Origin: a virus
Taxonomy: Duplodnaviria; Caudoviricetes
Length of the DNA stretch: 64,000 bases
Direction: 5' to 3' (one strand)
IMG/VR virus record: IMGVR_UViG_3300037312_000330
Location: 1-64,000 of that record
The notes beneath the pieces were generated by a model. The model was not told where the DNA came from. It did no database searches and worked only from the letters and a program-made list of their open reading frames with translations. Of the stretch, positions 1 to 64,000 are shown piece by piece (the first letter of the stretch is position 1; each line of letters opens with the position of its first letter). Both the position numbers and the translations under genes were made by a program.

Positions 1-151
1 CACCAGCACCAACTTCATACCTATGGGATGGAAAGAAGCTGAGTCTCAGGACGTGTCGGTACGAATCGAGAAGGCCAAGAAGAAGCGTATTGCCAATGAG
101 AAGGAGATCAAGCGACTGACTATGGGAACGAAAGCGAGTAGGTGGCGATGA
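1..151 (+). CDS. 3' end of a hypothetical protein, truncated by the window start
   Basis: Frame 2 is open from base 2 (TSTNFIPMGWKEAESQDVSVRIEKAKKKR...) to TGA at 149-151. The stop overlaps the next ATG (ATGA). Confidence 0.5.
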   Translation, partial: TSTNFIPMGWKEAESQDVSVRIEKAKKKRIANEKEIKRLTMGTKASRWR

Positions 152-273
152 GCAACGGAATGTTCTACTTCATCGAGACTGCCTGCGCTATCGAATTCCT
201 CGCGTGTGTTGTGATCCTAATATGGATGCCACGGGACATCAGAAGGAAGAGGCGTGAAAATCGTGTACGCTAG
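148..273 (+). CDS. small single-TM membrane protein (41 aa; below the ORF-track cutoff)
   Basis: MSNGMFYFIETACAIEFLACVVILIWMPRDIRRKRRENRVR*: a hydrophobic helix followed by a basic tail. ATGA-coupled to the upstream gene. Confidence 0.5.
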   Translation: MSNGMFYFIETACAIEFLACVVILIWMPRDIRRKRRENRVR

Positions 274-493
274 TCTTACTGGATACGAATACAACTGGAT
301 TGAAGAAGCTCTAAATGAACACTTCGAGTACATAAAGCGTGTCCAGACTTGGGCTGAGTTCTGGATGCGATTGCATCAGGAGACTCTTAGCTTCATGGCG
401 AAGTACGGCAGTCAGATGCCTGGAGTAGCATCATTGCGTCCTATGATGACTAACAGTGCTCTAACTTTCTATCCACAGTTGGAACGGAAATGA
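254..493 (+). CDS. hypothetical protein
   Basis: GTG start after an AGGAAGAGG purine tract. Stop overlaps the next ATG (ATGA). Confidence 0.6.
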   Translation: MKIVYASLTGYEYNWIEEALNEHFEYIKRVQTWAEFWMRLHQETLSFMAKYGSQMPGVASLRPMMTNSALTFYPQLERK

Positions 494-672
494 GTAAGAA
501 CGACGTAACTGGCGATTCACTGACAAGCAAGGCAACAACAGAAAAGTACAGAGAGGGGTGGGATCGAATCTTCGGCGATAAGAGGGAACAACCAAAGACT
601 GGTGAACTAATCGTCACAGGTTCTTTGTTGGACGAGATAGCACGCAAGCAAGTTGAAACGGATAAAGAATGA
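490..672 (+). CDS. small phage protein (NDxTGDxLxxK...YxxGWDxIF type)
   Basis: Motif pattern resembles a small protein family I recall from large phages. ATGA overlaps at both ends. Confidence 0.7.
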   Translation: MSKNDVTGDSLTSKATTEKYREGWDRIFGDKREQPKTGELIVTGSLLDEIARKQVETDKE

Positions 673-1322
673 CCAAGCTAATGTTCTGTGGAGAGTGCGG
701 AGATCTAGTTCCACCTGAACCACACGCGATGGTTCCGAAGTGGTGCAGATGTGGACGTCATGCTGTATGGTGGCGCGATCCACAGAAGGGGCTTATCAGT
801 GTGCACGACAAGTGGATGCCTGAACGTAATGGTGGCGACGGGGGTAAGGGATGGGTGATCGGGATAGCGAATAATATCCTGACGTTCCCAGGAGTAAGCC
901 AGAGAACGAACTACCCTCTGGATAATCTGTCTGAAGAAGACAAGGCGCTTCCAGATTTCCAGCCTAAGCACAATTGGAAGTATGGGACGTTCTACGGGAA
1001 CACCGTGACGCGTCCGCAATGGGTGAAGAAGATGTTGGAGCTGATGGAGGACACCTACATCTTCAAGGAAGCAGGTTCTCTAATCATCAGAATTGCACCT
1101 GGATGCAGTGGAGACAGTCGATGGGACGCAATCGTCCCAGAACATCCAAAGGCAATTGTTAGGAAACGACTAATGATGAGGGCAATAGATTCGGCGCAGC
1201 GTCTTGAGGATCTTTCCAAGGCAGAAGCTGAACGAGGCAACACTTCTCTGGCTGAGCAACTGCACGAAGCTCATGTTCTATTGAGCTGCTACCGAAGTGC
1301 ACTCTATAATGAGGATATCTAA
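669..1322 (+). CDS. hypothetical protein with N-terminal Zn-ribbon (CGEC...CRCG)
   Basis: 217-aa ORF, ATGA-coupled, followed directly by a terminator. Confidence 0.7.
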   Translation: MTKLMFCGECGDLVPPEPHAMVPKWCRCGRHAVWWRDPQKGLISVHDKWMPERNGGDGGKGWVIGIANNILTFPGVSQRTNYPLDNLSEEDKALPDFQPKHNWKYGTFYGNTVTRPQWVKKMLELMEDTYIFKEAGSLIIRIAPGCSGDSRWDAIVPEHPKAIVRKRLMMRAIDSAQRLEDLSKAEAERGNTSLAEQLHEAHVLLSCYRSALYNEDI

Positions 1323-1353
1323 AAAGAAAAGGGACCCTAGGGTCCCTTTCTTT
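1323..1353. terminator. bidirectional intrinsic terminator
   Basis: Perfect 22-bp palindrome AAAGGGACCCTAGGGTCCCTTT (1328-1349) with an A-tract on the left and a T-tract on the right. It lies between convergent genes. Confidence 0.9.
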
Positions 1354-1912
1354 ATGCTGCGAGGAGTTGATCCTGTGCAGAAGTGTTCTGATGCCACATG
1401 ATGCTGAGAATTGGCTGACACTCAATCAACTTTCCGGTGGCAATTCGTTTCTTCAAGCGGGATCTGGTGTTGTATCGCTTGGTATCCGTAATCTTCTTCT
1501 CTTTACGCTGAGAAAGTAAGGTTGCGAGCTTCTCTTGATAAAGAGTCTCTGTGCGAGCCAATGCGAACGAATCGTTTACTACAGCACAAAGAGCAATGTA
1601 CTTCTCTTCTTGGAAGCGTTCCAGTTTTCGCTTCCACGCCAGCTCAAGGCGTTCTCGGGCGCTCATGTTTCTGGTAGGCGGTTCCTCGTCGATTTCACCA
1701 TCGCTGATCCGACGTCGATACACAGGAAGCGAAGTGCCGCCGTTCACAGGGGCATCGTATCTGCAAATCACCAGCTTTGGTCGCAGCGTTTGCATGATCT
1801 CCTTTGCGGTGGTAATCGAACAGTGCATCACGCGAGCCAGATCCACATAAGAGAACATCCTGTTCTCAAATTTATCCCACGCTCTTTCAACCGTCAACTT
1901 CGCAACTGTCAT
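1352..1912 (-). CDS. putative HTH DNA-binding protein
   Basis: The ATG at 1912 has a strong AAGGAGG RBS, so it is preferred over the ORF-track start at 1936. FSYVDLARVMHCSITTAKEIM is HTH-like, and the C-terminus is basic. Confidence 0.6.
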   Translation of the reverse strand: MTVAKLTVERAWDKFENRMFSYVDLARVMHCSITTAKEIMQTLRPKLVICRYDAPVNGGTSLPVYRRRISDGEIDEEPPTRNMSARERLELAWKRKLERFQEEKYIALCAVVNDSFALARTETLYQEKLATLLSQRKEKKITDTKRYNTRSRLKKRIATGKLIECQPILSIMWHQNTSAQDQLLAA

Positions 1913-1939
1913 AATGCCTCCTTTTGATAGTTGCACTAC

Positions 1940-1948
1940 TTATTTACA
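1940..1948 (-). promoter_or_regulatory. candidate T4-late-like promoter element TGTAAATAA
   Basis: Intergenic, 27 nt upstream of the ATG at 1912. The same 9-mer occurs at 18002-18010. It resembles the T4 late consensus TATAAATA. Confidence 0.4.
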
Positions 1949-1968
1949 GTATTCGCGTCGTTAACATT

Positions 1969-2526
1969 TCAGTTGAGATCGGCAGCAAGCACGTCTACAG
2001 CTTCTTCCCATCGTATTAGAGATCTACTTTTATGTAGATTGAACCGGATAGCTGCAAGTGTTCTTGGTGTTGTCTTTGGTATTGATTGATGCGGTAGACC
2101 TGTTCTAACCAAATAGGCGTGTTCGTCAAAGTTGAGACTACCGAGCTCGCGCATAGAACTTGGATTGTACTTTGAGAACCACACACCCATCTTATATTCT
2201 TCGGTTGCTTTGACGGATGGCTCAAAGAACTTGAGACAGGACTTCCCGACTAGTTCTATATTGATAGAACAGTCCACTTTTCCGTTGGATGTCAAATCGT
2301 CGTGTATGACTGTCCAACATAGTTCATGGAAGCTGAATATCAAAAATTCAGGGGTCAGCTCCAAGTTGCGATCGGCGAACCAAATCTTTACTTCAGCACT
2401 TAGATTGTCAGACGAGCTTTGCACTAGGCGTTCGGTAGCATTGGGTAACGTGAAAGTATCTTGGAGTATTTTCTTTGGGAACGTCTTTACCATTCGCCAC
2501 AGGTCTGATTGCTGTGGCTGCATCAA
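1969..2526 (-). CDS. 2OG/Fe(II)-dependent dioxygenase-like (DSBH fold)
   Basis: HxD (IHDD), then CSINIEL, distal His (GLPH) and R-x-x-x-x-x-RF. Same pattern as four paralogs. Confidence 0.65.
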   Translation of the reverse strand: MMQPQQSDLWRMVKTFPKKILQDTFTLPNATERLVQSSSDNLSAEVKIWFADRNLELTPEFLIFSFHELCWTVIHDDLTSNGKVDCSINIELVGKSCLKFFEPSVKATEEYKMGVWFSKYNPSSMRELGSLNFDEHAYLVRTGLPHQSIPKTTPRTLAAIRFNLHKSRSLIRWEEAVDVLAADLN

Positions 2527-3095
2527 GTTTTCCTTGCTGTCAGATGAGACAGAACCCTTTCAGCAGGAACACCGAATCCGTATGATATCAGTAGTCTGTT
2601 TCCTAGACTGGTTTGGTAAACGGCATGCACACGGCTTACATCCAACAGATAAGAACATCCATCGTTTACCGTGTGATCTTCATACTCTCTGTCAAACGTG
2701 TCGAAGTCGTCGTCCAAACTAACGCGCGTGACAGCGACATCTGAGTCACGTATTCCTATGTTGATGCAGCACAGACGACCACCTTCATCGCGATGTGGTG
2801 CAATGTTTCCATACGTTCGCATGAAAGCAACTCTGTTTGGATCCAGAGGCCAATCTGGAAGCAAGGACGACAGATACTCGATAACGTGATAGGCTGCCTC
2901 AGGCCAATGTGTGCCGATATTTCGACAAAAGCTGATGCGTCCTGTGTGGAAACCTTCGTTGTTGTATTCCATCCACATGAAATTACTTACGCTAGGTTGC
3001 GGACTTCCATATTTGTGAACATGGACCGGCAGTGTATCCAGGATTCTGAGATCCATAGTTGCCGGAAAAGCGAACCCACTGCCGATCTTAATCAT
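2523..3095 (-). CDS. 2OG/Fe(II)-dependent dioxygenase-like
   Basis: IAPHRD...CCINIGI...LLDVSRVHAV...NRLLISYGF. The ATG at 3095 forms an ATGA overlap with the upstream stop. Confidence 0.7.
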   Translation of the reverse strand: MIKIGSGFAFPATMDLRILDTLPVHVHKYGSPQPSVSNFMWMEYNNEGFHTGRISFCRNIGTHWPEAAYHVIEYLSSLLPDWPLDPNRVAFMRTYGNIAPHRDEGGRLCCINIGIRDSDVAVTRVSLDDDFDTFDREYEDHTVNDGCSYLLDVSRVHAVYQTSLGNRLLISYGFGVPAERVLSHLTARKT

Positions 3096-3871
3096 GCACA
3101 CCACCCCTTCTTAAATACCCATCGGATAAGGAACGCACTCACATCCAACTCCCACCACGCTTCGCCGTGACGGTATGATCCTGCACGATTGTGGTGATTG
3201 TTGTGCCACCCTTCTCCAAGACTGAGGATCGTTGTGATGAAACTGTTACAGGAGCTGTCCTCTGTGTCGTGGAAGCGGTAGTTGCCAGGGATCCACTTGA
3301 GATGTGGGATGACTGCGACTGACGCGGCGCCGTGGAAACATCCGACTGCCGGGATCGCCCACAGGAAGGGCACGAGCAGTGGATTGATGGACGCCAGTAC
3401 GAGCACATATACCACCACCAGACTGAAGTAATGCTCGTGCAGCCACCGAAGTCGGCGATCACGTACGAACTTGCGATACACACTCAGGGGAATCGACATC
3501 TTCGGCCAGAAGGTGAACCAAGAGCCGAACAAGCCAGCATTCTTAGGACTGTGAGGGTCCTTGTCGTCATCCGAATGGATATGGTGGAAGATGTGCACCA
3601 CACCCCACGCAGTTGGTGATCCTAGCATTGGGAAGAAGCTGGCGATCAGCAGAAACCATTCCCGAAATCGGCCTGTCTTGAATGACTTGTGGCTCCAGTA
3701 GCGATGTAGGCTAATATTGACTCCGACTATGCCTGCGAACAGGAACATGCCGAACGCTAACCACGCCCAGAACCAGTCTCTTGATTGAAACAGGTAGTAG
3801 ATTCCGTAGGCGGCTGACATATGTGAGAACAGATGCAGTACACGGAACTTTTGCGTGATGCTTAGAGACAT
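3092..3871 (-). CDS. membrane fatty-acid desaturase family protein (delta-9-like)
   Basis: Three His boxes (HRYWSH, HIFHH, HNNHH), TM helices and the terminal WWELD motif. The ATG at 3871 has a GGAG RBS. Confidence 0.9.
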   Translation of the reverse strand: MSLSITQKFRVLHLFSHMSAAYGIYYLFQSRDWFWAWLAFGMFLFAGIVGVNISLHRYWSHKSFKTGRFREWFLLIASFFPMLGSPTAWGVVHIFHHIHSDDDKDPHSPKNAGLFGSWFTFWPKMSIPLSVYRKFVRDRRLRWLHEHYFSLVVVYVLVLASINPLLVPFLWAIPAVGCFHGAASVAVIPHLKWIPGNYRFHDTEDSSCNSFITTILSLGEGWHNNHHNRAGSYRHGEAWWELDVSAFLIRWVFKKGWCA

Positions 3872-4680
3872 TTGAAGTGCTCCGTTAGGCATATGCGATT
3901 GGTTGACCCACGTTTCAGGTGATCGTACTTGGGGTCGTCAGTAGTAGCCATGAATACTACGTCTGAGGGTGTGAATCGCTCACGTTGGCAAACTGATTGT
4001 TGTTGTTCCTCGTATGTCCGATACATGATGTTGACCGGAAGCCATTGCATGATCTGATTCCATGCTGCGACATTGTCATGACGGAAGTACCCAGACTGCA
4101 TCAAGCCTTCCATAAGTTGGACAGGCGTTCGGCTGAACCACAACCCCATACGCATCTCAGGTATCCCGAACATCTTGCTTGCACTGAACAGGACATCCGT
4201 TGTGTTAGCTGGTGGTTTCAGAGGAGAATGGGGGCGTTTAGAAGCACCGATATACGCGCAGTCTAGAGTGGATGCCGCAAACTGACTGGCATAACTTGTG
4301 ATGTGTTCTGGCTTATAGTTCCCGTCGATTGCAGATGGATATGTTTCGTACCAACGGTTGATGACTTTTCCAAGTGCAGGTGGCTGCAGGAAGCGAAGCC
4401 ATTCGTAGTCTCCACCACGCATACCTACATTTTCACCACGAGTGGCTATCATGTTCAGTGCGTCTGTGATCCCATTCACAGGGTACATGAAGCCGAATTC
4501 ACTGAGATCAATGTAGTCAGAGACGTAATGGGGAAACTCTGCCTTGAGATGTTTCAACCCAGACTGTACGTTTGAGGGACTGTGCGCCTGATATTCTTTG
4601 TGGTCAGCCAAAAGACCGTCTACTCTATCCAATCGAGGCACTGTTATGCCCCGTGCCTTGATGCGTTCCAGATTGTTCAT
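3862..4680 (-). CDS. PLP-dependent fold-type-I enzyme (aminotransferase-like, truncated)
   Basis: NGITDAL, LDCAY (Asp contacting the pyridine N), FSASKMFG (Schiff-base Lys) and RMG. Confidence 0.8.
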   Translation of the reverse strand: MNNLERIKARGITVPRLDRVDGLLADHKEYQAHSPSNVQSGLKHLKAEFPHYVSDYIDLSEFGFMYPVNGITDALNMIATRGENVGMRGGDYEWLRFLQPPALGKVINRWYETYPSAIDGNYKPEHITSYASQFAASTLDCAYIGASKRPHSPLKPPANTTDVLFSASKMFGIPEMRMGLWFSRTPVQLMEGLMQSGYFRHDNVAAWNQIMQWLPVNIMYRTYEEQQQSVCQRERFTPSDVVFMATTDDPKYDHLKRGSTNRICLTEHFKCL

Positions 4681-5251
4681 CTTGTTCCTTTGTTACGTCG
4701 AATTCAAACGTGTAGACGTCGACGTATGTACCGTCTTCCAGCTTCATGCCTCGTGGTTCCGTCCACATGAGTTTGGCACCCAAAGCAAGGTTGATATCGC
4801 GCGATGTGTCGTGCGCTGTTGACGATTGTGCTATCACTGTCTCGTATCCGCGTGCTCTTGCTTCAGACAGCATGTGCTTCTTGAGTCTATAGCCAACACC
4901 ATGAGCATACTGCATGTTCAATCGTGCTAACTTCTCACGGATGCGTGGAGGCTTGTCTACATAAGTTACTGATAGAGCTGCCTTGTGACGACGCTTGATC
5001 TCTGTTGGAAAGATCATAGTGAGCGTTCCTATTGTCTCTCCATCAAGTATGGCAAGCGCGATGCAAAGGTAGTTGTTCCCTATCTGATTGCGTATGAATG
5101 CTGGATCAGCATTGTACGAAGTTGCCAATATCTTATCTGGATACTTTGCAATAGCTTCCTGTCGCAGTCGTATGTGATCTAGGAACAAGATGTCTGGATC
5201 ATCTATGCGTAATGTGCGTACTATCAACTCTGGTTGTGGTTGCGCGTCCAT
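4625..5251 (-). CDS. GNAT-family N-acyltransferase
   Basis: TYV...HGVGYRLKKHML motif A, SRDINLALG motif B and the EPRGMKL...YVD C-terminal pattern. Confidence 0.8.
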   Translation of the reverse strand: MDAQPQPELIVRTLRIDDPDILFLDHIRLRQEAIAKYPDKILATSYNADPAFIRNQIGNNYLCIALAILDGETIGTLTMIFPTEIKRRHKAALSVTYVDKPPRIREKLARLNMQYAHGVGYRLKKHMLSEARARGYETVIAQSSTAHDTSRDINLALGAKLMWTEPRGMKLEDGTYVDVYTFEFDVTKEQDEQSGTHQGTGHNSASIG

Positions 5252-6024
5252 GTCTTCTTGTCCAGTGATTTGGCGATAAGGCCTTCAATGTCGATCTCAA
5301 ACCACCGATGCGAATTCACGATCTCTCGTGGGTGCTTGTGATGATTGTTGTGCCAGCCGAACCCAAACGTCAAGTATCCGAGCAACACGTGATTCCAGCT
5401 TTTGTCTGGTGTGTCGAAATTGCGGTAACTGCCTGGGATTTTCATGTGACTCAAGCTGCTGACCATATTTACACGACAGTGCTCGATCATTGCAGGAACG
5501 ATAAGAAAATTCGCCAGTGCCCATGGACCACCTGTTATCCACAAGACGAATGCCGTGAAATAGAACAATAGTATGAATTCCTTAGACAGGAACATCAAGA
5601 ACTTATCCTTGACAATACGACGCACACATCTGTTGTGGATGTCTGTCTTTTGTAGTGCTTCCTTACGCATTCGATATGTGAAGAACGATTCCCAAAAGCC
5701 GTAGTGATCTGGTGAAGAGGGATCTTCAATAGTGTCTGCGACCATGTGGTGCTTCTGGTGAATGGCTGTCCAGAACAAGACAGGTGCGTAGAAACTCCAC
5801 GTTCCAAGAATGGCTAACAGATACTCGATAGGCTTCCATGTGTCGATCTGTCGATGCGAGAACAGCTTGTGGAAACCTACACCTTGACCTACTGGCCCCA
5901 TAAGGAACCAGATACCGAAGATCAGCCACCAATTGAGTTGAATCTCATGGTGAAACTCTGCAATGCCAATTCCTACTGTCCAGACAAACATCGGGATAAA
6001 GACATATCGGAAGTAGCTGTTCAT
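5224..6024 (-). CDS. membrane fatty-acid desaturase family protein
   Basis: His boxes HKLFSH, HQKHH and HNNHH, plus WFEID. The ATG at 6024 forms an ATGA overlap with the upstream stop. Confidence 0.9.
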   Translation of the reverse strand: MNSYFRYVFIPMFVWTVGIGIAEFHHEIQLNWWLIFGIWFLMGPVGQGVGFHKLFSHRQIDTWKPIEYLLAILGTWSFYAPVLFWTAIHQKHHMVADTIEDPSSPDHYGFWESFFTYRMRKEALQKTDIHNRCVRRIVKDKFLMFLSKEFILLFYFTAFVLWITGGPWALANFLIVPAMIEHCRVNMVSSLSHMKIPGSYRNFDTPDKSWNHVLLGYLTFGFGWHNNHHKHPREIVNSHRWFEIDIEGLIAKSLDKKTWTRNHNQS

Positions 6025-6617
6025 ATTCTGTTCTTGTATTTCAACTCGTGTCTGAGGATTGCGATGTGCCTGTTTGCAGGCCATTCTAGCGGAGTTAGCT
6101 GCTGGAAAAGGCGAGGCAACTTCTCCAGTTCTGTTGGTGTCTTCAGGATGTGTATGGCACGCGAATCGTAACGATCTATGTTGCCGATCTCAGGATGTCG
6201 ACTGGTCAGATATTCTTCGACATTGTGCCAGTACACTCGACTCGGAATCCGTCGGACCATGTAAAACGAAAAACGCCCCTCCGACTCCATGATTTGCATC
6301 ACAGGCCAGATGAGGCGCTCGATTTGGTACGTACGGACTTTGGTGCTTATGTCACGAGCCCGCGTCAAACCGATCACCCAATCTCCAATCGAGTTCCGTT
6401 TGAGACCCCACAGACTGTTCACTGTGTAGCTCACATTCAGAAGGTCGATGTTGCCTGCTGCGTTCAGCTCTGCGCTCACGTATACCCCTGGACTTCCTTT
6501 GTAAATTTCATGTTCAATGGAATTCCAAGTGTTCCACTCATGTTGTGTCATGCGGTTACGCCATGAATGGTGCTTAAACTCGTCCAGCAACGGGAGATGG
6601 GTACGGTCTAGGATCAT
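6021..6617 (-). CDS. hypothetical protein, possibly a divergent GNAT fold
   Basis: W-VIGLTRARD followed by a helix and EGRFSFY resembles the GNAT core topology. Coupled by ATGA overlaps. Confidence 0.45.
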   Translation of the reverse strand: MILDRTHLPLLDEFKHHSWRNRMTQHEWNTWNSIEHEIYKGSPGVYVSAELNAAGNIDLLNVSYTVNSLWGLKRNSIGDWVIGLTRARDISTKVRTYQIERLIWPVMQIMESEGRFSFYMVRRIPSRVYWHNVEEYLTSRHPEIGNIDRYDSRAIHILKTPTELEKLPRLFQQLTPLEWPANRHIAILRHELKYKNRI

Positions 6618-7093
6618 TTCGGATTGGCTAGGAGAGACAGGATTCCAGATTCGTCCAATGCCTTGATCTCGTCCACAGTGAGACTGGTCTCGAAAGCGTC
6701 GTTCAAGGTTAGCTCTACCTTCGTGAGATTCAACATCTCGTCACGAACAGCTTTGAACTGCTGCAAGAGTGGCTCGTTAGCAACGGTGGTTTTGTATGCG
6801 TTGTAAGTGTCCAATGTGCTGAACATCAACATCGTGTACATCGTACCGGACGGCCCCATCATCTTCTCATACGCCTGCACTCCGGCAAACGTAGATGTGT
6901 ATTGTGTGAGCGTAGCTGTCAAGTCACGCATCTGCAAGTAGAGATCCTTATCGTAAGTTGTAGGATCTATCATGTAGCTACCGTCTGCATTCTTGTTATT
7001 TGCATTCACTATGTCATTGATGCGCTTAACAGTCATCCATCCAGGGCTCTTTGGATCGACAGGCTTCCAGGCGTTGATTTGCACAGCAGTCAT
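6614..7093 (-). CDS. hypothetical protein (Thr/Met/Tyr-rich, possible alpha+beta barrel)
   Basis: 159-aa ORF with ATGA overlaps on both sides. No catalytic motif recognised. Confidence 0.7.
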   Translation of the reverse strand: MTAVQINAWKPVDPKSPGWMTVKRINDIVNANNKNADGSYMIDPTTYDKDLYLQMRDLTATLTQYTSTFAGVQAYEKMMGPSGTMYTMLMFSTLDTYNAYKTTVANEPLLQQFKAVRDEMLNLTKVELTLNDAFETSLTVDEIKALDESGILSLLANPK

Positions 7094-7680
7094 AACGGTA
7101 CCTCTAGGTGTGAATTGACGTCTTCAAACGTCGGGTTGTCTTTGAAACGGAAGCTTACCATATATCGATGACACGGATTGTCCATGTTGTCTATCCTATG
7201 CCACACGTCTGTATTTACCAAAGTGGGTCGTTCGATGATGGTGCGGACAGACCCTTCATGTTCCCACTTGGTTGGATAGTTCTCTACTTCGTGTTTGGTG
7301 ACACGCACTATCGTCACTTTGTCTACGAATTCGTGTTCGACAAATGAATGATCGAACCATTCCATAATACCTTTGCCACAATCCCGAAGTGGGATGTTCA
7401 GGGCACACTTGCGATCACGACCATCCTTGTGGATCATGCCAGTGCTGTTCGCGCTGATACAGAACACCTGCATGAACTGTATTGGCAAGAATGACATACC
7501 TTGCTTGACGAAGTCCGGGATGTCGTCTGGAAACACGCGAGCGAACACGATGTGCGAATCTGGAGACTTTCTTACCTGTTCTTCAGACTTGGCATCGTCG
7601 ATGAACTGAGACGTCCATTTCTGGATGTCATAGTACCAAGGATTCCAATCGTACTTTCGGAAAACGTCAGCTAGTTCCAT
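7090..7680 (-). CDS. 2OG/Fe(II)-dependent dioxygenase-like
   Basis: IHKD...CALNIPL...LVNTDVWHRI...HRYMVSFRF. Confidence 0.75.
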   Translation of the reverse strand: MELADVFRKYDWNPWYYDIQKWTSQFIDDAKSEEQVRKSPDSHIVFARVFPDDIPDFVKQGMSFLPIQFMQVFCISANSTGMIHKDGRDRKCALNIPLRDCGKGIMEWFDHSFVEHEFVDKVTIVRVTKHEVENYPTKWEHEGSVRTIIERPTLVNTDVWHRIDNMDNPCHRYMVSFRFKDNPTFEDVNSHLEVPL

Positions 7681-7885
7681 TTTGTTCTCCTTGTTCCATA
7701 TATGATCGAATGATGTCTCGCGCGCCTTCCAGAGTCTGATACCAGCAGCTCAATTCGGCTAGACATTTGTCCTGGATAGTGATCTTTGGTTGGGAACCGG
7801 ATGAATCGTTTGCCTTTAGTTCTTCCAGTGTGTGTCCGCTGAAGAGCCAACGGAACATCTGTTCATCAGTTATTTCAGGAACCAT
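7667..7885 (-). CDS. small hypothetical protein (72 aa)
   Basis: Fills the gap between the desaturase and dioxygenase genes and overlaps both. Confidence 0.6.
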   Translation of the reverse strand: MVPEITDEQMFRWLFSGHTLEELKANDSSGSQPKITIQDKCLAELSCWYQTLEGARDIIRSYMEQGEQNGTS

Positions 7886-8652
7886 AGCCAGAGACGAGAC
7901 GGATCGAATTCATACCACTCGGTGCCGAAGTCATAGCGATTGGGCAGCGCGTGGTGCGAGTTATGGAATCCTTGACCCCAAGAGAGATAGCCAAAGATCA
8001 AGTTGTTCTGGCTGTTGTCTCGTGTCTCGAAATTCCGGTAACCGACCAAGAGCTTGCGATGTCCTACTATGTTCACCAGATTGTCCATCAGCAGGCTGAT
8101 TCCAGTCGGCAGAACACAGGCCGTTAGCGCCAACTTCCAGTCCAGCATAGTGATCAGAATAGGGGTCAACCACAGGATCTTGAGTTGGTGCTTGTGGAAC
8201 CATACGTGATTCGGTTTGCGTAGCAGATCAACTGCGTACTTCATATTGATGCTATTGGACATTTCTGTGATACCCAATGTCCACCCGAAGAAGGCATGCC
8301 ACAGACCCTTCTTCGGGGTGTGCGGATCGCGTTCTCTATCTGAATACGGATGGTGGTATCCTCTATGTATTGCGGTCCACGTTATAGAACTTCCTTGCCC
8401 ACTCAGTGCTCCGAAAAACAGGATCACGTTCTCTTTCCATCTCGGGAGCTGGTGTGTCCGGTGGCTGAAGACTCTGTGATATCCCACAGCAACTCCCAGT
8501 CCTGAGATCAAACACCACATAATGAAGGTCGTGAATAGATACTGTGCTGGGATCGTACCTATAGCAAGCAATGTAATGGTGATCACCGATAGTGTGATCG
8601 CTGGGGCGAACGAAAGCCATGCGTATTTAGAGATGTGTTTGAGACTGAACAT
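7870..8652 (-). CDS. membrane fatty-acid desaturase family protein
   Basis: His boxes HRVFSH, HRGYHH (H-X3-HH) and HNSHH, plus WYEFDPS. Confidence 0.9.
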   Translation of the reverse strand: MFSLKHISKYAWLSFAPAITLSVITITLLAIGTIPAQYLFTTFIMWCLISGLGVAVGYHRVFSHRTHQLPRWKENVILFFGALSGQGSSITWTAIHRGYHHPYSDRERDPHTPKKGLWHAFFGWTLGITEMSNSINMKYAVDLLRKPNHVWFHKHQLKILWLTPILITMLDWKLALTACVLPTGISLLMDNLVNIVGHRKLLVGYRNFETRDNSQNNLIFGYLSWGQGFHNSHHALPNRYDFGTEWYEFDPSRLWLWFLK

Positions 8653-8653
8653 G

Positions 8654-9574
8654 CTAAGCCATCAGTATTGCGACCTTCTCAGTGTTGATGTCAGTGTGGC
8701 ACCAACAGAAATCTTGTTCGCATGTTTCCATGTATTTTGGAACTGTCCATCCGTCTTTCAGAGTCCCTATTGCTTTGCGCTGTTGACACGAACGATCCCA
8801 GATCGTGCCATCAAAGTCCACTGTCATGAATTCAGTTGGTGTGGCGCACGAAAGCCCCTTGAAGTTGGTTAGACCCTTGGCAAGTAGTTGGCTCGCGCTT
8901 GTAATCTCAAATTTATTATCCGGGTCTTCCCAATCATTTAGATATGACACCTTGAGATTGTTCGCCAGTCTGTCTTCATTGTGCATCTCTATCCACTTCA
9001 GATGTCTAGGCAAATACACAGAGCTAACACGATTAGCTGCCACACCGAAGTTTTCGACTATTGGCTTCGCACTGACTGGAAGACCTTCGTCACAGAGGCG
9101 GAAGTAGACGTCCATGCATTCCTCGAATCTGGAGGGCAGCATTGGTAGGTTGACACGTTGGAGTTTTTCTTTGTAGAGCTTGGCGACTTCGATGAATCGG
9201 TCGAATTTTGTCCACTCCATGTGGTAGCTGAACACGACGGTGTGCAGCAGTCCGTGAACGCGCAGCCAAAAATCGAAAGGTCGCGCAGCATTTGACAACA
9301 TGCTGATGCGAACATTCTTTGGCCTTTCTGTTAGGATACGTTCGATATGCGGGTGATACGAAGGCTCACCACCAGAAAGGATTACGTGAGCGCGAGGCAT
9401 CTTTGCCATCGAGCTTAGTACCAGATCTGCGTCTTGCCATGGACTGCTACCTTCGTGGAACAGCGGTGTACAGTAGCTGCAACTATACGGACAAGTGTTT
9501 CCAAGAAGCCAAACGATCGTGTGGTAGTTTGGACGTCCGTTCGTCGGACGTAGCCAGTAGACTTCTTTGTCCAT
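8654..9574 (-). CDS. radical SAM enzyme with C-terminal Cys-rich (SPASM/twitch-like) domain
   Basis: CPYSCSYC (CX3CX2C), SGGEP, SNA, and C-terminal C...DGTIWDRSC...CEQDFCWC. Confidence 0.9.
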   Translation of the reverse strand: MDKEVYWLRPTNGRPNYHTIVWLLGNTCPYSCSYCTPLFHEGSSPWQDADLVLSSMAKMPRAHVILSGGEPSYHPHIERILTERPKNVRISMLSNAARPFDFWLRVHGLLHTVVFSYHMEWTKFDRFIEVAKLYKEKLQRVNLPMLPSRFEECMDVYFRLCDEGLPVSAKPIVENFGVAANRVSSVYLPRHLKWIEMHNEDRLANNLKVSYLNDWEDPDNKFEITSASQLLAKGLTNFKGLSCATPTEFMTVDFDGTIWDRSCQQRKAIGTLKDGWTVPKYMETCEQDFCWCHTDINTEKVAILMA

Positions 9575-10124
9575 TGTTTAAGATTCCTAGAGCATCTTCG
9601 TATCTGTACTGTGGCTTCGGTATGAAAGACGCCAGAAGCACAGGTTGGTTGCAGTTCGAAGTGTCAGCCTGATGAATTGTAGACGTATCCATGATGAATA
9701 ACTCACCTTCGTCTACATCGTAGGAAGCATTTGGTTCATTACTAGAGCAGAACTCAGTGTCAGAACCTTCTTTCGCAAGCAGAGGTTTATCTTGGTAGAA
9801 GTGCACACGCATCTTTCCGCGTATGCACATATTGACAGCAAAGCACGGAGAGCTTGGATGGTCTCGATGCAACATCGTAGCATTACGATTGTTGGCATCT
9901 AGTTTGAAATTGCGTAGGAATCTGAGTCCAAAACCAAACGTGCTCAGCATTCTCAAGGCTGGATCCGGAATCAGATGTTCCGCAGGCCACACTGAAAAAC
10001 TGCGACCATCATCATTCGGAATTGCTGCAAGAATGTCGGCGTCATTCTTTAGATAGGCGTGGAACTCAGCACTCCATTCCGGATTCAGCCTCAGTAGGCG
10101 TGGTTCGTGTGCGTTCGTGTTCAT
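9483..10124 (-). CDS. 2OG/Fe(II)-dependent dioxygenase-like
   Basis: LHRD...FAVNMCI...IMDTSTIHQA...VLLASF. Confidence 0.7.
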   Translation of the reverse strand: MNTNAHEPRLLRLNPEWSAEFHAYLKNDADILAAIPNDDGRSFSVWPAEHLIPDPALRMLSTFGFGLRFLRNFKLDANNRNATMLHRDHPSSPCFAVNMCIRGKMRVHFYQDKPLLAKEGSDTEFCSSNEPNASYDVDEGELFIMDTSTIHQADTSNCNQPVLLASFIPKPQYRYEDALGILNNGQRSLLATSDERTSKLPHDRLASWKHLSV

Positions 10125-10680
10125 GTTGAATGAAAGCTCTGACTATCATAGGCTCGTTGTATAACATCCGGCCGTACAACAGCTCCCAAAATTCATGGAA
10201 CTTCGGCCGCTCGTTTGGGGCGCTTTCGTATTCGGTATAGCAGTCATAATGCTGCAACAGAGCGTGCTTGCGCCATAGCCGCTTGTATGTTTCTAGGTGG
10301 CTCTGCGAATACAGAGCGTAGAAGCGTCTGTATCCAAGCTCTTCATGGAATTCCATCACACGTTTGAGTCCCACCGATAACGTATCTAATGGGGCCCCCG
10401 GAGCAGTGTATGCTTTGTTGATGTAGTAGCAGGGTTGCTGATTGGAGAACAGCGTGAATATCACAGCCAACAGACATCCTGGAGCAACATCGTCAGACCA
10501 CACACCAAATGCTGTACCAAGACTAGCAAAGTGCGGATCCAGTACATTGCGCATGTTCACAGATGCAAGATGCTGTTGAAGTGGACGCATTTCTGGCGGA
10601 ACTTGCAGGAAGCTGGCGCGCTGATTCATCAGCCGTTCAACGGATGGTGCGTTCAGGCTAGTAAGGACCGTGGCGTACAT
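10066..10680 (-). CDS. GNAT-like protein
   Basis: CYYINKAYT...GLKRVMEFHEELGYRRFY resembles the GNAT motif A/B arrangement. Confidence 0.55.
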   Translation of the reverse strand: MYATVLTSLNAPSVERLMNQRASFLQVPPEMRPLQQHLASVNMRNVLDPHFASLGTAFGVWSDDVAPGCLLAVIFTLFSNQQPCYYINKAYTAPGAPLDTLSVGLKRVMEFHEELGYRRFYALYSQSHLETYKRLWRKHALLQHYDCYTEYESAPNERPKFHEFWELLYGRMLYNEPMIVRAFIQHEHERTRTTPTEAESGMEC

Positions 10681-11600
10681 GACAGATCATTCACAAGTTG
10701 GTTGTATTCGTACTTGCACACTTCCATTGGGGGAAGTATCTCTTTCATCTTACGTTGCACGAACACGTTGGCCCATCCGAGAGCCTCGTATCCGTGGAAC
10801 TTCGATTGCGCTGCAAGTTTATAGCCGATCTCCTGTTCGTACACAGGTCGCTTGATCGACAGCAGAGTTATCTTTCCTGGCTCTTCATTATTGGCAACGC
10901 TTCGGATTCGTGGGTGCGTCAACCAAGTGTATAGCAGATTGGGTGTATAGGTGAAGTACTCGTTGATGATCGGATGTCCCGTGTCATATGAGTATCTGTA
11001 CGTCACACCGTCTTCGTCCTCCCGGTAGACGTAATACCAGGAAGTTGGAGCATGCACCTGACCGTTGGCATGTTGTTGATGCTTCTGCAGATAGATTTCC
11101 CCGCCCATCACCACAGGGTAGTCGGTACATTGCCGTGCATATTCCAACACCGTGAGATACGCGAGCTGACTGCATTGGTACTTGGTAGCCAAGTCCATGT
11201 AGCCTTCGTTCTTGATGTATCGCATGACATCATGGTGCCACACGTATGCTTTGAGTCCCAGCTCGTCGCATACTTCGAATGCGTTGTGGACTTCATGTTC
11301 GTTCAAACGATCGGCGAACTGGATAATGTGCAGGTGAGGCTTTGCCCCGTGTTTCAGTAGCATTCTAACAAGAAGCTCTGAGTCCGCGCCTCCGCTGTAG
11401 AACACGTTAAGATCAGTCCCGTGGTCCTCTATCAGCTTCCGTGTGGCAATGTTCAGTTCACTGTACCACGAGAATGGCATGTATATCGCTTCGTCGAACT
11501 GTAGTTCGAACTTATCGTCTGCGCTTCTTCGTGCTGAAAAAGGCTTTCCGTTTACTGTCCACCACAGGTGATCGTTGTTTGTCAGGTTTAGGTTCTTCAT
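10653..11600 (-). CDS. PP-loop adenine nucleotide alpha-hydrolase-like ATPase (asparagine synthetase / QueC / TilS superfamily; no glutaminase domain seen)
   Basis: VFYSGGADSE PP-loop and a downstream VVMGGE. Confidence 0.75.
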   Translation of the reverse strand: MKNLNLTNNDHLWWTVNGKPFSARRSADDKFELQFDEAIYMPFSWYSELNIATRKLIEDHGTDLNVFYSGGADSELLVRMLLKHGAKPHLHIIQFADRLNEHEVHNAFEVCDELGLKAYVWHHDVMRYIKNEGYMDLATKYQCSQLAYLTVLEYARQCTDYPVVMGGEIYLQKHQQHANGQVHAPTSWYYVYREDEDGVTYRYSYDTGHPIINEYFTYTPNLLYTWLTHPRIRSVANNEEPGKITLLSIKRPVYEQEIGYKLAAQSKFHGYEALGWANVFVQRKMKEILPPMEVCKYEYNQLVNDLSCTPRSLLA

Positions 11601-12030
11601 TTTGCTTGGCGAGTTCTAGAGCCTTTGCCACTGTCTCAGGATCACCCTCAGATACCTTGGTGATCCATTGTCCGATTTCTTCTGCAGACAAACCATTCGG
11701 GATGCCGTAGCGTGGTCCAGCGAGAGCCTTCTCCATTCGCTCGATGAAGTTAGGTCCTAGTGGATCGCCATGTGGATCATCCAACTGCTCTTGCGCCAAA
11801 ATGTCGGCAATGATCTCCTTAGACTCAGGATCGTCACTTCCCTTATACGTGCCATCCTTTATCTGTTGACGAAGGGTCTCAACTTCCTTCTTGATAACAG
11901 CCACATCTCTCGACGTCTGTTCCGTTTTCGCTGGAGAAGATGGTGTGCTTTCCGCAGCACTTGGTTCCGCCGCATGAACATGGCTCTGTTGGTGGGGTTG
12001 TGGCACCGAGAACTCTATTCCAATCTTCAC
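11512..12030 (-). CDS. hypothetical protein
   Basis: 172-aa ORF with a low-complexity N-terminus and a basic C-terminus. The true start is uncertain because it overlaps the upstream ORF by 152 nt. Confidence 0.6.
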   Translation of the reverse strand: MKIGIEFSVPQPHQQSHVHAAEPSAAESTPSSPAKTEQTSRDVAVIKKEVETLRQQIKDGTYKGSDDPESKEIIADILAQEQLDDPHGDPLGPNFIERMEKALAGPRYGIPNGLSAEEIGQWITKVSEGDPETVAKALELAKQNEEPKPDKQRSPVVDSKRKAFFSTKKRRR

Positions 12031-12172
12031 CTATCTTCTCCCAATCTTTACGCAACGCAGCTTGGTCTTCCTTGAACGCCTCTTCGGTTGTATGATGGCG
12101 TATTTTGACACCCACTTCCATTGGAGATTTGATAGGAATCGCATTAAAGAAGAATTCAGACCAGAAGCTCAT
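11879..12172 (-). CDS. hypothetical protein with Cys-rich C-terminus
   Basis: The ATG at 12172 forms an ATGA overlap with the stop of 12169-12579. C-terminus is CSCGGTKCCGKH...CGC. Confidence 0.55.
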   Translation of the reverse strand: MSFWSEFFFNAIPIKSPMEVGVKIRHHTTEEAFKEDQAALRKDWEKIGEDWNRVLGATTPPTEPCSCGGTKCCGKHTIFSSENGTDVERCGCYQEGS

Positions 12173-12579
12173 GTTGCACCTTCTTCGTTGCCAAAACAGT
12201 CCAGGCCCGACAACCACTCTACTTTACCGTTTCGCACAAAGTAGTGGCTCTTACAGGGCATGTTGTAATTGCCGATACTGCCTTCCAACGTGACAGGTTG
12301 TCCTGGTGCTGACATCAGTTGCCAAATATCGTGACGATGTTCATGGAAAGGAGTCACAGTCTCGTTGCAGCACCATCCGCACGCACACAGATGTATAGCG
12401 ACACCGAACTTCCGGCTGACATAGATCTTGCCGAATTCCAGTTTCTCGTTAATGGTGTCGCATTCAACTGTTTGTAGTTCGCGCACGCGCAGCGAGCGTC
12501 GATCAGGAAGGGCGTCGATAAACGCATCCCGCTCTTCCTGTGTCATTGCTTCCCAAGGTTTCGGAACCTCTTTTGGCAC
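12169..12579 (-). CDS. DUF6527-like Zn-binding protein
   Basis: AIHLCACGWC...VTP...W...VTL..SIGN...PCKSHYFVRNGKVEW matches my recollection of the DUF6527 pattern. Confidence 0.7.
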   Translation of the reverse strand: MPKEVPKPWEAMTQEERDAFIDALPDRRSLRVRELQTVECDTINEKLEFGKIYVSRKFGVAIHLCACGWCCNETVTPFHEHRHDIWQLMSAPGQPVTLEGSIGNYNMPCKSHYFVRNGKVEWLSGLDCFGNEEGAT

Positions 12580-12581
12580 TT

Positions 12582-13388
12582 TCAGCTCGCGATTGGTTTA
12601 ACGTAGTCACTGATAGCTGTGACCCACGCTGGATCGGCTACACTAGAGAGTTCGAATCCTGTGATTCCAATGCAGTTCTTGAAGGCTAGCACACCAGCTT
12701 CCTCTGTCAACGTCGGACGCGTGTCCTGTACAGGAACGTGCATACACGAACCGATCTCTCCGTTGCAAACGCTGCATTCGTAGTTGTTGACCCAAGCACC
12801 CATTGAGTAGGCGTTGATCTCGCCGCTTGCAATCTTGGAAACGTAGTCGCTGTACTTGGAGCGATCGAACGTCGCCAGCATCAGAAGTTTCCATACCTTA
12901 CCACCGCCCCAACCGTCAAGGCGGCGCATCGACGTATCAGCAATCATGCCATGCGCCTTGGTGATGTCGTCGTTCTGATGTTCGCGATATGTTGGCTTGC
13001 GACGCCACGATTCGTAGGCCAGTTGCCCGGTTTCCGGATTCGGACGCATCAGCTCTTTGAGCGGGAACGCCACACGGTTGCGGTTCGGCAGATCAGACGG
13101 CACGACGATCACAGGCACAATCAGATAGTCGTTGACGTCAGGGCTGATGTGATACGGGCTGCTGAAGAACGGAAGGACCTGCTCGAAGTCCAGCGGAATA
13201 CCGCCCGCTTTTTCAGCACCCGCAACTTGAACCACCATCTGTCCAGTGCTAGCGCGTTGGATGTTACCGCTCTTCTTCGATTCCTTATGGATGTCGATTA
13301 TTGGCAGCACTTCAGTGGTGTCGGCGTAGACGGCGTTCTGTCCGTGGTTGAACAAACGTCGGCTGCCGGCTTCGTAGATCTTGGTCAT
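12582..13388 (-). CDS. prohead protease-like (HK97/herpes SH-clan) with a Zn-finger insertion
   Basis: EH (His), YSMG (Ser) and FELSSVADPA match the caudoviral prohead protease pattern. A CSVC...CMH insertion is present. Confidence 0.6.
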   Translation of the reverse strand: MTKIYEAGSRRLFNHGQNAVYADTTEVLPIIDIHKESKKSGNIQRASTGQMVVQVAGAEKAGGIPLDFEQVLPFFSSPYHISPDVNDYLIVPVIVVPSDLPNRNRVAFPLKELMRPNPETGQLAYESWRRKPTYREHQNDDITKAHGMIADTSMRRLDGWGGGKVWKLLMLATFDRSKYSDYVSKIASGEINAYSMGAWVNNYECSVCNGEIGSCMHVPVQDTRPTLTEEAGVLAFKNCIGITGFELSSVADPAWVTAISDYVKPIAS

Positions 13389-13978
13389 TCTGCGTCCTCT
13401 TTATAGGCAGAGAAGGTGAGATGTATTCGTGGTTGATTGAGATTCGCGTTAACTGCGGTGTGCATCACGTCAGTGCGCAACGTGTACAGAGATCCAGCTT
13501 CCGGCATCCGGTACACAATGTCTTGTACTATGAAGAACGCCTCTGGATGAGTGCTTACAACCAGATGGAATCGCACACCTACGTCGTCTTTGTGATACGA
13601 CAGACACTGTTTCGGCCCAAGGTATCGGATCATTGGTCTGCTGGGAACATATCCGAATATCTTCGCATAATCGAAGAGCGGTTGTATGAATTCGGCACCA
13701 CGTACCAGATGGACAAAGTCCCTATCCTTGTAGTTCGTGGTGTGCAAACGCCCACAACCGATTGTCAACTGATCGTGGTGCGTTACAGAATCCAGAATGT
13801 CCTTATTAGGGACAGCAAGACACAACTGATCGTAGAGTGAATAGTTCTGCCACTCTATCCAGTACTCGTACGCTGCCTGTGCGATTTCTGTGTAGATGCC
13901 GCACTTGTTGACAGGGGCACGGGTTGCTTCCGGTCGCACATGGAACCCATGTGTGAGCGCAGACGCTTTGGTAGTCAT
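13385..13978 (-). CDS. Asp/Asn beta-hydroxylase-like 2OG/Fe(II) dioxygenase
   Basis: LSYHKD...RFHLVV...TLRTDVMHTAVN...PRIHLTF. Confidence 0.8.
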   Translation of the reverse strand: MTTKASALTHGFHVRPEATRAPVNKCGIYTEIAQAAYEYWIEWQNYSLYDQLCLAVPNKDILDSVTHHDQLTIGCGRLHTTNYKDRDFVHLVRGAEFIQPLFDYAKIFGYVPSRPMIRYLGPKQCLSYHKDDVGVRFHLVVSTHPEAFFIVQDIVYRMPEAGSLYTLRTDVMHTAVNANLNQPRIHLTFSAYKEDAE

Positions 13979-14484
13979 AAAACAGCCTCACAGCAATACT
14001 GCATACAGTGGTTAATCTCCATCTGGCCTATCGGCTTGAACGCCGACCAGATTGGTGGTAACTTGTCGATGTGGTTGACGTAGATGTCGTAGATCTTCTT
14101 ATTGTAGTCGTTGAATGTTATCAGCATTCTAGGGGCCATCTCCTTAGCCTTGACCATCTGTTTGGCAAGCATGTGACGCCCTATCCACTGACGTTCGAAT
14201 CCAGGCATGACATAAAACCTAGTCATTCCCAGAACATATCGCTTATCGTACACGTAGAATCCGGCACCTCCCATTAGTTTTCCGGATTCTGAGTACAGAA
14301 GATAGTAGTCACCGACACAAGGCTTATACATCCCATTGTAGAACTTCCACAATAGAGTATGGGGTTTGTCTTGCCAATCGGTGCTGTAGTTGTCTTTAGC
14401 TCTATTCTTCTTGTCGGTTTCCGCCACGCTGCACATGCGATGCAGCTCCTGTGGTTGCTGCCTCGCGCTGACGATTTCCAACAT
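13975..14484 (-). CDS. GNAT-family acetyltransferase
   Basis: LGMTRFYVMPGFERQWIGRHML motif A. Confidence 0.75.
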   Translation of the reverse strand: MLEIVSARQQPQELHRMCSVAETDKKNRAKDNYSTDWQDKPHTLLWKFYNGMYKPCVGDYYLLYSESGKLMGGAGFYVYDKRYVLGMTRFYVMPGFERQWIGRHMLAKQMVKAKEMAPRMLITFNDYNKKIYDIYVNHIDKLPPIWSAFKPIGQMEINHCMQYCCEAVL

Positions 14485-14500
14485 GATGTGTCCTTAAAGA

Positions 14501-15469
14501 CTACTCACCGACTACATTTACTGCAAAACCACGTTGACGCAGAATCTCTTGGACTCCGAGGTCCACATTCCTGTTGTTTGGCTCCCATCCCATCACAGAG
14601 GTAAAGAAGCGCATGTCCGGCTTGGTCTTCTGAGCATCCAGCGGATTTGGCTCTCGCTGGACCACTTCTAACTTCATTCCTGCGTATTTGGAGAACAGGT
14701 CGACCAGCATGCGCTGAGTCATGCAATTCGTGGAACCGAAGTTGAGAAGCATGTGCGTTCCGGCAGCACCACCGTAATAGAATTTGTCAATGGCTGACCA
14801 CAGAGCGTTGCACACGTCTCCAACGTATGTCCAAGATCGCCAGCGCGCTCCGAACACTTCAAGTTCCGGTATCTCGGTACCTTCTACCACCGTGCTGTTC
14901 AGGTTCACGATGCGGTCTGCAATCAGTGCAGGGAACATGTCTTGGCGTTGCCACTGGCCGATAGCGTTGAACAGTCGATACGTGACGCCTATCCTGCGAG
15001 TCTGTTCAACCCATCCTCGCACTAGCTTCTCGCATACCCATTTGGAATGTGCGTATTGGCTGATTGGCGCAGGAAGCCACGCCTCGTGCATGTCCATCGC
15101 ATTCCCGTACACACTGCTGCTAGATGTATAGACAATCATTGGCACGTCGGCGCGTGCCATCCACTTTAGCAGGTTCTGCGTGCTCTCGACGTTGTTCTCG
15201 TGGTCTTCGGTTGTGAAGTTTCGCACACCAGACTTTGCAGCCAAGTGGACCACAGCGTCGATCTTGTGTGGTGGGTTCCAATCGAATCCGTTAGATAGAT
15301 CGATCTTGATGTCTGGATCGCCTTCCTTGTCCAAGGTAATCCACTCTATAGCATCACCAACCGATTCGCCCTTTATCCCTGATGTGGGTTTGGGTGCAGG
15401 TGCGCCGTCCAAACGAACGCGCAGATTCTGTCCAATGAAGCCGGAACTACCAGTGACCAGAACTCTCAT
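14501..15469 (-). CDS. NAD-dependent NDP-sugar epimerase/dehydratase (extended SDR, UDP-glucuronate 4-epimerase-like)
   Basis: VLVTGSSGFIG, HLAAKSGVR, SSSSVYG, YAHSK (YxxxK) and RSWTYVGD. The ATG at 15469 has an RBS and an ATGA overlap. Confidence 0.9.
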   Translation of the reverse strand: MRVLVTGSSGFIGQNLRVRLDGAPAPKPTSGIKGESVGDAIEWITLDKEGDPDIKIDLSNGFDWNPPHKIDAVVHLAAKSGVRNFTTEDHENNVESTQNLLKWMARADVPMIVYTSSSSVYGNAMDMHEAWLPAPISQYAHSKWVCEKLVRGWVEQTRRIGVTYRLFNAIGQWQRQDMFPALIADRIVNLNSTVVEGTEIPELEVFGARWRSWTYVGDVCNALWSAIDKFYYGGAAGTHMLLNFGSTNCMTQRMLVDLFSKYAGMKLEVVQREPNPLDAQKTKPDMRFFTSVMGWEPNNRNVDLGVQEILRQRGFAVNVVGE

Positions 15470-16095
15470 GATTCCCTCTTTATTGCATAGGTGAACTCTG
15501 GCTGTGGATTCCGTATCCACAGATTTGCATGTTGTTTGAGCATAGGCTTGCGCAATGCAACTGTCGGACTGTTAGCACTCAACTGCGCTTCGAACAAAAT
15601 GTCGAGTCCTGTTTTGGACAAGCCAAACACTGAGAACGCGGGCGCTACTTTGTTCGGATCGCCGTCTTCACGTATCAGTGCTCCGGGCAGTACACGCACC
15701 GTACAATCTGCCGTTGGAAGTGCTTGCAGCTCGAATGGACGCATCGGCAGTTTTGGCTCCACTGGATCCAGCATGTCTACTGGAGCGAATTCCGGCGTGC
15801 TTACTTCTAGCGGAACTACCTTACTGTCGTCCGCTATCAGAGGCACAATCTTGGAATCGGCGTGTTGTTCGAATTCTTGAACTTTCTCAAGATATCGGTT
15901 AGCCATTGAGGGATCCATCATAAACTTGCCGTAGACTTCAGGTGTCACAGGCAAGTAGATGAAGTTGGGGCCAGACTCTTCGACAACTGCGTGGATACGA
16001 CACCCGAGAAATCTATACAGATCAGCGAGCTTTGGGGTGCTTCCGTCGACCGATTGCGACGGGTTCATCTTCTCGAATAGCACAAACATCTTCAA
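15466..16095 (-). CDS. hypothetical protein
   Basis: 209-aa ORF coupled between the glycosyltransferase and epimerase genes. Confidence 0.7.
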   Translation of the reverse strand: MKMFVLFEKMNPSQSVDGSTPKLADLYRFLGCRIHAVVEESGPNFIYLPVTPEVYGKFMMDPSMANRYLEKVQEFEQHADSKIVPLIADDSKVVPLEVSTPEFAPVDMLDPVEPKLPMRPFELQALPTADCTVRVLPGALIREDGDPNKVAPAFSVFGLSKTGLDILFEAQLSANSPTVALRKPMLKQHANLWIRNPQPEFTYAIKRES

Positions 16096-16879
16096 GTCTC
16101 TCTATGAACGTATCCGTGATCAGGTTCTTGTCGTAGTAGTGGAATGGTTTCGTGATCCGCACACCCTCGATGAACATGCGACATTCGTCGTCTACCATAA
16201 ATCCCATACTGCGTGTCCACTCAGGGTCGGACCATGCATTGATTAGTGGCTTGGCATGTACAAATTGATTGCCATCCACTCTGGACAGACCAAAGACCTT
16301 GGCCCACGCTAGACTATAGATCGAGTCAGTAGTTGGTGGCAACATCTTCTCTGTTCTGTTCCAAAGCTTCAGGCTGTACCATTTTCCGAACAGCTCATAA
16401 ACCTCTTGGTAGAACTCTTTTGCTTGCGGACGATGCTTGTCGAATGAGAAACATGCGCTGTAGATAGTTGGCAATCCTAAACCAGATTCTACAGCACGAT
16501 AGGCCACCGTATCGTTAACAGCACCAAGGATGTCACAAGCCACTCCGCTAGTGCAAGGTAGGCTCTGATTGTGATACAAATGACAACCTAGTGGGAACAG
16601 CACATCTGCGTCTGTCTTAAACGTGATGTCGTATGGACTCTTCTCATACGCAAATGCTTCGTATTGGAAACTGTCAGAAGCACTCTTGATCGTAACGACA
16701 TTAGCTACAGCCGACAGTTTCTCCAGAAACTTTAGACTTGTTGCGTGGCTCTCATGGATTACGACAGTCGTTGTCAATCCTAGAACCTTGCGTGCAGTCA
16801 GAGCTTGACAGTACGCCATCTTTTGGTACTGAAGACCAAAGGCGAACGTCAAGATGCCGCTAGTTGGTTTGTTTTCCAT
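16022..16879 (-). CDS. GT-A fold nucleotide-diphospho-sugar transferase (GT8-like)
   Basis: GILTFAFG N-terminus, SPYDITFKTDADVLF (DxD) and TDSIYSLA. Confidence 0.7.
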   Translation of the reverse strand: MENKPTSGILTFAFGLQYQKMAYCQALTARKVLGLTTTVVIHESHATSLKFLEKLSAVANVVTIKSASDSFQYEAFAYEKSPYDITFKTDADVLFPLGCHLYHNQSLPCTSGVACDILGAVNDTVAYRAVESGLGLPTIYSACFSFDKHRPQAKEFYQEVYELFGKWYSLKLWNRTEKMLPPTTDSIYSLAWAKVFGLSRVDGNQFVHAKPLINAWSDPEWTRSMGFMVDDECRMFIEGVRITKPFHYYDKNLITDTFIERLEDVCAIREDEPVAIGRRKHPKAR

Positions 16880-17667
16880 CAGAGGCTCAACAACGATTTC
16901 TTGTTCATTACATGCACATCGGAAAAGAGTTCCACAGTAATGAACTCTTCCTCTTTGTAGGGTACAGTCGCAATCAAAGGATCCAGACTCAAGAGTGTGG
17001 ATCCAGGTGCGAGTGTTGGTATCGAATATGGAAGATCAAAGAAGTCACTTTGTGTGCCTCCCTTCAAGCGTTCTACAGCCAACGTGACCGCGAAATCATT
17101 GCGCATAGGTCCTGGATCGAATCCATGCAACGCAGAATACGAAGCGTAGAACTGAACACTCCGCTCCCACTGCTGGAAGAACTCTACAGCGATGGGGCTC
17201 TTATCGAAGCAGACAATTGTGGCCCAATACATTGGGACTTTGGCACTGCCAACGAATCGTGTGTCGTTCCAGAGTGTTGTCCCGTCAACTGAGTATGCGT
17301 CTTTCGTCAGCGATACTCCACGACCATGCCACGCATCTATGATGCTTGTCGTGCTGATGATCAGATCGGTGTCGATTAGGATAGTCTGATCGAACGGCGT
17401 TAACTCAAACGCACGGTGTCTGTTCGTATTCCAAAAACTGAGGGCAGCTCCAAAGTCTGGATACGCTTTACTGTTGATGCGTTGTGGCCTATCTATCTGA
17501 CGCCAGAACTTCACGTTCTTGGGCCAACCTCTCTTCGGCTGTGGTTCATCCGAAACCACACACACCGGAAGACCCCAGAACTGTTCTATCTGAATGGCAC
17601 ACAGCTTTGCCATTTTGAAGTAGTTCACGCGTTCGTTGTTGAACGCGAATAGGAGTACGCCCTTCAC
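16879..17667 (-). CDS. GT-A fold nucleotide-diphospho-sugar transferase (GT8-like)
   Basis: GVLLFAFNN, TPFDQTILIDTDL (DxD) and RNDFAVTLA. Paralog of the neighbouring gene. Confidence 0.7.
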   Translation of the reverse strand: MKGVLLFAFNNERVNYFKMAKLCAIQIEQFWGLPVCVVSDEPQPKRGWPKNVKFWRQIDRPQRINSKAYPDFGAALSFWNTNRHRAFELTPFDQTILIDTDLIISTTSIIDAWHGRGVSLTKDAYSVDGTTLWNDTRFVGSAKVPMYWATIVCFDKSPIAVEFFQQWERSVQFYASYSALHGFDPGPMRNDFAVTLAVERLKGGTQSDFFDLPYSIPTLAPGSTLLSLDPLIATVPYKEEEFITVELFSDVHVMNKKSLLSL

Positions 17668-17670
17668 AGC

Positions 17671-17979
17671 TTACTCCGTTGCCTCGTCGGGCTCCGATTT
17701 GACTTCTGTCAGCTTATCGATCCCTAGTGATGCCATCCGATCGAAGTAGTTCTTGCGAGCGTTTGTCCACGCTTCTGCCATTTTGGCACTCAACTGCAAG
17801 CACTCGTCAGTGGTTAGAGGCACAGGGAATCCGTCTTTATCTATCGCTTCGTTACATTTGTTCAACATGAACAGAGTAGCACCATCAACACGGAACACGA
17901 AGTTCTTGTGGACGACGACACAGTCCTGTCTGAACTGCTGACGGATATTCTCGAGACTGAGTAGCTTGTCGGAAGTCAT
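17671..17979 (-). CDS. hypothetical protein (first gene of the glycosylation module)
   Basis: 102-aa ORF directly downstream of a candidate promoter. Confidence 0.65.
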   Translation of the reverse strand: MTSDKLLSLENIRQQFRQDCVVVHKNFVFRVDGATLFMLNKCNEAIDKDGFPVPLTTDECLQLSAKMAEAWTNARKNYFDRMASLGIDKLTEVKSEPDEATE

Positions 17980-18001
17980 AATCGGAGCCCTTTGATGTTG
18001 A

Positions 18002-18010
18002 TTATTTACA
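18002..18010 (-). promoter_or_regulatory. candidate promoter element TGTAAATAA
   Basis: Intergenic, 22 nt upstream of the ATG at 17979. Same 9-mer as 1940-1948. Confidence 0.4.
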
Positions 18011-18023
18011 TCACTCTGTCACC

Positions 18024-18704
18024 TCACGCAGTGACAGATTCTGGCGGATTGTTCTTCAACGCCAGTGCAGCTAGCTCCGTCGTGCGCTTACGGTGAGCGA
18101 TACCAATCGTGCCACCGTTGATGCGCTTTGTCACTGCCATGATGTTATTGATGCAGCTATCCGGTACACGACCCATCCAATAGGCGATTGTGATCTGCAG
18201 AGCAAAGTGCTTCTGCTCGGCAATTTCTGGCGTTACCGTAAGATCTTGTCCCACCTTTTCGCCAACCCATTTGTAGTTTTCGAAGAATGTCAGGCCAATT
18301 GGTGAGCGAGCACGGAACTTATAGCCGTCGCCAGAAGCTTCGTCTCCGTTGCCATTGCGATTGGCATACAGAGCATTTCCCAGAGCTTCTGGCTTGTGGG
18401 CCAACTCATCAGCCCGTGGAACCAATGAGCGCCAACGACTTCCAGCAGGACTAGAATTGCCCAGCAATCGAATGCGATCTGCAGAGTAGTCGAGATCCTC
18501 AGACATCCTTTCCAGCATACTGGACTCGTGCAGCACTTGTCCCAGGAAGTCGTCGAGTTCTTCTTCGCCAAGATCGAATTTGCTGGATTGAACTTCGTCA
18601 GCAAACGCAGGTGCCCAATCTTTGGCGGTCGCGGATTTGACACCACAAGCGATTAGGATTCGTTCCCAATCAGCGGCTGTTCTTGCGTGTAGAGGTGTGG
18701 CCAT
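18024..18704 (-). CDS. glycoside hydrolase family 19 endolysin
   Basis: FLGQVLHES (catalytic Glu), EDLDYS, NY, VTKRINGG and GIAHRK. The start is probably MATPLH at 18704. Confidence 0.85.
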   Translation of the reverse strand: MATPLHARTAADWERILIACGVKSATAKDWAPAFADEVQSSKFDLGEEELDDFLGQVLHESSMLERMSEDLDYSADRIRLLGNSSPAGSRWRSLVPRADELAHKPEALGNALYANRNGNGDEASGDGYKFRARSPIGLTFFENYKWVGEKVGQDLTVTPEIAEQKHFALQITIAYWMGRVPDSCINNIMAVTKRINGGTIGIAHRKRTTELAALALKNNPPESVTA

Positions 18705-19141
18705 ATTTCTTTCGCGTGTTGAGCACAATACGACGTGACAGCCAGTAGTACGACAGTCACATAAAGGAGACACGAAGCAATACTAAGGTGTTCTGTCCAA
18801 CTGATTCCCAAACCTATCATGGATAGTGGGATCATTGTGCTGAACACGCACGTGAAGCAAGGATGAAGATCGCTCTTTGGCACGGATCCGCTGATGATAG
18901 CGCCTATCACGGCATACATCAAGCTGGTGCAAAAAGCTAGACTGAGCAGAAATTGTGAACTGTGCTGTTGGATGCATTCAGTCCACGATTGTCCAGAGAG
19001 AGTAGACAAGCTATCAGATGCGGCCATCAATCCTAGTTGGATCATTGCGACACCGAACAATCCAAGTCCTAGAATCACTATGCCCGATATGAAGAACTGC
19101 ACCCTCCTCTTGATTTCGTCGGTAGTCATTTCGGTGGCCAT
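18653..19141 (-). CDS. multi-pass membrane protein (holin-like)
   Basis: Three to four hydrophobic helices; lies directly upstream of the endolysin. Confidence 0.55.
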   Translation of the reverse strand: MATEMTTDEIKRRVQFFISGIVILGLGLFGVAMIQLGLMAASDSLSTLSGQSWTECIQQHSSQFLLSLAFCTSLMYAVIGAIISGSVPKSDLHPCFTCVFSTMIPLSMIGLGISWTEHLSIASCLLYVTVVLLAVTSYCAQHAKEIWPHLYTQEQPLIGNES

Positions 19142-19434
19142 CCTTCCATTGGTGGTAGCTCTAGACCTTTCTGTCCAAGGATGTAAGCTTCAAGCTGCAT
19201 GATTCGTTTGAGATACAGGCCCTCACGAGCAGTCACCGTATGCAGTTGTTCGTTCAGTTGTTTGATTTCTCGGTCCATGTAATCCTTGAGGTCTTTCCGA
19301 GCTTGTTTCTCGGCATCAAGAGATTCCTTGGCCTTCTTGTCTATGTAGTTTAGAAACCATCGTGCACCAGCCCCGAGACTAGTGAACAATGCTCCTATTC
19401 CACCCAAGATCAATACTATATCCTGAACGCTCAT
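19126..19434 (-). CDS. single-TM plus coiled-coil protein (holin/antiholin-like)
   Basis: N-terminal TM (IVLILGGIGALFTSLGAGA) followed by a charged coiled coil. Located in the lysis cassette. Confidence 0.55.
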   Translation of the reverse strand: MSVQDIVLILGGIGALFTSLGAGARWFLNYIDKKAKESLDAEKQARKDLKDYMDREIKQLNEQLHTVTAREGLYLKRIMQLEAYILGQKGLELPPMEGWPPK

Positions 19435-19507
19435 GGTCTGTCACCCCTTGAGCGGCAATTAGTCTTATTCTGATGCTGCACGATTTGTTTCCTCTGTGGT
19501 CCCTGTC

Positions 19508-19574
19508 AAAGAAAAACGACGCGCTTGTAAGCAAATACCTACCGGAGTAAGCACTAACCTACAAGAAGCGTCGT
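19508..19574 (-). ncRNA. structured RNA element (long hairpin plus U-tract): small RNA, attenuator or strong terminator
   Basis: ACGACGC-TT-CTTGTAGGT-TAGT-GCTTAC-TCCG-GTAGGT-ATTT-GCTTACAAG-C-GCGTCGT-TTTTCTTT. About 25 possible bp including 5 G-U pairs, capped by a cUCCGg tetraloop. Confidence 0.55.
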
Positions 19575-19583
19575 ATCAAATTA
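19575..19583 (-). promoter_or_regulatory. candidate late-promoter motif TAATTTGAT
   Basis: The same 9-mer occurs intergenically at 43677-43685 and 59090-59098. Here it abuts the structured RNA. Confidence 0.45.
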
Positions 19584-19606
19584 CGTGCGTAAGGGGCTAC
19601 AGGGTT

Positions 19607-20071
19607 CTATTTGGCAGCGGTTGGAAGTGGAATTTCAACACCAACGGACCAGAGGTCTTGTGGAGTGTGGTGCGTGTATTTCCAACCAGCAGCCGCAGAA
19701 ATTGCCTTGCTGCAATACCAATGGTGAGTGCGGTGATCTGGAATAAGCGCAATCACAAACGACATGACGCCAAGCCAATCGTAACCTTCTCCTTTGTGGT
19801 CTTTGAACCATTCTAGGATCATATCGTGATCGGCTGGAATTCCTGCCAGCACCCAACGTCCTGTCGACAGGTCGATTGTCGTTTGACGCACACCTCCGTC
19901 ACGTTGACTGGCACTCCATGTAGTTGCAGTAAGTCCATCGATGGATTCAACAAATTCCACATGACTGAACCGACTGTCTGTCCACCAACAAACAAGATGG
20001 TCGATAAATCGTGAGTTGTTGGGATTCTCGGCTTTGGTTCCGAGATAGAATGCCAGTGTCGTGAGGGTCAT
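19607..20071 (-). CDS. permuted papain-like NlpC/P60 (YiiX/YebB-like) amidase
   Basis: FSHVE (His) precedes YDW and WYCSK (Cys), the circularly permuted order. Confidence 0.75.
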   Translation of the reverse strand: MTLTTLAFYLGTKAENPNNSRFIDHLVCWWTDSRFSHVEFVESIDGLTATTWSASQRDGGVRQTTIDLSTGRWVLAGIPADHDMILEWFKDHKGEGYDWLGVMSFVIALIPDHRTHHWYCSKAISAAAGWKYTHHTPQDLWSVGVEIPLPTAAK

Positions 20072-20094
20072 GATTTGTCTCTAGTTATGTTGTG

Positions 20095-20595
20095 TTATGG
20101 GGCAGGGGCTGGAGAAGGCGCGGGCGCGGGAGTCTGATCATCTGGTGATGGAGGAGGCGGTAGCAACGATGCGAAATATGCAGCGCGTTGCGACACCAAA
20201 TCTGTCACATTTTGCGGAGCTCCACTGATAGTCGCCTGGAGTGACGCTCGTTGATCTGCATCCGGATCCGGGCTACCGTCTGTTGGGGCAGCCGGTAGCG
20301 CGTTTAGCGCGGTCTGCGCCGCCTCCACATTCAGAGCTTGCTGCAAAAGGGCCATATCGGCCCTCGCAGCATCGCCAGCGGCGCGGGAAGTGAAGACAGT
20401 GACGTTGAAGTCATTCATCTCCGCTTGTTCGTCTGGTGTCATGGTATATAGACCAAGTTCCATGCCGGCGATCTTCCGATTAAGGATCAGCTCCTCCTGA
20501 ACAGAGTACTTGGACCGCAACATGGCCTCCGTACGATTTATGATGTCGGCCTCGGACCAAACATCAAACCCCATCAGATTGACAAACGATGTCAT
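20095..20595 (-). CDS. fibre assembly/chaperone-like protein with Pro-rich tail
   Basis: Directly downstream of the fibre genes with an ATGA overlap. C-terminus is PPPPSP...PAPAP. Confidence 0.5.
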   Translation of the reverse strand: MTSFVNLMGFDVWSEADIINRTEAMLRSKYSVQEELILNRKIAGMELGLYTMTPDEQAEMNDFNVTVFTSRAAGDAARADMALLQQALNVEAAQTALNALPAAPTDGSPDPDADQRASLQATISGAPQNVTDLVSQRAAYFASLLPPPPSPDDQTPAPAPSPAPAP

Positions 20596-23500
20596 ATAGC
20601 TATTCTCCGTGCGATAACTTGGACCCAGACGTTACCAGGAGCCGTGTTGAAACGGATGGTCTCCTTGAAGCCGTCCCACAAACGAATCCAATCCTTTGTG
20701 GATCCTTCGCGCTTGCTTGTGCCAGCAGCTAGGACCTCTAGTGCTTCCCATCCAGGTGGAAGGATGAAATCGAGGAAGTTGATTGGTGAGCTGTTAATGT
20801 TTGCCGTTGCATTGGCACTCATGAACACTTGACCAGATCCGTTGATCAGTGAAGACAACGTAGTACCTGCAGGTATGCCGGTTCCTGTGATCTGCGCACC
20901 AACATACGTTGTCTGTTGCGGCACATCCATGCCAGATACGCCGTCAACGCGGTTAAATGCGTTTGTCAGGAAACCAATGAACTGACCTGTCCAATCGAAC
21001 ACTCGTGTCTGACGGATCACTTTACCCGCAGGTTCAGCACGTTTGAACAACTCTTCACGAGCTATCAATGCTGGGAGCGTAATGTCTACGCCAGGATTGA
21101 ATGAACCTGCCCTAGCGACCATACGTACACCAGCACTGTGACGACACTTGAAGAACGTTCCACCTGTAGATGCTGTCAACACCGATTCTGTGGACGCACG
21201 TACCAGACCAATCCAAGACATTTCGTAGGTAGAACTTACTGTCTTGAATTTGTCCTGCAGATCATCATAATCCAGGTCCAATAGGTTGTTGGAATCTGGA
21301 AGTGCAACTTGCGATCCCTGAGAAAACATCTCATTTTCTTGTGTCCACATGAACAGTGACTGTTCCGGTGTTGGTACAGTAGCGCCAATCTTCACCAACG
21401 CAATGGACCCAGAGGTTGGAAACCAAGAAGTTGTGGAATATGTGTTTCCTATTGTTAGCAATGCACTGCTGTTGTTGAGGGTCAACAACGATGTGCCATT
21501 CGTCTGGGCTATTTGGGTACCATTGAGCTTTAATGTAAGCGATCCATTAGATGTATATTCTAGTCTTGTCTGAACCCAACCTGTTCCGCTGAATGAAATT
21601 GTGCTTGTTACCGTTCTGGTCGTTGTGCCGTCATAGACAGTTCCTATCAGCTTGCCTTCAAAGTCAATACCAAGCTGCAGATACGCGCCACTGGAGTAAC
21701 TACGCTCCACAATTGGTGATATTGTTCGCAAAGAAGTAGTCGTAGATGGGTTGTCCACATACGGGTCCGGGTCTGTCACACTACCAGCTCCTTGCTTAGA
21801 ACTGACCATACAGTTACGTACCAGAACGCCGCTCGTTCCGTTCCCAGCAAACGTATAGGTGTTTGGGTTTTGATTGGTCCACGCTGCATCAAGGGGTCTG
21901 ACGTACCAACTTCCAGATCCACCTAGAAGGATTCCGTCCGCGAAGGGCTTCATTGAGATTCGGTACCAACCTCCACCAAGATTCGTAATTCTTCCGGCTA
22001 CTTGGTTAAAGACAACAGTTCCGGCTGTCAGATCGAAGGCCGCCCAATTGCCAGTCTGTGCTGCTTCTCCAATCGCAACTTTCGTATAGCCGTTTGCATG
22101 CACTTCACACGAGAAGATCGGAGCACAATATCCTGTGACACCAGTCTGTGCAATGCCCTGCGATCCAGAAGTTGTAGAAGGTACGACGTTGAAAGCACCC
22201 CCACTTACTGTAACAGTTGTTCCACTCAGTTTCGTCCAACTAGTGTCGGTCAGCAAGTTGCTGGCTTTCAAAAGATTGCCACCTGTGGAGCCACCGATGA
22301 AATTCACCCATGCACTCGCTTGCCAACTTCCCGTACCGAAGTCCAGATCACTGCTGTACGCGAGTTCTTGAGCATAGCTCGACGCACTCCAGCCGCTGTA
22401 GCCGACGAGTTGGTTTCCAGTGTTGACAGCAGCACTCGTTAGTGTGCCAAAAACGTGCACCGCTTTTGACTTCGTCGTTCTATCCAGAATACCAACGTTC
22501 TTGCACGAGAAGTTGTCTATAGATCCAGAGAATCCGGATCCAAGGACTCCAGTCTGGCCAATACTTCCATCGCATTGAACATAGTACGTGTATGTTCCAT
22601 TAGCAGTGATTGCTGGCGAACGTGCAAAAGCGTTCTGCCCCACGAACATATACAGACTGCCAGCCGTGTAGTTCGAGACAGTGATTGTGAGCTTAAATAT
22701 CGAATACGCTGTAATTCCAGCAAGATTCTGGTAGAGATAGTTAGAAGTATTCGTGCCAGTTGCGATACCGCCGGACACTGTCCATCCAGCGCCGGTTTGC
22801 CACAAAGCAGGGACATCGAATCCAGTATCTGTACAGATCTCGGTGGCAACTGCTTCACCCCAAGTTCTAGACGCCGTGTCCGACAAATACACGCGTCGCA
22901 TGTCGCCGGACATCCATCCTGTATTGTATGTGTCAGAGATGCCAGCAGCAAGACTCGAGGCACCTGCACCTTCGTTAACTCTGTTCAAGAACAGACGAGG
23001 TAATGTGGTAGATATGCGAGCCAGTAAGCCACGTTTACCAAGCGCCAGAGCCTTGGTCTGCCCACCGAATGATCCCGAACCACCAGAAAATTCCGCTTGG
23101 TTTGTGATAGTTGGAGCCCAATTGGCAGACGCCGAATTGGGTTGCGGAAGGATACGCACCAAATTGTCACCAGATGCCCCGTAAGCTAGGAGATACGGAT
23201 TGAACGCCATAGGCGCATTCCAATTTCCACCAGCAGACGACGACAGAACAGTCAGACCGTCATTCTTTATGATGTTAGCGCCATTAGTGTTCATAATGGC
23301 GAATGTTGGAACTTGTAGACCCGTTACAGGATCGAGAGGGGCATCTGGAGTTACAGTTATACCAATCCAATTGACACTGCCATTGCCGAAAGCACACGTG
23401 AACCCGTCGCCATTGCCAGTAGTGTTCTGGATAGAATTCGCCAGTTGGCGATCACCTATTCTGCGACGTTGGAGTACGAAATTACCAGCACCGGTGTAAC

Positions 23501-25373
23501 GAATGTCATCACGTGGAAAGTTGAGAAGCATGCCGCCACAATTCGTACCTCCGATCGTCAAATATCCGTGACCGGCGTTTACGTGGTTCACTCCTGGACT
23601 CGCGTTAGCAGCAGTCAACAGATTGTTTCCTGAACCGCCACTTGTGGTCGAAAATACCATCCACATTGGACATCCAGTCTGTGTCAGATCATAACCTATG
23701 ACACGACCTGCTTCAGCGATCCATGCACTTAGTCTTGGGAACTTGGCTCGGTTGCCGCGGAAGATTTCGGTCGTACCTTGGTCGCTGGTGGTCTTGTCTT
23801 CCAGCGCGGTCATCATCGCTCCGTATTCGAACTGTACACCCCAGATGTAAAGTCCAGAAACTCCGTCACCTTGATAACTCGTGTTCCCAGTCGCGTCAGC
23901 CAATTGAAAAACTGGAGTGTGTGCTGTGGCAATGGGAATCGCGCTCGTGGCAGATATGCGATAGATACCACCACCAAGATTGGTAATGGTGGCTGTCCCA
24001 GTAGTAGCGTTTACTGTTCCTGCATTGAGATCTACGTCCGCAGCGTAGTAACCTGCCAGATTGGTGATTCGGAAACGTGTTCGTTCGGCAGCTTTCGCAT
24101 AGCAAGAAACAGTCATCACACCAAAAGTAGCTGCCATTCCAGCACCTGAATGCTGTATGAAGTGACCCCCATTAGTGGAATCTTCCACCAACTTGTCCGC
24201 CAATAGCACACCGTTGTGATCGGTCGTCGTATTCGCTGTGACTGAAGCGTGCGTGGTCACCCACGGGGACGAGTTGAGTGCTGAGGAATTTCCGAACAGA
24301 TTCTTCCACAGGCGATAAAACTTTCCGTCCGCAGTGTTCTGGAAATAGCTACCACTGTTTGGGACCAACGAAGTGACTTGCTTGACACTAACGTTGTCGA
24401 ATACAGCACTGTATCCCTGCGGTGCATACACCGCGTTGCTAGCAGTTTCACATATTACAGTGAGAGTTGTAGAAACTGTTGGTACGAAATAGATATATCC
24501 TGGATCGCTTAATGCGATTGGAGCCGGAAGACGGGCGATAAGGAGCCCAGAACTGGCGATCATGTTTAGTGAACCAGGAGATACACCGAGAGCAACTCGG
24601 GCTCTATAGTTTCCTCCAGAACTATCTACATTACCGTTAGCATCATATGCTTGAATCTTCCCGACAGAAAGACAGTACAAAGTGTTTGCTGTTACGGAGA
24701 TGCTTTGTGTTGCAGAATCACTGGCGCTGCCGCCGACAAGCGCAGTGACTTTTAGAGAACCATTTGTCCATGTTGTGTTGCCTGGAGTTCCGGCAACCCA
24801 ACCTGTTATTCCAGTGTCAAATGTTCCGTTGGTCAGCAATTCAGGACCAAATGTAGCTCCATCTTTGGCGCGAGCAAAGAATTCACTTACGTTTGGCCCC
24901 AACCAGTTTCCGTAGATCGGTTCGTTAAACCACGAGCTCTTGTCGCATTTTTGGGTCCACGCACCACCATCATTGTCTTTGCTGGTATCGTAAATAACCA
25001 TGCTATTGACAGTGGCCGTGCAACGATGCAAAGCAGCATACGAAGTGGCAGATGTTCCCGCAATAGATTGTAGCACCACCGATTGGCCGGTGGTCGCCAT
25101 TCCAGTTGCAGCAGAAATCTGTGCTTGAGTCGATGACAATTGGGACTGAATTGTGCCGTAGTCGTTCGAGCGTTGAGTTTGGAACGTGTTGTATTGAGCG
25201 GCACGCGCAACTTCAGCGCTAGAAGCCAGAACATCGTTATCAGCCAGTAGTTTCGCGAATGTACGGACCGGACCATTATTCGTGGTCACAGTCTGGGTAT
25301 TCGGACCGTGGATAATCGAGTGTGCTGTGCCTGCATCCGCAGTCAATTGGTTGACTGTATCAGTGAGAGCCAT
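20592..25373 (-). CDS. giant virion fibre/adhesin paralog 1 (1593 aa; CBM-like, head-spike-like and LamG-like modules)
   Basis: N-terminal TVTTxxGPVxTxAK anchor, YDTSKDxDGGAW motif, GPELLTNGTFD CBM-like repeats, LamG-like DLDFGTG...SIALVKIG and a shared C-terminal GWE...KREGSTKDW...DGF. Confidence 0.8.
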   Translation of the reverse strand: MALTDTVNQLTADAGTAHSIIHGPNTQTVTTNNGPVRTFAKLLADNDVLASSAEVARAAQYNTFQTQRSNDYGTIQSQLSSTQAQISAATGMATTGQSVVLQSIAGTSATSYAALHRCTATVNSMVIYDTSKDNDGGAWTQKCDKSSWFNEPIYGNWLGPNVSEFFARAKDGATFGPELLTNGTFDTGITGWVAGTPGNTTWTNGSLKVTALVGGSASDSATQSISVTANTLYCLSVGKIQAYDANGNVDSSGGNYRARVALGVSPGSLNMIASSGLLIARLPAPIALSDPGYIYFVPTVSTTLTVICETASNAVYAPQGYSAVFDNVSVKQVTSLVPNSGSYFQNTADGKFYRLWKNLFGNSSALNSSPWVTTHASVTANTTTDHNGVLLADKLVEDSTNGGHFIQHSGAGMAATFGVMTVSCYAKAAERTRFRITNLAGYYAADVDLNAGTVNATTGTATITNLGGGIYRISATSAIPIATAHTPVFQLADATGNTSYQGDGVSGLYIWGVQFEYGAMMTALEDKTTSDQGTTEIFRGNRAKFPRLSAWIAEAGRVIGYDLTQTGCPMWMVFSTTSGGSGNNLLTAANASPGVNHVNAGHGYLTIGGTNCGGMLLNFPRDDIRYTGAGNFVLQRRRIGDRQLANSIQNTTGNGDGFTCAFGNGSVNWIGITVTPDAPLDPVTGLQVPTFAIMNTNGANIIKNDGLTVLSSSAGGNWNAPMAFNPYLLAYGASGDNLVRILPQPNSASANWAPTITNQAEFSGGSGSFGGQTKALALGKRGLLARISTTLPRLFLNRVNEGAGASSLAAGISDTYNTGWMSGDMRRVYLSDTASRTWGEAVATEICTDTGFDVPALWQTGAGWTVSGGIATGTNTSNYLYQNLAGITAYSIFKLTITVSNYTAGSLYMFVGQNAFARSPAITANGTYTYYVQCDGSIGQTGVLGSGFSGSIDNFSCKNVGILDRTTKSKAVHVFGTLTSAAVNTGNQLVGYSGWSASSYAQELAYSSDLDFGTGSWQASAWVNFIGGSTGGNLLKASNLLTDTSWTKLSGTTVTVSGGAFNVVPSTTSGSQGIAQTGVTGYCAPIFSCEVHANGYTKVAIGEAAQTGNWAAFDLTAGTVVFNQVAGRITNLGGGWYRISMKPFADGILLGGSGSWYVRPLDAAWTNQNPNTYTFAGNGTSGVLVRNCMVSSKQGAGSVTDPDPYVDNPSTTTSLRTISPIVERSYSSGAYLQLGIDFEGKLIGTVYDGTTTRTVTSTISFSGTGWVQTRLEYTSNGSLTLKLNGTQIAQTNGTSLLTLNNSSALLTIGNTYSTTSWFPTSGSIALVKIGATVPTPEQSLFMWTQENEMFSQGSQVALPDSNNLLDLDYDDLQDKFKTVSSTYEMSWIGLVRASTESVLTASTGGTFFKCRHSAGVRMVARAGSFNPGVDITLPALIAREELFKRAEPAGKVIRQTRVFDWTGQFIGFLTNAFNRVDGVSGMDVPQQTTYVGAQITGTGIPAGTTLSSLINGSGQVFMSANATANINSSPINFLDFILPPGWEALEVLAAGTSKREGSTKDWIRLWDGFKETIRFNTAPGNVWVQVIARRIAI
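20660..20680. repeat. 21-nt exact repeat shared with 30516-30536
   Basis: TCTCCTTGAAGCCGTCCCACA (encodes WDGFKE) occurs in fibre genes 1 and 3. Confidence 0.9.
22333..22358. repeat. 26-nt exact repeat shared with 27391-27416
   Basis: GTACCGAAGTCCAGATCACTGCTGTA (encodes YSSDLDFGT) occurs in fibre genes 1 and 2. Confidence 0.9.
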
Positions 25374-25397
25374 TTTTGTCCCGTTGTGAAGAGTAGT

Positions 25398-25420
25398 GGG
25401 TCACCTCGTGATGGTGACCC
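25398..25420 (-). other. 8-bp intergenic hairpin without a U-tract
   Basis: GGGTCACC-N7-GGTGACCC between fibre genes 2 and 1. May be an mRNA stabiliser or processing site. Confidence 0.45.
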
Positions 25421-25427
25421 TTCCCTA

Positions 25428-28400
25428 TCAAATAACGCTTCCTATCTGACGAGCGACAATTTGCACCCATGTACTAGCACCGGGCGCTACGTTGAATCGC
25501 ACTGTCTCACGGAAGCCGTCGAAAATGCGGATCCAGTCCTTTGTTGAACCTTCACGCTTTCCTACACCAGCCGATACGACTTCGAGAGCTTCCCACCCCA
25601 AGGGGAGCACAAAATCTGTCTGGCCGGTTGTTGCATCAAAGTCGAACGTCTTAGTCAGTTTAGTCAGACGACCAGCCGCTTCGCTTCTGTTCACCATTTC
25701 ATCACGAATTCCTTGTGCAGGAATTGTGACATCAGCACCTGAAGCGACTCCAGACCTACCGACCAGTCGGATGCCAGAACGATGAGCAGTCTTGGACAAA
25801 GTTCCTCCGACAGCTACAGGATTAAAGGTGGTGCGAATCAATCCCACGAACGTGGATTCGCTAGACTGACTTGTGACCTTCCATTTGTCCTGTACTGGAT
25901 CATAGTCCAGGTCGATCAAACTCTTGTTGTCCGGTAATGTGATCTGTGCTCCGTCTTGGAACATTTCAGCTTCCTGCATGTACATGAAGGCAGATTGCTC
26001 TGCTGTCGGAACAGTACCACTGATTCGAACCATGCTCAGACTGCCGGGCCATGCTGCATCCAACGTGTATCGGTTTCCAATAGTCAACACTGGACAGTTC
26101 TCGTAAGCTCCTCCAACGTGTTGATATGTAACGCCCGCATATGGTGTAACGCGAGCAAGCATCGCTTTCCGCAATTGCATCGTTCCGTTGGCCGAGCTTC
26201 CAGCAGCATTGATTGCCGTGTCTGTGTCCTGCATGGAGAACACCGGAGTTGCACCGACTACGTTTATCGTAAATTGAACACTGCACCTATACCACCCGCC
26301 GCCTAGGCTCGTCATCCGGGCATTAGACATGGAAGCGCCGTTTATACTACCAATAGTTCCGGTTGCCAAGTTGAAGTTTATCGAACTATTTGAACCGATA
26401 GCAGCCGCGCTCCCATAAATCTGCAGAACCGGGTATGTTCCAGCCTTGGCTTCCACGCTCATTTCGTACTGCACACCCACTTGCGGGTTATCTGTAGTGG
26501 ACGGAAACATGCTAACGTATCTAAACGCACCGGCTGTCGCATTTCCAACAACGGTTTGCGAATCCAGAGGAGTGGCCATCTGGCTAGTGCTGTTCCAAGT
26601 GCGGACGTCCTCAGTGTCCGCTTGGAACATATTGTATCTGTTCAGCGATTGCAGAGCGGCAAACGTAGTCTGTGCAACTTGTGCTCCGTTGAGTTTGAGA
26701 GTCAACGTACTGCTCGCACCATTCGGAACATATTCCATTCTACACTTCACGTACTGTCCGGTGTTGTACGTGTTCGTGGTAGTGACGCGCTGAGTTGTCG
26801 TACCATCATACAATTCACCGAGCAGTCTTCCAGCACCGTCACAACCAAGGCGCAGATACGCACCGTTCGGTCCACTACGATCGACAGCCCAGCAAGGACC
26901 ACATTCTTCGATTGACACGCTTGTGATTCCACCACTCGCACCAGGAGTGCTTGGCAACAGAGCCACCAGATAGAGTGTTGTGAACGTCGACTGAAAGATG
27001 CAGCTATACGTTGTACCTGCCGTTGGGTTGCTCATTGCCAACGGACCAATCGTGACGGACGGAGTTCCAGTATTTCCATTGTGGATATATACAGAGCCAC
27101 CATTGAAGCTCTGCGTGACCTTCACAGTGGCGCGATAGGTCTTACCAGCAGTGACATTGAACGTGTAGTACACTCGACTGAACGCAGCGGTAACTTGGTT
27201 GAATGTCAGCGCCCCGTTGACAACGGACATACTGCCATCACCAGAATACGTCCATCCTGTCGTGCTTGTCGTAGTAAAGTTCCCGTTCGTGACCAATTCA
27301 GGTCCAAGGACGGGGAACATCGCCACAGTCGCAGCAGTTGTCGACAACGTGGTCGGCAAGTTGAGCCACGCAGTAGCAGACAAACTCCCTGTACCGAAGT
27401 CCAGATCACTGCTGTAAACCGATTCCTGTAGGTAGTTGGTAGAATTGAAGCCGCTGTATCCAGTGAGCTGTGAGTTGTTCCCAACTGGCAATCTAGAGAG
27501 CGCTCCAAATGCTTTGAGGCCAACAATGTTGGAAAATCCGAGCGTAGTCTTATACGTGCGATCGGCAACAGCAGGTCGCATAGATATATGGAGAATGTCC
27601 ATATAATCGCCAACTATGGAGTTAGCGTAGGAAGCAGAGCGGGCTGGAGAAAAAACAAACCGCGCTTTCCCTATTCCAGAGCCGTCTGGGAAGACTTGCC
27701 AACGGAGAGTATTTGTTGATCCAGGAAGTATGTATGTGTTCGAGACTAGTGAAGAAGCACCTCCATTGCTTGCCCCAACGAACGCTTGGTTCGTGGAAGA
27801 CGCAGTCATCGTTATTTCTATCACGTAAGCTTGTCCGGGTATCGGTGCAATCAGCGAATCAAGAATGAAGACGTTTCCACCACCATTAGCAGCCACTCGA
27901 GTAATACGCAGATTTCCGTTTACGATCGAGAGCGTATAGTCGGGGTCCGAATTGTTGAACGGGACATAGGTAAACGGACCTGTCTCTTTCATCAGTTCGG
28001 TCTTGTTCAAGACGCGCTGATCAGTTTCTGTCAGATAACACCGGCGGATGTCACCTACCATCCATCCAGTGTTATACGTTGGAGCAATCTGGGTAGCCAA
28101 ACTAGAAGCGAAACTGCCTTCATGCAGGGTCAACTGGTCGAACAGTGGACTATATCCCGGAGCGGCAAGTCTTCCTACACGACCTCTACCGCCAATTTTG
28201 ATGCCTATGGTAGCACCGCCTTGCGAGAAGTCCGGAGCGGTAGCACTGTTAATCAACGTGTGCGTGAACGGCGAGCTTGCCTTTCCAGGTTGCAGATAGT
28301 AGTAAACGGCTGGACTTCCAGCTCGAGCTGTCCACAACACATACGGATTGATAGATACTTGCCCCACTGGAAAGGCGTCTGTAGAATTAGAAACTATTCC

Positions 28401-30386
28401 ATTGTTCTGGATAATGGACACACCGGCCTGCGTACCTACAGCAATTGTAGGGACTGGCAGATCGGTTGCTGGATCAGTCGGTGCATCCGCCATCACGCAC
28501 ATGGAAACACTGTTGATGCTTCCGTTGATAATGCCAAACGTGTCTATTCCAGAACCATTGCCACCATAGACACCACCAATGTTCTGTCTGGAAGCGATAT
28601 TGTTGTTCAGGAACGAATAGCCGTACAGACTGCTTCCATATATTACCTTGAAAGAGTCTTTGGCGAAGTCGGCCAAAATGCCGTGAGTGTTAGAGCCCCA
28701 AACCAACTTTCCAGCAAGAGCAGCTACAGTGAACGTACTGGATGTCGCCAAAGCCCACCCCATAGCGGTATTCGTGCCGTTCGTGAATCGCATCCACATT
28801 GGACAACCGGGTTGGTCCAGAGCGTATATTGTTATGTTGAAAGTTTCGTTGACGATACCCCAGACACGTGGGGGCCGTGATTGGCTGCCACGGAAAACTT
28901 CAGACTGACCATAAACACCGACCGGTTTCAGTTCGTAGTCACTTGGGACATTACTGTCTGTCGGAGAGATGACCTCTATCATCAGACCGCTAACCTTGAA
29001 CGTGCGGTTGCTGTTTGTAGAATATTTATAGACACCGTTGACACCAGAAGCTGCGTTCGCGGTTCCCTTGGCGCTAACACGATACAGTCCACCGCCAAGA
29101 TTCTGGATGTTCCAGTTCAATGGGCTTTCTTGTGCTCCATTCGATATGATCAGAGCAAAGTCATTCGCCGAACTCGTAGTAGATGCATTGGCGAACACCG
29201 GAGCACCACCATCATCCATACGCACGTAACACGACATGCGATAAGTAAGACCCGCGGTCAACGAATAGTCCACACGTGTCAGTGTAGCGTTCGTACTTCC
29301 ATTGTATCCAAAAGCTATGCCTGTTCCGGATGTCAATCCACTGAACGTGCTGGCCGTTGCCAAACCACCGAGCCAAGAGTTCGGTGTAGATGCTTCACTA
29401 TCAGACCAAAGATTCCCGTACAAACGATAGAACTTACCATCAGTTGCACTCTGATAGTAGTTCCCACTCTTGGTGTTGAATGCTGTGATCGGCTTCATGG
29501 AAACCCAGTCAACAATTGCTGTGGTCGTTCCAACACCGATGACCTGGAATGTCGTGTTCAATCCAGATCCAGCAGTGAAGTTGACTGCATAAGTTCCAGC
29601 CATTGGGAAATCGATCGCTGATCCACCAATCATGATTCGAACGCTTCCTTGACTCAAGGAAGGGATCGAAATAGCTATCCGGTAAATCTGGCTAGCGGTT
29701 GGTATTGCTGTCAGTGTTGTCGCAACGCCAGCCGTGTTTCCAGCATTGACAAGGTTCAGCACACCACCGCTGACAGAGACACCAGCATTATTAAACGTGT
29801 TCCATCCTGTAGCCGAAGCGAATGTTGGATCAGCACCGGTGATCTGCTCTGCACCGAGTGTCGGATTCTGGCAACGCGCATCGAGTTCGGTCTTGATGCC
29901 AGTTGGGCCGGCAGCAGTTGATGCCAGCCAAGATCCAGTTGACATCCCAGACTCTTTGAAGTAAGAGGTATTCTCTACTCGATTGATCCACGCACCGCCG
30001 TCTGGGTCTCTGCTCGTGTCGTAGATAAATGTAGACTGTATTGTGCCTGGACTGCGATGGAGAGCTATATTCCCTGTGGTGAGATCTTGGAATGCAGCTC
30101 CTGCCGCCGTCACCGCGGTGGTGATAGTGCTCGTAGGATCTGAGCCAAAGATCTGTGTTTGTCGGGCAGTATAATCGCTGGACCGACCAGATTTATCACT
30201 CGTATATCCAGATGCACGATTAGCTTCCGATGTGGAAGCCAACACGTCGTTGTCGTTGATAGCCTTCGCTACCGTCTTCACCGGACCATTGTCAGTGGTC
30301 ACAGTCTGAGTATTCGGTCCGTGAAGGATCGTACGAGCAGTACTCAGGTCTGCTGCGATTTGTGTGACGGTATCTGTGAGAGCCAT
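25428..30386 (-). CDS. giant virion fibre/adhesin paralog 2 (1652 aa)
   Basis: Same N- and C-terminal blocks and LamG core as paralogs 1 and 3, with different passenger modules. Confidence 0.8.
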   Translation of the reverse strand: MALTDTVTQIAADLSTARTILHGPNTQTVTTDNGPVKTVAKAINDNDVLASTSEANRASGYTSDKSGRSSDYTARQTQIFGSDPTSTITTAVTAAGAAFQDLTTGNIALHRSPGTIQSTFIYDTSRDPDGGAWINRVENTSYFKESGMSTGSWLASTAAGPTGIKTELDARCQNPTLGAEQITGADPTFASATGWNTFNNAGVSVSGGVLNLVNAGNTAGVATTLTAIPTASQIYRIAISIPSLSQGSVRIMIGGSAIDFPMAGTYAVNFTAGSGLNTTFQVIGVGTTTAIVDWVSMKPITAFNTKSGNYYQSATDGKFYRLYGNLWSDSEASTPNSWLGGLATASTFSGLTSGTGIAFGYNGSTNATLTRVDYSLTAGLTYRMSCYVRMDDGGAPVFANASTTSSANDFALIISNGAQESPLNWNIQNLGGGLYRVSAKGTANAASGVNGVYKYSTNSNRTFKVSGLMIEVISPTDSNVPSDYELKPVGVYGQSEVFRGSQSRPPRVWGIVNETFNITIYALDQPGCPMWMRFTNGTNTAMGWALATSSTFTVAALAGKLVWGSNTHGILADFAKDSFKVIYGSSLYGYSFLNNNIASRQNIGGVYGGNGSGIDTFGIINGSINSVSMCVMADAPTDPATDLPVPTIAVGTQAGVSIIQNNGIVSNSTDAFPVGQVSINPYVLWTARAGSPAVYYYLQPGKASSPFTHTLINSATAPDFSQGGATIGIKIGGRGRVGRLAAPGYSPLFDQLTLHEGSFASSLATQIAPTYNTGWMVGDIRRCYLTETDQRVLNKTELMKETGPFTYVPFNNSDPDYTLSIVNGNLRITRVAANGGGNVFILDSLIAPIPGQAYVIEITMTASSTNQAFVGASNGGASSLVSNTYILPGSTNTLRWQVFPDGSGIGKARFVFSPARSASYANSIVGDYMDILHISMRPAVADRTYKTTLGFSNIVGLKAFGALSRLPVGNNSQLTGYSGFNSTNYLQESVYSSDLDFGTGSLSATAWLNLPTTLSTTAATVAMFPVLGPELVTNGNFTTTSTTGWTYSGDGSMSVVNGALTFNQVTAAFSRVYYTFNVTAGKTYRATVKVTQSFNGGSVYIHNGNTGTPSVTIGPLAMSNPTAGTTYSCIFQSTFTTLYLVALLPSTPGASGGITSVSIEECGPCWAVDRSGPNGAYLRLGCDGAGRLLGELYDGTTTQRVTTTNTYNTGQYVKCRMEYVPNGASSTLTLKLNGAQVAQTTFAALQSLNRYNMFQADTEDVRTWNSTSQMATPLDSQTVVGNATAGAFRYVSMFPSTTDNPQVGVQYEMSVEAKAGTYPVLQIYGSAAAIGSNSSINFNLATGTIGSINGASMSNARMTSLGGGWYRCSVQFTINVVGATPVFSMQDTDTAINAAGSSANGTMQLRKAMLARVTPYAGVTYQHVGGAYENCPVLTIGNRYTLDAAWPGSLSMVRISGTVPTAEQSAFMYMQEAEMFQDGAQITLPDNKSLIDLDYDPVQDKWKVTSQSSESTFVGLIRTTFNPVAVGGTLSKTAHRSGIRLVGRSGVASGADVTIPAQGIRDEMVNRSEAAGRLTKLTKTFDFDATTGQTDFVLPLGWEALEVVSAGVGKREGSTKDWIRIFDGFRETVRFNVAPGASTWVQIVARQIGSVI

Positions 30387-30397
30387 GTTATATCAGA

Positions 30398-30425
30398 TAA
30401 AAGAAGGACGACCCGTAAGTCGTCC
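30398..30425 (-). terminator. intrinsic terminator between fibre genes 3 and 2
   Basis: GGACGAC-TTACGG-GTCGTCC followed by TTCTTTTA on the minus strand. Confidence 0.7.
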
Positions 30426-30435
30426 AGAGTTCATA

Positions 30436-33400
30436 TCAATTGATCGCTGTTGGCACCTTGCGCGCGATGATCTGCACCCAGGTTCCGTTTCCAGGAGAAA
30501 CTCCGAAGCGGATGATCTCCTTGAAGCCGTCCCACAGGCGAATCCAGTCCTTGGTAGAACCTTCTCGCTTACTGGCACCCGCACTAATAACTTCTAGTGT
30601 TTCCCAACCGTCTGGCAGAACAAAGTCTGTCTGTCCAGTAGTAGCGTCGAAATCGAAGCTCTTCGTTGGTCGACTATTTCCCCATGCCGCTTCTGCCTTG
30701 TTTGTTCTAAGTTCTTCAGCTATTGTCAGGGTGTTAGTCGAAATATCGATGCCGCCAGTATTTCTGGCTAGCAATCGGACACCACTCTTTTGAACAACCT
30801 TAGTAATGTTGCCACCATTTCCGTTCGTTGCTGTTGATGTGCGTACTAGGCCAACGATTCTAGATTCGTAGTTGTTGGTCACAACGCGATAGCAGTCTTC
30901 CTTCGGATCGTATTCTAGTTCATTGATAGTTGCGCTGTCCGGAAGTGACACCTGTGCTCCATCTTGGAACATTTGTTGTTCCTGCAAATACATCAACGAG
31001 TTCTGCTCTGTAAACGGAATGCTGCCACCAATTTTCACCAATGCAATGCTCCCAGGAAATGGGGAATTTAGCGCGTAGTTGTTTCCAACTGTGAGAACTG
31101 CATTGCTGTTTGTCAGTGTCAATAGCGCACTGCCGGTTGCCTGCGCCATCTGTTGTCCGTTGAGACGAATCACTAATGTGCCCGTGCTGCCGGTCAATTC
31201 ACCGGTTAGTTTCTGCCATGATCCAGCAAGACAGTTGATGCCGACAACATTTGAAGACCATGCGTTCATGCTCGCAGTGCGTTTCGTCGTTCCGTCAAAG
31301 ACTTCTATCATTGGCAGCGCGTCGCCACCAAATCCGAACGTGTAATACGCGCCACTACTGTAGCTGTATTCTGCAATCGGATGGCATCGTACTGTCACAG
31401 TACCTGGAACATCCTCATAGGGGAGAAGTGCAGGACCCATTGTGAACTGCATTTGCGCTATGTGGACACCGCCAGTTCCACCGCCAAACAATGCACCATC
31501 AGACGCGCGCGCCACTTGGAGTATATTGACACCACTACTTCCGTTCACGTCTTTAATCGCCACAAGAGACAGACGCACAGTATCTGCATCGATGACAGTT
31601 ATGGTCCAGCCGGTTCCGCCACTAGTGAATGCTTGTGTCACTGGATCATAGACGGCAGAACCGCTTCGGAATGAGATCACCAGCCGGTCTGTACTGCCAA
31701 CAACACGATGCACGCGGAAACTCACGTTGTATTGCGGAGTTTGTCCAATAGCTGTGTTGGGATGCAGCCAATATATACGATTATTTCCAGTCGTAGTTGC
31801 TGGCTGTTGCAGTCTTGCGTAGCTGACTCCGTTGACTGTAGTGTCACCGTCCGTGACCGTAATGCCGTCTATGTTCCAATTTGATCCGGAACCAAACAGA
31901 TTGCTTTTGGTGGCTAGGTTTTGATAGAACTGAGCATTGGTCGGTATGTTGAACCATGCATCCATTCGCACATTCCCTGTACCAAAGTCTAGATCCGTAC
32001 TGTGGGCTGTCTCTTGCAGATAGTTGCTGTTACTGAATCCACTGTAGGACAGAAGCTGCGAGTTGTTACCAACCTGCGACTTTGTCACTGTGCCTACAAC
32101 ATTCAGGTAATGCGGTGTCGAGAAGCTCTTATAGCTTCGATCAATAACGATCGGCTTGACAGAGATGTTATCCCAGTTGGAATATGAGCCAAGTCCTGTG
32201 TTGTTGGTCTTCACACATACAAACGCCCATGTTCCAGTTGCTACAAATGTTGCACTTTGTCCACTTCCGGTTGGAACGGTGTTCGCTGTCAGGTTAAAGT
32301 ATGTGTATTCGATACCTCCAGGAGTGAGGCCAATCATAAACTGAACCGCTGTCGCTGTTCCACTAGGTTGTTCGAAGTAAAAACGATAGGTTGTTCCGGG
32401 AACAGTTGGAAATCCAAAATTGGCGAGCGACCCTGTCGTTCCATTCGCATTAGTCACTCTCAACTGTCCACTTACAGAAGACAGTGTAGAGTTTGCAACT
32501 GAATCGCCAAACCATCCATTAGTGTTCGTATCGAATGTGCCGTTTGTTATCAGCTCGCCGCCGAAAGTTGTGTTGCTGGCGCTTGTAACTTTCTTGAACG
32601 ATACATTGTCGATTACCAAGGACAGTGGGCTGTTACCCGTTATGAAACCAATCGTCTGATCTGTGACGTTAACCACAGGTATGTCAATGGAATACGTGCC
32701 AACTGCAGACTGTCCGTAACTGATTCCAATTCCAGTGTACGCCTGAAGTTGACCAGCAACCCATGGATATATGAATCCACTTGCCTTTGATACGAGCGTG
32801 AAGGTAACACGAATCACATCGCCTACGTTGATAGGAAGTAAGGCTGACTGTTTGAGAGTTCCATTTCCATTGTTAGTTGCTACACCGCCAGAAATTGTCC
32901 AAGTTCCATCGTTGATCCAAGTGGACGTCGTATCGAATCCACCATTGGCGCACAGTTCAGTACCTACTTGTGTCATCGCATGTGTTTCAGTCAGCAGTGT
33001 GCGACGTATGTCTCCAAATTGCCAACCTGTTGTATAGTTCTTGTCGATGTAAGCAACTGCAGACAAAGACTTGTTCGATGGATTCGGCAGAATTAGGGAC
33101 AGTGTCTGACCCGCCGCACTGCAAAGTGCCGAAAACAGTTTGCCGCCTGGAACGCCACGACTTACTGCACCCGTTGATCCAGCCACCACTGGATACGCGG
33201 TGTACGTCATGTTCGAATAGTCAGTCAGTACAGTCGTGAAGTCTGCATCGTACGTGCGTACCGAGTAAATACCACCTGTAGATCCAGTGATGCTCAGTCG
33301 CTTGCGATAATCAAAGGCAACCGTCGTTATCGAAGACATGGTGTTCGTAACAACCGTGCCGTCGTGTTTTATCACACTAACACCGTTTCCTAGACCAACA

Positions 33401-35448
33401 GCGACGGTAGGAATCTGCAAACCTGTCGACGGATCGGTTGGCGCATCAGTCATCGTGCATAGTGCTATCGCATTGGCGATGTAGTTGCCTCCGATTGCTG
33501 GTATTGTTGTTGTGTTATACAGCCAAGCAAGCAGACTGTTCCGCTGTGCTATGTTTCCACCGTATTGAATCTGATACGAGCTGCCGTGATTAAACGCACG
33601 ATCACCAACGAAATCGATCTGTGTCAAGACCTCGGCCGCAGAACTGCTGGATCCAACGTACACTCTACCTTGAGCAGCAGCTACACACGATTTGTTGAGG
33701 CCTGTGCGTCCCATCATTGAAGTTAAGCCAACAGTGGTTCCGTTTGCAATGAAAGACATCCACATCGGACGTCCAGGCTGCATTAGGTCGTAGATAGTCA
33801 GACGAGTGGCTTCAACAACCAGACCGGCAATTCTGGGAAAGTTCTTGTTGTTCCCACGGAACACTTCCGTAACGCCAGCGTCCGTAGTTTTCTGTTGATA
33901 CGCGCTGGCAGACGAGCCAAACTCCAACTGAGCACCCCAAGCATAGATACCACTGGATCCGTTTCCAGTATATCCAGTAGTAGACGAGAAGGATGTGGTA
34001 TTGGCCGTCGGACCAAAATTGAAAGAACTGGAGAAGATCGGTCCAGAAACTGTCCAGGTGGCTATCAATTTCCACCAACCGTTTCCGGCATTCACCATGA
34101 CGGCAGACGCAATTCCTCGTGTTTCGACCACTGTTCCGGCATTCAAATCTACGATGAATCCTGGAGAATTTGCCGAAGCTGTGTTGAAACCAATGAGAGC
34201 GCGAGTACGCTCGCCAGCTTTCAGATACACGCTAAATGTGTATTGTTGCCCGCCCAGGAAAGTATAGGAGGCGTAGCTGACGGTGTACGCTGCGCCTGCA
34301 GATGTTCCTTCAATCAGTTTGTCAGCAGTCTGCGTGCCGTCCGGGGCAGTAGTAGAATTGGCGGATACAGTAAGACCGAATTGTTTAACCCAGACCGAGT
34401 TGTCGAATTGATCACTGAAGGTCAACAGATTAGTATTCAGACGATAAAATTTGCCGTCTGAGCCATTCTGATAATAGTCTCCAAATCTCGTGTTGAGAGC
34501 AACTACTGGCCGGATTGATATGTTCTTGATCCAGGTGGAAGATCCAACGCCAGCGCCAATGTTCAAGAACATGGAAGAGGCCGATTCTGCTGGAAACACG
34601 AATTCGACAGTGCGATAAGTCGTGCTGGTGACCGCTTCAGCACCAGATCCGCCTGCATATGTGATGTTGATAATGGCGTATCCACCAGTCGATACGCGAA
34701 CCTGTGCCGTAAACTTGTAGAGTTGATTGACAGTTAGATCTGTTGTTAGGGAAGGCGTGGCCCGCGACTGACTCAGATAGATATATGCACCACTACCATT
34801 ATCAATGTATCCAATTCTAATACCACCATCGTCATTGACGACTTTGTTCTGGCCGTATCCTGTCCAATACGAAGAATTGAGCATTCCGGCGGCCACTTGT
34901 TCAGCGCCAAGTGTTGCCCCGTAACACCGAGCCCACATCTCTGGTGTGGTGCTGCGATATGTTACGTATCCACTATACGGACTGGGTAGCCAGTTTCCCA
35001 TCAACTGCTCTTGCGACCAACTTGCACGATCACACGTTTGGGTCCAAGCTCCACCGTCCGAGTCTTTGCTCGTGTCGTAGACGAAGAATCCATTAACCGC
35101 GTTCGGACTACGATGCAGTGCACCACTGATAGCAGACAGATCCAGTTGCGCAAGAGCACTCCCGCTCTGCGCTTGCTGAATAGCAGTCGCTGTTTTAGTC
35201 TGAACGGCAGTCATAGTAGCCTGTGTCGTCAGATAATCACTGATTCGACTTGCTTGACCTGCCAGATAGTTGGATTGGCGAACAGCCTCAGCAGCGGCAG
35301 CCGCAGCATCCGCATCTGCTATTGCCTTGGCAAGAGAGCGGACCTGTCCATTTTCAGTAGAAACGAGCTGGGAACTCGTTCCGTGCACCATCTGGTTGAA
35401 CGCATTGGCGTCTGTTGTGAATTGTGCAAGGGTATCTGCGAGAGCCAT
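30436..35448 (-). CDS. giant virion fibre/adhesin paralog 3 (1670 aa)
   Basis: Same architecture. Contains a head-spike-like NLLTFSDQFDNSVW...TAPDGTQTAD...GIYAWGAQLE module and three CBM-like modules. Confidence 0.8.
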   Translation of the reverse strand: MALADTLAQFTTDANAFNQMVHGTSSQLVSTENGQVRSLAKAIADADAAAAAAEAVRQSNYLAGQASRISDYLTTQATMTAVQTKTATAIQQAQSGSALAQLDLSAISGALHRSPNAVNGFFVYDTSKDSDGGAWTQTCDRASWSQEQLMGNWLPSPYSGYVTYRSTTPEMWARCYGATLGAEQVAAGMLNSSYWTGYGQNKVVNDDGGIRIGYIDNGSGAYIYLSQSRATPSLTTDLTVNQLYKFTAQVRVSTGGYAIINITYAGGSGAEAVTSTTYRTVEFVFPAESASSMFLNIGAGVGSSTWIKNISIRPVVALNTRFGDYYQNGSDGKFYRLNTNLLTFSDQFDNSVWVKQFGLTVSANSTTAPDGTQTADKLIEGTSAGAAYTVSYASYTFLGGQQYTFSVYLKAGERTRALIGFNTASANSPGFIVDLNAGTVVETRGIASAVMVNAGNGWWKLIATWTVSGPIFSSSFNFGPTANTTSFSSTTGYTGNGSSGIYAWGAQLEFGSSASAYQQKTTDAGVTEVFRGNNKNFPRIAGLVVEATRLTIYDLMQPGRPMWMSFIANGTTVGLTSMMGRTGLNKSCVAAAQGRVYVGSSSSAAEVLTQIDFVGDRAFNHGSSYQIQYGGNIAQRNSLLAWLYNTTTIPAIGGNYIANAIALCTMTDAPTDPSTGLQIPTVAVGLGNGVSVIKHDGTVVTNTMSSITTVAFDYRKRLSITGSTGGIYSVRTYDADFTTVLTDYSNMTYTAYPVVAGSTGAVSRGVPGGKLFSALCSAAGQTLSLILPNPSNKSLSAVAYIDKNYTTGWQFGDIRRTLLTETHAMTQVGTELCANGGFDTTSTWINDGTWTISGGVATNNGNGTLKQSALLPINVGDVIRVTFTLVSKASGFIYPWVAGQLQAYTGIGISYGQSAVGTYSIDIPVVNVTDQTIGFITGNSPLSLVIDNVSFKKVTSASNTTFGGELITNGTFDTNTNGWFGDSVANSTLSSVSGQLRVTNANGTTGSLANFGFPTVPGTTYRFYFEQPSGTATAVQFMIGLTPGGIEYTYFNLTANTVPTGSGQSATFVATGTWAFVCVKTNNTGLGSYSNWDNISVKPIVIDRSYKSFSTPHYLNVVGTVTKSQVGNNSQLLSYSGFSNSNYLQETAHSTDLDFGTGNVRMDAWFNIPTNAQFYQNLATKSNLFGSGSNWNIDGITVTDGDTTVNGVSYARLQQPATTTGNNRIYWLHPNTAIGQTPQYNVSFRVHRVVGSTDRLVISFRSGSAVYDPVTQAFTSGGTGWTITVIDADTVRLSLVAIKDVNGSSGVNILQVARASDGALFGGGTGGVHIAQMQFTMGPALLPYEDVPGTVTVRCHPIAEYSYSSGAYYTFGFGGDALPMIEVFDGTTKRTASMNAWSSNVVGINCLAGSWQKLTGELTGSTGTLVIRLNGQQMAQATGSALLTLTNSNAVLTVGNNYALNSPFPGSIALVKIGGSIPFTEQNSLMYLQEQQMFQDGAQVSLPDSATINELEYDPKEDCYRVVTNNYESRIVGLVRTSTATNGNGGNITKVVQKSGVRLLARNTGGIDISTNTLTIAEELRTNKAEAAWGNSRPTKSFDFDATTGQTDFVLPDGWETLEVISAGASKREGSTKDWIRLWDGFKEIIRFGVSPGNGTWVQIIARKVPTAIN

Positions 35449-35468
35449 GATGGAAGCTTGCCTTAAAG

Positions 35469-37682
35469 TCAGGTAGCCAGTTGATGATACGAGTTGCCGA
35501 AGCTAAACGACTTGGAAGTCGGATCACCTTCTTTATAGGTGATCGAATCCCGCATCACTTGTGGATACGCCCAAATGTATTGTTGTGCGATGCCATACGA
35601 AGCATTCGCCAGTGTGTTCTGGAAAATCCGAACCCAGATCTGTTCGATTGTGTCAGCAGGAAGCGTTGGTGTCGTAGTCGCAAAACCTGCCAGATACTGC
35701 ACCTTGTGAGGTGGGTATCCAAGAGTGTTCAGCGGATATGTCATTGCTGTTGGCAAATCTGTTTGATCATTGTCGATGATCCAGTCGTATGCTTCCGTCT
35801 GGAAGAAGTCGAAGTTCGGCGCCTTATAGTACGCCACCGGGAGGTTCACCTGCTCCATGTATCCGTTACCGATAATCGTCGGCAAGAACGGAAGAACAGA
35901 GAATTGAGCGCTTGGCAGCGAACGTTGAACATACGTGCGGATGCCGCTCACGGCCTTCCCCAACGTGGTTTGCAGGAACGACATCCACTGATCGTATGGT
36001 GTTCCAGTGCTTGCCACTCCTACTGTTCCCATATCCGGAGCTGTCAGACCAGGATAAGCAGCAGCAAACGCCGCTGTGGTAGCCGAGTCATAGAAACAGG
36101 GTTTATTCGTACCTGGATTTGTCCACCACCATGGCTCACCAACCTGCATGTAGATCGGCACACCAGCGATAGATGCATTGACAGCAAACTCCAAGAACAC
36201 GCCTTGTAGATACGACATCGCTGTCGCATTGCCAGGACTCAGAAGATAGGTCGGTGTTGCATACGCAGTTGCACCCAAGTTTCCGTTGTAATCACGTTGG
36301 CACCATGACAAGTTGGCGTTCACGCTGTATTGCTCGAACGACACAGACTGGATGACTGCGAATCCTTTTGACCACGCTTGCTGCAAGAAGCTAGTATGCC
36401 AAGCCTTCGCAGCACTGTTCACCAATCCGTTTGCAGAACCTGGATTGTTGACCACCAGTCGTGCACTTCCGTTGTCCCACGTGCGTTCAGGATAAGTAGA
36501 CACTCCACAGTAGTGGTTGATCCAGTTCCTGTATCCGAGTTGGTAGATGTTGCTGATCACACGTTCTGGGCTCACATCGTACATATCGTCGTACGAGGTG
36601 CACATCGCCAGACTATGTGCATAGATATTGCCCACACCACAATTCACTACAGCGTTTGTGCCGCTCGTGATGTTGTTAGTGATGGACATCCACGCAGTTA
36701 CTGGACCTCCGGCAATCGGATTGGTGCTCGATCCGTTGTAGTTGTTGGTGATGCACGAGATGAAGATGCTGTCCACATCGCCAACGTACATCGTTTGGTC
36801 GGCGTTGAAACCGGCCTTGACGGTGTTGAAGTCGATGCTGATGTGCGACGATCTCGATGCCGGTGCAGTAGCGTAGTTCTTCAGAGCAACGAAATACGTT
36901 ACCGGACTACCGCCAGCATCACGACCCGTTACTGTCATCGTCAGACTGCGAGCTGGATCATTGATAAGCGGAGCTGTATCGCTAACCGCTATATCAAATT
37001 GCCATACCATGTTTCGGTAGTCTTTATTCGTCGAGTATGCAAGACTTACGTGATCTTTTGTGTCTACCGAATTCCAGGTTAAACCGCACAGATCGGATTC
37101 CATGCGTGCCACATAATCCACACGCATTGTGTTGAACGCAGTGGTCAACGCAAAGGACATGGACTGTGGCCCGTTGACTGTGAAGTACTTCGGCGTCATC
37201 CGGCTGATGACCTGCGTACTGAAATCTACTGTCGGAGCATCTGCAACTCCATCCACTGTGCCAAGACCAAGCGCCGTAATGTTGACTGCCGTATGGAGGG
37301 CTTGAGCGTCTGCAAGCTGTACCAGACTTTCATACGTCATCGGACTGCTGATGGAGACCGTTGACTGATTGTTCTGATCTGTCGCTGTAATCTTCAGCGT
37401 GATGTCCACAAACTCATCTGGCACCATGTAGGAGTAGAACGGTCCTGTTTCTCCAGGAAGGTCAACTCCGTCAGCTTGCCATTGGTACGCCAATGTGAGA
37501 GCAGTTCCACCCCACCAACGACCTGCGAACCCGTAGAGCACATTACCCAGACCCGCTAGACCATAGATCTGTGGTGGGTACATGCACACCGGAGGACCGG
37601 GAGGCAAGGGTGGAAACAACAGTGGATGCTTCACCGCTTTCGACGGTTCGATCAGTGGTAGGAGTTTGTGAAGCAGGTTCAT
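35469..37682 (-). CDS. virion protein with N-terminal Ig-like segment and glycoside-hydrolase-like TIM barrel ('non-contractile tail sheath' / GTA TIM-barrel-like)
   Basis: YQWQADGVDLPGETG Ig-like segment, ESDLCGLTWNSVD, YDDMY, INHYCG, MQVGEPWWW, and DFFQTEAYDW. Confidence 0.6.
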   Translation of the reverse strand: MNLLHKLLPLIEPSKAVKHPLLFPPLPPGPPVCMYPPQIYGLAGLGNVLYGFAGRWWGGTALTLAYQWQADGVDLPGETGPFYSYMVPDEFVDITLKITATDQNNQSTVSISSPMTYESLVQLADAQALHTAVNITALGLGTVDGVADAPTVDFSTQVISRMTPKYFTVNGPQSMSFALTTAFNTMRVDYVARMESDLCGLTWNSVDTKDHVSLAYSTNKDYRNMVWQFDIAVSDTAPLINDPARSLTMTVTGRDAGGSPVTYFVALKNYATAPASRSSHISIDFNTVKAGFNADQTMYVGDVDSIFISCITNNYNGSSTNPIAGGPVTAWMSITNNITSGTNAVVNCGVGNIYAHSLAMCTSYDDMYDVSPERVISNIYQLGYRNWINHYCGVSTYPERTWDNGSARLVVNNPGSANGLVNSAAKAWHTSFLQQAWSKGFAVIQSVSFEQYSVNANLSWCQRDYNGNLGATAYATPTYLLSPGNATAMSYLQGVFLEFAVNASIAGVPIYMQVGEPWWWTNPGTNKPCFYDSATTAAFAAAYPGLTAPDMGTVGVASTGTPYDQWMSFLQTTLGKAVSGIRTYVQRSLPSAQFSVLPFLPTIIGNGYMEQVNLPVAYYKAPNFDFFQTEAYDWIIDNDQTDLPTAMTYPLNTLGYPPHKVQYLAGFATTTPTLPADTIEQIWVRIFQNTLANASYGIAQQYIWAYPQVMRDSITYKEGDPTSKSFSFGNSYHQLAT

Positions 37683-37690
37683 GCTGTTCT

Positions 37691-38269
37691 CTAGTTCTCG
37701 ATGAACACACGTTCTCGAGATCGTTGAGTCCGTTTGGAAAGATCACCAGCACGCCATGCTAGGCGAGCCAGTATCGAAATGCGATTTTCTGTCGAGACTG
37801 ATTCTCTACGCGCAGGTTTGGCTGTCTTCATATAGCCATCCGAACCAAGAACCAGAACCCCCACACGCTTTGGAATACGTGCCTTGAGTTCTGGATTGTC
37901 ATGGATCTTGCGCGCCACTTCTTTGGTGAAAGCCAGATACACACGATCTGCATACGGTAGATATTCAGTCCACTTGTTGTCGGTCCGGAAGTCAGCAACA
38001 GAGCTCTTGACCTCGATTAGGACTAAGTCTCCGCCAATCTTGTTGCCAATGACATCAGCTCTGCGACGGCCCCATTTGAGGATGCCGAGTTCTGTTGTCA
38101 TCGAGTAGCCGTACTTGAAGAACATGAAACTCACAGCCTTCTTCAAGGCTTCTGCAGTCTGTGCACGCGGACTGGTGTTCCTACTGTTCTTCAGTTCGGC
38201 AATGGGTCGTTGCTTCTTCTTCCGGAACCGACGTTTCATCTTAATGGCCTTCTTCTTCGCAACGTTCAC
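37691..38269 (-). CDS. mmcB: MmcB-like PD-(D/E)xK nuclease
   Basis: RRADVIG...LVLIEVKSSVADFRTDNKWTEYLPYADRVYLA. Confidence 0.75.
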   Translation of the reverse strand: MNVAKKKAIKMKRRFRKKKQRPIAELKNSRNTSPRAQTAEALKKAVSFMFFKYGYSMTTELGILKWGRRRADVIGNKIGGDLVLIEVKSSVADFRTDNKWTEYLPYADRVYLAFTKEVARKIHDNPELKARIPKRVGVLVLGSDGYMKTAKPARRESVSTENRISILARLAWRAGDLSKRTQRSRERVFIEN

Positions 38270-38648
38270 GCGGTCGTTCTACAGTCGGTGCGAGCCTCCC
38301 GGACCAAGCATCTATCAGCTTGTCGGCTACCTTCTGACCGGACCAGATACCCATGAACGCAATGTAGTATCCTAGTTCCACCTTGCCGTCTTGCGAGTGC
38401 ATCACCATATACATGAGAACCCACGAAGCAACGCCGCCGCAGATGAGATTCATCATGCGGGCTACGCTAGCCTTGCCAGTCTCGTCTAGGAACAGATCCG
38501 CAAAGTCAAACTTGTTGTCCTTGTTTCTCTGTATCTGTACGAGCACGTATACGAAGAGAACCATCATGCCGATCAGCAGAAGAGCCGGCAGATCAATGGT
38601 GGTCTTCAACCAGACGAAGAAGATATCAACATATTGTGTGACGTTCAT
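38241..38648 (-). CDS. multi-pass membrane protein (holin-like)
   Basis: Three TM helices and a DFADLFLDETGKAS loop motif. Confidence 0.55.
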   Translation of the reverse strand: MNVTQYVDIFFVWLKTTIDLPALLLIGMMVLFVYVLVQIQRNKDNKFDFADLFLDETGKASVARMMNLICGGVASWVLMYMVMHSQDGKVELGYYIAFMGIWSGQKVADKLIDAWSGRLAPTVERPRERCEEEGH

Positions 38649-38649
38649 C

Positions 38650-38976
38650 TTATGTCCATTTGTGTGCCAGCCAGCCTGCTGGCGTGTTGATCACTTCTAT
38701 CACTGTGATTGCATTGGCAGCCAAGTTCATGCCGGCGCTTCCTATGAATGTGACCTTGCCGTTCCAATTGACATCGTGCCCACCCACTCCGTCCTGCACA
38801 AACACCAACTTGCCAGTTAGTCCAGTTGGATATCCAGGGATGAAGCCTCCGAATGTGATGCTTGCTATCATCAGCATGTACGTCATCGGTGGCTCACCGT
38901 TCGTGCCAATCACGTATCCATCAGTGAGCGTCGTTACTGCGTTGGCATTCCAGCCCTTGCTACGAATTCCTAGCAT
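38650..38976 (-). CDS. small fibre-associated beta-sandwich protein
   Basis: LVFVQDGVGGHDVNW motif of a type seen in tail-fibre modules. Confidence 0.55.
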   Translation of the reverse strand: MLGIRSKGWNANAVTTLTDGYVIGTNGEPPMTYMLMIASITFGGFIPGYPTGLTGKLVFVQDGVGGHDVNWNGKVTFIGSAGMNLAANAITVIEVINTPAGWLAHKWT

Positions 38977-38986
38977 CTAGTTCTCC

Positions 38987-41872
38987 TTATGGCAGATTAC
39001 GCGCCGCTGTGACAACAGCACGAGCAGACGCAGACACCTGCTGATAGCCAGAGTTCACGTCGTTGCGCGAATTGACAACGAAGTGGACTTTGTCTGTATT
39101 GCCAGTTGTTCCTACTGCCAGACTAAGTGTCATATTGCTAGCCAGAATAGAGCCAACTTCATCAGCTTCGAAGTAGATGATGTTGACAACTCCGGCAACA
39201 TTCTTCAAAGCAGCACGGAAGGACCACTGCTTGCACCCAGACGGATAGTTGACTACTACCTCACCACTCATCAGCCACGCTTCGCCGTTCGGCACAACCA
39301 TGCGGTTCGTGTTGCTCAGAGCCTGACCATCTGTGGTCAGGGCCAGCGTCGCGCCGTTCCCGTAAGTGCCAGTGGCAATCTCGAAGTTGATACCGGGTTT
39401 GCCGCTGACGTTCGTTGTCGAGTTCGGTTTGTAGACTACGTTGCTCTGTGCTGGCGGTGTGAAATTTGTCACCCCTGCCATGTGAACGTACTTGCCGCCA
39501 CTGATTGTCACCGTATCGGAGCCAACCACAGTCACGTGATCAGATCCGTTGTTTACCGTAATTCCGTTAGAACCTTCTACAACTGTGTTCGTAGCACTGA
39601 GCGTTACGTTCGAGCTTCCATTTACGGCACAGTAGCTGTTGTCTGAATAGATGCTCTTGGAGGCTACGATCATTGTGAACGAACCGTAAACTGAACAGAG
39701 CTGAGAGCTGTGTATCAGATTGAACGACGGCGTCGTTGTGCTCGTTGCCCATGTGGGTGTCTTAACCAGAGAACGATCAGAGTTCTCGATAGTGCAGAAC
39801 TGCGGAACCCACGTGGATTGTGAGTCATCTGGAATAATGACGTTCGAGTATCCACCAAGGATGTTGCAATAGGTTGCCGCAACTCGGTTAGTCACACCGC
39901 CAAAGATGGTAGAGTAGTTACCACCACATAGGTTGTACGCACCACCGACCGCAGCACCTGTCTGTCCAGAAGCAGAGTTCTGGAAGCCGATAGTCGTTGC
40001 ACCGAAGCCGCTACGGAAGATCCGGTTGTTATTGGTTGGGGTATCGAAGTAGTTCAGGTACACTGTCGCATCGTTCACTGCGCCGGTTCCACCCGAGTGC
40101 GTATGGCGATAGAACGTTGTAGACAGAGTCGGAATCGAGTCGAACAGGTTAGTGTTCGTCAGCGTTATGCTCTGGCTGTTTCCTCCGGCATTAGTCGAGA
40201 AGATCAGTCCATAACCATTGAGCGTCAGACTGGCAATCGTACTGCTTCCAAGTGCTGTATTCAGTTGCGAGTTGAATGCAGCCATCAACGAGCTGTATGT
40301 CTGTGCAGCAGAACCAAGAATGGCGATGCTGAAACTGATCCCATTGACAGTTCCGGCACAGGTATACGATGTCGTATTGTTCGCAAGACCTGTTGCTGAT
40401 CCAGCAGAAGGACCATCCCGCAGCGGAACCAGAATGAAAGCTGGTGCATCCCACGCTACTGTTGTTCCAGTCAGCGATCCATTCCAGAGCTTGACTCCAC
40501 CACTCGGTGTTGTCGCTAGAGGCGAACTGACCAGAGTAGCAGTTGGGCCTTGCAGCGTCCCTACAGGATCAAACATTGGCACAAAGTTCGGCAGCGAGTT
40601 TGTCCCACCGTTTGCCACGAACTTGAGCGACATATTTCCATTGAACGGAGGCTGATCGTCTACCGTTGCCAGGAAGTCCCATGTGCCAACTCCAGTACGC
40701 ACAATTGCGAACGTGCCTGTTCCAGTCGTGAACGTCAGCATATTAGCTGGAACGATCGTGTTCCCGCCAGCTACCTGGATAGTAGGTGCGCTGTTGATGT
40801 ACCGGAACATGATCATGCCACCAACAGGGAACGTGCTGAATCCTGTATCGTTGACCGTGATCGTTGGTGTCGCGTGTGTCAGTTGGATGTATGCATCATC
40901 ATCCGCATCCAACGTGGTATACGTGCTGGCAGAAATCTGCTTGAAGGTCTTGAACTTCGGAAACGATACACGATCGTGTTCCGCTTGCGTCAGGTGATAC
41001 TGTTCGCTAGTTCCGTTTCCACCCTGAACGCCAGCCAGCGAGCTGTGAGAACCAGTGAAGCTAGATCCGGTAACCGGACCAAGGATCACATATTGATCAC
41101 CAATTGCTGGAAGAGACAGCAGAGTAGTTCCCCACTGGACTGTTCCGTTAGTGATGTTAGATAGTCTGCGGCAGATGCCACGTTGAGAACCGCTAGTGAA
41201 CTGGATCACCAGATCGGCCGCTACACCGTTGTATCCGGTGGCTGTGACTTCAGCAGCCGAAGCACCGCCAGAACTGATACCTGTGAGCGATCCAGAGAAC
41301 CAGACTCTCGGTTTGGCGCTCAACGACCAACGACCGCTGGTATCCGAATACGCAAGGTACGCAGAATTGTAGTCGCCGTCACCGTAGATAACATAGGCGT
41401 TGTTCGTGTCGAACGCCGGCGGAATCAGCAGGTCTACCGTCTGGATGCGCGGAAAGAAATTCCGTGTGGCGCTAGAGCTGAACTGCCAGCTAACCAAAGC
41501 CAGTGTCGAGGCAGTATCCAAGAACAGATCGAAGCGATAATCTGGACCACCTGTGACGCTCGCTTTGGTGATCAGATTTGTCGCTACGCCTACACCCAGA
41601 AGAGTTGCTCCGTTATAGAGAGCTACTTCGCCAAACTGGAACTGAGCGACAGAATTCGCTACGATGGTTGTGACACGCATCGTGTTGGCATCCACAGCGA
41701 CCGGATTGGCCGTCAGTGTACTGCCAGAGTAGACTACGCTGCCTTGGAGTCCAGTCGGGTTAGACGCCAGTGTATAGTTGGAACCAGAGCCGAAATCGAT
41801 TCTGGTCACAACGGACAGCAGTGCGTTCGCAGTGAAATACGAACGACCAGCAGTTGTGAGCTGGAATAGCAT
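38987..41872 (-). CDS. baseplate-attached tail fibre (961 aa)
   Basis: N-terminal tail-collar/DUF3751-like domain (LTTAGR...FQFGEVALY), LAGVQGG...EQYHLTQ, and GG..STI.GG..N beta-helical repeats. Confidence 0.75.
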   Translation of the reverse strand: MLFQLTTAGRSYFTANALLSVVTRIDFGSGSNYTLASNPTGLQGSVVYSGSTLTANPVAVDANTMRVTTIVANSVAQFQFGEVALYNGATLLGVGVATNLITKASVTGGPDYRFDLFLDTASTLALVSWQFSSSATRNFFPRIQTVDLLIPPAFDTNNAYVIYGDGDYNSAYLAYSDTSGRWSLSAKPRVWFSGSLTGISSGGASAAEVTATGYNGVAADLVIQFTSGSQRGICRRLSNITNGTVQWGTTLLSLPAIGDQYVILGPVTGSSFTGSHSSLAGVQGGNGTSEQYHLTQAEHDRVSFPKFKTFKQISASTYTTLDADDDAYIQLTHATPTITVNDTGFSTFPVGGMIMFRYINSAPTIQVAGGNTIVPANMLTFTTGTGTFAIVRTGVGTWDFLATVDDQPPFNGNMSLKFVANGGTNSLPNFVPMFDPVGTLQGPTATLVSSPLATTPSGGVKLWNGSLTGTTVAWDAPAFILVPLRDGPSAGSATGLANNTTSYTCAGTVNGISFSIAILGSAAQTYSSLMAAFNSQLNTALGSSTIASLTLNGYGLIFSTNAGGNSQSITLTNTNLFDSIPTLSTTFYRHTHSGGTGAVNDATVYLNYFDTPTNNNRIFRSGFGATTIGFQNSASGQTGAAVGGAYNLCGGNYSTIFGGVTNRVAATYCNILGGYSNVIIPDDSQSTWVPQFCTIENSDRSLVKTPTWATSTTTPSFNLIHSSQLCSVYGSFTMIVASKSIYSDNSYCAVNGSSNVTLSATNTVVEGSNGITVNNGSDHVTVVGSDTVTISGGKYVHMAGVTNFTPPAQSNVVYKPNSTTNVSGKPGINFEIATGTYGNGATLALTTDGQALSNTNRMVVPNGEAWLMSGEVVVNYPSGCKQWSFRAALKNVAGVVNIIYFEADEVGSILASNMTLSLAVGTTGNTDKVHFVVNSRNDVNSGYQQVSASARAVVTAARNLP

Positions 41873-41880
41873 GTCAGTCC

Positions 41881-43656
41881 TTAGAACGTAGAAGTGCCGA
41901 GCTGAGTTCCTGTCGGATACGCAAACGCAGGGTTGTTGATCAGAGTTGTTACTGGCCTACGCGCGGACACCGCGATGCTCATAGTCCCTGGATCAGGGGT
42001 AGAGTACGGAGAACCCGAGAACGCAAATGTCATGAATATATTGTAACCGCCGACGCCATCGAGTTGTGCCTGGACTGTCAGTGTCAATGTTGCGGACAGC
42101 GTACCATCCACACGACTTGCTTGATAGATCTGGGACTTGGTGGTTGTCAAGTTCGCCAGACCGATAGACGTTCCAGTTCCAAAAGTATTGGAACTGTAGG
42201 TGGTGCCACGGTCAATAACAATCGATCCGATTTGGTTGTATAGAGTCTGCCAAGCAGCGAAGAACGTCGTTTGATTACCAGACGTTGGCGTAATGGTAAT
42301 CATCGCGCCGGCGTTAGCAATACCCTTCCGCGTGTTCTCGTTCGGCTGCTTGAGATTGAAATCGTATTCTATGCTCGATAGCCAAGGGAGAGTGCGACTG
42401 CGCGCACATGAGCTGATAACCGAGGACTCGAGATATGCTACGTTGACCGTGTTTCGCGTGCCATCCAGATTGGTTTCGATGTTGTTATAGATGTTGTCGA
42501 ACTCACGATTCGTCAGATACAGACCAGTCGTGTTCTGGTTGGCAGTATGGACAATCCAGTCACTATCAAGCACCGCACTGATCTGCGTTGTCGTGTAGTT
42601 CTGCAATGTCATCAGCTTGCGAAGACTAGAAGACAGCAGCGTCCAATCGGCGAGAGTAGGGCGATTTGTCAGCGTTGGAATAGCAACCTGATTGATACCC
42701 GCATTTGTCGTACTATACGCACCACTTGGTGTCGACCAAAATCTATTGAAGTCAGCAGCCAGCTTGTTATAGTCGGCCATCGATGCGATCGGGATGTCAG
42801 CAGTTCCGGCTGTGGCTTCGTCTTCCCAGATCGTTACTTCACCAGTCGGCGTATAGGACAACGCTGGAGACCACGTGACGTTTGTCACTCCTGTCTGGCT
42901 CACTACTTTGCGAATATCTCCAGTGGAGAACTTGATCAGATAACGACTGACTGTCTGTGGCAGATTCAGATATACCGATCCTAGGCCAGTGTGCGTGAGC
43001 GTGCTGTTCGTCGCACTAGCTCCGGAATCGGTTGTAAAGCCATCGAAGATCTTCTTATAGCCGATGCATGCCCAAGCATAGTCCGAATCGCGAACCACCA
43101 GAACAGAATCACCGCTGACATTGGATTCGTGAACGATAGCCGCATTTGCTCCGTTCAATTGATTGACCGGAGCACTAAGACTGGTCCACGCTGGGACTTC
43201 CAGCATTGCCATCGGCTGACTGACAGTCACTTGCACGACGGCTGTTGCCTGTGCGAGCTTCAGTCGGCTGTGGATGCGATATCGGTTGCCTGCTTGGTTA
43301 CCTATTGCTCGGATCTTCTGCTGTAGCGTGTCGAACACGCAAATCGCCAGCATCGTATTGGTATCGTCGTAGAGTGAGATTTCACCAAAGTTGAAATCAC
43401 CAATACTGATATCCATTGTCAGCACCACATCCACTGTGTCGGCAATTCCATCGCCGTCGCTGTCGACCAGTGTATAGGTGCTGGGCGTACCCGTGTACAG
43501 AGTCGAGCCCGTCATCGACGCTTGACTACGAGACGGAGCATATCCGAAACCGGAGCCGATGCGGAAACTATTGAATGTGATATACGGACCACCTGGAGCA
43601 GCTACAGAACGTGCAGCCAGTCCAGCATCGGTCCACAGAAAGCCACTGTTGGACAT
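41881..43656 (-). CDS. baseplate wedge / tail-fibre attachment protein (591 aa)
   Basis: N-terminal TDAGLAA...FNFGEISLYD (DUF3751-like). Follows the baseplate genes. Confidence 0.7.
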   Translation of the reverse strand: MSNSGFLWTDAGLAARSVAAPGGPYITFNSFRIGSGFGYAPSRSQASMTGSTLYTGTPSTYTLVDSDGDGIADTVDVVLTMDISIGDFNFGEISLYDDTNTMLAICVFDTLQQKIRAIGNQAGNRYRIHSRLKLAQATAVVQVTVSQPMAMLEVPAWTSLSAPVNQLNGANAAIVHESNVSGDSVLVVRDSDYAWACIGYKKIFDGFTTDSGASATNSTLTHTGLGSVYLNLPQTVSRYLIKFSTGDIRKVVSQTGVTNVTWSPALSYTPTGEVTIWEDEATAGTADIPIASMADYNKLAADFNRFWSTPSGAYSTTNAGINQVAIPTLTNRPTLADWTLLSSSLRKLMTLQNYTTTQISAVLDSDWIVHTANQNTTGLYLTNREFDNIYNNIETNLDGTRNTVNVAYLESSVISSCARSRTLPWLSSIEYDFNLKQPNENTRKGIANAGAMITITPTSGNQTTFFAAWQTLYNQIGSIVIDRGTTYSSNTFGTGTSIGLANLTTTKSQIYQASRVDGTLSATLTLTVQAQLDGVGGYNIFMTFAFSGSPYSTPDPGTMSIAVSARRPVTTLINNPAFAYPTGTQLGTSTF

Positions 43657-43676
43657 AGATTCCTCTTTGTATTGCT

Positions 43677-43685
43677 ATCAAATTA
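43677..43685 (-). promoter_or_regulatory. candidate late-promoter motif (CGC)TAATTTGAT
   Basis: Intergenic, 20 nt upstream of the ATG at 43656, just before an AGAGG RBS. Confidence 0.5.
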
Positions 43686-43697
43686 GCGGCTGCCCGC

Positions 43698-44429
43698 TCA
43701 CAGACTGTCGATGTTCATGTCGATGTCAATCAGGGGATACGTGACAACAATTGGGGCGTTCTGTGGATCGTCTACCGTGTGAACGTACAGATTTCCTTCC
43801 ATGGTGATCGATTCCAACACCAGATTAAAGTTGGCTACTGTGTAGAACAGATTCACCAACTTCGTCATCTGTGGGGCGCTGAATTTGAACGGGTCAAATA
43901 CCACACGAACGTGAGTAGTCGGAAACCACGTTCCGCCTCCCCATACTGGCGTTCCTATTCCAGGATCGCCCTCTTCCAGGAATGTACCGTATGTGTTCCA
44001 TGCACCAGCGTCAGCCGAGTTGGACCACAGATTTACAATCGAAACCACACCCTCCACGACGAAACCAAGGAAGTCGACAAAATTCGGTTTGCCTTTCGAG
44101 TACCAGAACAACGCGATGTTGCGGACAATGCGTTGATAGTCTTCACTGGTGATCAGGTCGGTCTGCTGAAAATCGAAACCAAGCTGTTTTGCCTGCTTGA
44201 TCAGGATCTCTTTTTCCGGCAGTTCGAAATCACTAGTGGACAGAAGTTGCCCACTGTTCACCTTGTCGATAGCGTCTGACGTTAGGATCCACAGGAATCG
44301 TAGTTGCGCCAGCCATTGAGTAGGATTATCGACAGCGTTCTCGAAAACCGTGTCGATGATGGTAATCAGATCCTGCCATACTGGCACCTCCGACATATAC
44401 GGAGGCAAGAGTACAGAACGGTCTTTCAT
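43698..44429 (-). CDS. baseplate wedge protein (P2 gpI / T4 gp7-like)
   Basis: Follows the J-like gene. Contains KQLGFDF...WYSKG...FVDFLG. Confidence 0.65.
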   Translation of the reverse strand: MKDRSVLLPPYMSEVPVWQDLITIIDTVFENAVDNPTQWLAQLRFLWILTSDAIDKVNSGQLLSTSDFELPEKEILIKQAKQLGFDFQQTDLITSEDYQRIVRNIALFWYSKGKPNFVDFLGFVVEGVVSIVNLWSNSADAGAWNTYGTFLEEGDPGIGTPVWGGGTWFPTTHVRVVFDPFKFSAPQMTKLVNLFYTVANFNLVLESITMEGNLYVHTVDDPQNAPIVVTYPLIDIDMNIDSL

Positions 44430-44440
44430 GTTGTTTCCAA

Positions 44441-46156
44441 TCAGCTACGCAGATTGCGGTTCGTGTATTGCATCGTCAGATTTGTCGCCACCAGAGTTGG
44501 ATAGTAAGCGGCAATCGTACTTTCTACCGGCACTGGAGGTGCCGGAGTTGTGCTTCCAGTGTCGGTGTACGACAAGAATCCAGTTCCACCCGCATGCAAG
44601 AAACCTAGCGTTGGTCCAGTCTGACGTCCCCACACTCCATACGATGCAGCGTTGGGCACAGCCTGCCACGACAATTGCACTGCGCTGTTCGGTGCTGTGG
44701 TCGTAATCGAAGCCCAATTAGCAGGAGCAGACGAGCCACCAAACGACGATGTGACGTTCACAGAATAGTCGTATGTTCCTACAGGGAGTGTTCCACCGCC
44801 AAGCACTTCGGTCAGTACTGGAGCACCCACGCCCAATGTGGACAGCGCCAGATCAACATTCGGACTAGTAAGCTGTACGAATTCGACGTTCGAATCAGCT
44901 TCTTTGATCGTTGTGATGATGTCCGACAGGTAGATGTCGAGGCCGAGCGAACCTTGACGCAAAGCAAACAGATTGTCCAGTGCCGTTTGAATGTTCGCCT
45001 GTACGTTCGTCAGATTCGAGAACGTCTTGCAACTAACAGTAGCTGTCACTGTCACATTGATGGGACTTGGATCGCTGCGCGAGAATCGAGTGCTATACAT
45101 GGTACTAGCCTCAAACCACGCGAAGAAGTTATCCCAATCTGCCGATGTCCATGTGCTAGATGTCAGAAGCGACACCTTCATCACATTCATCCATGTGAGT
45201 GCATATGGGTTGATCTCACGTTGCGACAGCACACGCGCATCGATCACTCCGGGATATTGAAGTGGGAGTGCCTTGTATTGATTGGCAGTTACGGCAGCAT
45301 CGAACGAGCCGAATAGCGCCGGTGTCACGTTCTTATAAATGATAGGATCTGGTTCGTTTCCGCCGCCAACTGCGCTTACTGTCGGAATACCGTTGATGCT
45401 CGTATTGCCATCCTGAACGATGTTCTGATTGGCAGTTACGATGTTATTGCCGTCCTGGCCAAGAGTTACGACGTATGTGACGGTCACCAGATCGTTAGTA
45501 CCCGGCAGTGAACCGTAGACGTCATTGCCGAACATAAGGATCATCGATCCGTCTGGCAATGTAAACTGTTGTGCTCCCGGTTGGCCCTTCTTAGTCCATA
45601 GACCTTGCGAGATCGCCGGGACCGAGATGTTGTTAATCGTTACCAGGACGTCAGTATCACTTACCGTGAAGTCCTTCTCGGCGCTGACGAAAGCCTGATA
45701 GCTGGTGCCGAGTCCATATACGCTCTTGACCTGCACTTCACCTTGATAAAGTGTGACTTGAGTAGGACTAGTTGTCAAACTGAGAGCACTACGGTTGAAC
45801 CACTTGGTTCCAGCACCTACGAATTGTGTGTACGCAGGAATTACCACAGGACCATTGCTGCTGGTCATGTTGAAGGTCAGAGAGGCTGGGCTCTTCCGGC
45901 TGATTCGCACTCCAGCATAATTCGCGGCAGCGTACAGACTGTCAGCATTCTTGGCGCTGTCAGGGAACGCTTCCTGATACGAACTCTCAATGGCATATTG
46001 AGCATACGCACCAATGGCAGCGACCATCTCGACGTTGGTCTGACCCATCGAGCTAGTGATGCGGTCCTTCCAAGTGCCCGGGAACGCCGCGGCAGCAGCT
46101 TGTAGCTGAGAAACCAGCGAATCGAAGTCCGGCGCGACGTTAGATAGTTGGATCAT
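44441..46156 (-). CDS. baseplate wedge protein (P2 gpJ / T4 gp6-like) with FN3-like insertion
   Basis: PDFDSL..QL, AVTANQYKAL...PGVIDARV, plus an FN3-like module near the C-terminus. Confidence 0.8.
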   Translation of the reverse strand: MIQLSNVAPDFDSLVSQLQAAAAAFPGTWKDRITSSMGQTNVEMVAAIGAYAQYAIESSYQEAFPDSAKNADSLYAAANYAGVRISRKSPASLTFNMTSSNGPVVIPAYTQFVGAGTKWFNRSALSLTTSPTQVTLYQGEVQVKSVYGLGTSYQAFVSAEKDFTVSDTDVLVTINNISVPAISQGLWTKKGQPGAQQFTLPDGSMILMFGNDVYGSLPGTNDLVTVTYVVTLGQDGNNIVTANQNIVQDGNTSINGIPTVSAVGGGNEPDPIIYKNVTPALFGSFDAAVTANQYKALPLQYPGVIDARVLSQREINPYALTWMNVMKVSLLTSSTWTSADWDNFFAWFEASTMYSTRFSRSDPSPINVTVTATVSCKTFSNLTNVQANIQTALDNLFALRQGSLGLDIYLSDIITTIKEADSNVEFVQLTSPNVDLALSTLGVGAPVLTEVLGGGTLPVGTYDYSVNVTSSFGGSSAPANWASITTTAPNSAVQLSWQAVPNAASYGVWGRQTGPTLGFLHAGGTGFLSYTDTGSTTPAPPVPVESTIAAYYPTLVATNLTMQYTNRNLRS

Positions 46157-46575
46157 GTCGAACTAGCTTTCAAAGAGAACGAGAAGTTACCTTGCTGGTC
46201 AAGGCCGACTATGTTATACCAAATCTGCACTTGGAAAGATGCAGTGTTTAGGTCCGGGTCGACACGAGTGCGGTTCATGTCGATTTCTATGCGCGGCTCC
46301 CATCGTTGGATGGCCTGGATGAACACTACACGGATCTTGTTGGCCGTGATGTAATCTAGAGGCTCGTGAATTAGATTCATGAGTCCAGTGCCGTACTCTG
46401 GCTGTCCTATAGGGCCACGCGCACCAATTGGACACGTGAAGAGATTGTAGAGACTGTTGTTGATTGCCTGAATGTTGGAAACCAAGTCTGGTTTACCATT
46501 TAGGTCCATCAACGTATTGATGTCTAGCCAGACTACATTGGTAATCTGGAACTGTGGTAGAACACTTGTGCTCAT
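46153..46575 (-). CDS. baseplate wedge gp25/gpW-like protein
   Basis: NLFTCPIGAR...PEYGTGL..LIHEP...IQRWEPRI. Confidence 0.9.
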   Translation of the reverse strand: MSTSVLPQFQITNVVWLDINTLMDLNGKPDLVSNIQAINNSLYNLFTCPIGARGPIGQPEYGTGLMNLIHEPLDYITANKIRVVFIQAIQRWEPRIEIDMNRTRVDPDLNTASFQVQIWYNIVGLDQQGNFSFSLKASST

Positions 46576-46578
46576 AGA

Positions 46579-47202
46579 TTATTCCGGTTGTCCAGTTGTA
46601 TCTGGTCCACTTTGAACACCACCATGGACGTGATGTTTCAGACTGATACCGTCCGCAATCACGTCACCGTTGTTGACATTCACTGTGCTGTCATTGATAT
46701 TGATAGTGTTACTAGCAGCATGGATGTTAATCGTTCCATCTCCATCGATCTGGATTGTCGTGCCAGAAACAAACTGCGCCAACATCTTCGGAGTGGCATT
46801 CGGAGTAGTGTCTACAAAGAACAAGTTGCCTTCTGGGTCCTTCCAACCAAATCGTTTGAGATAGTTGGTCAAGAATTCTGCGGGCGTTTGTCCCTTGGTG
46901 AACGGGAATGCTTCGTATAGAGGATAGAGTGGTTTTCCCTGCTGAAAGACCACTACTACCTTGCTTCCAATTGGTGGCACAAGGTGGAATGATCCGTAGG
47001 CATTCGTATTTGGGAACCATCCGTTGATGTTTGGACTGATCCACGGCAGATTGTTCGGATCACCCTCGAACAGTTTCGGAATGCTAACCTTGATGCGTCG
47101 AGCCTGGTCCGGGTCGTCGTTGACTACAACTGTGCCAACCAGACGCACCCCCTTTAGATCGCTGGTTTCATCTGTGTGTTGGATGCCATTGAATGAGGGC
47201 AT
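46579..47202 (-). CDS. baseplate central spike (gpV/gp5-like)
   Basis: N-terminal OB fold (DPDQARRIKV...LPW...VPPIGSKVVV.F..G) and C-terminal LKHHVHGGV metal-binding apex. Confidence 0.9.
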   Translation of the reverse strand: MPSFNGIQHTDETSDLKGVRLVGTVVVNDDPDQARRIKVSIPKLFEGDPNNLPWISPNINGWFPNTNAYGSFHLVPPIGSKVVVVFQQGKPLYPLYEAFPFTKGQTPAEFLTNYLKRFGWKDPEGNLFFVDTTPNATPKMLAQFVSGTTIQIDGDGTINIHAASNTININDSTVNVNNGDVIADGISLKHHVHGGVQSGPDTTGQPE

Positions 47203-47203
47203 A

Positions 47204-48328
47204 TTACACCTGTGTACTATCGGATGTGTTGTTCGTTCCCTGACGGAATGCTTCCACCTTCTGATAGAAGTTCATGTTCTCTATGTATACCACTTTGCTA
47301 GTCACCATGTATTTGCCACTAATCGATGTGACTGATGTAGCGCCAGGATGCGACAAATCGCAGGAGACCACATCCATGATGTTTGCGTTCACAATGCGCG
47401 GGGTGACAAACTCTACACCGTAGGTGAACAAGTTGGACAGACGTTCGTTTTGATAGCGAGCTTGTTCATAGTTGTCATGTACGTTCCCAACATCGATTGG
47501 GGCAAACGACACCTTGTTTTGCACCACACCTTGTGCGATCGTAGCACTCATGCTCAAGTAACGACTATTCTTCTTGACTGTTAGATCGCGAACAACATTA
47601 TCCGTTGTGTTCAGAAACGATTGTCGTACTTGCTCGTGTTTGTACCCAGTCGTAGCGTTGTAGAAACCGCTCTTATTCAGCATACTGAAATCAGTGATGA
47701 TCGCCTGCTCACTGGATTCGACATTCGAGAAAGATTGTTGTACACCCAACTTGCTGAAGTCAGATATGTTGAGCACTCGCATCTTCTTGTCGATTGTCAC
47801 TCCCATCTGAATGCAGGAAGTAGCATCTATGTAGCAGTGTCGAACAATGTCACGAGCAAACTCTGCGCGTCGCTTGTTCTGTGGTATCCATATCTGCTGG
47901 TCGTTGGTGGTTATCCCGTCGTATGTCATGTTGCACTGACTGCAGAGGGTTTGCAGCGCAGTGCTGGCAGTGCTGTTCAAGGGTGTGTTGATCGATTCTG
48001 TCCAATAGCGAGGCACATCCAAGTAGCAGTAAAGGATGTAGGTAGTCGTTCCATTGACCATCTGCGACTTATGGGAAAACAGTCTGAACGGATAGATGAT
48101 CTTTTTCTGTTGCACTGACAACGACACTGTGACGGTCGTTCCGTCCTCTAAGATATCGTTGCGAGCAAAGAACTTCGCTACGTCCTGAAAGCGCAGGGTC
48201 ATCATCGGCACATACAACCGCACGGACTCTACTACATGGAAGTAGTCCAGCATATTGTGTTCCAACTGGACTGGCGTACCCCCAATCTGTAGTTGGAAAT
48301 CAAGCCGGTCCTTTACGGAGTAGGACAT
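47204..48328 (-). CDS. baseplate hub (gp27/gpD-like)
   Basis: Lies upstream of the spike gene. Ends with ISGKYMVTSKVVYI. Confidence 0.65.
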   Translation of the reverse strand: MSYSVKDRLDFQLQIGGTPVQLEHNMLDYFHVVESVRLYVPMMTLRFQDVAKFFARNDILEDGTTVTVSLSVQQKKIIYPFRLFSHKSQMVNGTTTYILYCYLDVPRYWTESINTPLNSTASTALQTLCSQCNMTYDGITTNDQQIWIPQNKRRAEFARDIVRHCYIDATSCIQMGVTIDKKMRVLNISDFSKLGVQQSFSNVESSEQAIITDFSMLNKSGFYNATTGYKHEQVRQSFLNTTDNVVRDLTVKKNSRYLSMSATIAQGVVQNKVSFAPIDVGNVHDNYEQARYQNERLSNLFTYGVEFVTPRIVNANIMDVVSCDLSHPGATSVTSISGKYMVTSKVVYIENMNFYQKVEAFRQGTNNTSDSTQV

Positions 48329-48340
48329 ACAGACCTCAAA

Positions 48341-48685
48341 TCAGATGGTGACCGTAGCGTTGACCACGTTGCTGTCTTGGCTGGTCAGGAAGTTATTGAT
48401 GTCAGCCAACGAAGGAAGATTGAGCACCGTGCCTGGAGCAATCTCAGATATCGGATCGAGAATACCGTTGAACATGCAGAGCACCCACCAATAGCCCTTG
48501 TCACCATAGATGGCGAAAGCCAGACCAAAAGAGTTCGCTGTGTCGCTCTGTGTCACTGTGTATTGCTGTTTGGGCTGGATGCGGAACTTGATATTCTTGT
48601 ACTTGGCCGACAGATAATTGAGACGCCCAGGATCGATGCTGGGCTTCAAATAGGCGGCTCGATTCAGGTCAATGAATGCTGCCAT
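48341..48685 (-). CDS. LysM-like baseplate protein (gpX/gp53-like)
   Basis: YTVTQSDT...LAFAIYGD..YWWVL..FNGI.DP...I.PG..L.LP. Confidence 0.8.
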   Translation of the reverse strand: MAAFIDLNRAAYLKPSIDPGRLNYLSAKYKNIKFRIQPKQQYTVTQSDTANSFGLAFAIYGDKGYWWVLCMFNGILDPISEIAPGTVLNLPSLADINNFLTSQDSNVVNATVTI

Positions 48686-48687
48686 GA

Positions 48688-49626
48688 TTATCCAACATTA
48701 CGTAGACTAGAGAATCGTTGTGCGACACTTGATCCTCCGAATCCGGTTTGTCCGGACGACGAAGCACCATCCTGCGCAGCCGGGAACATGCCTTCGATGT
48801 CTCGCTCAGTAGGTGTGTAGAATGTGCGGAACTGAACCACTACTGTCGCACGCTGTGGGTTCTTGTCGGGACCCAGAACAACGTCGAATGTGGGACTGAC
48901 GTCTGTAACCACCACACTCGGGAAATATTGGAACTGTCCAATGTAGAGACTGATGTTGTTCTTGACACTATTGACGATCGCGTTACTGATCGGCTGTGCC
49001 ACAGTGTTCGCCATGTTGCGAACGGTTCCCACAGGGTCGTTCATAACCTGACGTCCAGTATCGATCATTGATCCAGCAGCGTTCAACAGACCACCACCTA
49101 CATCGCCACCGATCTTGGACAGAGTTGGACCAACTTGTGAAATCAACTTGTCCGGGTCAAGACGCGGTCCTGGCGCTTCCAACAGACCACCGCCTTGTGG
49201 GTCCTTAGGCATCATTAGCTTCATGAGATCTTTGATCGGTTTCATGACGTCTGACACACCGCTGTTCTCAGCTTGGAATATCAGAGGCAGACTGAACTGG
49301 ATGTTAGAACCGCCTTGCCATACCTGGATGGTCAGTGCTTGCGTAGTCAAGCTGAGACCAGCGAATCGAGCCATCGCGCCAAGTTTCTCGTTGACCGCAC
49401 TTCCCATGCCTTGAGCATACGGAGCATCGTAATTAGCGTTGATATCGACATTCACCTGATCTGGAAGCCACGCCTCTACCAGAATCCCTTGTTCTTGGCA
49501 GACAATGAACGCTTTGTATGCGAGCTCGCGTATATTCTGCTCGAGATTACCGCTTAGCTGACGTCCAGATTCGGCTAGCGACTGAGACATCGGCTTAGAT
49601 AGAACTTCACCAAATGTACTTGCCAT
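48688..49626 (-). CDS. tail-tube initiator / baseplate protein (gp48/54-like)
   Basis: Gene position and the YFPSVVVTDVSPTF...ATVVVQFRT pattern. Confidence 0.55.
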   Translation of the reverse strand: MASTFGEVLSKPMSQSLAESGRQLSGNLEQNIRELAYKAFIVCQEQGILVEAWLPDQVNVDINANYDAPYAQGMGSAVNEKLGAMARFAGLSLTTQALTIQVWQGGSNIQFSLPLIFQAENSGVSDVMKPIKDLMKLMMPKDPQGGGLLEAPGPRLDPDKLISQVGPTLSKIGGDVGGGLLNAAGSMIDTGRQVMNDPVGTVRNMANTVAQPISNAIVNSVKNNISLYIGQFQYFPSVVVTDVSPTFDVVLGPDKNPQRATVVVQFRTFYTPTERDIEGMFPAAQDGASSSGQTGFGGSSVAQRFSSLRNVG

Positions 49627-49633
49627 GATAGAC

Positions 49634-50845
49634 CTACGTGTTGACTACGTATATGCGATTGTCACGACCGCGGATTATAGTCTTATTCAACGAACTGTTG
49701 TCACTTCCGTTGCCTGCAACCAGAGGCGGTTGCTGCGGCTTGGACTGTCTGTCTGGTTTCTCCCACGTAACATCGGGAGCCTGTTCTGCAGACGCAGTCA
49801 CTTGTGGAACGGCTTGCTGAACGGCGACTGGTCCTTTGCTATCAACTCCAGGGCGGTAGCTAGTTTGCGCAACATGGCTGCTCGCAATGCTGCTGCCACC
49901 TGTTGCCGACCCCTGTTCCGGAGTGTGGAGTGCAACTTCAACAGTCTGCGGGTTTGAAATGCCCGATTGATTTGGCTCTGCTTCTTGAGCATAGCTGATG
50001 ATCTTTCCTTCTTGCTTCGCCAGTATCTGTCGCAGTGTTAACGGTTTCGATCTGTTTCCGTGCTCGTAGAAGACATTAGGATTCGCCTTCGCTGCCTTCG
50101 GGAACATCTCAGCACCGATCGCATTCGGGTTTTGTCGGAGTGCTTTGAGGAAACTACTTGCTCCAGAAGGACCCAAGAAGTATCCCATGTAGACTTCGCC
50201 ATACGTGGGCTTTCTGCCTAGGACGCGTTGCAGCGTGGTCGTTATCGAATTGATATACAGACTAGCAACTTCTGCCGACTTCTGCGGATCTTTCCGATCT
50301 GCAGCCGTGTATGGCAGATGATATTGGCGACACAGGTCTGACCACGTTCCCTCTGTGAACTGGAACAAACCAACTGCTGAACTTGTATCAGCGCCTACGT
50401 CACTTCGGAACGATGATTCTGCACCAGCTACAGCGTACAGGAGAGCATAGTCTACCTTCTTCATCGCGGCTGCATTTTTTATTGCAACCCTTGTCGACGC
50501 ATCGGCCCTGGAGGTCTTAACTCGAGTGTTTGAGACATCTCCAACTAAAGGACTCGATGTTGAAGTTACTCCAATTGGGGTAACGCTTTGTTCGCCAGCG
50601 TCACCACCCGCATCCGCTCCAGGTTCTTCCTTCTTTTCACTCTTCAGTTCAGCAAATGCAAAGATAGAAGCAATGGCAGCCAGAATTGGTCCGACCGTCA
50701 TCACAATGTTCACCAAGCCGCTCTCTGATTCATCAGATTTCTGTGCATCAATAAGAGCATGCGCGGCAAACAAACGACTTCGGTGTCGCTCGTGCTTGAA
50801 CATGTCTAGCAGTTGGGAGGCGACTGTATTACGCTTCTCAAACAC
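49634..50845 (-). CDS. virion lytic transglycosylase (SLT domain)
   Basis: AVAGAESSF (catalytic Glu), SSAVGLFQFTEGTW, DPQKSAE and YMGYFLGPSG. Confidence 0.85.
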   Translation of the reverse strand: MFEKRNTVASQLLDMFKHERHRSRLFAAHALIDAQKSDESESGLVNIVMTVGPILAAIASIFAFAELKSEKKEEPGADAGGDAGEQSVTPIGVTSTSSPLVGDVSNTRVKTSRADASTRVAIKNAAAMKKVDYALLYAVAGAESSFRSDVGADTSSAVGLFQFTEGTWSDLCRQYHLPYTAADRKDPQKSAEVASLYINSITTTLQRVLGRKPTYGEVYMGYFLGPSGASSFLKALRQNPNAIGAEMFPKAAKANPNVFYEHGNRSKPLTLRQILAKQEGKIISYAQEAEPNQSGISNPQTVEVALHTPEQGSATGGSSIASSHVAQTSYRPGVDSKGPVAVQQAVPQVTASAEQAPDVTWEKPDRQSKPQQPPLVAGNGSDNSSLNKTIIRGRDNRIYVVNT

Positions 50846-50862
50846 GAATCACCTCCTTTCTG

Positions 50863-53673
50863 TTAGACAATACCTGTGTTAAGGGCCAAGAACAATCCGT
50901 CAGAGTTGTCGAATGTAGGTATCGACGATGCAGATACACGAGTGCCGCCTACAGAGCCACTGCCACCTGTTGTCATATTAGTTGTCGCACCGCTGTCGGT
51001 TCCTACACCAACTCCAGCACCTGGAGGCGGTTCGTAGTTCGCATTGGTCACGGAAGGTGCAGATTGTCTGGCTGCTATGGAACCTTGTTCTGGTGTTCGT
51101 TTTCCACCTTGATCGACTGGCGCATCCGCACTATAGACACCTTGCTTGGCAGAAGCGACAGAAACACCTACAGGCTGTACATGCCACTTCTCATTAGGTA
51201 TTGGACGTGTAAATCCGTACTTCGACAACAGACCTAGCTTATCCAACTCATTGGCTTGCGTGCTGGGGATGTCAACTGCAAGACCGAAGTTGTGCAGAGA
51301 AGATCCCGGTTTGCCAGCCATCCCAGGAGGCTTAGTCCGATACAGCTTTTCTTGCTCTTCCATCGAGCGATACGCAGAGTTGAAGTTCAACTTCTTCCCT
51401 GTGGCATCGTAGTATTCCTGACCCATGCGGACCAGAGCATCCTGCATTTGTGGCTGAACACCGTCTACATCCACTCCCGTGCTCTTCGTGAAGATCTTCC
51501 CCATGTGGTCGCTGATGCTTCCTCCATTGGATCCGTCCTTCTTCTCTGATCCACCAACAGTGCTTCCTGGTATTGCAGCGCCCGCCGCAGAACCCACGGA
51601 TACAGGAACAACCGATGGCGTTGGCGGCACTTCTGTGGACGACACAGAAGGTGCAACTCCTGTTGGATTGACAGAACCTCGTCCAGCACCTGCACTGCTA
51701 GGAGTTATTCCTTGTGGAAGTGGTTTCCCCTTGTCAGGAGATGGAGTGACCTTTCCCCTTGCTTCACGTGGATTGTTTGGACTACCAGCACCCGTTCCCT
51801 TGAGAATCTGCTCAATTTTGTCGTCGTTGGTTTGTCCTCCCATGATATGGGTGGCGAAGTTAGATACAGAGTCTACTCCCTTACCGATCTGATCGCCGTA
51901 GTGTTCGTAGATCTTAGATCCAACGTAGTATCCGGCTGCACCTGCGCCAGCGACTAGACCAGCTTGTCCCAGCATTCCCATTAAAGGACCGACTTTGGTT
52001 ACTAGACCACCTACTTCTTCAAGTAGAGGCTGCACCAGCGAACCAATACCTTTGGATTCTGAGGATTTTTTGCTACGACCACGCAACTCTGCCAACAAGC
52101 GATTGTTGAATCGCTCCATTGAAGCAGAGTGTTTAGTCAACACGTCTACCAAGTCGGCGAGTTCTTCGTTCTTCTTCCCTGCTTCTTTTCGTCTTTCCTT
52201 CTGGGCGTCTTCCATGCGTTCTTCGGCAGCAGCTTCTGCTGCCACTGGATTAGACGTACCAACTTGTTGCGGGGCTACTTCCGGCAGTTCTGGGGCGATT
52301 TCACGGGAGTTAGCGTCGCTGCTTTCCTTTGACTTGAATGCGCCGCTCGCATGACGATCACGATTCTTGGCTGCTGCTATACGTTTTTCGTTCTTCGGCC
52401 TCGGTGGTCCAAACACTTCCGGTGCGGGTGGTCCAACAAACTCGGACTTCTTAGCTCGTTTAGTCGCATTTTTGGAGCTTTTCTGTGCTTTGACAATCGC
52501 TTGTTGTGCAGCAGCTTCTGCATCCGCGTGGTCTTTATTCTCAGTAGGAGAAGTGAGTTTCTTCCCCTTTCTAGCTGTCTTACGCTGCTCCTTGCTCCAA
52601 GTCAATGGGTCATCCGGATCGTACTCGACAGGTGGAATGCCTACTGACTGAGATACAGGCTTCGGTGTTACTTCATGATCCAGAGCAAAGATGGAGGGGT
52701 CCTCATCACCCGGTCTCTGACGCATAATGCGGCGCGCTTGCATGTAGCGATTCACGGACTTGACACCATGCGCAACAGACTTGCCAGCTCCGTACATTTT
52801 GCCAATGCCGCGAGCAACACCGCCAACACCGAAAAGGTCCAGTGTCCCCATCGCAGCACGCGCCATACCTGCTCGCATCTTCTCGTGCGATTCTTTCAGA
52901 TATTCCGACGCTTGTTCCTGAGCCTTCATAATGGACTCAGTCCGTTCGTCCAGTTCCTCGAATTTTTCTTGCAGTTCCTCTGGCAATTTGGCTAGCTGCT
53001 TCTGCACGTCTTCCAACAACTTGCCAACTTGAGCGTTTGCTTCATGATCGTTCTTGCTCAGATCGGAGTGGCCTATCGTCAAGACAAGCTTCTTCTCCAT
53101 TTCTTCGAGTTGCTCAATCTCTTTGCGACTCAAGCCATCTGCATTCTCTTCCTTATGCTGACGCACTGCATACAACTTGCGGATGGCATCATTTCGTAGG
53201 TTCTGGAACTTGTTGTTTTGTTTGACGAAGTCCTTGTTCTCTTGTTCGATCTTCTTCAAGTTGGCCTTAGCTTCGGCCATCATGCGCTTGTATGCGACAC
53301 GTTCCTGTACAGAAACGCCGGGCTTGCTAAGCCCATTCATCGCCTTTGCGATCTTTTCCAGCTCCTGCTTCGGGGCTTTGATCATGCGATACTGCAATGC
53401 TTGTGCAATACCGTCATAGTCGTAAGCATCGAAATCGAAGTCTTCTTCCTTCTTCTTTTTCTTAGAAGGAGTAGCAGGCTTCGATGGAAGAGATGTCTTG
53501 GGTGGAATCGCTGGCTTTGGTTTCGCAGCCACCGGTTTCTTCACAGGAGCTGTCACCTTCCCACCAGCAGATGGAGCAGGTGCCGAAGCAGAAGGTTGTG
53601 AACCCCCTTTCTTCGGCGGCTCGTCGTCATCATCTAGAAAGATGTCGGCATCAGATGGCGGCTTGGTAGCCAT
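50863..53673 (-). CDS. tape-measure-like protein with C-terminal M15 (VanY-like) peptidase
   Basis: Long helical region, Gly/Ala-rich GAAGYYVG segment, and NSAYRS..EQ..LY...AGKPGSSLHNFGLAVD...EKWHV. Confidence 0.75.
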   Translation of the reverse strand: MATKPPSDADIFLDDDDEPPKKGGSQPSASAPAPSAGGKVTAPVKKPVAAKPKPAIPPKTSLPSKPATPSKKKKKEEDFDFDAYDYDGIAQALQYRMIKAPKQELEKIAKAMNGLSKPGVSVQERVAYKRMMAEAKANLKKIEQENKDFVKQNNKFQNLRNDAIRKLYAVRQHKEENADGLSRKEIEQLEEMEKKLVLTIGHSDLSKNDHEANAQVGKLLEDVQKQLAKLPEELQEKFEELDERTESIMKAQEQASEYLKESHEKMRAGMARAAMGTLDLFGVGGVARGIGKMYGAGKSVAHGVKSVNRYMQARRIMRQRPGDEDPSIFALDHEVTPKPVSQSVGIPPVEYDPDDPLTWSKEQRKTARKGKKLTSPTENKDHADAEAAAQQAIVKAQKSSKNATKRAKKSEFVGPPAPEVFGPPRPKNEKRIAAAKNRDRHASGAFKSKESSDANSREIAPELPEVAPQQVGTSNPVAAEAAAEERMEDAQKERRKEAGKKNEELADLVDVLTKHSASMERFNNRLLAELRGRSKKSSESKGIGSLVQPLLEEVGGLVTKVGPLMGMLGQAGLVAGAGAAGYYVGSKIYEHYGDQIGKGVDSVSNFATHIMGGQTNDDKIEQILKGTGAGSPNNPREARGKVTPSPDKGKPLPQGITPSSAGAGRGSVNPTGVAPSVSSTEVPPTPSVVPVSVGSAAGAAIPGSTVGGSEKKDGSNGGSISDHMGKIFTKSTGVDVDGVQPQMQDALVRMGQEYYDATGKKLNFNSAYRSMEEQEKLYRTKPPGMAGKPGSSLHNFGLAVDIPSTQANELDKLGLLSKYGFTRPIPNEKWHVQPVGVSVASAKQGVYSADAPVDQGGKRTPEQGSIAARQSAPSVTNANYEPPPGAGVGVGTDSGATTNMTTGGSGSVGGTRVSASSIPTFDNSDGLFLALNTGIV

Positions 53674-53680
53674 AGGTTCC

Positions 53681-53830
53681 TCACTGATTCAGGCGCTTCT
53701 TAACGCGATTGTCTACCGCGTTGGATACGTGTATGAACATCCGGAGATCCATGTTCAGATCAAGAAGCTGGTTGTGCTCGCGCAGCACCAGATCTATACG
53801 ATTGAACAGATTGTCTTCCGTGATGTTAGG
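53681..53830 (-). CDS. putative +1 frameshift extension of the tail assembly chaperone (48 aa)
   Basis: Open frame PNITEDNLFNRIDLVLREHNQLLDLNMDLRMFIHVSNAVDNRVKKRLNQ* has no start codon of its own at the 5' end. Its TGA overlaps the RBS of the next gene. Confidence 0.65.
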   Translation of the reverse strand, partial: PNITEDNLFNRIDLVLREHNQLLDLNMDLRMFIHVSNAVDNRVKKRLNQ

Positions 53831-55088
53831 GAAGAAACGTGAGCGCGTCTACCGAGAGTTTCACTCGGTGAGACGCGCCACACTCCTTGCATCGCAGAAC
53901 AGTTGCTTCAGACACGCCGTAATTGGTCACAGCTTCGATGTATTTGTCGAGTTCAAAGATCTCGTCACTAGACATCTGCTTGACTATCTCATTGCGTTCC
54001 AGGATAGTGTTACGTCCAGGACCGCGTCTCAGGAACACCGACCTGACTTGCAACCACTCTACCTCTGAGAAGGACTCGTCCGATTCTTCTTCAACAGACG
54101 CAGTGGTCTGATCGTCACCATACTCAGACTGTTCCTGCTGATCGAGGTAATCCTCCTCTTCTTGGAGCTCGGCAAACTCCACGATGTCTCGCATGGTTTC
54201 CACGTGTAGATCATATTTATCGATCAATTCTTGAAATGGGGACAGGTCCAATCCATCGAGATACTCTGTTTTCAGAGTGGTCTCATTGAGAATAGTGCTG
54301 ATGTCCAATGTCTTCGGATCAAGATAGTCTGAATGATCTGTACGCAGAATTGTGCGTCGTATGTGATCCTCATTAGTGCAGCTATACGGGATCAGTTGTG
54401 GGTTTTTGGGGAACGATTGTAACCGATGCCAGTACATAAGGAAATAGAAGTCCTGTGGTGTCAGATCGAATGCCGACACGCCTTCACCCAATGTAGATCC
54501 GATAGCTTCCACCACATATCGGATCTTCTTTTCTTTGGCAGCACGACTGAGTTTCGCTTGATGGATACCCTTCAACTGTGTGATAGTCAGTTGTTTGAAG
54601 TCATAGAACGCGAACTGTGAAGGCAATCCGATTGTTGTGAAATTTGGATCAGTTTCTGCTTGCGTCTTGACGTTAACTGTCTCGGGATCCACACCCTTAC
54701 GTTGACGTTCGAGCTCCAATCGCGTTGGTTTGCGTCGTGTGCTGAACGCGGCTTTTGCGACAGGTGCCTTCTGTTGAGATGCCTGATGTGTCTCGATGCG
54801 AGCACGCATTGGATGCCCAGGAGGTAGTTGATCCAGGATCTTCTGCTCTGGTGTGCGACCTTGCTTCGCTGCTTGTTGTGCTTGACGACTGGCGTTCAGA
54901 CGATCGCGTGCATCCGATTTTGGTACGGGAGCGGTGTCCGAAGATGTTCGTGCGTTTTGGTTGGGAGTCGGATCAGTCTGTCCCGGCCGATTCGCGGGAA
55001 AGGCGTGGTGCTCTTCAGAGACCACTTCGATCTTGTGAGTGGGGCGACCCGGAATTGTCCGAGTGCTGGAAGCGGGTTGGTTAGTCAT
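53826..55088 (-). CDS. tail assembly chaperone / baseplate hub assembly protein (T4 gp26-like)
   Basis: LPSQFAFY...LTPQDFYFLMYW.R..SF...YSC core and C-terminal YGV...CKECG...FLP. Sits between the tube genes and the tape measure. Confidence 0.75.
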   Translation of the reverse strand: MTNQPASSTRTIPGRPTHKIEVVSEEHHAFPANRPGQTDPTPNQNARTSSDTAPVPKSDARDRLNASRQAQQAAKQGRTPEQKILDQLPPGHPMRARIETHQASQQKAPVAKAAFSTRRKPTRLELERQRKGVDPETVNVKTQAETDPNFTTIGLPSQFAFYDFKQLTITQLKGIHQAKLSRAAKEKKIRYVVEAIGSTLGEGVSAFDLTPQDFYFLMYWHRLQSFPKNPQLIPYSCTNEDHIRRTILRTDHSDYLDPKTLDISTILNETTLKTEYLDGLDLSPFQELIDKYDLHVETMRDIVEFAELQEEEDYLDQQEQSEYGDDQTTASVEEESDESFSEVEWLQVRSVFLRRGPGRNTILERNEIVKQMSSDEIFELDKYIEAVTNYGVSEATVLRCKECGASHRVKLSVDALTFLP

Positions 55089-55124
55089 GTGTGGACCTCA
55101 TTGGGTGTTTGCTACTGCTGATGA

Positions 55125-55898
55125 TTAGCCGAATGACAGATCGACGAAGTTAGACGGAAAGACGTCAGGTAGTGCATTCAGCTTCGGAGGGAAATCCTTG
55201 CCGATTGTACTCATGACCGACGGGATGTCAGTGCTTGCGAACTTGCCGAACTTGATGTTCACCTCGTCCACACTGAACTCGCATCCTGCGACGACTCTTT
55301 CAGATTGAGAACTTCCGAGCTGATACTGGTCTGGCGTCAGGGGCCAAGTGCCGGTGTAATCTAAGCACATCACGGTCATCTTGGCGACGTCAAGAATCCA
55401 GATAGAGATTGTTTTCTTGTAGTCCTTAGGGAAATAGAACAGTCCAGTCTTCGCGTTCAAGACCATCGACTGCCACGAATTTATGTATTGCGCGACGGAA
55501 CCGTTGCTGTCTTCGTAGAACTTGAGTTGCAAGTTACCAACGTTGTACTTCTGTGCGAAGTGGTAGTTCTTACCAGCTCGATAATTCGAGATCTGTTCGA
55601 ACGTGATGAAAGGCAATGTAGCCTCTTCAACATGGAACCAGTCCAGTGCAGTTGAACCGTTAAGGACCGGCATATCGCACCACCAATTGAAGTTCATCAA
55701 TGGGTCTGCGCGACTCTTTGCGGCTGCCAGTGGATCCTTCTGCCCACGCGACGCAATAGCAGAAGCTTGGATGCCAGAGCTTTGTGAACGCGCAGCAGCA
55801 AAAGTGGCCCCCAGATCCGTCGCCTGTTGCGACATCGCTGGGAGCCTAGTGTTTGCCATACTGACGACCGCCGCTCTGGCGTCATCAAATAGCGACAT
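55125..55898 (-). CDS. second tail-tube-fold protein (tube initiator, gp54-like)
   Basis: DPLMNFNWWC...EATLP...FYEDSNG...W...YKKTISI...TGTWP pattern parallels the tube protein. Confidence 0.7.
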   Translation of the reverse strand: MSLFDDARAAVVSMANTRLPAMSQQATDLGATFAAARSQSSGIQASAIASRGQKDPLAAAKSRADPLMNFNWWCDMPVLNGSTALDWFHVEEATLPFITFEQISNYRAGKNYHFAQKYNVGNLQLKFYEDSNGSVAQYINSWQSMVLNAKTGLFYFPKDYKKTISIWILDVAKMTVMCLDYTGTWPLTPDQYQLGSSQSERVVAGCEFSVDEVNIKFGKFASTDIPSVMSTIGKDFPPKLNALPDVFPSNFVDLSFG

Positions 55899-55904
55899 GA
55901 CTTA

Positions 55905-56414
55905 TCAACCGTTGTCTTCGTCTACGAAGTCATAACTGAACGTGACGCTTGTGGTCACAACACCAGACGAGCTGGAGTCGATCGCACTGTCGTCCACTGT
56001 TTCAGGCCATGCACCAACGAGTTTGAGACTGGCGATCTCAGACGGAATGTCGTCGTAGAGGACCAGCTCAATGTCAGTGCTGTAGACGTTCTTGTACGTG
56101 CCACTGTTCTGCTGCCAGTCACGAGCCAGTTTCTGCCAACGACGCAGCATATTGCGAGTGCCCATGTCGCGGGTCTCGATCAGTGTCAGTTGGAAGCTAT
56201 GACTGTAGTTAGCACGACCAGCGTAGCGGACTTCAACGCCGTGCAACGCTACTGGAACCTGTTCCAGCATGAAGCCCGGGATGGAAGTGGATTGCGCTTT
56301 GTATGTGAACGTGCGACTGTCACCCGTACCCGGCATAGCCGAGATAATCACATCCCAGTTATATGTGGCCAAGGGGTCCACAAGAGAACGCACGTCTTGA
56401 AGGGAGGTACGCAT
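55905..56414 (-). CDS. major tail tube protein (gp19-like)
   Basis: DPLATYNWD...STSIPG...YAGR..Y...LTLIET...W...GAWP...VTFSYD. Confidence 0.85.
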   Translation of the reverse strand: MRTSLQDVRSLVDPLATYNWDVIISAMPGTGDSRTFTYKAQSTSIPGFMLEQVPVALHGVEVRYAGRANYSHSFQLTLIETRDMGTRNMLRRWQKLARDWQQNSGTYKNVYSTDIELVLYDDIPSEIASLKLVGAWPETVDDSAIDSSSSGVVTTSVTFSYDFVDEDNG

Positions 56415-56425
56415 GTTTCTAACTC

Positions 56426-57031
56426 CTAGTTAGTGTACTTCCGACGATTCACTCGTTCTGGAAGCATCTGAAGATTGCGACGATGCGCAGTTCTTTCAGG
56501 GGGCCACCCCTTGAGAAATGCTGCGTAGATACTTGTCCTATGATCCATGTGCCATTCCATCCCACGAAGCCTGAATGGATCTATCTCGTCTCTATGTTCA
56601 CGATAAATATCGTTTGAGAGACGACGTACCAACTTTGAATAGGCTTTCCATTCTTCTTCAGGGAAGTCTGCTTTGACATACTCTTCCCTTAGTTTCCCGC
56701 GAGTGTTGTAACGGATAGTCTTGCAACCAGCTTCTTTGACCCATTTGTATATCGTAGGCCAAGATGCAGTAACTCCGTATTCGTGCATCCGTTTTGGAAC
56801 AATGCCCTTCTCATAAAGTTCAATCGCACGTTGCTTCTCTGAGTCAGAGCGCCAGCTGAATTTCGGGACAAGTTCCTTCTGACCTAACGCTCTATTCAAA
56901 TAACCGCGACCGACACCTGTTGTCCTGCACGCCTCGGTTTTGGTTCTACCACTTGCAACCATTTCAACTGCTCTCTTTACTTGAGAAGTTGAAGGAGGTT
57001 CATATTGATTGTTACCGAGCTTTGTAGACAT
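56426..57031 (-). mobile_element. free-standing HTH-HTH-HNH homing endonuclease
   Basis: Two HTH-like segments and C-terminal WHMDH...HRRNLQML...VNRRK. Flanked by duplicated 5' ends of the tube gene. Confidence 0.8.
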
Positions 57032-57090
57032 CAGTTGTAGGTCTGAAGTGGGTCAACGAGAGAGCGGACGTCTTGGAGAGATGTACGCAT
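57031..57090 (-). pseudogene. orphan 19-codon copy of the tail-tube N-terminus (leader mini-ORF)
   Basis: MRTSLQDVRSLVDPLQTYN* with its own CAGGAG RBS. 18/19 aa identical to the tube start. Its TGA overlaps the HNH ATG. Confidence 0.85.
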
Positions 57091-57137
57091 GAATTACTCC
57101 TGTGTTCTGTCAGGTGATGAGGCCGAAGCCTCATCTA

Positions 57138-59063
57138 TTAACCCAGAGCAGAGATGTTGATTTCCTTGAAGGAAACACCCGCCTTTGTGATGACGATGTC
57201 AACTCCGATCTCGTGTACAGCAATCACCGGAGTGATGAATATCGTAACAGTCAGGATACCAAGATTGTACTTAGAGTCCGGGTTGTTCGTGCTGTCACAC
57301 ACCACCTGGAAGTCCAGCAGACCACGGGCATCCTTCCAGTATTGCAGATAGGATGTGAGGCTCGTCACGATCTGACGACGAAGGAAATCGTCGTTAGGTT
57401 CGTGAATGCTGTACATCAGGTAGTTCTTGACGCCAGTCTTGATGACGTTAATCATCCGACGGACGTTGACCCACGACAGAGCTGACTGCTTGGATTGCAG
57501 CGTCACCTGTTCGAAGACCGCAGTACCTGCACCCACGAATGTGCGCAGATAGTTGACCTGTGCTTGGAACAGTTGCGTGCGTTGCGAATCGTTGTAGTTC
57601 TGGCGGAGTGACAGAACATCAACCTGACCACGATTCAGACCAGCCGGAGCATATTGAGGACCACCCACACGATCGGTGCGCGCATACACAGCCGCTACCT
57701 TGCCTGACGGCGGAATGTAGATCTGTTTGTTGTTATACGTGTCCAGAACGAAAACGTCAGAGCTGTAGATCGCAGCGTAGCTAGTGTTCGCATTGAGCAC
57801 CAACTGACGATACGTGATCGCATCCTGTGTCAACTGCATCGTGGACGGCATGTCCAGAATTGCAATCGCGTCGCCACGCGACTGTGCAACCGTGTACATC
57901 GTCTGCTGCACAGTTACGTTAGTGTAACCAGCATTGATGAAGATGTTAGCACCGACTGTCTGCGGATCCGAGAAGTAGTTCGTCCACGCGTTGGCAATCT
58001 GACTGTTTGTCGGTGTAGTGCCCGAAGTGCCGCCTGCCATCGACGTGATTCCCACTGCCTTGACAACCGGAACAGAACCCAGATTCGGCACGTAGGTTGC
58101 ACAACCGATGTAGGACGAGAACGCGTTCAACTGTTGGTGAGCTTCCAACTGACGACCGCTCGTATCGGTATAGTCAGTAAGCGTCAGTGTCCAGGTTTCC
58201 TGTGGAGTTCCGGTACTCAGGTTGTAGTCATAGACTTCCAGCGTGAATGTCGGATCGGGTGCCGGCAGATTACCTGCGTTCGTGATTGGGAGCTGTGTGC
58301 TGTCTGGAGTAAGAGCTCCAGTGTCGATGAACGATGTGGTTCCAGCACCAACCGTTGTGATCAGAGCTTCGGATCCAGACGTGCGACCAAACACTTTGTA
58401 GCCACGAGCATCCGCAACAGCAGACCAAGTGACCGTCACTTGGTTTGTCGATCCACTAGCGATCGTGACCGTAGCTGCTGTAGAAGCCAGAGTGTCACCA
58501 ATAGCAGACACGGCAGCTATCTTGTAGCTAAAGGTCGCAGCCGCCAATGTACCGCCGGTGTTCTGGCTGGTGGCAGTCGGAGCAGCCGGTTGCGAGAAGT
58601 TCTGGCTGCGCACCTTCAGTGCAATCTGGTTGGCCCAAGAACCAGGACCAGACTTCGGGTAGAACATCAACATCGGACTGGCACCCGTAGTGTACGTAGT
58701 CCAATTGATGTTTGTAGGATCCGCGATACCACCAGAAATGGCTTGGAATGTTGTCACTCCAGCCACGTCCTTCAAGAGGATCGCACTGTAGGCTGCATCG
58801 GTGTTCAGTGCACGGAGACACCACAGCGAATTGCCTTCATCGAAGAAGTCCTTGGCACAATAATGGCCGAAGGAAACCTGAGCGTTGCGTTCACCGTATT
58901 CGGCAACGAAGTCGCCCCAAGTAGTCACGTTGAAAAGGCCGGGACGTCCTTTAGACGACACGAAGACCATCGCGCCCACCGCCGTACTTGCGCTGACGAG
59001 AGACTGACTGAGGTCAATCTCGCGAAAGCGAACTCCGGCGCTTTGTTGCGTGAGAGCTGGCAT
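57138..59063 (-). CDS. contractile tail sheath protein with FN3-like insertion
   Basis: GVRFREIDLS, KGRP, IYIPPSG..AAVYARTD...YAPAG.NRG, and WVNVRRM. Confidence 0.95.
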   Translation of the reverse strand: MPALTQQSAGVRFREIDLSQSLVSASTAVGAMVFVSSKGRPGLFNVTTWGDFVAEYGERNAQVSFGHYCAKDFFDEGNSLWCLRALNTDAAYSAILLKDVAGVTTFQAISGGIADPTNINWTTYTTGASPMLMFYPKSGPGSWANQIALKVRSQNFSQPAAPTATSQNTGGTLAAATFSYKIAAVSAIGDTLASTAATVTIASGSTNQVTVTWSAVADARGYKVFGRTSGSEALITTVGAGTTSFIDTGALTPDSTQLPITNAGNLPAPDPTFTLEVYDYNLSTGTPQETWTLTLTDYTDTSGRQLEAHQQLNAFSSYIGCATYVPNLGSVPVVKAVGITSMAGGTSGTTPTNSQIANAWTNYFSDPQTVGANIFINAGYTNVTVQQTMYTVAQSRGDAIAILDMPSTMQLTQDAITYRQLVLNANTSYAAIYSSDVFVLDTYNNKQIYIPPSGKVAAVYARTDRVGGPQYAPAGLNRGQVDVLSLRQNYNDSQRTQLFQAQVNYLRTFVGAGTAVFEQVTLQSKQSALSWVNVRRMINVIKTGVKNYLMYSIHEPNDDFLRRQIVTSLTSYLQYWKDARGLLDFQVVCDSTNNPDSKYNLGILTVTIFITPVIAVHEIGVDIVITKAGVSFKEINISALG

Positions 59064-59089
59064 TAGATTCTCCTGTGAGAGGGATTCAC

Positions 59090-59098
59090 ATCAAATTA
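59090..59098 (-). promoter_or_regulatory. candidate late-promoter motif (CGC)TAATTTGAT
   Basis: Intergenic, 26 nt upstream of the sheath ATG, followed by a CAGGAG RBS. Confidence 0.5.
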
Positions 59099-59117
59099 GC
59101 GTGTGATCTTCGCTGTA

Positions 59118-59363
59118 TTAGGTAGTAGTCTCACCGGAAACTTCAGGTCCAGTGTCTTCTGTCTTGCCGTCAGGCAGAACCAACACTGTCAGAAAGCTAC
59201 TGAGGTAGGACTTTTCCTTATCTGGATTAATCATCGATCCAGCAGGCGGAGTTACGCGAGCGCCCGGTTGAATGTTGATAGAGTCACGCGTGCCATTGGC
59301 CAGGATCATCTCGACCTCGCGCATGTGACCGGAGTTGTTGACAAACTTGGTGGTAGTACCCAT
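59118..59363 (-). CDS. small virion/hypothetical protein
   Basis: 81-aa ORF with a CAGGAG RBS in the neck-tail region. Confidence 0.7.
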   Translation of the reverse strand: MGTTTKFVNNSGHMREVEMILANGTRDSINIQPGARVTPPAGSMINPDKEKSYLSSFLTVLVLPDGKTEDTGPEVSGETTT

Positions 59364-59378
59364 TTGGTTCTCCTGCGA

Positions 59379-59756
59379 TTAGACCTGAATGACACGAACC
59401 TGAACACTGGATGTGTTATTGTTCGCGATGGTCAAGGCAGCAATCTGTGTGCTGAGCATAAACACATTGCTGATGTCAAACGACACGGCGGTCAAGTTGG
59501 CAGCGTTAGCCGGATCTCCAAACTTGATTGTGACGTTAACTGGACCTCCCGTGGCACGCAGAATAGTCATGCTGTTTTCTGCCAATGGTGAGAGGGATAT
59601 GCTGCTTGTTGGTTGAATCGTGGTGCTTACGTCAGAGATGGCGTTGTTGGGGCTCTGGTTATTGGTTGTTGTTAGGAGTATCCCGCGCCGAATCGCATTG
59701 TCTGCAGCAAAGACTTCCAACTGACACAGCAATGCTCGGTTCGAAAGACTTGGCAT
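59379..59756 (-). CDS. hypothetical virion protein (beta-rich)
   Basis: 125-aa ORF with a GAGGA RBS. Confidence 0.7.
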   Translation of the reverse strand: MPSLSNRALLCQLEVFAADNAIRRGILLTTTNNQSPNNAISDVSTTIQPTSSISLSPLAENSMTILRATGGPVNVTIKFGDPANAANLTAVSFDISNVFMLSTQIAALTIANNNTSSVQVRVIQV

Positions 59757-59771
59757 CTGTGGTCCTCTGTG

Positions 59772-60482
59772 TTAGGGCTTGGTGACGATATCGTCAGCAG
59801 AAGCCGCAATACCTTCAACATCAGGCCATTTGTTTTCGAAGACGAACACTTGGACAGCTTCATCATTGTCTTGATTCAGAGCCTTGATTGCGCCTTCCAC
59901 ATCCAACTCTGTGACCGCTTGCGAAGTACTGAGATCATCGCTCATATACCCGTTCACAGTCATGTTGGCAGTCATCATGTATTCTTTGACCTCGGTCAGA
60001 CCACCTTCCCGTGGTGGCACCGACAACTGCTTGTCCAGCTTCACGTCAATGTCGATAGGACCCACTCCGTAGTTGACCGTGAACTTCATTCCACTAGCTG
60101 TAGCAGAAGTGATAAGCCATTTCTTGGACAAGAGCCGCAAGGTTCGCATGTCCTGTACGTATATCTCTACCTCGAATGTGGTAGTGACTGGGATCAAGCT
60201 CAACTTGTAGGTCAGCGTGTTATCATGACTGGCCTGTCCATGCAGACCACGACGCGCTAGCGTGTTTGGCTTGTAGGACGTTTCATTGAGCGCGAATCCT
60301 GAGGTTCTTGCCCGAGCGAATGGATACATGTCTTTCGTATCCGTTCTCTTAAGCCTATTCGCCACGACCGCCTTGACGTCCGGACCGTTGTAAAAGAGCA
60401 GTGGCACTCCGAAGACTTTGTAGAAGCGCTTCGAAAGTCCTGTGTTGATGTAGTCCTCAATCGGACTTAGGCTGTTATCCAC
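59772..60482 (-). CDS. neck / tail terminator-completion protein (gp15-like)
   Basis: Located between the head and sheath genes. Contains ..PVTTTFEVEIY...YMMTANMTVNGY. GTG start with a GGAG RBS. Confidence 0.55.
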   Translation of the reverse strand: MDNSLSPIEDYINTGLSKRFYKVFGVPLLFYNGPDVKAVVANRLKRTDTKDMYPFARARTSGFALNETSYKPNTLARRGLHGQASHDNTLTYKLSLIPVTTTFEVEIYVQDMRTLRLLSKKWLITSATASGMKFTVNYGVGPIDIDVKLDKQLSVPPREGGLTEVKEYMMTANMTVNGYMSDDLSTSQAVTELDVEGAIKALNQDNDEAVQVFVFENKWPDVEGIAASADDIVTKP

Positions 60483-60593
60483 TTAGTCTCCTTTGGAGGG
60501 CCGAAACAACGACGGGACTCCAACCGCCTCCGAAAAGGCGTTTGCGAGTCCCGTGTTGATGAAGTCCTCGATAGGATTCAGCGAATTGTCCAT
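60483..60593 (-). pseudogene. orphan degenerate copy of the N-terminus of the 59772-60482 gene (36 codons)
   Basis: MDNSLNPIEDFINTGLANAFSEAVGVPSLFRPSKGD*, 20/30 identical to the downstream gene start. In frame, with TAA directly before the GTG. Confidence 0.75.
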
Positions 60594-60670
60594 CTTGGTG
60601 TAGCCCTGTGCACAATCGCCCCCACGATCCGGACGTTGACACCCGGTGTGCATGGAGGCGTTTGCAGGTC

Positions 60671-61804
60671 TTACTTCTTCGACGCGGTCTTCGCGGACTG
60701 AGTCCGTGTCGTTGCAGTCTTTGTCGCTCCAGCCTTCACAGGCTTCTTGGCGGTGCCCGCAACGAGGGCGGAAGTCGTAGCAGTCAGACGATCGAGAGCA
60801 GCCAAGTTGGTGACTGTACGCTTGAAAGAAGCTTTGGCTGGAGAGACCTTTGCCTTAGCTTGCGCCTTGGTCTTGCTCTCTTCCTTGTCGTCTTTCTTGG
60901 CGAAAGGATTATCGCTATCGTCACCATCTTCGTCGGCTTCGGGCTCGTCGTCACCTTCCTCGTCGCTCGAGGCGGTTTCGTCGTCAGCTTCGTCGCCACC
61001 ATCAAAGGTGTCAGCGTCATCGTCGTCACCGTCGCTGTCTTCGTCAGAAGCAGCAGTAGTGAAGTCACCATCGGACAGATCTTCGAGATCGGAGAAATCG
61101 TCCTCGTCGAGATCCATCAGATCGTCTTGGTCGGTGTCCAGATCAGATTCGCCATCGCCTGGAGACGGGTCACCGTCAATAGCGTCAGCAGTTTCCGAGG
61201 GGCCAGACACGTCCGGACCCGAACGATCGATGTGTTCGGTTTCCGGAGCTTCAGAATCGTCCTTCTGGGTATTGATGTCCAGAGCTGGATCCAGAATACT
61301 GTCGACAGTGGACGCTTCGGTCATCTCATTCAGAGTGTCCATAAAAGCGTCGGTGTCGGGGTTGGCTTTAACCTTCTTCTTGGCCGTTGTCTTGGTTTTG
61401 GAGGCCTTCACAGGCTTTCCGTTGCCCTTGGCTGCAAGTGCAGCCTTGCGCTTCGCATGTATGTCCTGCAGGAACGTTGCCATGCGTTGACCGGCGGTTT
61501 CAGGTTTCTTCACCTTGGTAGCGGTGTTCGCTACCGCAGCCTTCTTGGTTCCTGCTTTCGCAGCAGTCTTCTTGGTTGGCTTGGCAGCCGCAGCAGCAGC
61601 CGCTTCCTTGCGTGCCTTGACTTCAGCCTTGAGGGCAGTCAGTGCATTAGCTTGGAGCTTGTCCAGAGAAGCTACTGTGCGAGCAAAATCCTTCGACTTC
61701 ATCGCCGCGTCGTACATGCGAGCAGCAGTCTTGAATTTGCCCTTTGAAGAAGCTTGAACGGAGGCCAGCAGGAGGTCGAGAGCGATGGAATATTTCATGG
61801 TCAT
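60671..61804 (-). CDS. charge-segregated low-complexity head-associated protein
   Basis: Ala/Lys-rich basic region, long Asp/Glu tract and a basic tail. Follows the major capsid gene and has an AAGGAG RBS. Confidence 0.75.
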   Translation of the reverse strand: MTMKYSIALDLLLASVQASSKGKFKTAARMYDAAMKSKDFARTVASLDKLQANALTALKAEVKARKEAAAAAAAKPTKKTAAKAGTKKAAVANTATKVKKPETAGQRMATFLQDIHAKRKAALAAKGNGKPVKASKTKTTAKKKVKANPDTDAFMDTLNEMTEASTVDSILDPALDINTQKDDSEAPETEHIDRSGPDVSGPSETADAIDGDPSPGDGESDLDTDQDDLMDLDEDDFSDLEDLSDGDFTTAASDEDSDGDDDDADTFDGGDEADDETASSDEEGDDEPEADEDGDDSDNPFAKKDDKEESKTKAQAKAKVSPAKASFKRTVTNLAALDRLTATTSALVAGTAKKPVKAGATKTATTRTQSAKTASKK

Positions 61805-61835
61805 GGGAGCACTCCTTAGGGTTCCGTGTTGAACG

Positions 61836-61864
61836 AAAAAGTGGGTGACTACGTGTCACCCACT
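61836..61864 (-). terminator. intrinsic terminator after the major capsid gene
   Basis: AGTGGGTGAC-ACGTA-GTCACCCACT followed by TTTT on the minus strand. Confidence 0.85.
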
Positions 61865-61874
61865 AGACCGATCA

Positions 61875-62930
61875 TTACGAACGGATGCCCTTGGCGATCG
61901 AACGGCTGTTCGCGATCACCAGCGAGTACGATTCCCACATCCACCAGCCCTTACCAGCAATCTTCTCGGTAGCTCCGGTCAGGACTTCGGTCTCGATGCC
62001 ACCACGGTCGGTGTATTGACCATGTGTAACCGGATCAGAGATCGCGTAGAACTCGCCTTGGTTCATCACGCGGTGTTCCGGGTGACGATAGGCATCGCTG
62101 GTGATGGACATACCGTACAGGACAGCCAGTTCACCAGTCATGATCAGCTCGTGGCGAGCCACGGGTTCGATCGCTTGGATGAACGTGGAATCACCCACGA
62201 TGTCGATGTACATGTCGCTGGCCATCAGCAGTTGCGGAACCGGCAGGTCCCAACGGCCGACGTTGTTGCGAACTTCCATCAGGGTCAGCGGAGTCAGAGT
62301 ACCGCTGATTACGGTCAGGTCGTTGTCGACGCCAACCAGCGAATCAGCAGCCTTCTTCCACAGGCGGTCTTCCGCCACCATGATGGCTTCCAGCGCTTCC
62401 GCGTACTTCTCGTCGAGCACGTCCGACACAGAAGTGTTGATTTCACGCTGTTCCACGAATGGCTTCGCGTCGATGATCACTTCCGGGGGCATGAACAGCT
62501 TGTCGCGGATGATCTGGTGCTGCGTCAGAGTTGGCGACGTAGCGTATGTAGCCACGACGTCCTTCAGACGCATTTTCACCGTCGGGAATTGACCCGGAAC
62601 CAGATCTTGGCGAGCAAGATACTTACGGCTGAAGCCACGGCGGTTGGCGGTCTGATAAAGATCCTTCGCCATCACTTCGCCGAGTTCCTGGTGCACTTGC
62701 TTGCTATTAAACATAGCACGCACCAGCTCACGGTTACGCTGAGCACGCTCCATGCGAGCGGCAGTCGTCACTTCTCCATTGGCGGTAGCTGCCAGGAGCT
62801 TAAGCTGCTGCTGGAATGCATCGCGTTTGGAACTGGCGTTGATTTCACCGTTGCTGCCGACGAGGCGCTCGGACGAACCGGGAGCCTTGTAGTCAGAAGC
62901 AAGAACGGGGGTCTTGGCCTTGGTCGTCAT
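61875..62930 (-). CDS. major capsid protein (HK97 fold)
   Basis: 351 aa with a CAGGAG RBS and a following terminator. Contains EALEAIMVAEDRLW and GELAVLYGMSITSDAYR, and resembles RSL1/Y3-type capsid proteins (from recall). Confidence 0.85.
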   Translation of the reverse strand: MTTKAKTPVLASDYKAPGSSERLVGSNGEINASSKRDAFQQQLKLLAATANGEVTTAARMERAQRNRELVRAMFNSKQVHQELGEVMAKDLYQTANRRGFSRKYLARQDLVPGQFPTVKMRLKDVVATYATSPTLTQHQIIRDKLFMPPEVIIDAKPFVEQREINTSVSDVLDEKYAEALEAIMVAEDRLWKKAADSLVGVDNDLTVISGTLTPLTLMEVRNNVGRWDLPVPQLLMASDMYIDIVGDSTFIQAIEPVARHELIMTGELAVLYGMSITSDAYRHPEHRVMNQGEFYAISDPVTHGQYTDRGGIETEVLTGATEKIAGKGWWMWESYSLVIANSRSIAKGIRS

Positions 62931-62967
62931 TGATTACTCCTGTGAGATGTTATGGGCTAGCTTCTGA

Positions 62968-63636
62968 TTACAGGAGCAGGAGGCCCAGATAGGGATTGGT
63001 GGTATTCGGCGCGCTCACAATCGTGCAAGCGACGGTGGCACCGGAACCGCCTTGGGTCAGTTGACCGTTGGCGCCGGTTTTCACCGCGTTGGCCGATGTC
63101 GTCCAATCCTTGGTCGAATCGTATTCCGTGGTGTACACGACACCCTTCTGGAACACGCCGACTTGACCGATGGAAGTACCAGCAGCACCACCTGGATACA
63201 CGTCGCCCATAATGGCGCGAGCTTCAACAGCAGTCGGGTTGTACTTGTAGATGAAGCGGATCGTGTTGCCTTGATAGGCAGCGTTCATCGTCACGGTAGA
63301 ACCGGAGATGGTGTAATCCGTGGTCACCACCAGAACAGCGCTCGTGGTCACGTTGTAGACCAGAAGAGTGCTAGCGTTGGGAGTACGCGACAGGCTGATT
63401 ACGTTGCTCGAAGGTTGCACGAATTCTTGCACCTTCGGGAAGCTGGACAGCGCGATTTGCTGGCTGACAGCGAGACCCAGGAAATTCTCGCCAGACGAGC
63501 CGGCGGACGGGCCAACACCGAAGACACCACCAGAGGTGGAACCAACGAGAGCTTGACCTTCAGCCGCGATCGTAGCGCTCGCCAGGATCGGCAGCTCGGT
63601 AGAGAGGGCTGGACGGCCGTTGGGGAAGTAAAGCAT
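62968..63636 (-). CDS. head decoration / minor capsid protein
   Basis: Directly upstream of the capsid gene. Beta-rich, with AEGQALV...FLGLA and a C-terminal P...NPYLGL. Confidence 0.65.
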   Translation of the reverse strand: MLYFPNGRPALSTELPILASATIAAEGQALVGSTSGGVFGVGPSAGSSGENFLGLAVSQQIALSSFPKVQEFVQPSSNVISLSRTPNASTLLVYNVTTSAVLVVTTDYTISGSTVTMNAAYQGNTIRFIYKYNPTAVEARAIMGDVYPGGAAGTSIGQVGVFQKGVVYTTEYDSTKDWTTSANAVKTGANGQLTQGGSGATVACTIVSAPNTTNPYLGLLLL

Positions 63637-63648
63637 GAATGCTCCTTA

Positions 63649-64000
63649 TTACGAAGAGAAGGTTTTGTCACCCAGCAGACGAGCCAGTTCCGGTGTCTTA
63701 TAGTGGGTGGCGGTCACTTGGTTATCATCAGACTGGACGTGCTGAACGGCGGTAGCGACAGTCGCCACTACTTCGTTGTCATCATCTTCGTCATCTTCAC
63801 CCGCGTCGTCCATGTCTTCTGTCGCTGCTTCTGCCTTCTTGAAAGGCAGATACTTCGTCAGATTCACGGCCTCGGCGAGACCATTGCGCGCCTCAACGGG
63901 CTTCGCAGCCAGCTCACGTGCGATGGTAAGCACCTCACGCGCGTCGGCGACTCCATGTGCGGCAAACACACGGTCAACGAGCTTTTCGGCGCTACCGGAC
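63649..64000 (-). CDS. 3' part of a putative scaffold/prohead core protein (continues past the window end)
   Basis: The frame stays open from 63969 to the window edge (SGSAEKLVDRVFAAHG...). Helical with an acidic linker, and upstream of the decoration and capsid genes. Confidence 0.55.
   Translation of the reverse strand, partial: SGSAEKLVDRVFAAHGVADAREVLTIARELAAKPVEARNGLAEAVNLTKYLPFKKAEAATEDMDDAGEDDEDDDNEVVATVATAVQHVQSDDNQVTATHYKTPELARLLGDKTFSS

Follow-up and report, generated by a model that had tools for sequence, protein, structure and literature searches.

The question raised by this locus is whether fifteen closely packed genes in a giant phage form one functional unit and, if so, which molecule their products modify. 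The locus belongs to a 248,884-bp uncultured virus from rhizosphere (soil) metagenomes, and the window (the whole stretch analysed here, 64,000 nucleotides) is the start of that record. Fifteen minus-strand ORFs fill positions 1969-11600, hereafter the cassette (Table 1), and each junction between them is either an overlap of 4-92 nt or a gap of 1 nt, the longest overlaps possibly being overstated because the earliest possible start codon was taken; the genes are predicted to be translationally coupled. The preliminary description presented this run as a 15-gene operon. The tight overlapping run is confirmed but the closed unit is not, given that the run extends upstream and ends only after the gene at 1352-1936: the 15 genes are a segment of a longer minus-strand array that reaches from about 59 kb down to a terminator-like hairpin, and no similar terminator is present on that strand within the cassette. 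For orthologues in related contigs, pN/pS is 0.18-0.30 (0.35 for one gene, Table 1) with synonymous sites saturated, indicative of purifying selection, which argues that these are real genes rather than chance ORFs.

Table 1. Features of the cassette, its downstream boundary and the upstream module (L numbers, related loci; F numbers, protein families).
Position	Strand	Feature	Length (aa)	Basis and remarks
1327..1350	.	Bidirectional intrinsic-terminator-like hairpin, strong		10-bp stem, T runs; ends the minus-strand array
1352..1936	-	Protein of family F23, closing the variable island	194	Same position in L005 and L011; no family match in domain searches
1969..2526	-	Cupin/2OG-oxygenase paralogue	185	HDD...H...R; L007 orthologue 61% identical, pN/pS 0.35
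2523..3104	-	Cupin/2OG-oxygenase paralogue	193	HRD...H...R, Arg at H+10; L009 and L010 members of its profile family are annotated as PF05118
3092..3892	-	Delta9-type membrane desaturase, clade B	266	PF00487 62.2 bits; HRYWSH, HIFHH, HNNHH; pN/pS 0.24
3862..4680	-	Short fold-type-I PLP enzyme	272	Atlas model pTM 0.88
4625..5251	-	Probable GNAT	208	Acetyltransf_1 15.3 bits, E 0.025, below cut-off
5224..6084	-	Delta9-type membrane desaturase, clade C	286	PF00487 49.9 bits; HKLFSH, HQKHH, HNNHH
6021..6617	-	May be very remotely related to the GNAT partner	198	Homologues in L005 and L007
6614..7093	-	Protein without PDB or Pfam match	159	Homologues in L004 and L005 only
7090..7680	-	Cupin/2OG-oxygenase paralogue	196	HKD...H...R; pN/pS 0.30 versus L004
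7667..7885	-	Acidic ORF, putative	72	Overlaps both neighbours
7870..8652	-	Delta9-type integral-membrane desaturase, clade A	260	PF00487 58.5 bits; HRVFSH, HRGYHH, HNSHH
8654..9574	-	Small radical SAM enzyme, Cys-rich C-terminus	306	PF04055 32.5 bits
9483..10124	-	Cupin/2OG-oxygenase-like paralogue	213	HRD...H without aligned Arg; profile iteration, alignment; orthologues in L004 and L005; pN/pS 0.30
10066..10680	-	GNAT-fold partner of the PP-loop enzyme	204	Adjoins the PP-loop gene
10653..11600	-	Stand-alone AsnB-type PP-loop adenylating/amide-forming enzyme	315	First cassette gene; family signature
13385..13978	-	Fifth cupin, PF05118 Asp/Asn beta-hydroxylase family	197	24.8 bits versus cut-off 22.6; F7, in 7 of 9 loci plus L015 and L019
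13975..14484	-	Canonical GNAT acetyltransferase	169	PF00583 29.5 bits; F6, in 7 of 9 loci plus L019
14501..15520	-	NAD-dependent NDP-sugar epimerase/dehydratase	339	PF01370 106 bits; matches phrog_540
16022..17667	-	Two tandem paralogues, probably GT8-like GT-A glycosyltransferases	285 + 262	

Pfam and profile searches together with structure matches bear out twelve of the family assignments made earlier, namely those of the PP-loop protein, its GNAT-fold neighbour, three desaturases, four 2OG oxygenases of the AspH/LpxO-like kind, the radical SAM and PLP enzymes and, with weak support, a second GNAT. The PP-loop protein, previously described as an amide-forming PP-loop ATPase, carries the motif SGGADS. 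AsnB-type synthetases are the nearest structures to its model, and the leading matches include beta-lactam synthetase, carbapenam synthetase and TsnB9, which identifies it as an adenylating enzyme of the AsnB/beta-lactam-synthetase type. By the chemistry of the family, it would be expected to adenylate a carboxylate and then form an amide. The members of this family found here come from phage or metagenome contigs only, and distant members in other big phages are fused to GNAT domains.

The structures nearest to the GNAT partner include, among others, the protein acetyltransferases of the RimI and NatA type, and the protein is also close to the small-amine acetyltransferases of the SpeG, EctA and phosphinothricin type. 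The GNAT fold proposed earlier holds for this protein, but it does not resemble long-chain N-acyl synthases, which weakens the specific idea of an N-acyl-amine product. The partner is also unlike long-chain acyltransferases of the LuxI/FeeM/OlsB type, an observation that counts against a function in envelope modification. Complex prediction for the PP-loop/GNAT pair gives a score of 0.45 (best control, 0.02); of 80 solved complexes 58 attain the mark that this score attains, as do 2 of 110 mismatched pairs, yet among those reaching it with scores of 0.60 or less there are just 7 of the 80 solved complexes and both mismatched pairs, so that the support for the pair from this source is weak.

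All three desaturases recognized earlier exceed the Pfam cut-off, and each contains three histidine boxes and hydrophobic segments (two of them N-terminal in the clade A protein). They are deep paralogues, about 30% identical, that fall into separate clades of the desaturase tree: clade A is represented once in every one of the nine loci of the tree, whereas clade C additionally takes in L004, L005 and L007, and clade B L005 and L007. In L019, which lies beyond the nine-locus tree, a desaturase also adjoins the PP-loop/GNAT pair. To our knowledge, all characterized members of the PF00487 family act on hydrophobic, membrane-embedded substrates. A search of the genome for a desaturase electron donor found neither Fer2 nor flavodoxin.

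The four cassette proteins of about 190 amino acids with the HxD...H pattern have no Pfam match of their own; iterated profiles connect them to PF05118 members in the relatives, in agreement with their earlier description as 2OG oxygenases. An alignment of 22 cupin sequences shows that the two histidines and the aspartate are invariant and that most sequences have an arginine 9-11 residues past the distal histidine. The cassette cupins are soluble, with no predicted membrane segment, whereas LpxO is membrane-anchored; this difference, too, speaks against an envelope function.

The identification of the radical SAM enzyme is strengthened by a CxxxCxxC motif (CPYSCSYC). The gene matches phrog_13987, weak matches to viperin, QueE and PqqE span just the cluster-binding region, and among the related loci orthologues are present in L004 and L011 only. 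For the PLP enzyme, the Atlas model matches aminotransferases of the HisC/CobD/alliinase type (TM 0.73-0.79), and the conserved D-x-x-Y, S-x-S-K and an arginine at K+8 (D140, Y143, S168, K169 and R177, invariant in 4 homologues) support the original assignment; the best PDB profile match is CobD, in the region of the lysine (E 0.066). The second GNAT matches the NCBIfam phosphinothricin acetyltransferase model at E 0.13 and has no homologue in the related loci, being unique to the studied phage. By contrast, the "GNAT-like" label previously given to the 198-aa protein finds no support in the Atlas or the PDB; comparison with the partner family by hhalign yields E 0.0016 with a probability of 16%. 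The 72-aa ORF has neither a homologue in any related locus nor a family match.

The cassette is common to an uncultured clade of jumbo myoviruses. In 10 of 10 related giant-phage loci, the PP-loop gene and the GNAT-like gene are followed, in the same order, by the orthologous desaturase and at least one cupin, so that the gene set co-occurs among relatives rather than being scattered. The cassette did not come together by chance, and its conserved core comprises about four genes, for the AsnB-type PP-loop enzyme, the GNAT-fold partner, the Delta9-type desaturase and one or more AspH/LpxO-family 2OG/Fe(II) cupins, the remainder being lineage-variable. Further desaturases and cupins, the radical SAM enzyme and the short PLP enzyme are gained and lost between close relatives, two genes are unique to the studied phage among the related loci, and identity to a given relative ranges from 34% to 76% between adjacent genes. 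In the more distant phage L015, a GNAT::PP-loop fusion occurs together with a cupin and with the GT8-like pair, but no desaturase lies within 10 kb, so the PP-loop/GNAT/cupin part can function in the absence of lipid desaturation. According to the preliminary description, no characterized lytic-phage operon is known to have the full set; in agreement with this, it is absent from cultured phages, and no paper describing it was found.

The unit is larger than first reported because a GT8-like/epimerase/GNAT/cupin module upstream is also conserved and, in most relatives, syntenic with the cassette. In the family of the GT8-like pair, a DxD motif (D99, D101), H252 and K256 are invariant in 18 sequences; there is no Pfam match, and the best PDB profile match, to glycogenin-1 across the DxD region, is not significant (E=1). 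Genes for an endolysin and a holin-like protein lie directly upstream of the cassette along with these transferases and the epimerase, and the cassette sits between lysis and tail-fibre genes (three fibres of about 1600 amino acids are encoded). The cultured phages whose prohead protease is closest to that of the studied phage have Gram-negative hosts. The earlier statement that FAAL, ACP, KS and NRPS are missing is correct for ACP within the cassette but not genome-wide, as an intact ACP with a DSL motif is encoded at about 138 kb, 126 kb from the cassette, among replication genes. Genome searches detected no AMP-ligase, PPTase, PlsC or OlsB-type genes, and no Lpx, OlsA or OlsB genes accompany the cassette.

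The core order retained in all ten loci, the clade A desaturase in nine, the coupling, the lack of an internal terminator, purifying selection and the gene fusions together argue for one functional unit. Tentatively, and with somewhat less than an even chance of being right, we propose that the variable enzyme island of this late-gene cassette tailors a membrane-associated acylated molecule of the infected cell's envelope using host-made precursors, the acyl supply included. Lipid A/LPS or an aminolipid would be candidate targets, as would the acyl chains of phospholipids in combination with a head group that is an amine or carboxylate. The PP-loop/GNAT pair might build or cap an amide-linked polar group, the desaturases would put double bonds into acyl chains within the membrane, the cupins would act as hydroxylases in the way of LpxO (on lipid A) and OlsC (on ornithine lipid), and the radical SAM and PLP enzymes could supply lineage-specific steps. 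The lysis genes, GT8-like transferases and epimerase upstream and the Gram-negative hosts of the phages nearest by protease favour the envelope as the target; GT8 is a family of LPS-core transferases. The position between tail-fibre and lysis genes, together with a fibre-like variability, fits remodelling of the envelope late in infection, which, if it occurs, could mask receptors, exclude other phages or control lysis. The L015 locus with no desaturase within 10 kb, the missing electron donor and the remote ACP are observations against this proposal.

A serious rival, albeit an unlikely one, is post-translational modification of virion proteins (fibres or other late proteins) or of a RiPP-like peptide. 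Hydroxylation of Asp/Asn would then fall to the AspH-type enzymes, acetylation of amines to the GNATs, and cross-linking or methylation to the radical SAM enzyme, and the AsnB-type enzyme would form an (iso)peptide or amide bond in the manner of lasso cyclases. Beta-hydroxylase/acetyltransferase neighbourhoods with tail-collar or collagen-like proteins as proposed substrates have been described (Iyer et al. 2010, PMC2938197). The cassette adjoins tail-fibre or baseplate genes in every locus examined, the extra enzymes of relatives include a C39 peptidase, an ATP-grasp enzyme and radical SAM enzymes of SPASM size, and both the RimI/NatA likeness of the GNAT partner and the L015 arrangement point the same way, as does the fact that the founding members of PF05118 hydroxylate protein residues. 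However, an integral-membrane acyl desaturase is present in 10 of 10 loci of the clade, and we know of none that acts on a protein or peptide; there is no conserved precursor-like small ORF (the 72-aa ORF is confined to the studied phage), and Pfam annotations of 8 neighbourhoods include no RRE or lasso B-protein gene. It is quite unlikely that the product is instead a diffusible small molecule made from host precursors, such as a hydroxylated unsaturated N-acyl amide, a polyamine or amino-acid conjugate, a signal, a toxin or a metal chelator. AsnB-type enzymes of natural-product pathways yield amides, beta-lactams and hydroxamates, and the structural matches of the PP-loop enzyme, the small-amine likeness of its partner and the mix-and-match tailoring content, reminiscent of natural-product cluster evolution, are compatible with such a product; yet the region contains no scaffold-forming enzyme (KS, NRPS, NIS synthetase or AMP-ligase), exporter or resistance gene, and it is surrounded by the late genes for structure and lysis of a jumbo phage of virulent type, where the benefit of a secreted product is not evident.

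Very unlikely, in our view, is an extension of the upstream glycosylation module by the 15 genes for the synthesis of an unusual amino or amidated sugar with which virions, phage DNA or the LPS/O-antigen of the host would be glycosylated. O-antigen and nonulosonic-acid pathways routinely employ AsnB-type amidotransferases, PLP aminotransferases, GNATs, SDRs and radical SAM enzymes, the upstream synteny is in accord with this possibility, and genes of the class II aldolase and SGL lactonase-like kinds are also present in relatives; but the PLP enzyme is HisC/CobD-like rather than DegT-like, the GT8 assignment is itself weak, and we know of no role for membrane acyl desaturases in sugar pathways. 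An equally low chance is given to the absence of any single pathway, with the locus being a zone where independent auxiliary genes with different host targets are gained and lost. The content varies even among the closest relatives, as do identities of adjacent genes, two genes are confined to the studied phage, and other phages carry one desaturase or one 2OG oxygenase as a stand-alone auxiliary gene (PMC5776448); the constant core order, the GNAT/PP-loop fusions, the translational coupling and the repeated drawing on the same narrow enzyme classes, unlike random morons, count against it.

Among known systems, the envelope reading finds its enzymatic precedent in LpxO (lipid A 2-hydroxylase) and OlsC (ornithine-lipid hydroxylase), PF05118 members that act on acyl chains of envelope lipids; they share the Pfam family of the fifth cupin and the HxD...H triad with an arginine after the distal histidine, whereas the phage cupins are proteins of about 190 amino acids with no predicted membrane segment, four of the five below the Pfam threshold. 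The phage PP-loop protein differs from asparagine synthetase B, beta-lactam and carbapenam synthetases and TsnB9 in lacking the N-terminal glutaminase domain (315 aa in total), is 11-14% identical to AsnB-type synthetases and belongs to a family of its own, with some members GNAT-fused. Cyanophages also carry PF00487 membrane acyl-lipid desaturases, for which a role in changing the membrane lipids of the infected host is assumed (Roitman et al. 2018, PMC5776448). Those are single auxiliary genes, whereas the cassette has three deep paralogues, one of which every member of the clade shares, and couples them to genes for a ligase, GNATs and oxygenases. The closest parallel to the oxygenase arrays is the T4-like Synechococcus cyanophage Syn9 with its 10 tandem dioxygenases (Iyer et al. 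2010, PMC2938197). The cassette, from a soil jumbo myovirus rather than a cyanophage, has only AspH/LpxO-like (PF05118-linked) oxygenases, with no halogenases or JmjC members, and interleaves them with membrane desaturases, GNATs, a ligase of the AsnB type and the radical SAM and PLP enzymes; in both phages, however, several divergent 2OG/Fe(II) double-stranded beta-helix oxygenases run together in a variable region and are interpreted as tailoring enzymes.

The 15 minus-strand ORFs of the cassette (1969-11600) are present at the coordinates assigned to them in the preliminary description; neighbouring genes either overlap by 4-92 nt or are separated by 1 nt. The genes of this unit are real, but the unit itself is larger than was reported, given that the genes upstream of it are syntenic in most relatives. 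The island, which is flanked by conserved genes, belongs to an array that extends from ~59 kb down to 1.3 kb with almost all genes on the minus strand, in the order tail sheath, baseplate, three fibres of ~1600 aa each at 20592-35448, lysis region and then the cassette enzymes. Sigma-70-like promoters number 18 against an expected 23 and are thus not enriched, and no regulatory repeats were found within the cassette region. The window spans the initial 64 kb of the whole genome record (G000), an IMG/VR entry of 248,884 bp that is rated complete by CheckV; the public runs containing the cassette region are rhizosphere metagenomes, none of them RNA.

Features flanking the cassette (strand and remarks as annotated)
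Feature	Coordinates	Strand	Remark
Strong bidirectional terminator	1327-1350	.	beyond the F23 gene
Family F23 gene	1352-1936	-	conserved gene bounding the far side of the island
Prohead-protease-like gene	12582-13388	-	phrog_18299, E 6e-66; 35-46% identity with proteases of jumbo phages
PF05118 cupin	13385-13978	-	above Pfam threshold
Canonical GNAT	13975-14484	-	upstream module
NDP-sugar epimerase/dehydratase	14501-15520	-	upstream module
Two tandem GT8-like paralogues	16022-17667	-	invariant DxD and H...K

Ten loci were compared, namely the window, eight fetched neighbourhoods and one IMG/VR locus. The synteny comparison that the preliminary description had proposed shows a common core in all ten: the PP-loop gene comes first, then a GNAT-like gene, and after these a desaturase and one or more cupins. 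The PP-loop and GNAT-like genes are adjacent in 8 of the 10 loci; two genes lie between them in L008 and one in L010. Outside this core, the content differs even between the closest relatives: a 306-aa radical SAM enzyme is encoded in 3 loci, radical SAM enzymes of 465-543 aa in 4, and the PLP enzyme, or relatives of it with 239 aa, in 4. Additional genes, for ATP-grasp, class II aldolase, SGL and C39 peptidase, are each found in single lineages. Orthologue pairs show pN/pS values of 0.18-0.30, with synonymous sites saturated.

The PP-loop protein (10653-11600, 315 aa) contains the SGGxDS motif and has the AsnB-like synthetase-domain fold, and is predicted to work like the synthetase half of AsnB. 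The alignment to AsnB starts only at residue ~72, and the N-terminal Ntn glutaminase domain is missing; therefore, this protein is not a glutamine-dependent asparagine synthetase. The family is large: a profile search that covered 1.84 billion representatives identifies 1280 clusters (at 50% identity) with E<=1e-3 and 618 with E<=1e-10. Fifty-one homologues are 40-80% identical to the window protein, many of them encoded on contigs of 100-243 kb, and two distant relatives are on contigs of ~1.5 kb, without surrounding genes. Every contig of this family that was examined is a phage or metagenome contig; a profile scan of GTDB species genomes finds no relative, and a scan of IMG/VR finds one locus. 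We know of no characterised member. In L010, a 193-aa match to the PP-loop profile (11423-12004, E 8e-52), one gene downstream of the full-length gene, looks like a partial duplicate.

The partner gene at 10066-10680 encodes a protein with a GNAT fold that has no Pfam match even at E 10; a PDB profile search returns nothing significant, and the Q/RxxGxG/A motif that binds CoA pyrophosphate is not seen in its alignment. The nearest structures are acetyltransferases of small amines and of protein N-termini, not long-chain N-acyl synthases. Several members of the PP-loop family are fused to Acetyltransf_1 domains, at either the N- or the C-terminus, and the two located fusions are encoded on big-phage contigs (GNAT::PP-loop and PP-loop::GNAT, respectively, in L015, 10001-11437, and L017, 10001-11425; 474-478 aa). 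The L015 fusion gene lies behind a gene for a 2880-aa fibre-like protein and the same F4/GT8-like/GT8-like genes as in the window, is followed by a PF05118 cupin gene and has no desaturase gene within 10 kb. The L017 contig, which is rich in aminoacyl-tRNA synthetase genes, carries a second PP-loop paralogue directly upstream of the fusion. In sequence, the GNAT domain of the fused protein P0108 is not specifically similar to either GNAT of the window. Complex prediction for the window pair yields 0.45 versus 0.02 for the best control, which the tool rates as weak support; of the solved complexes, 58 of 80 attain this mark, as do 2 of 110 mismatches, but only 7 of the 80 attain it with values of 0.60 or lower, along with both mismatches. 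Joint action of the PP-loop enzyme with a GNAT is supported by these fusions, by the fact that the two genes are constantly adjacent and by their translational coupling.

The three proteins encoded at 3092-3892, 5224-6084 and 7870-8652 are, judging by their sequences, membrane fatty-acid desaturases of the Delta9/DesA-DesC type (PF00487, 62.2, 49.9 and 58.5 bits versus the cut-off of 29.7). All three contain the HxxxxH, HxxHH and HxxHH boxes in this order (the second box of 7870-8652 is HRGYHH) and hydrophobic segments with Kyte-Doolittle peaks of at least 1.6, and they share ~30% pairwise identity. Their scores against the NCBIfam DesA equivalog model, 54-71 bits, are far under the 400-bit cut-off, so none of them is orthologous to a characterised enzyme. 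A maximum-likelihood tree of 19 desaturases contains four deep clades. Clade A, which includes 7870-8652, has exactly one member in each locus of the tree, and the other two window desaturases belong to clades B (3092-3892) and C (5224-6084), which are also found in some relatives. Among phages, a window desaturase matches a protein of Pelagibacter phage Mosig with 31% identity. A match in 'Acinetobacter phage MD-2021a' (L014, CAKLQH020000002.1) was discarded because its neighbourhood is plainly bacterial: trp, accD, btuB, baeSR and cardiolipin synthase genes flank the desaturase, and this 254-kb contig looks like a bacterial chromosome rather than a phage.

The four cupins of the island (9483-10124, 7090-7680, 2523-3104 and 1969-2526; ~190 aa, HxD...H), which resemble 2OG/Fe(II) oxygenases of the AspH/LpxO type, have no Pfam match, and only the upstream cupin passes the PF05118 cut-off (24.8 versus 22.6 bits); the four are connected to each other and to PF05118-annotated proteins solely through iterated profiles built over the related loci. 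The H, D, H iron triad is invariant in the 22 aligned cupins, and most contain an arginine 9-11 residues past the distal histidine, the basic residue expected for the C5 carboxylate of 2OG, including 4 of the 5 window cupins (it is missing in 9483-10124). A sixth PF05118 cupin is encoded outside the window (G000 192287-192607, plus strand).

The radical SAM protein contains the motif CPYSCSYC (CxxxCxxC) at residues 28-35 and matches PF04055 with 32.5 bits versus 29.5; a search of subfamily models reached no subfamily. A second radical SAM enzyme, of 463 aa, is encoded elsewhere in the genome (G000 ~109070-109663, plus strand). The protein encoded at 3862-4680 has no Pfam match and, according to Atlas structure comparison (TM 0.73-0.79), is a short PLP enzyme of fold type I. 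All 4 homologues retain D140, Y143, S168, K169 and R177, and with them D-x-x-Y, S-x-S-K with its Schiff-base lysine, and an arginine at K+8; the aspartate is expected to contact the pyridine nitrogen and the arginine the phosphate. D140, Y143, K169 and R177 would correspond to D222, Y225, K258 and R266 of AAT. The product of 4625-5251 is a weak GNAT (15.3 bits, under the cut-off), and PDB profile searches with it and with 6614-7093 yield nothing significant. No support was found for the earlier GNAT-like assignment of 6021-6617, for which Atlas gave nothing and the PDB profile search nothing significant. Like 6614-7093 and the 72-aa ORF, it has no family assignment.

Between the upstream module and the PP-loop gene lie the prohead-protease-like and DUF6527 genes. 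The relatives of the former come from jumbo phages of Vibrio, Xanthomonas, Erwinia, Pseudomonas, Burkholderia and Dickeya, and by this similarity the phage groups with the jumbo myoviruses of Gram-negative bacteria as a non-cultured relative. The gene sits amid enzyme genes, distant from every capsid gene in the window, and keeps this position in L004, L005, L011 and L019. The 136-aa DUF6527/BubE-domain protein (12169-12579, minus strand, 54.8 bits) could be a counter-defence deconjugase; BubE, which is encoded in ubiquitin-like (Bub) conjugation operons of bacteria, has recently been shown to act as a Ser-His protease on both peptide and isopeptide bonds (bioRxiv 10.1101/2024.11.21.623953). 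L004, L005 and L011 also contain weaker copies, with the PP-loop gene immediately downstream. A candidate 172-aa ORF (11512-12030, minus strand) with a low-complexity N-terminus, a basic tail and a weak FlgM-like match (E 0.013) shares 89 nt with the conserved N-terminus of the PP-loop gene.

The best PDB profile match of the GT8-like pair is glycogenin with E=1, that is, nothing significant, so the GT8 assignment is a lead only; together with the epimerase, these genes look like a glycosylation module beside the fibres. The pair recurs in a distant phage (L015, 6282-7992). In the rest of the genome, an intact acyl carrier protein (G000 137910-138227, plus strand; PP-binding, 38 bits, DSL motif) is encoded 126 kb from the cassette, between topoisomerase IV/gyrase-like and ribonucleotide reductase genes. 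In none of the ten loci is an ACP gene adjacent to the PP-loop/GNAT pair. The 249-kb genome contains no AMP-ligase, PPTase, acyl-ACP synthetase, Fer2 ferredoxin or flavodoxin gene, and neither an OlsB/NAS-type N-acyltransferase (PF13444) nor a PlsC-type O-acyltransferase (PF01553); hence, precursors and electrons must come from the host.

The reading favoured here, quite possible if far from assured, is that the cassette tailors a membrane-associated acylated envelope molecule. The desaturases would point to a lipid substrate, an integral-membrane Delta9-type enzyme being encoded in every locus of the clade, and to our knowledge the substrates of their known relatives are exclusively hydrophobic chains embedded in membranes. 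Two members of PF05118, LpxO and OlsC, are hydroxylases of acyl chains, in lipid A and in ornithine lipid, respectively. The AsnB-type enzyme would convert a carboxylate to an amide, and the GNAT would acylate an amine. An envelope target would fit the placement between fibre and lysis genes, the fibre-like variability and the putative LPS-core-type transferases upstream. Against this reading stand the resemblance of the GNAT partner to acetyltransferases of small amines or protein N-termini and the presence in L015 of the ligase/GNAT/cupin part without desaturases.

The strongest rival is modification of a protein or peptide, in line with the proposal that tail-collar and collagen-like proteins are substrates of co-encoded beta-hydroxylases and acetyltransferases (Iyer et al., PMC2938197); such a role leaves no place for the universal desaturases, and the relatives share no conserved precursor gene. 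A RiPP precursor was not found beside the maturases, where the sole small ORF, of 72 aa, lacks homologues in the relatives; in these relatives, small ORFs that adjoin the PP-loop gene are either DUF6527-like or unassigned. The cassette might also make a diffusible small molecule, extend the glycosylation module or be a mere accumulation of independent auxiliary genes. Queuosine/7-deazaguanine DNA modification, suggested by QueC/QueE-like matches, was rejected, the QueC match being weak and limited to the PP-loop, and the fold AsnB-type. A bacterial ceramide pathway (PLP, GNAT, SDR and ACP) was also rejected, the PLP enzyme being short, HisC/CobD-like and present in 4 of 9 loci.

As the preliminary description had supposed for characterised phages, neither the PP-loop gene nor the set was found in cultured phages. 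Megablast of the cassette region against 50,697 phage records and tblastn of the PP-loop protein and the cupin 2523-3104 against phages give no match, the only phage match of the radical SAM protein is 23% identical (Campylobacter phage CP21), and an IMG/VR pattern scan for this enzyme returns nothing. No relevant paper on desaturases in jumbo or huge phages turned up in literature searches. As far as we know, phage lipid auxiliary genes have so far been limited to single desaturases, and phage dioxygenase arrays, first noted in 2010, have been without a known substrate since. The cassette joins desaturases and oxygenases to a predicted amide-forming ligase/GNAT pair, in a conserved order and across a whole jumbo-phage clade, and its four-gene core is a defined set that can be expressed and assayed; the PP-loop family, with its 618 clusters and some GNAT fusions, merits attention by itself. 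If the target is an envelope lipid, large lytic phages would chemically remodel the host membrane or LPS, with a bearing on superinfection exclusion, receptor masking and lysis.

Precedents are available in cyanophages, for single desaturases (PMC5776448) and for dioxygenase arrays, e.g., 10 tandem dioxygenases in phage Syn9 (PMC2938197). The cassette is alike in kind to such multi-oxygenase tailoring arrays and adds to them a defined ligase/GNAT/desaturase core. A more specific and rather doubtful proposition is that this clade of giant soil phages encodes a modular lipid-tailoring pathway, in which the AsnB-type ligase/GNAT pair cooperates with several LpxO-like hydroxylases and as many as three desaturases, either to rewrite lipid A or to produce an aminolipid specific to the phage in the infected cell, the variable enzyme set co-evolving with the host envelope type. 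If so, the variability of these enzymes would resemble that of tail fibres in its co-evolution with the host envelope, and bacterial viruses would have in this pathway a counterpart to the sphingolipid pathway that coccolithoviruses encode.
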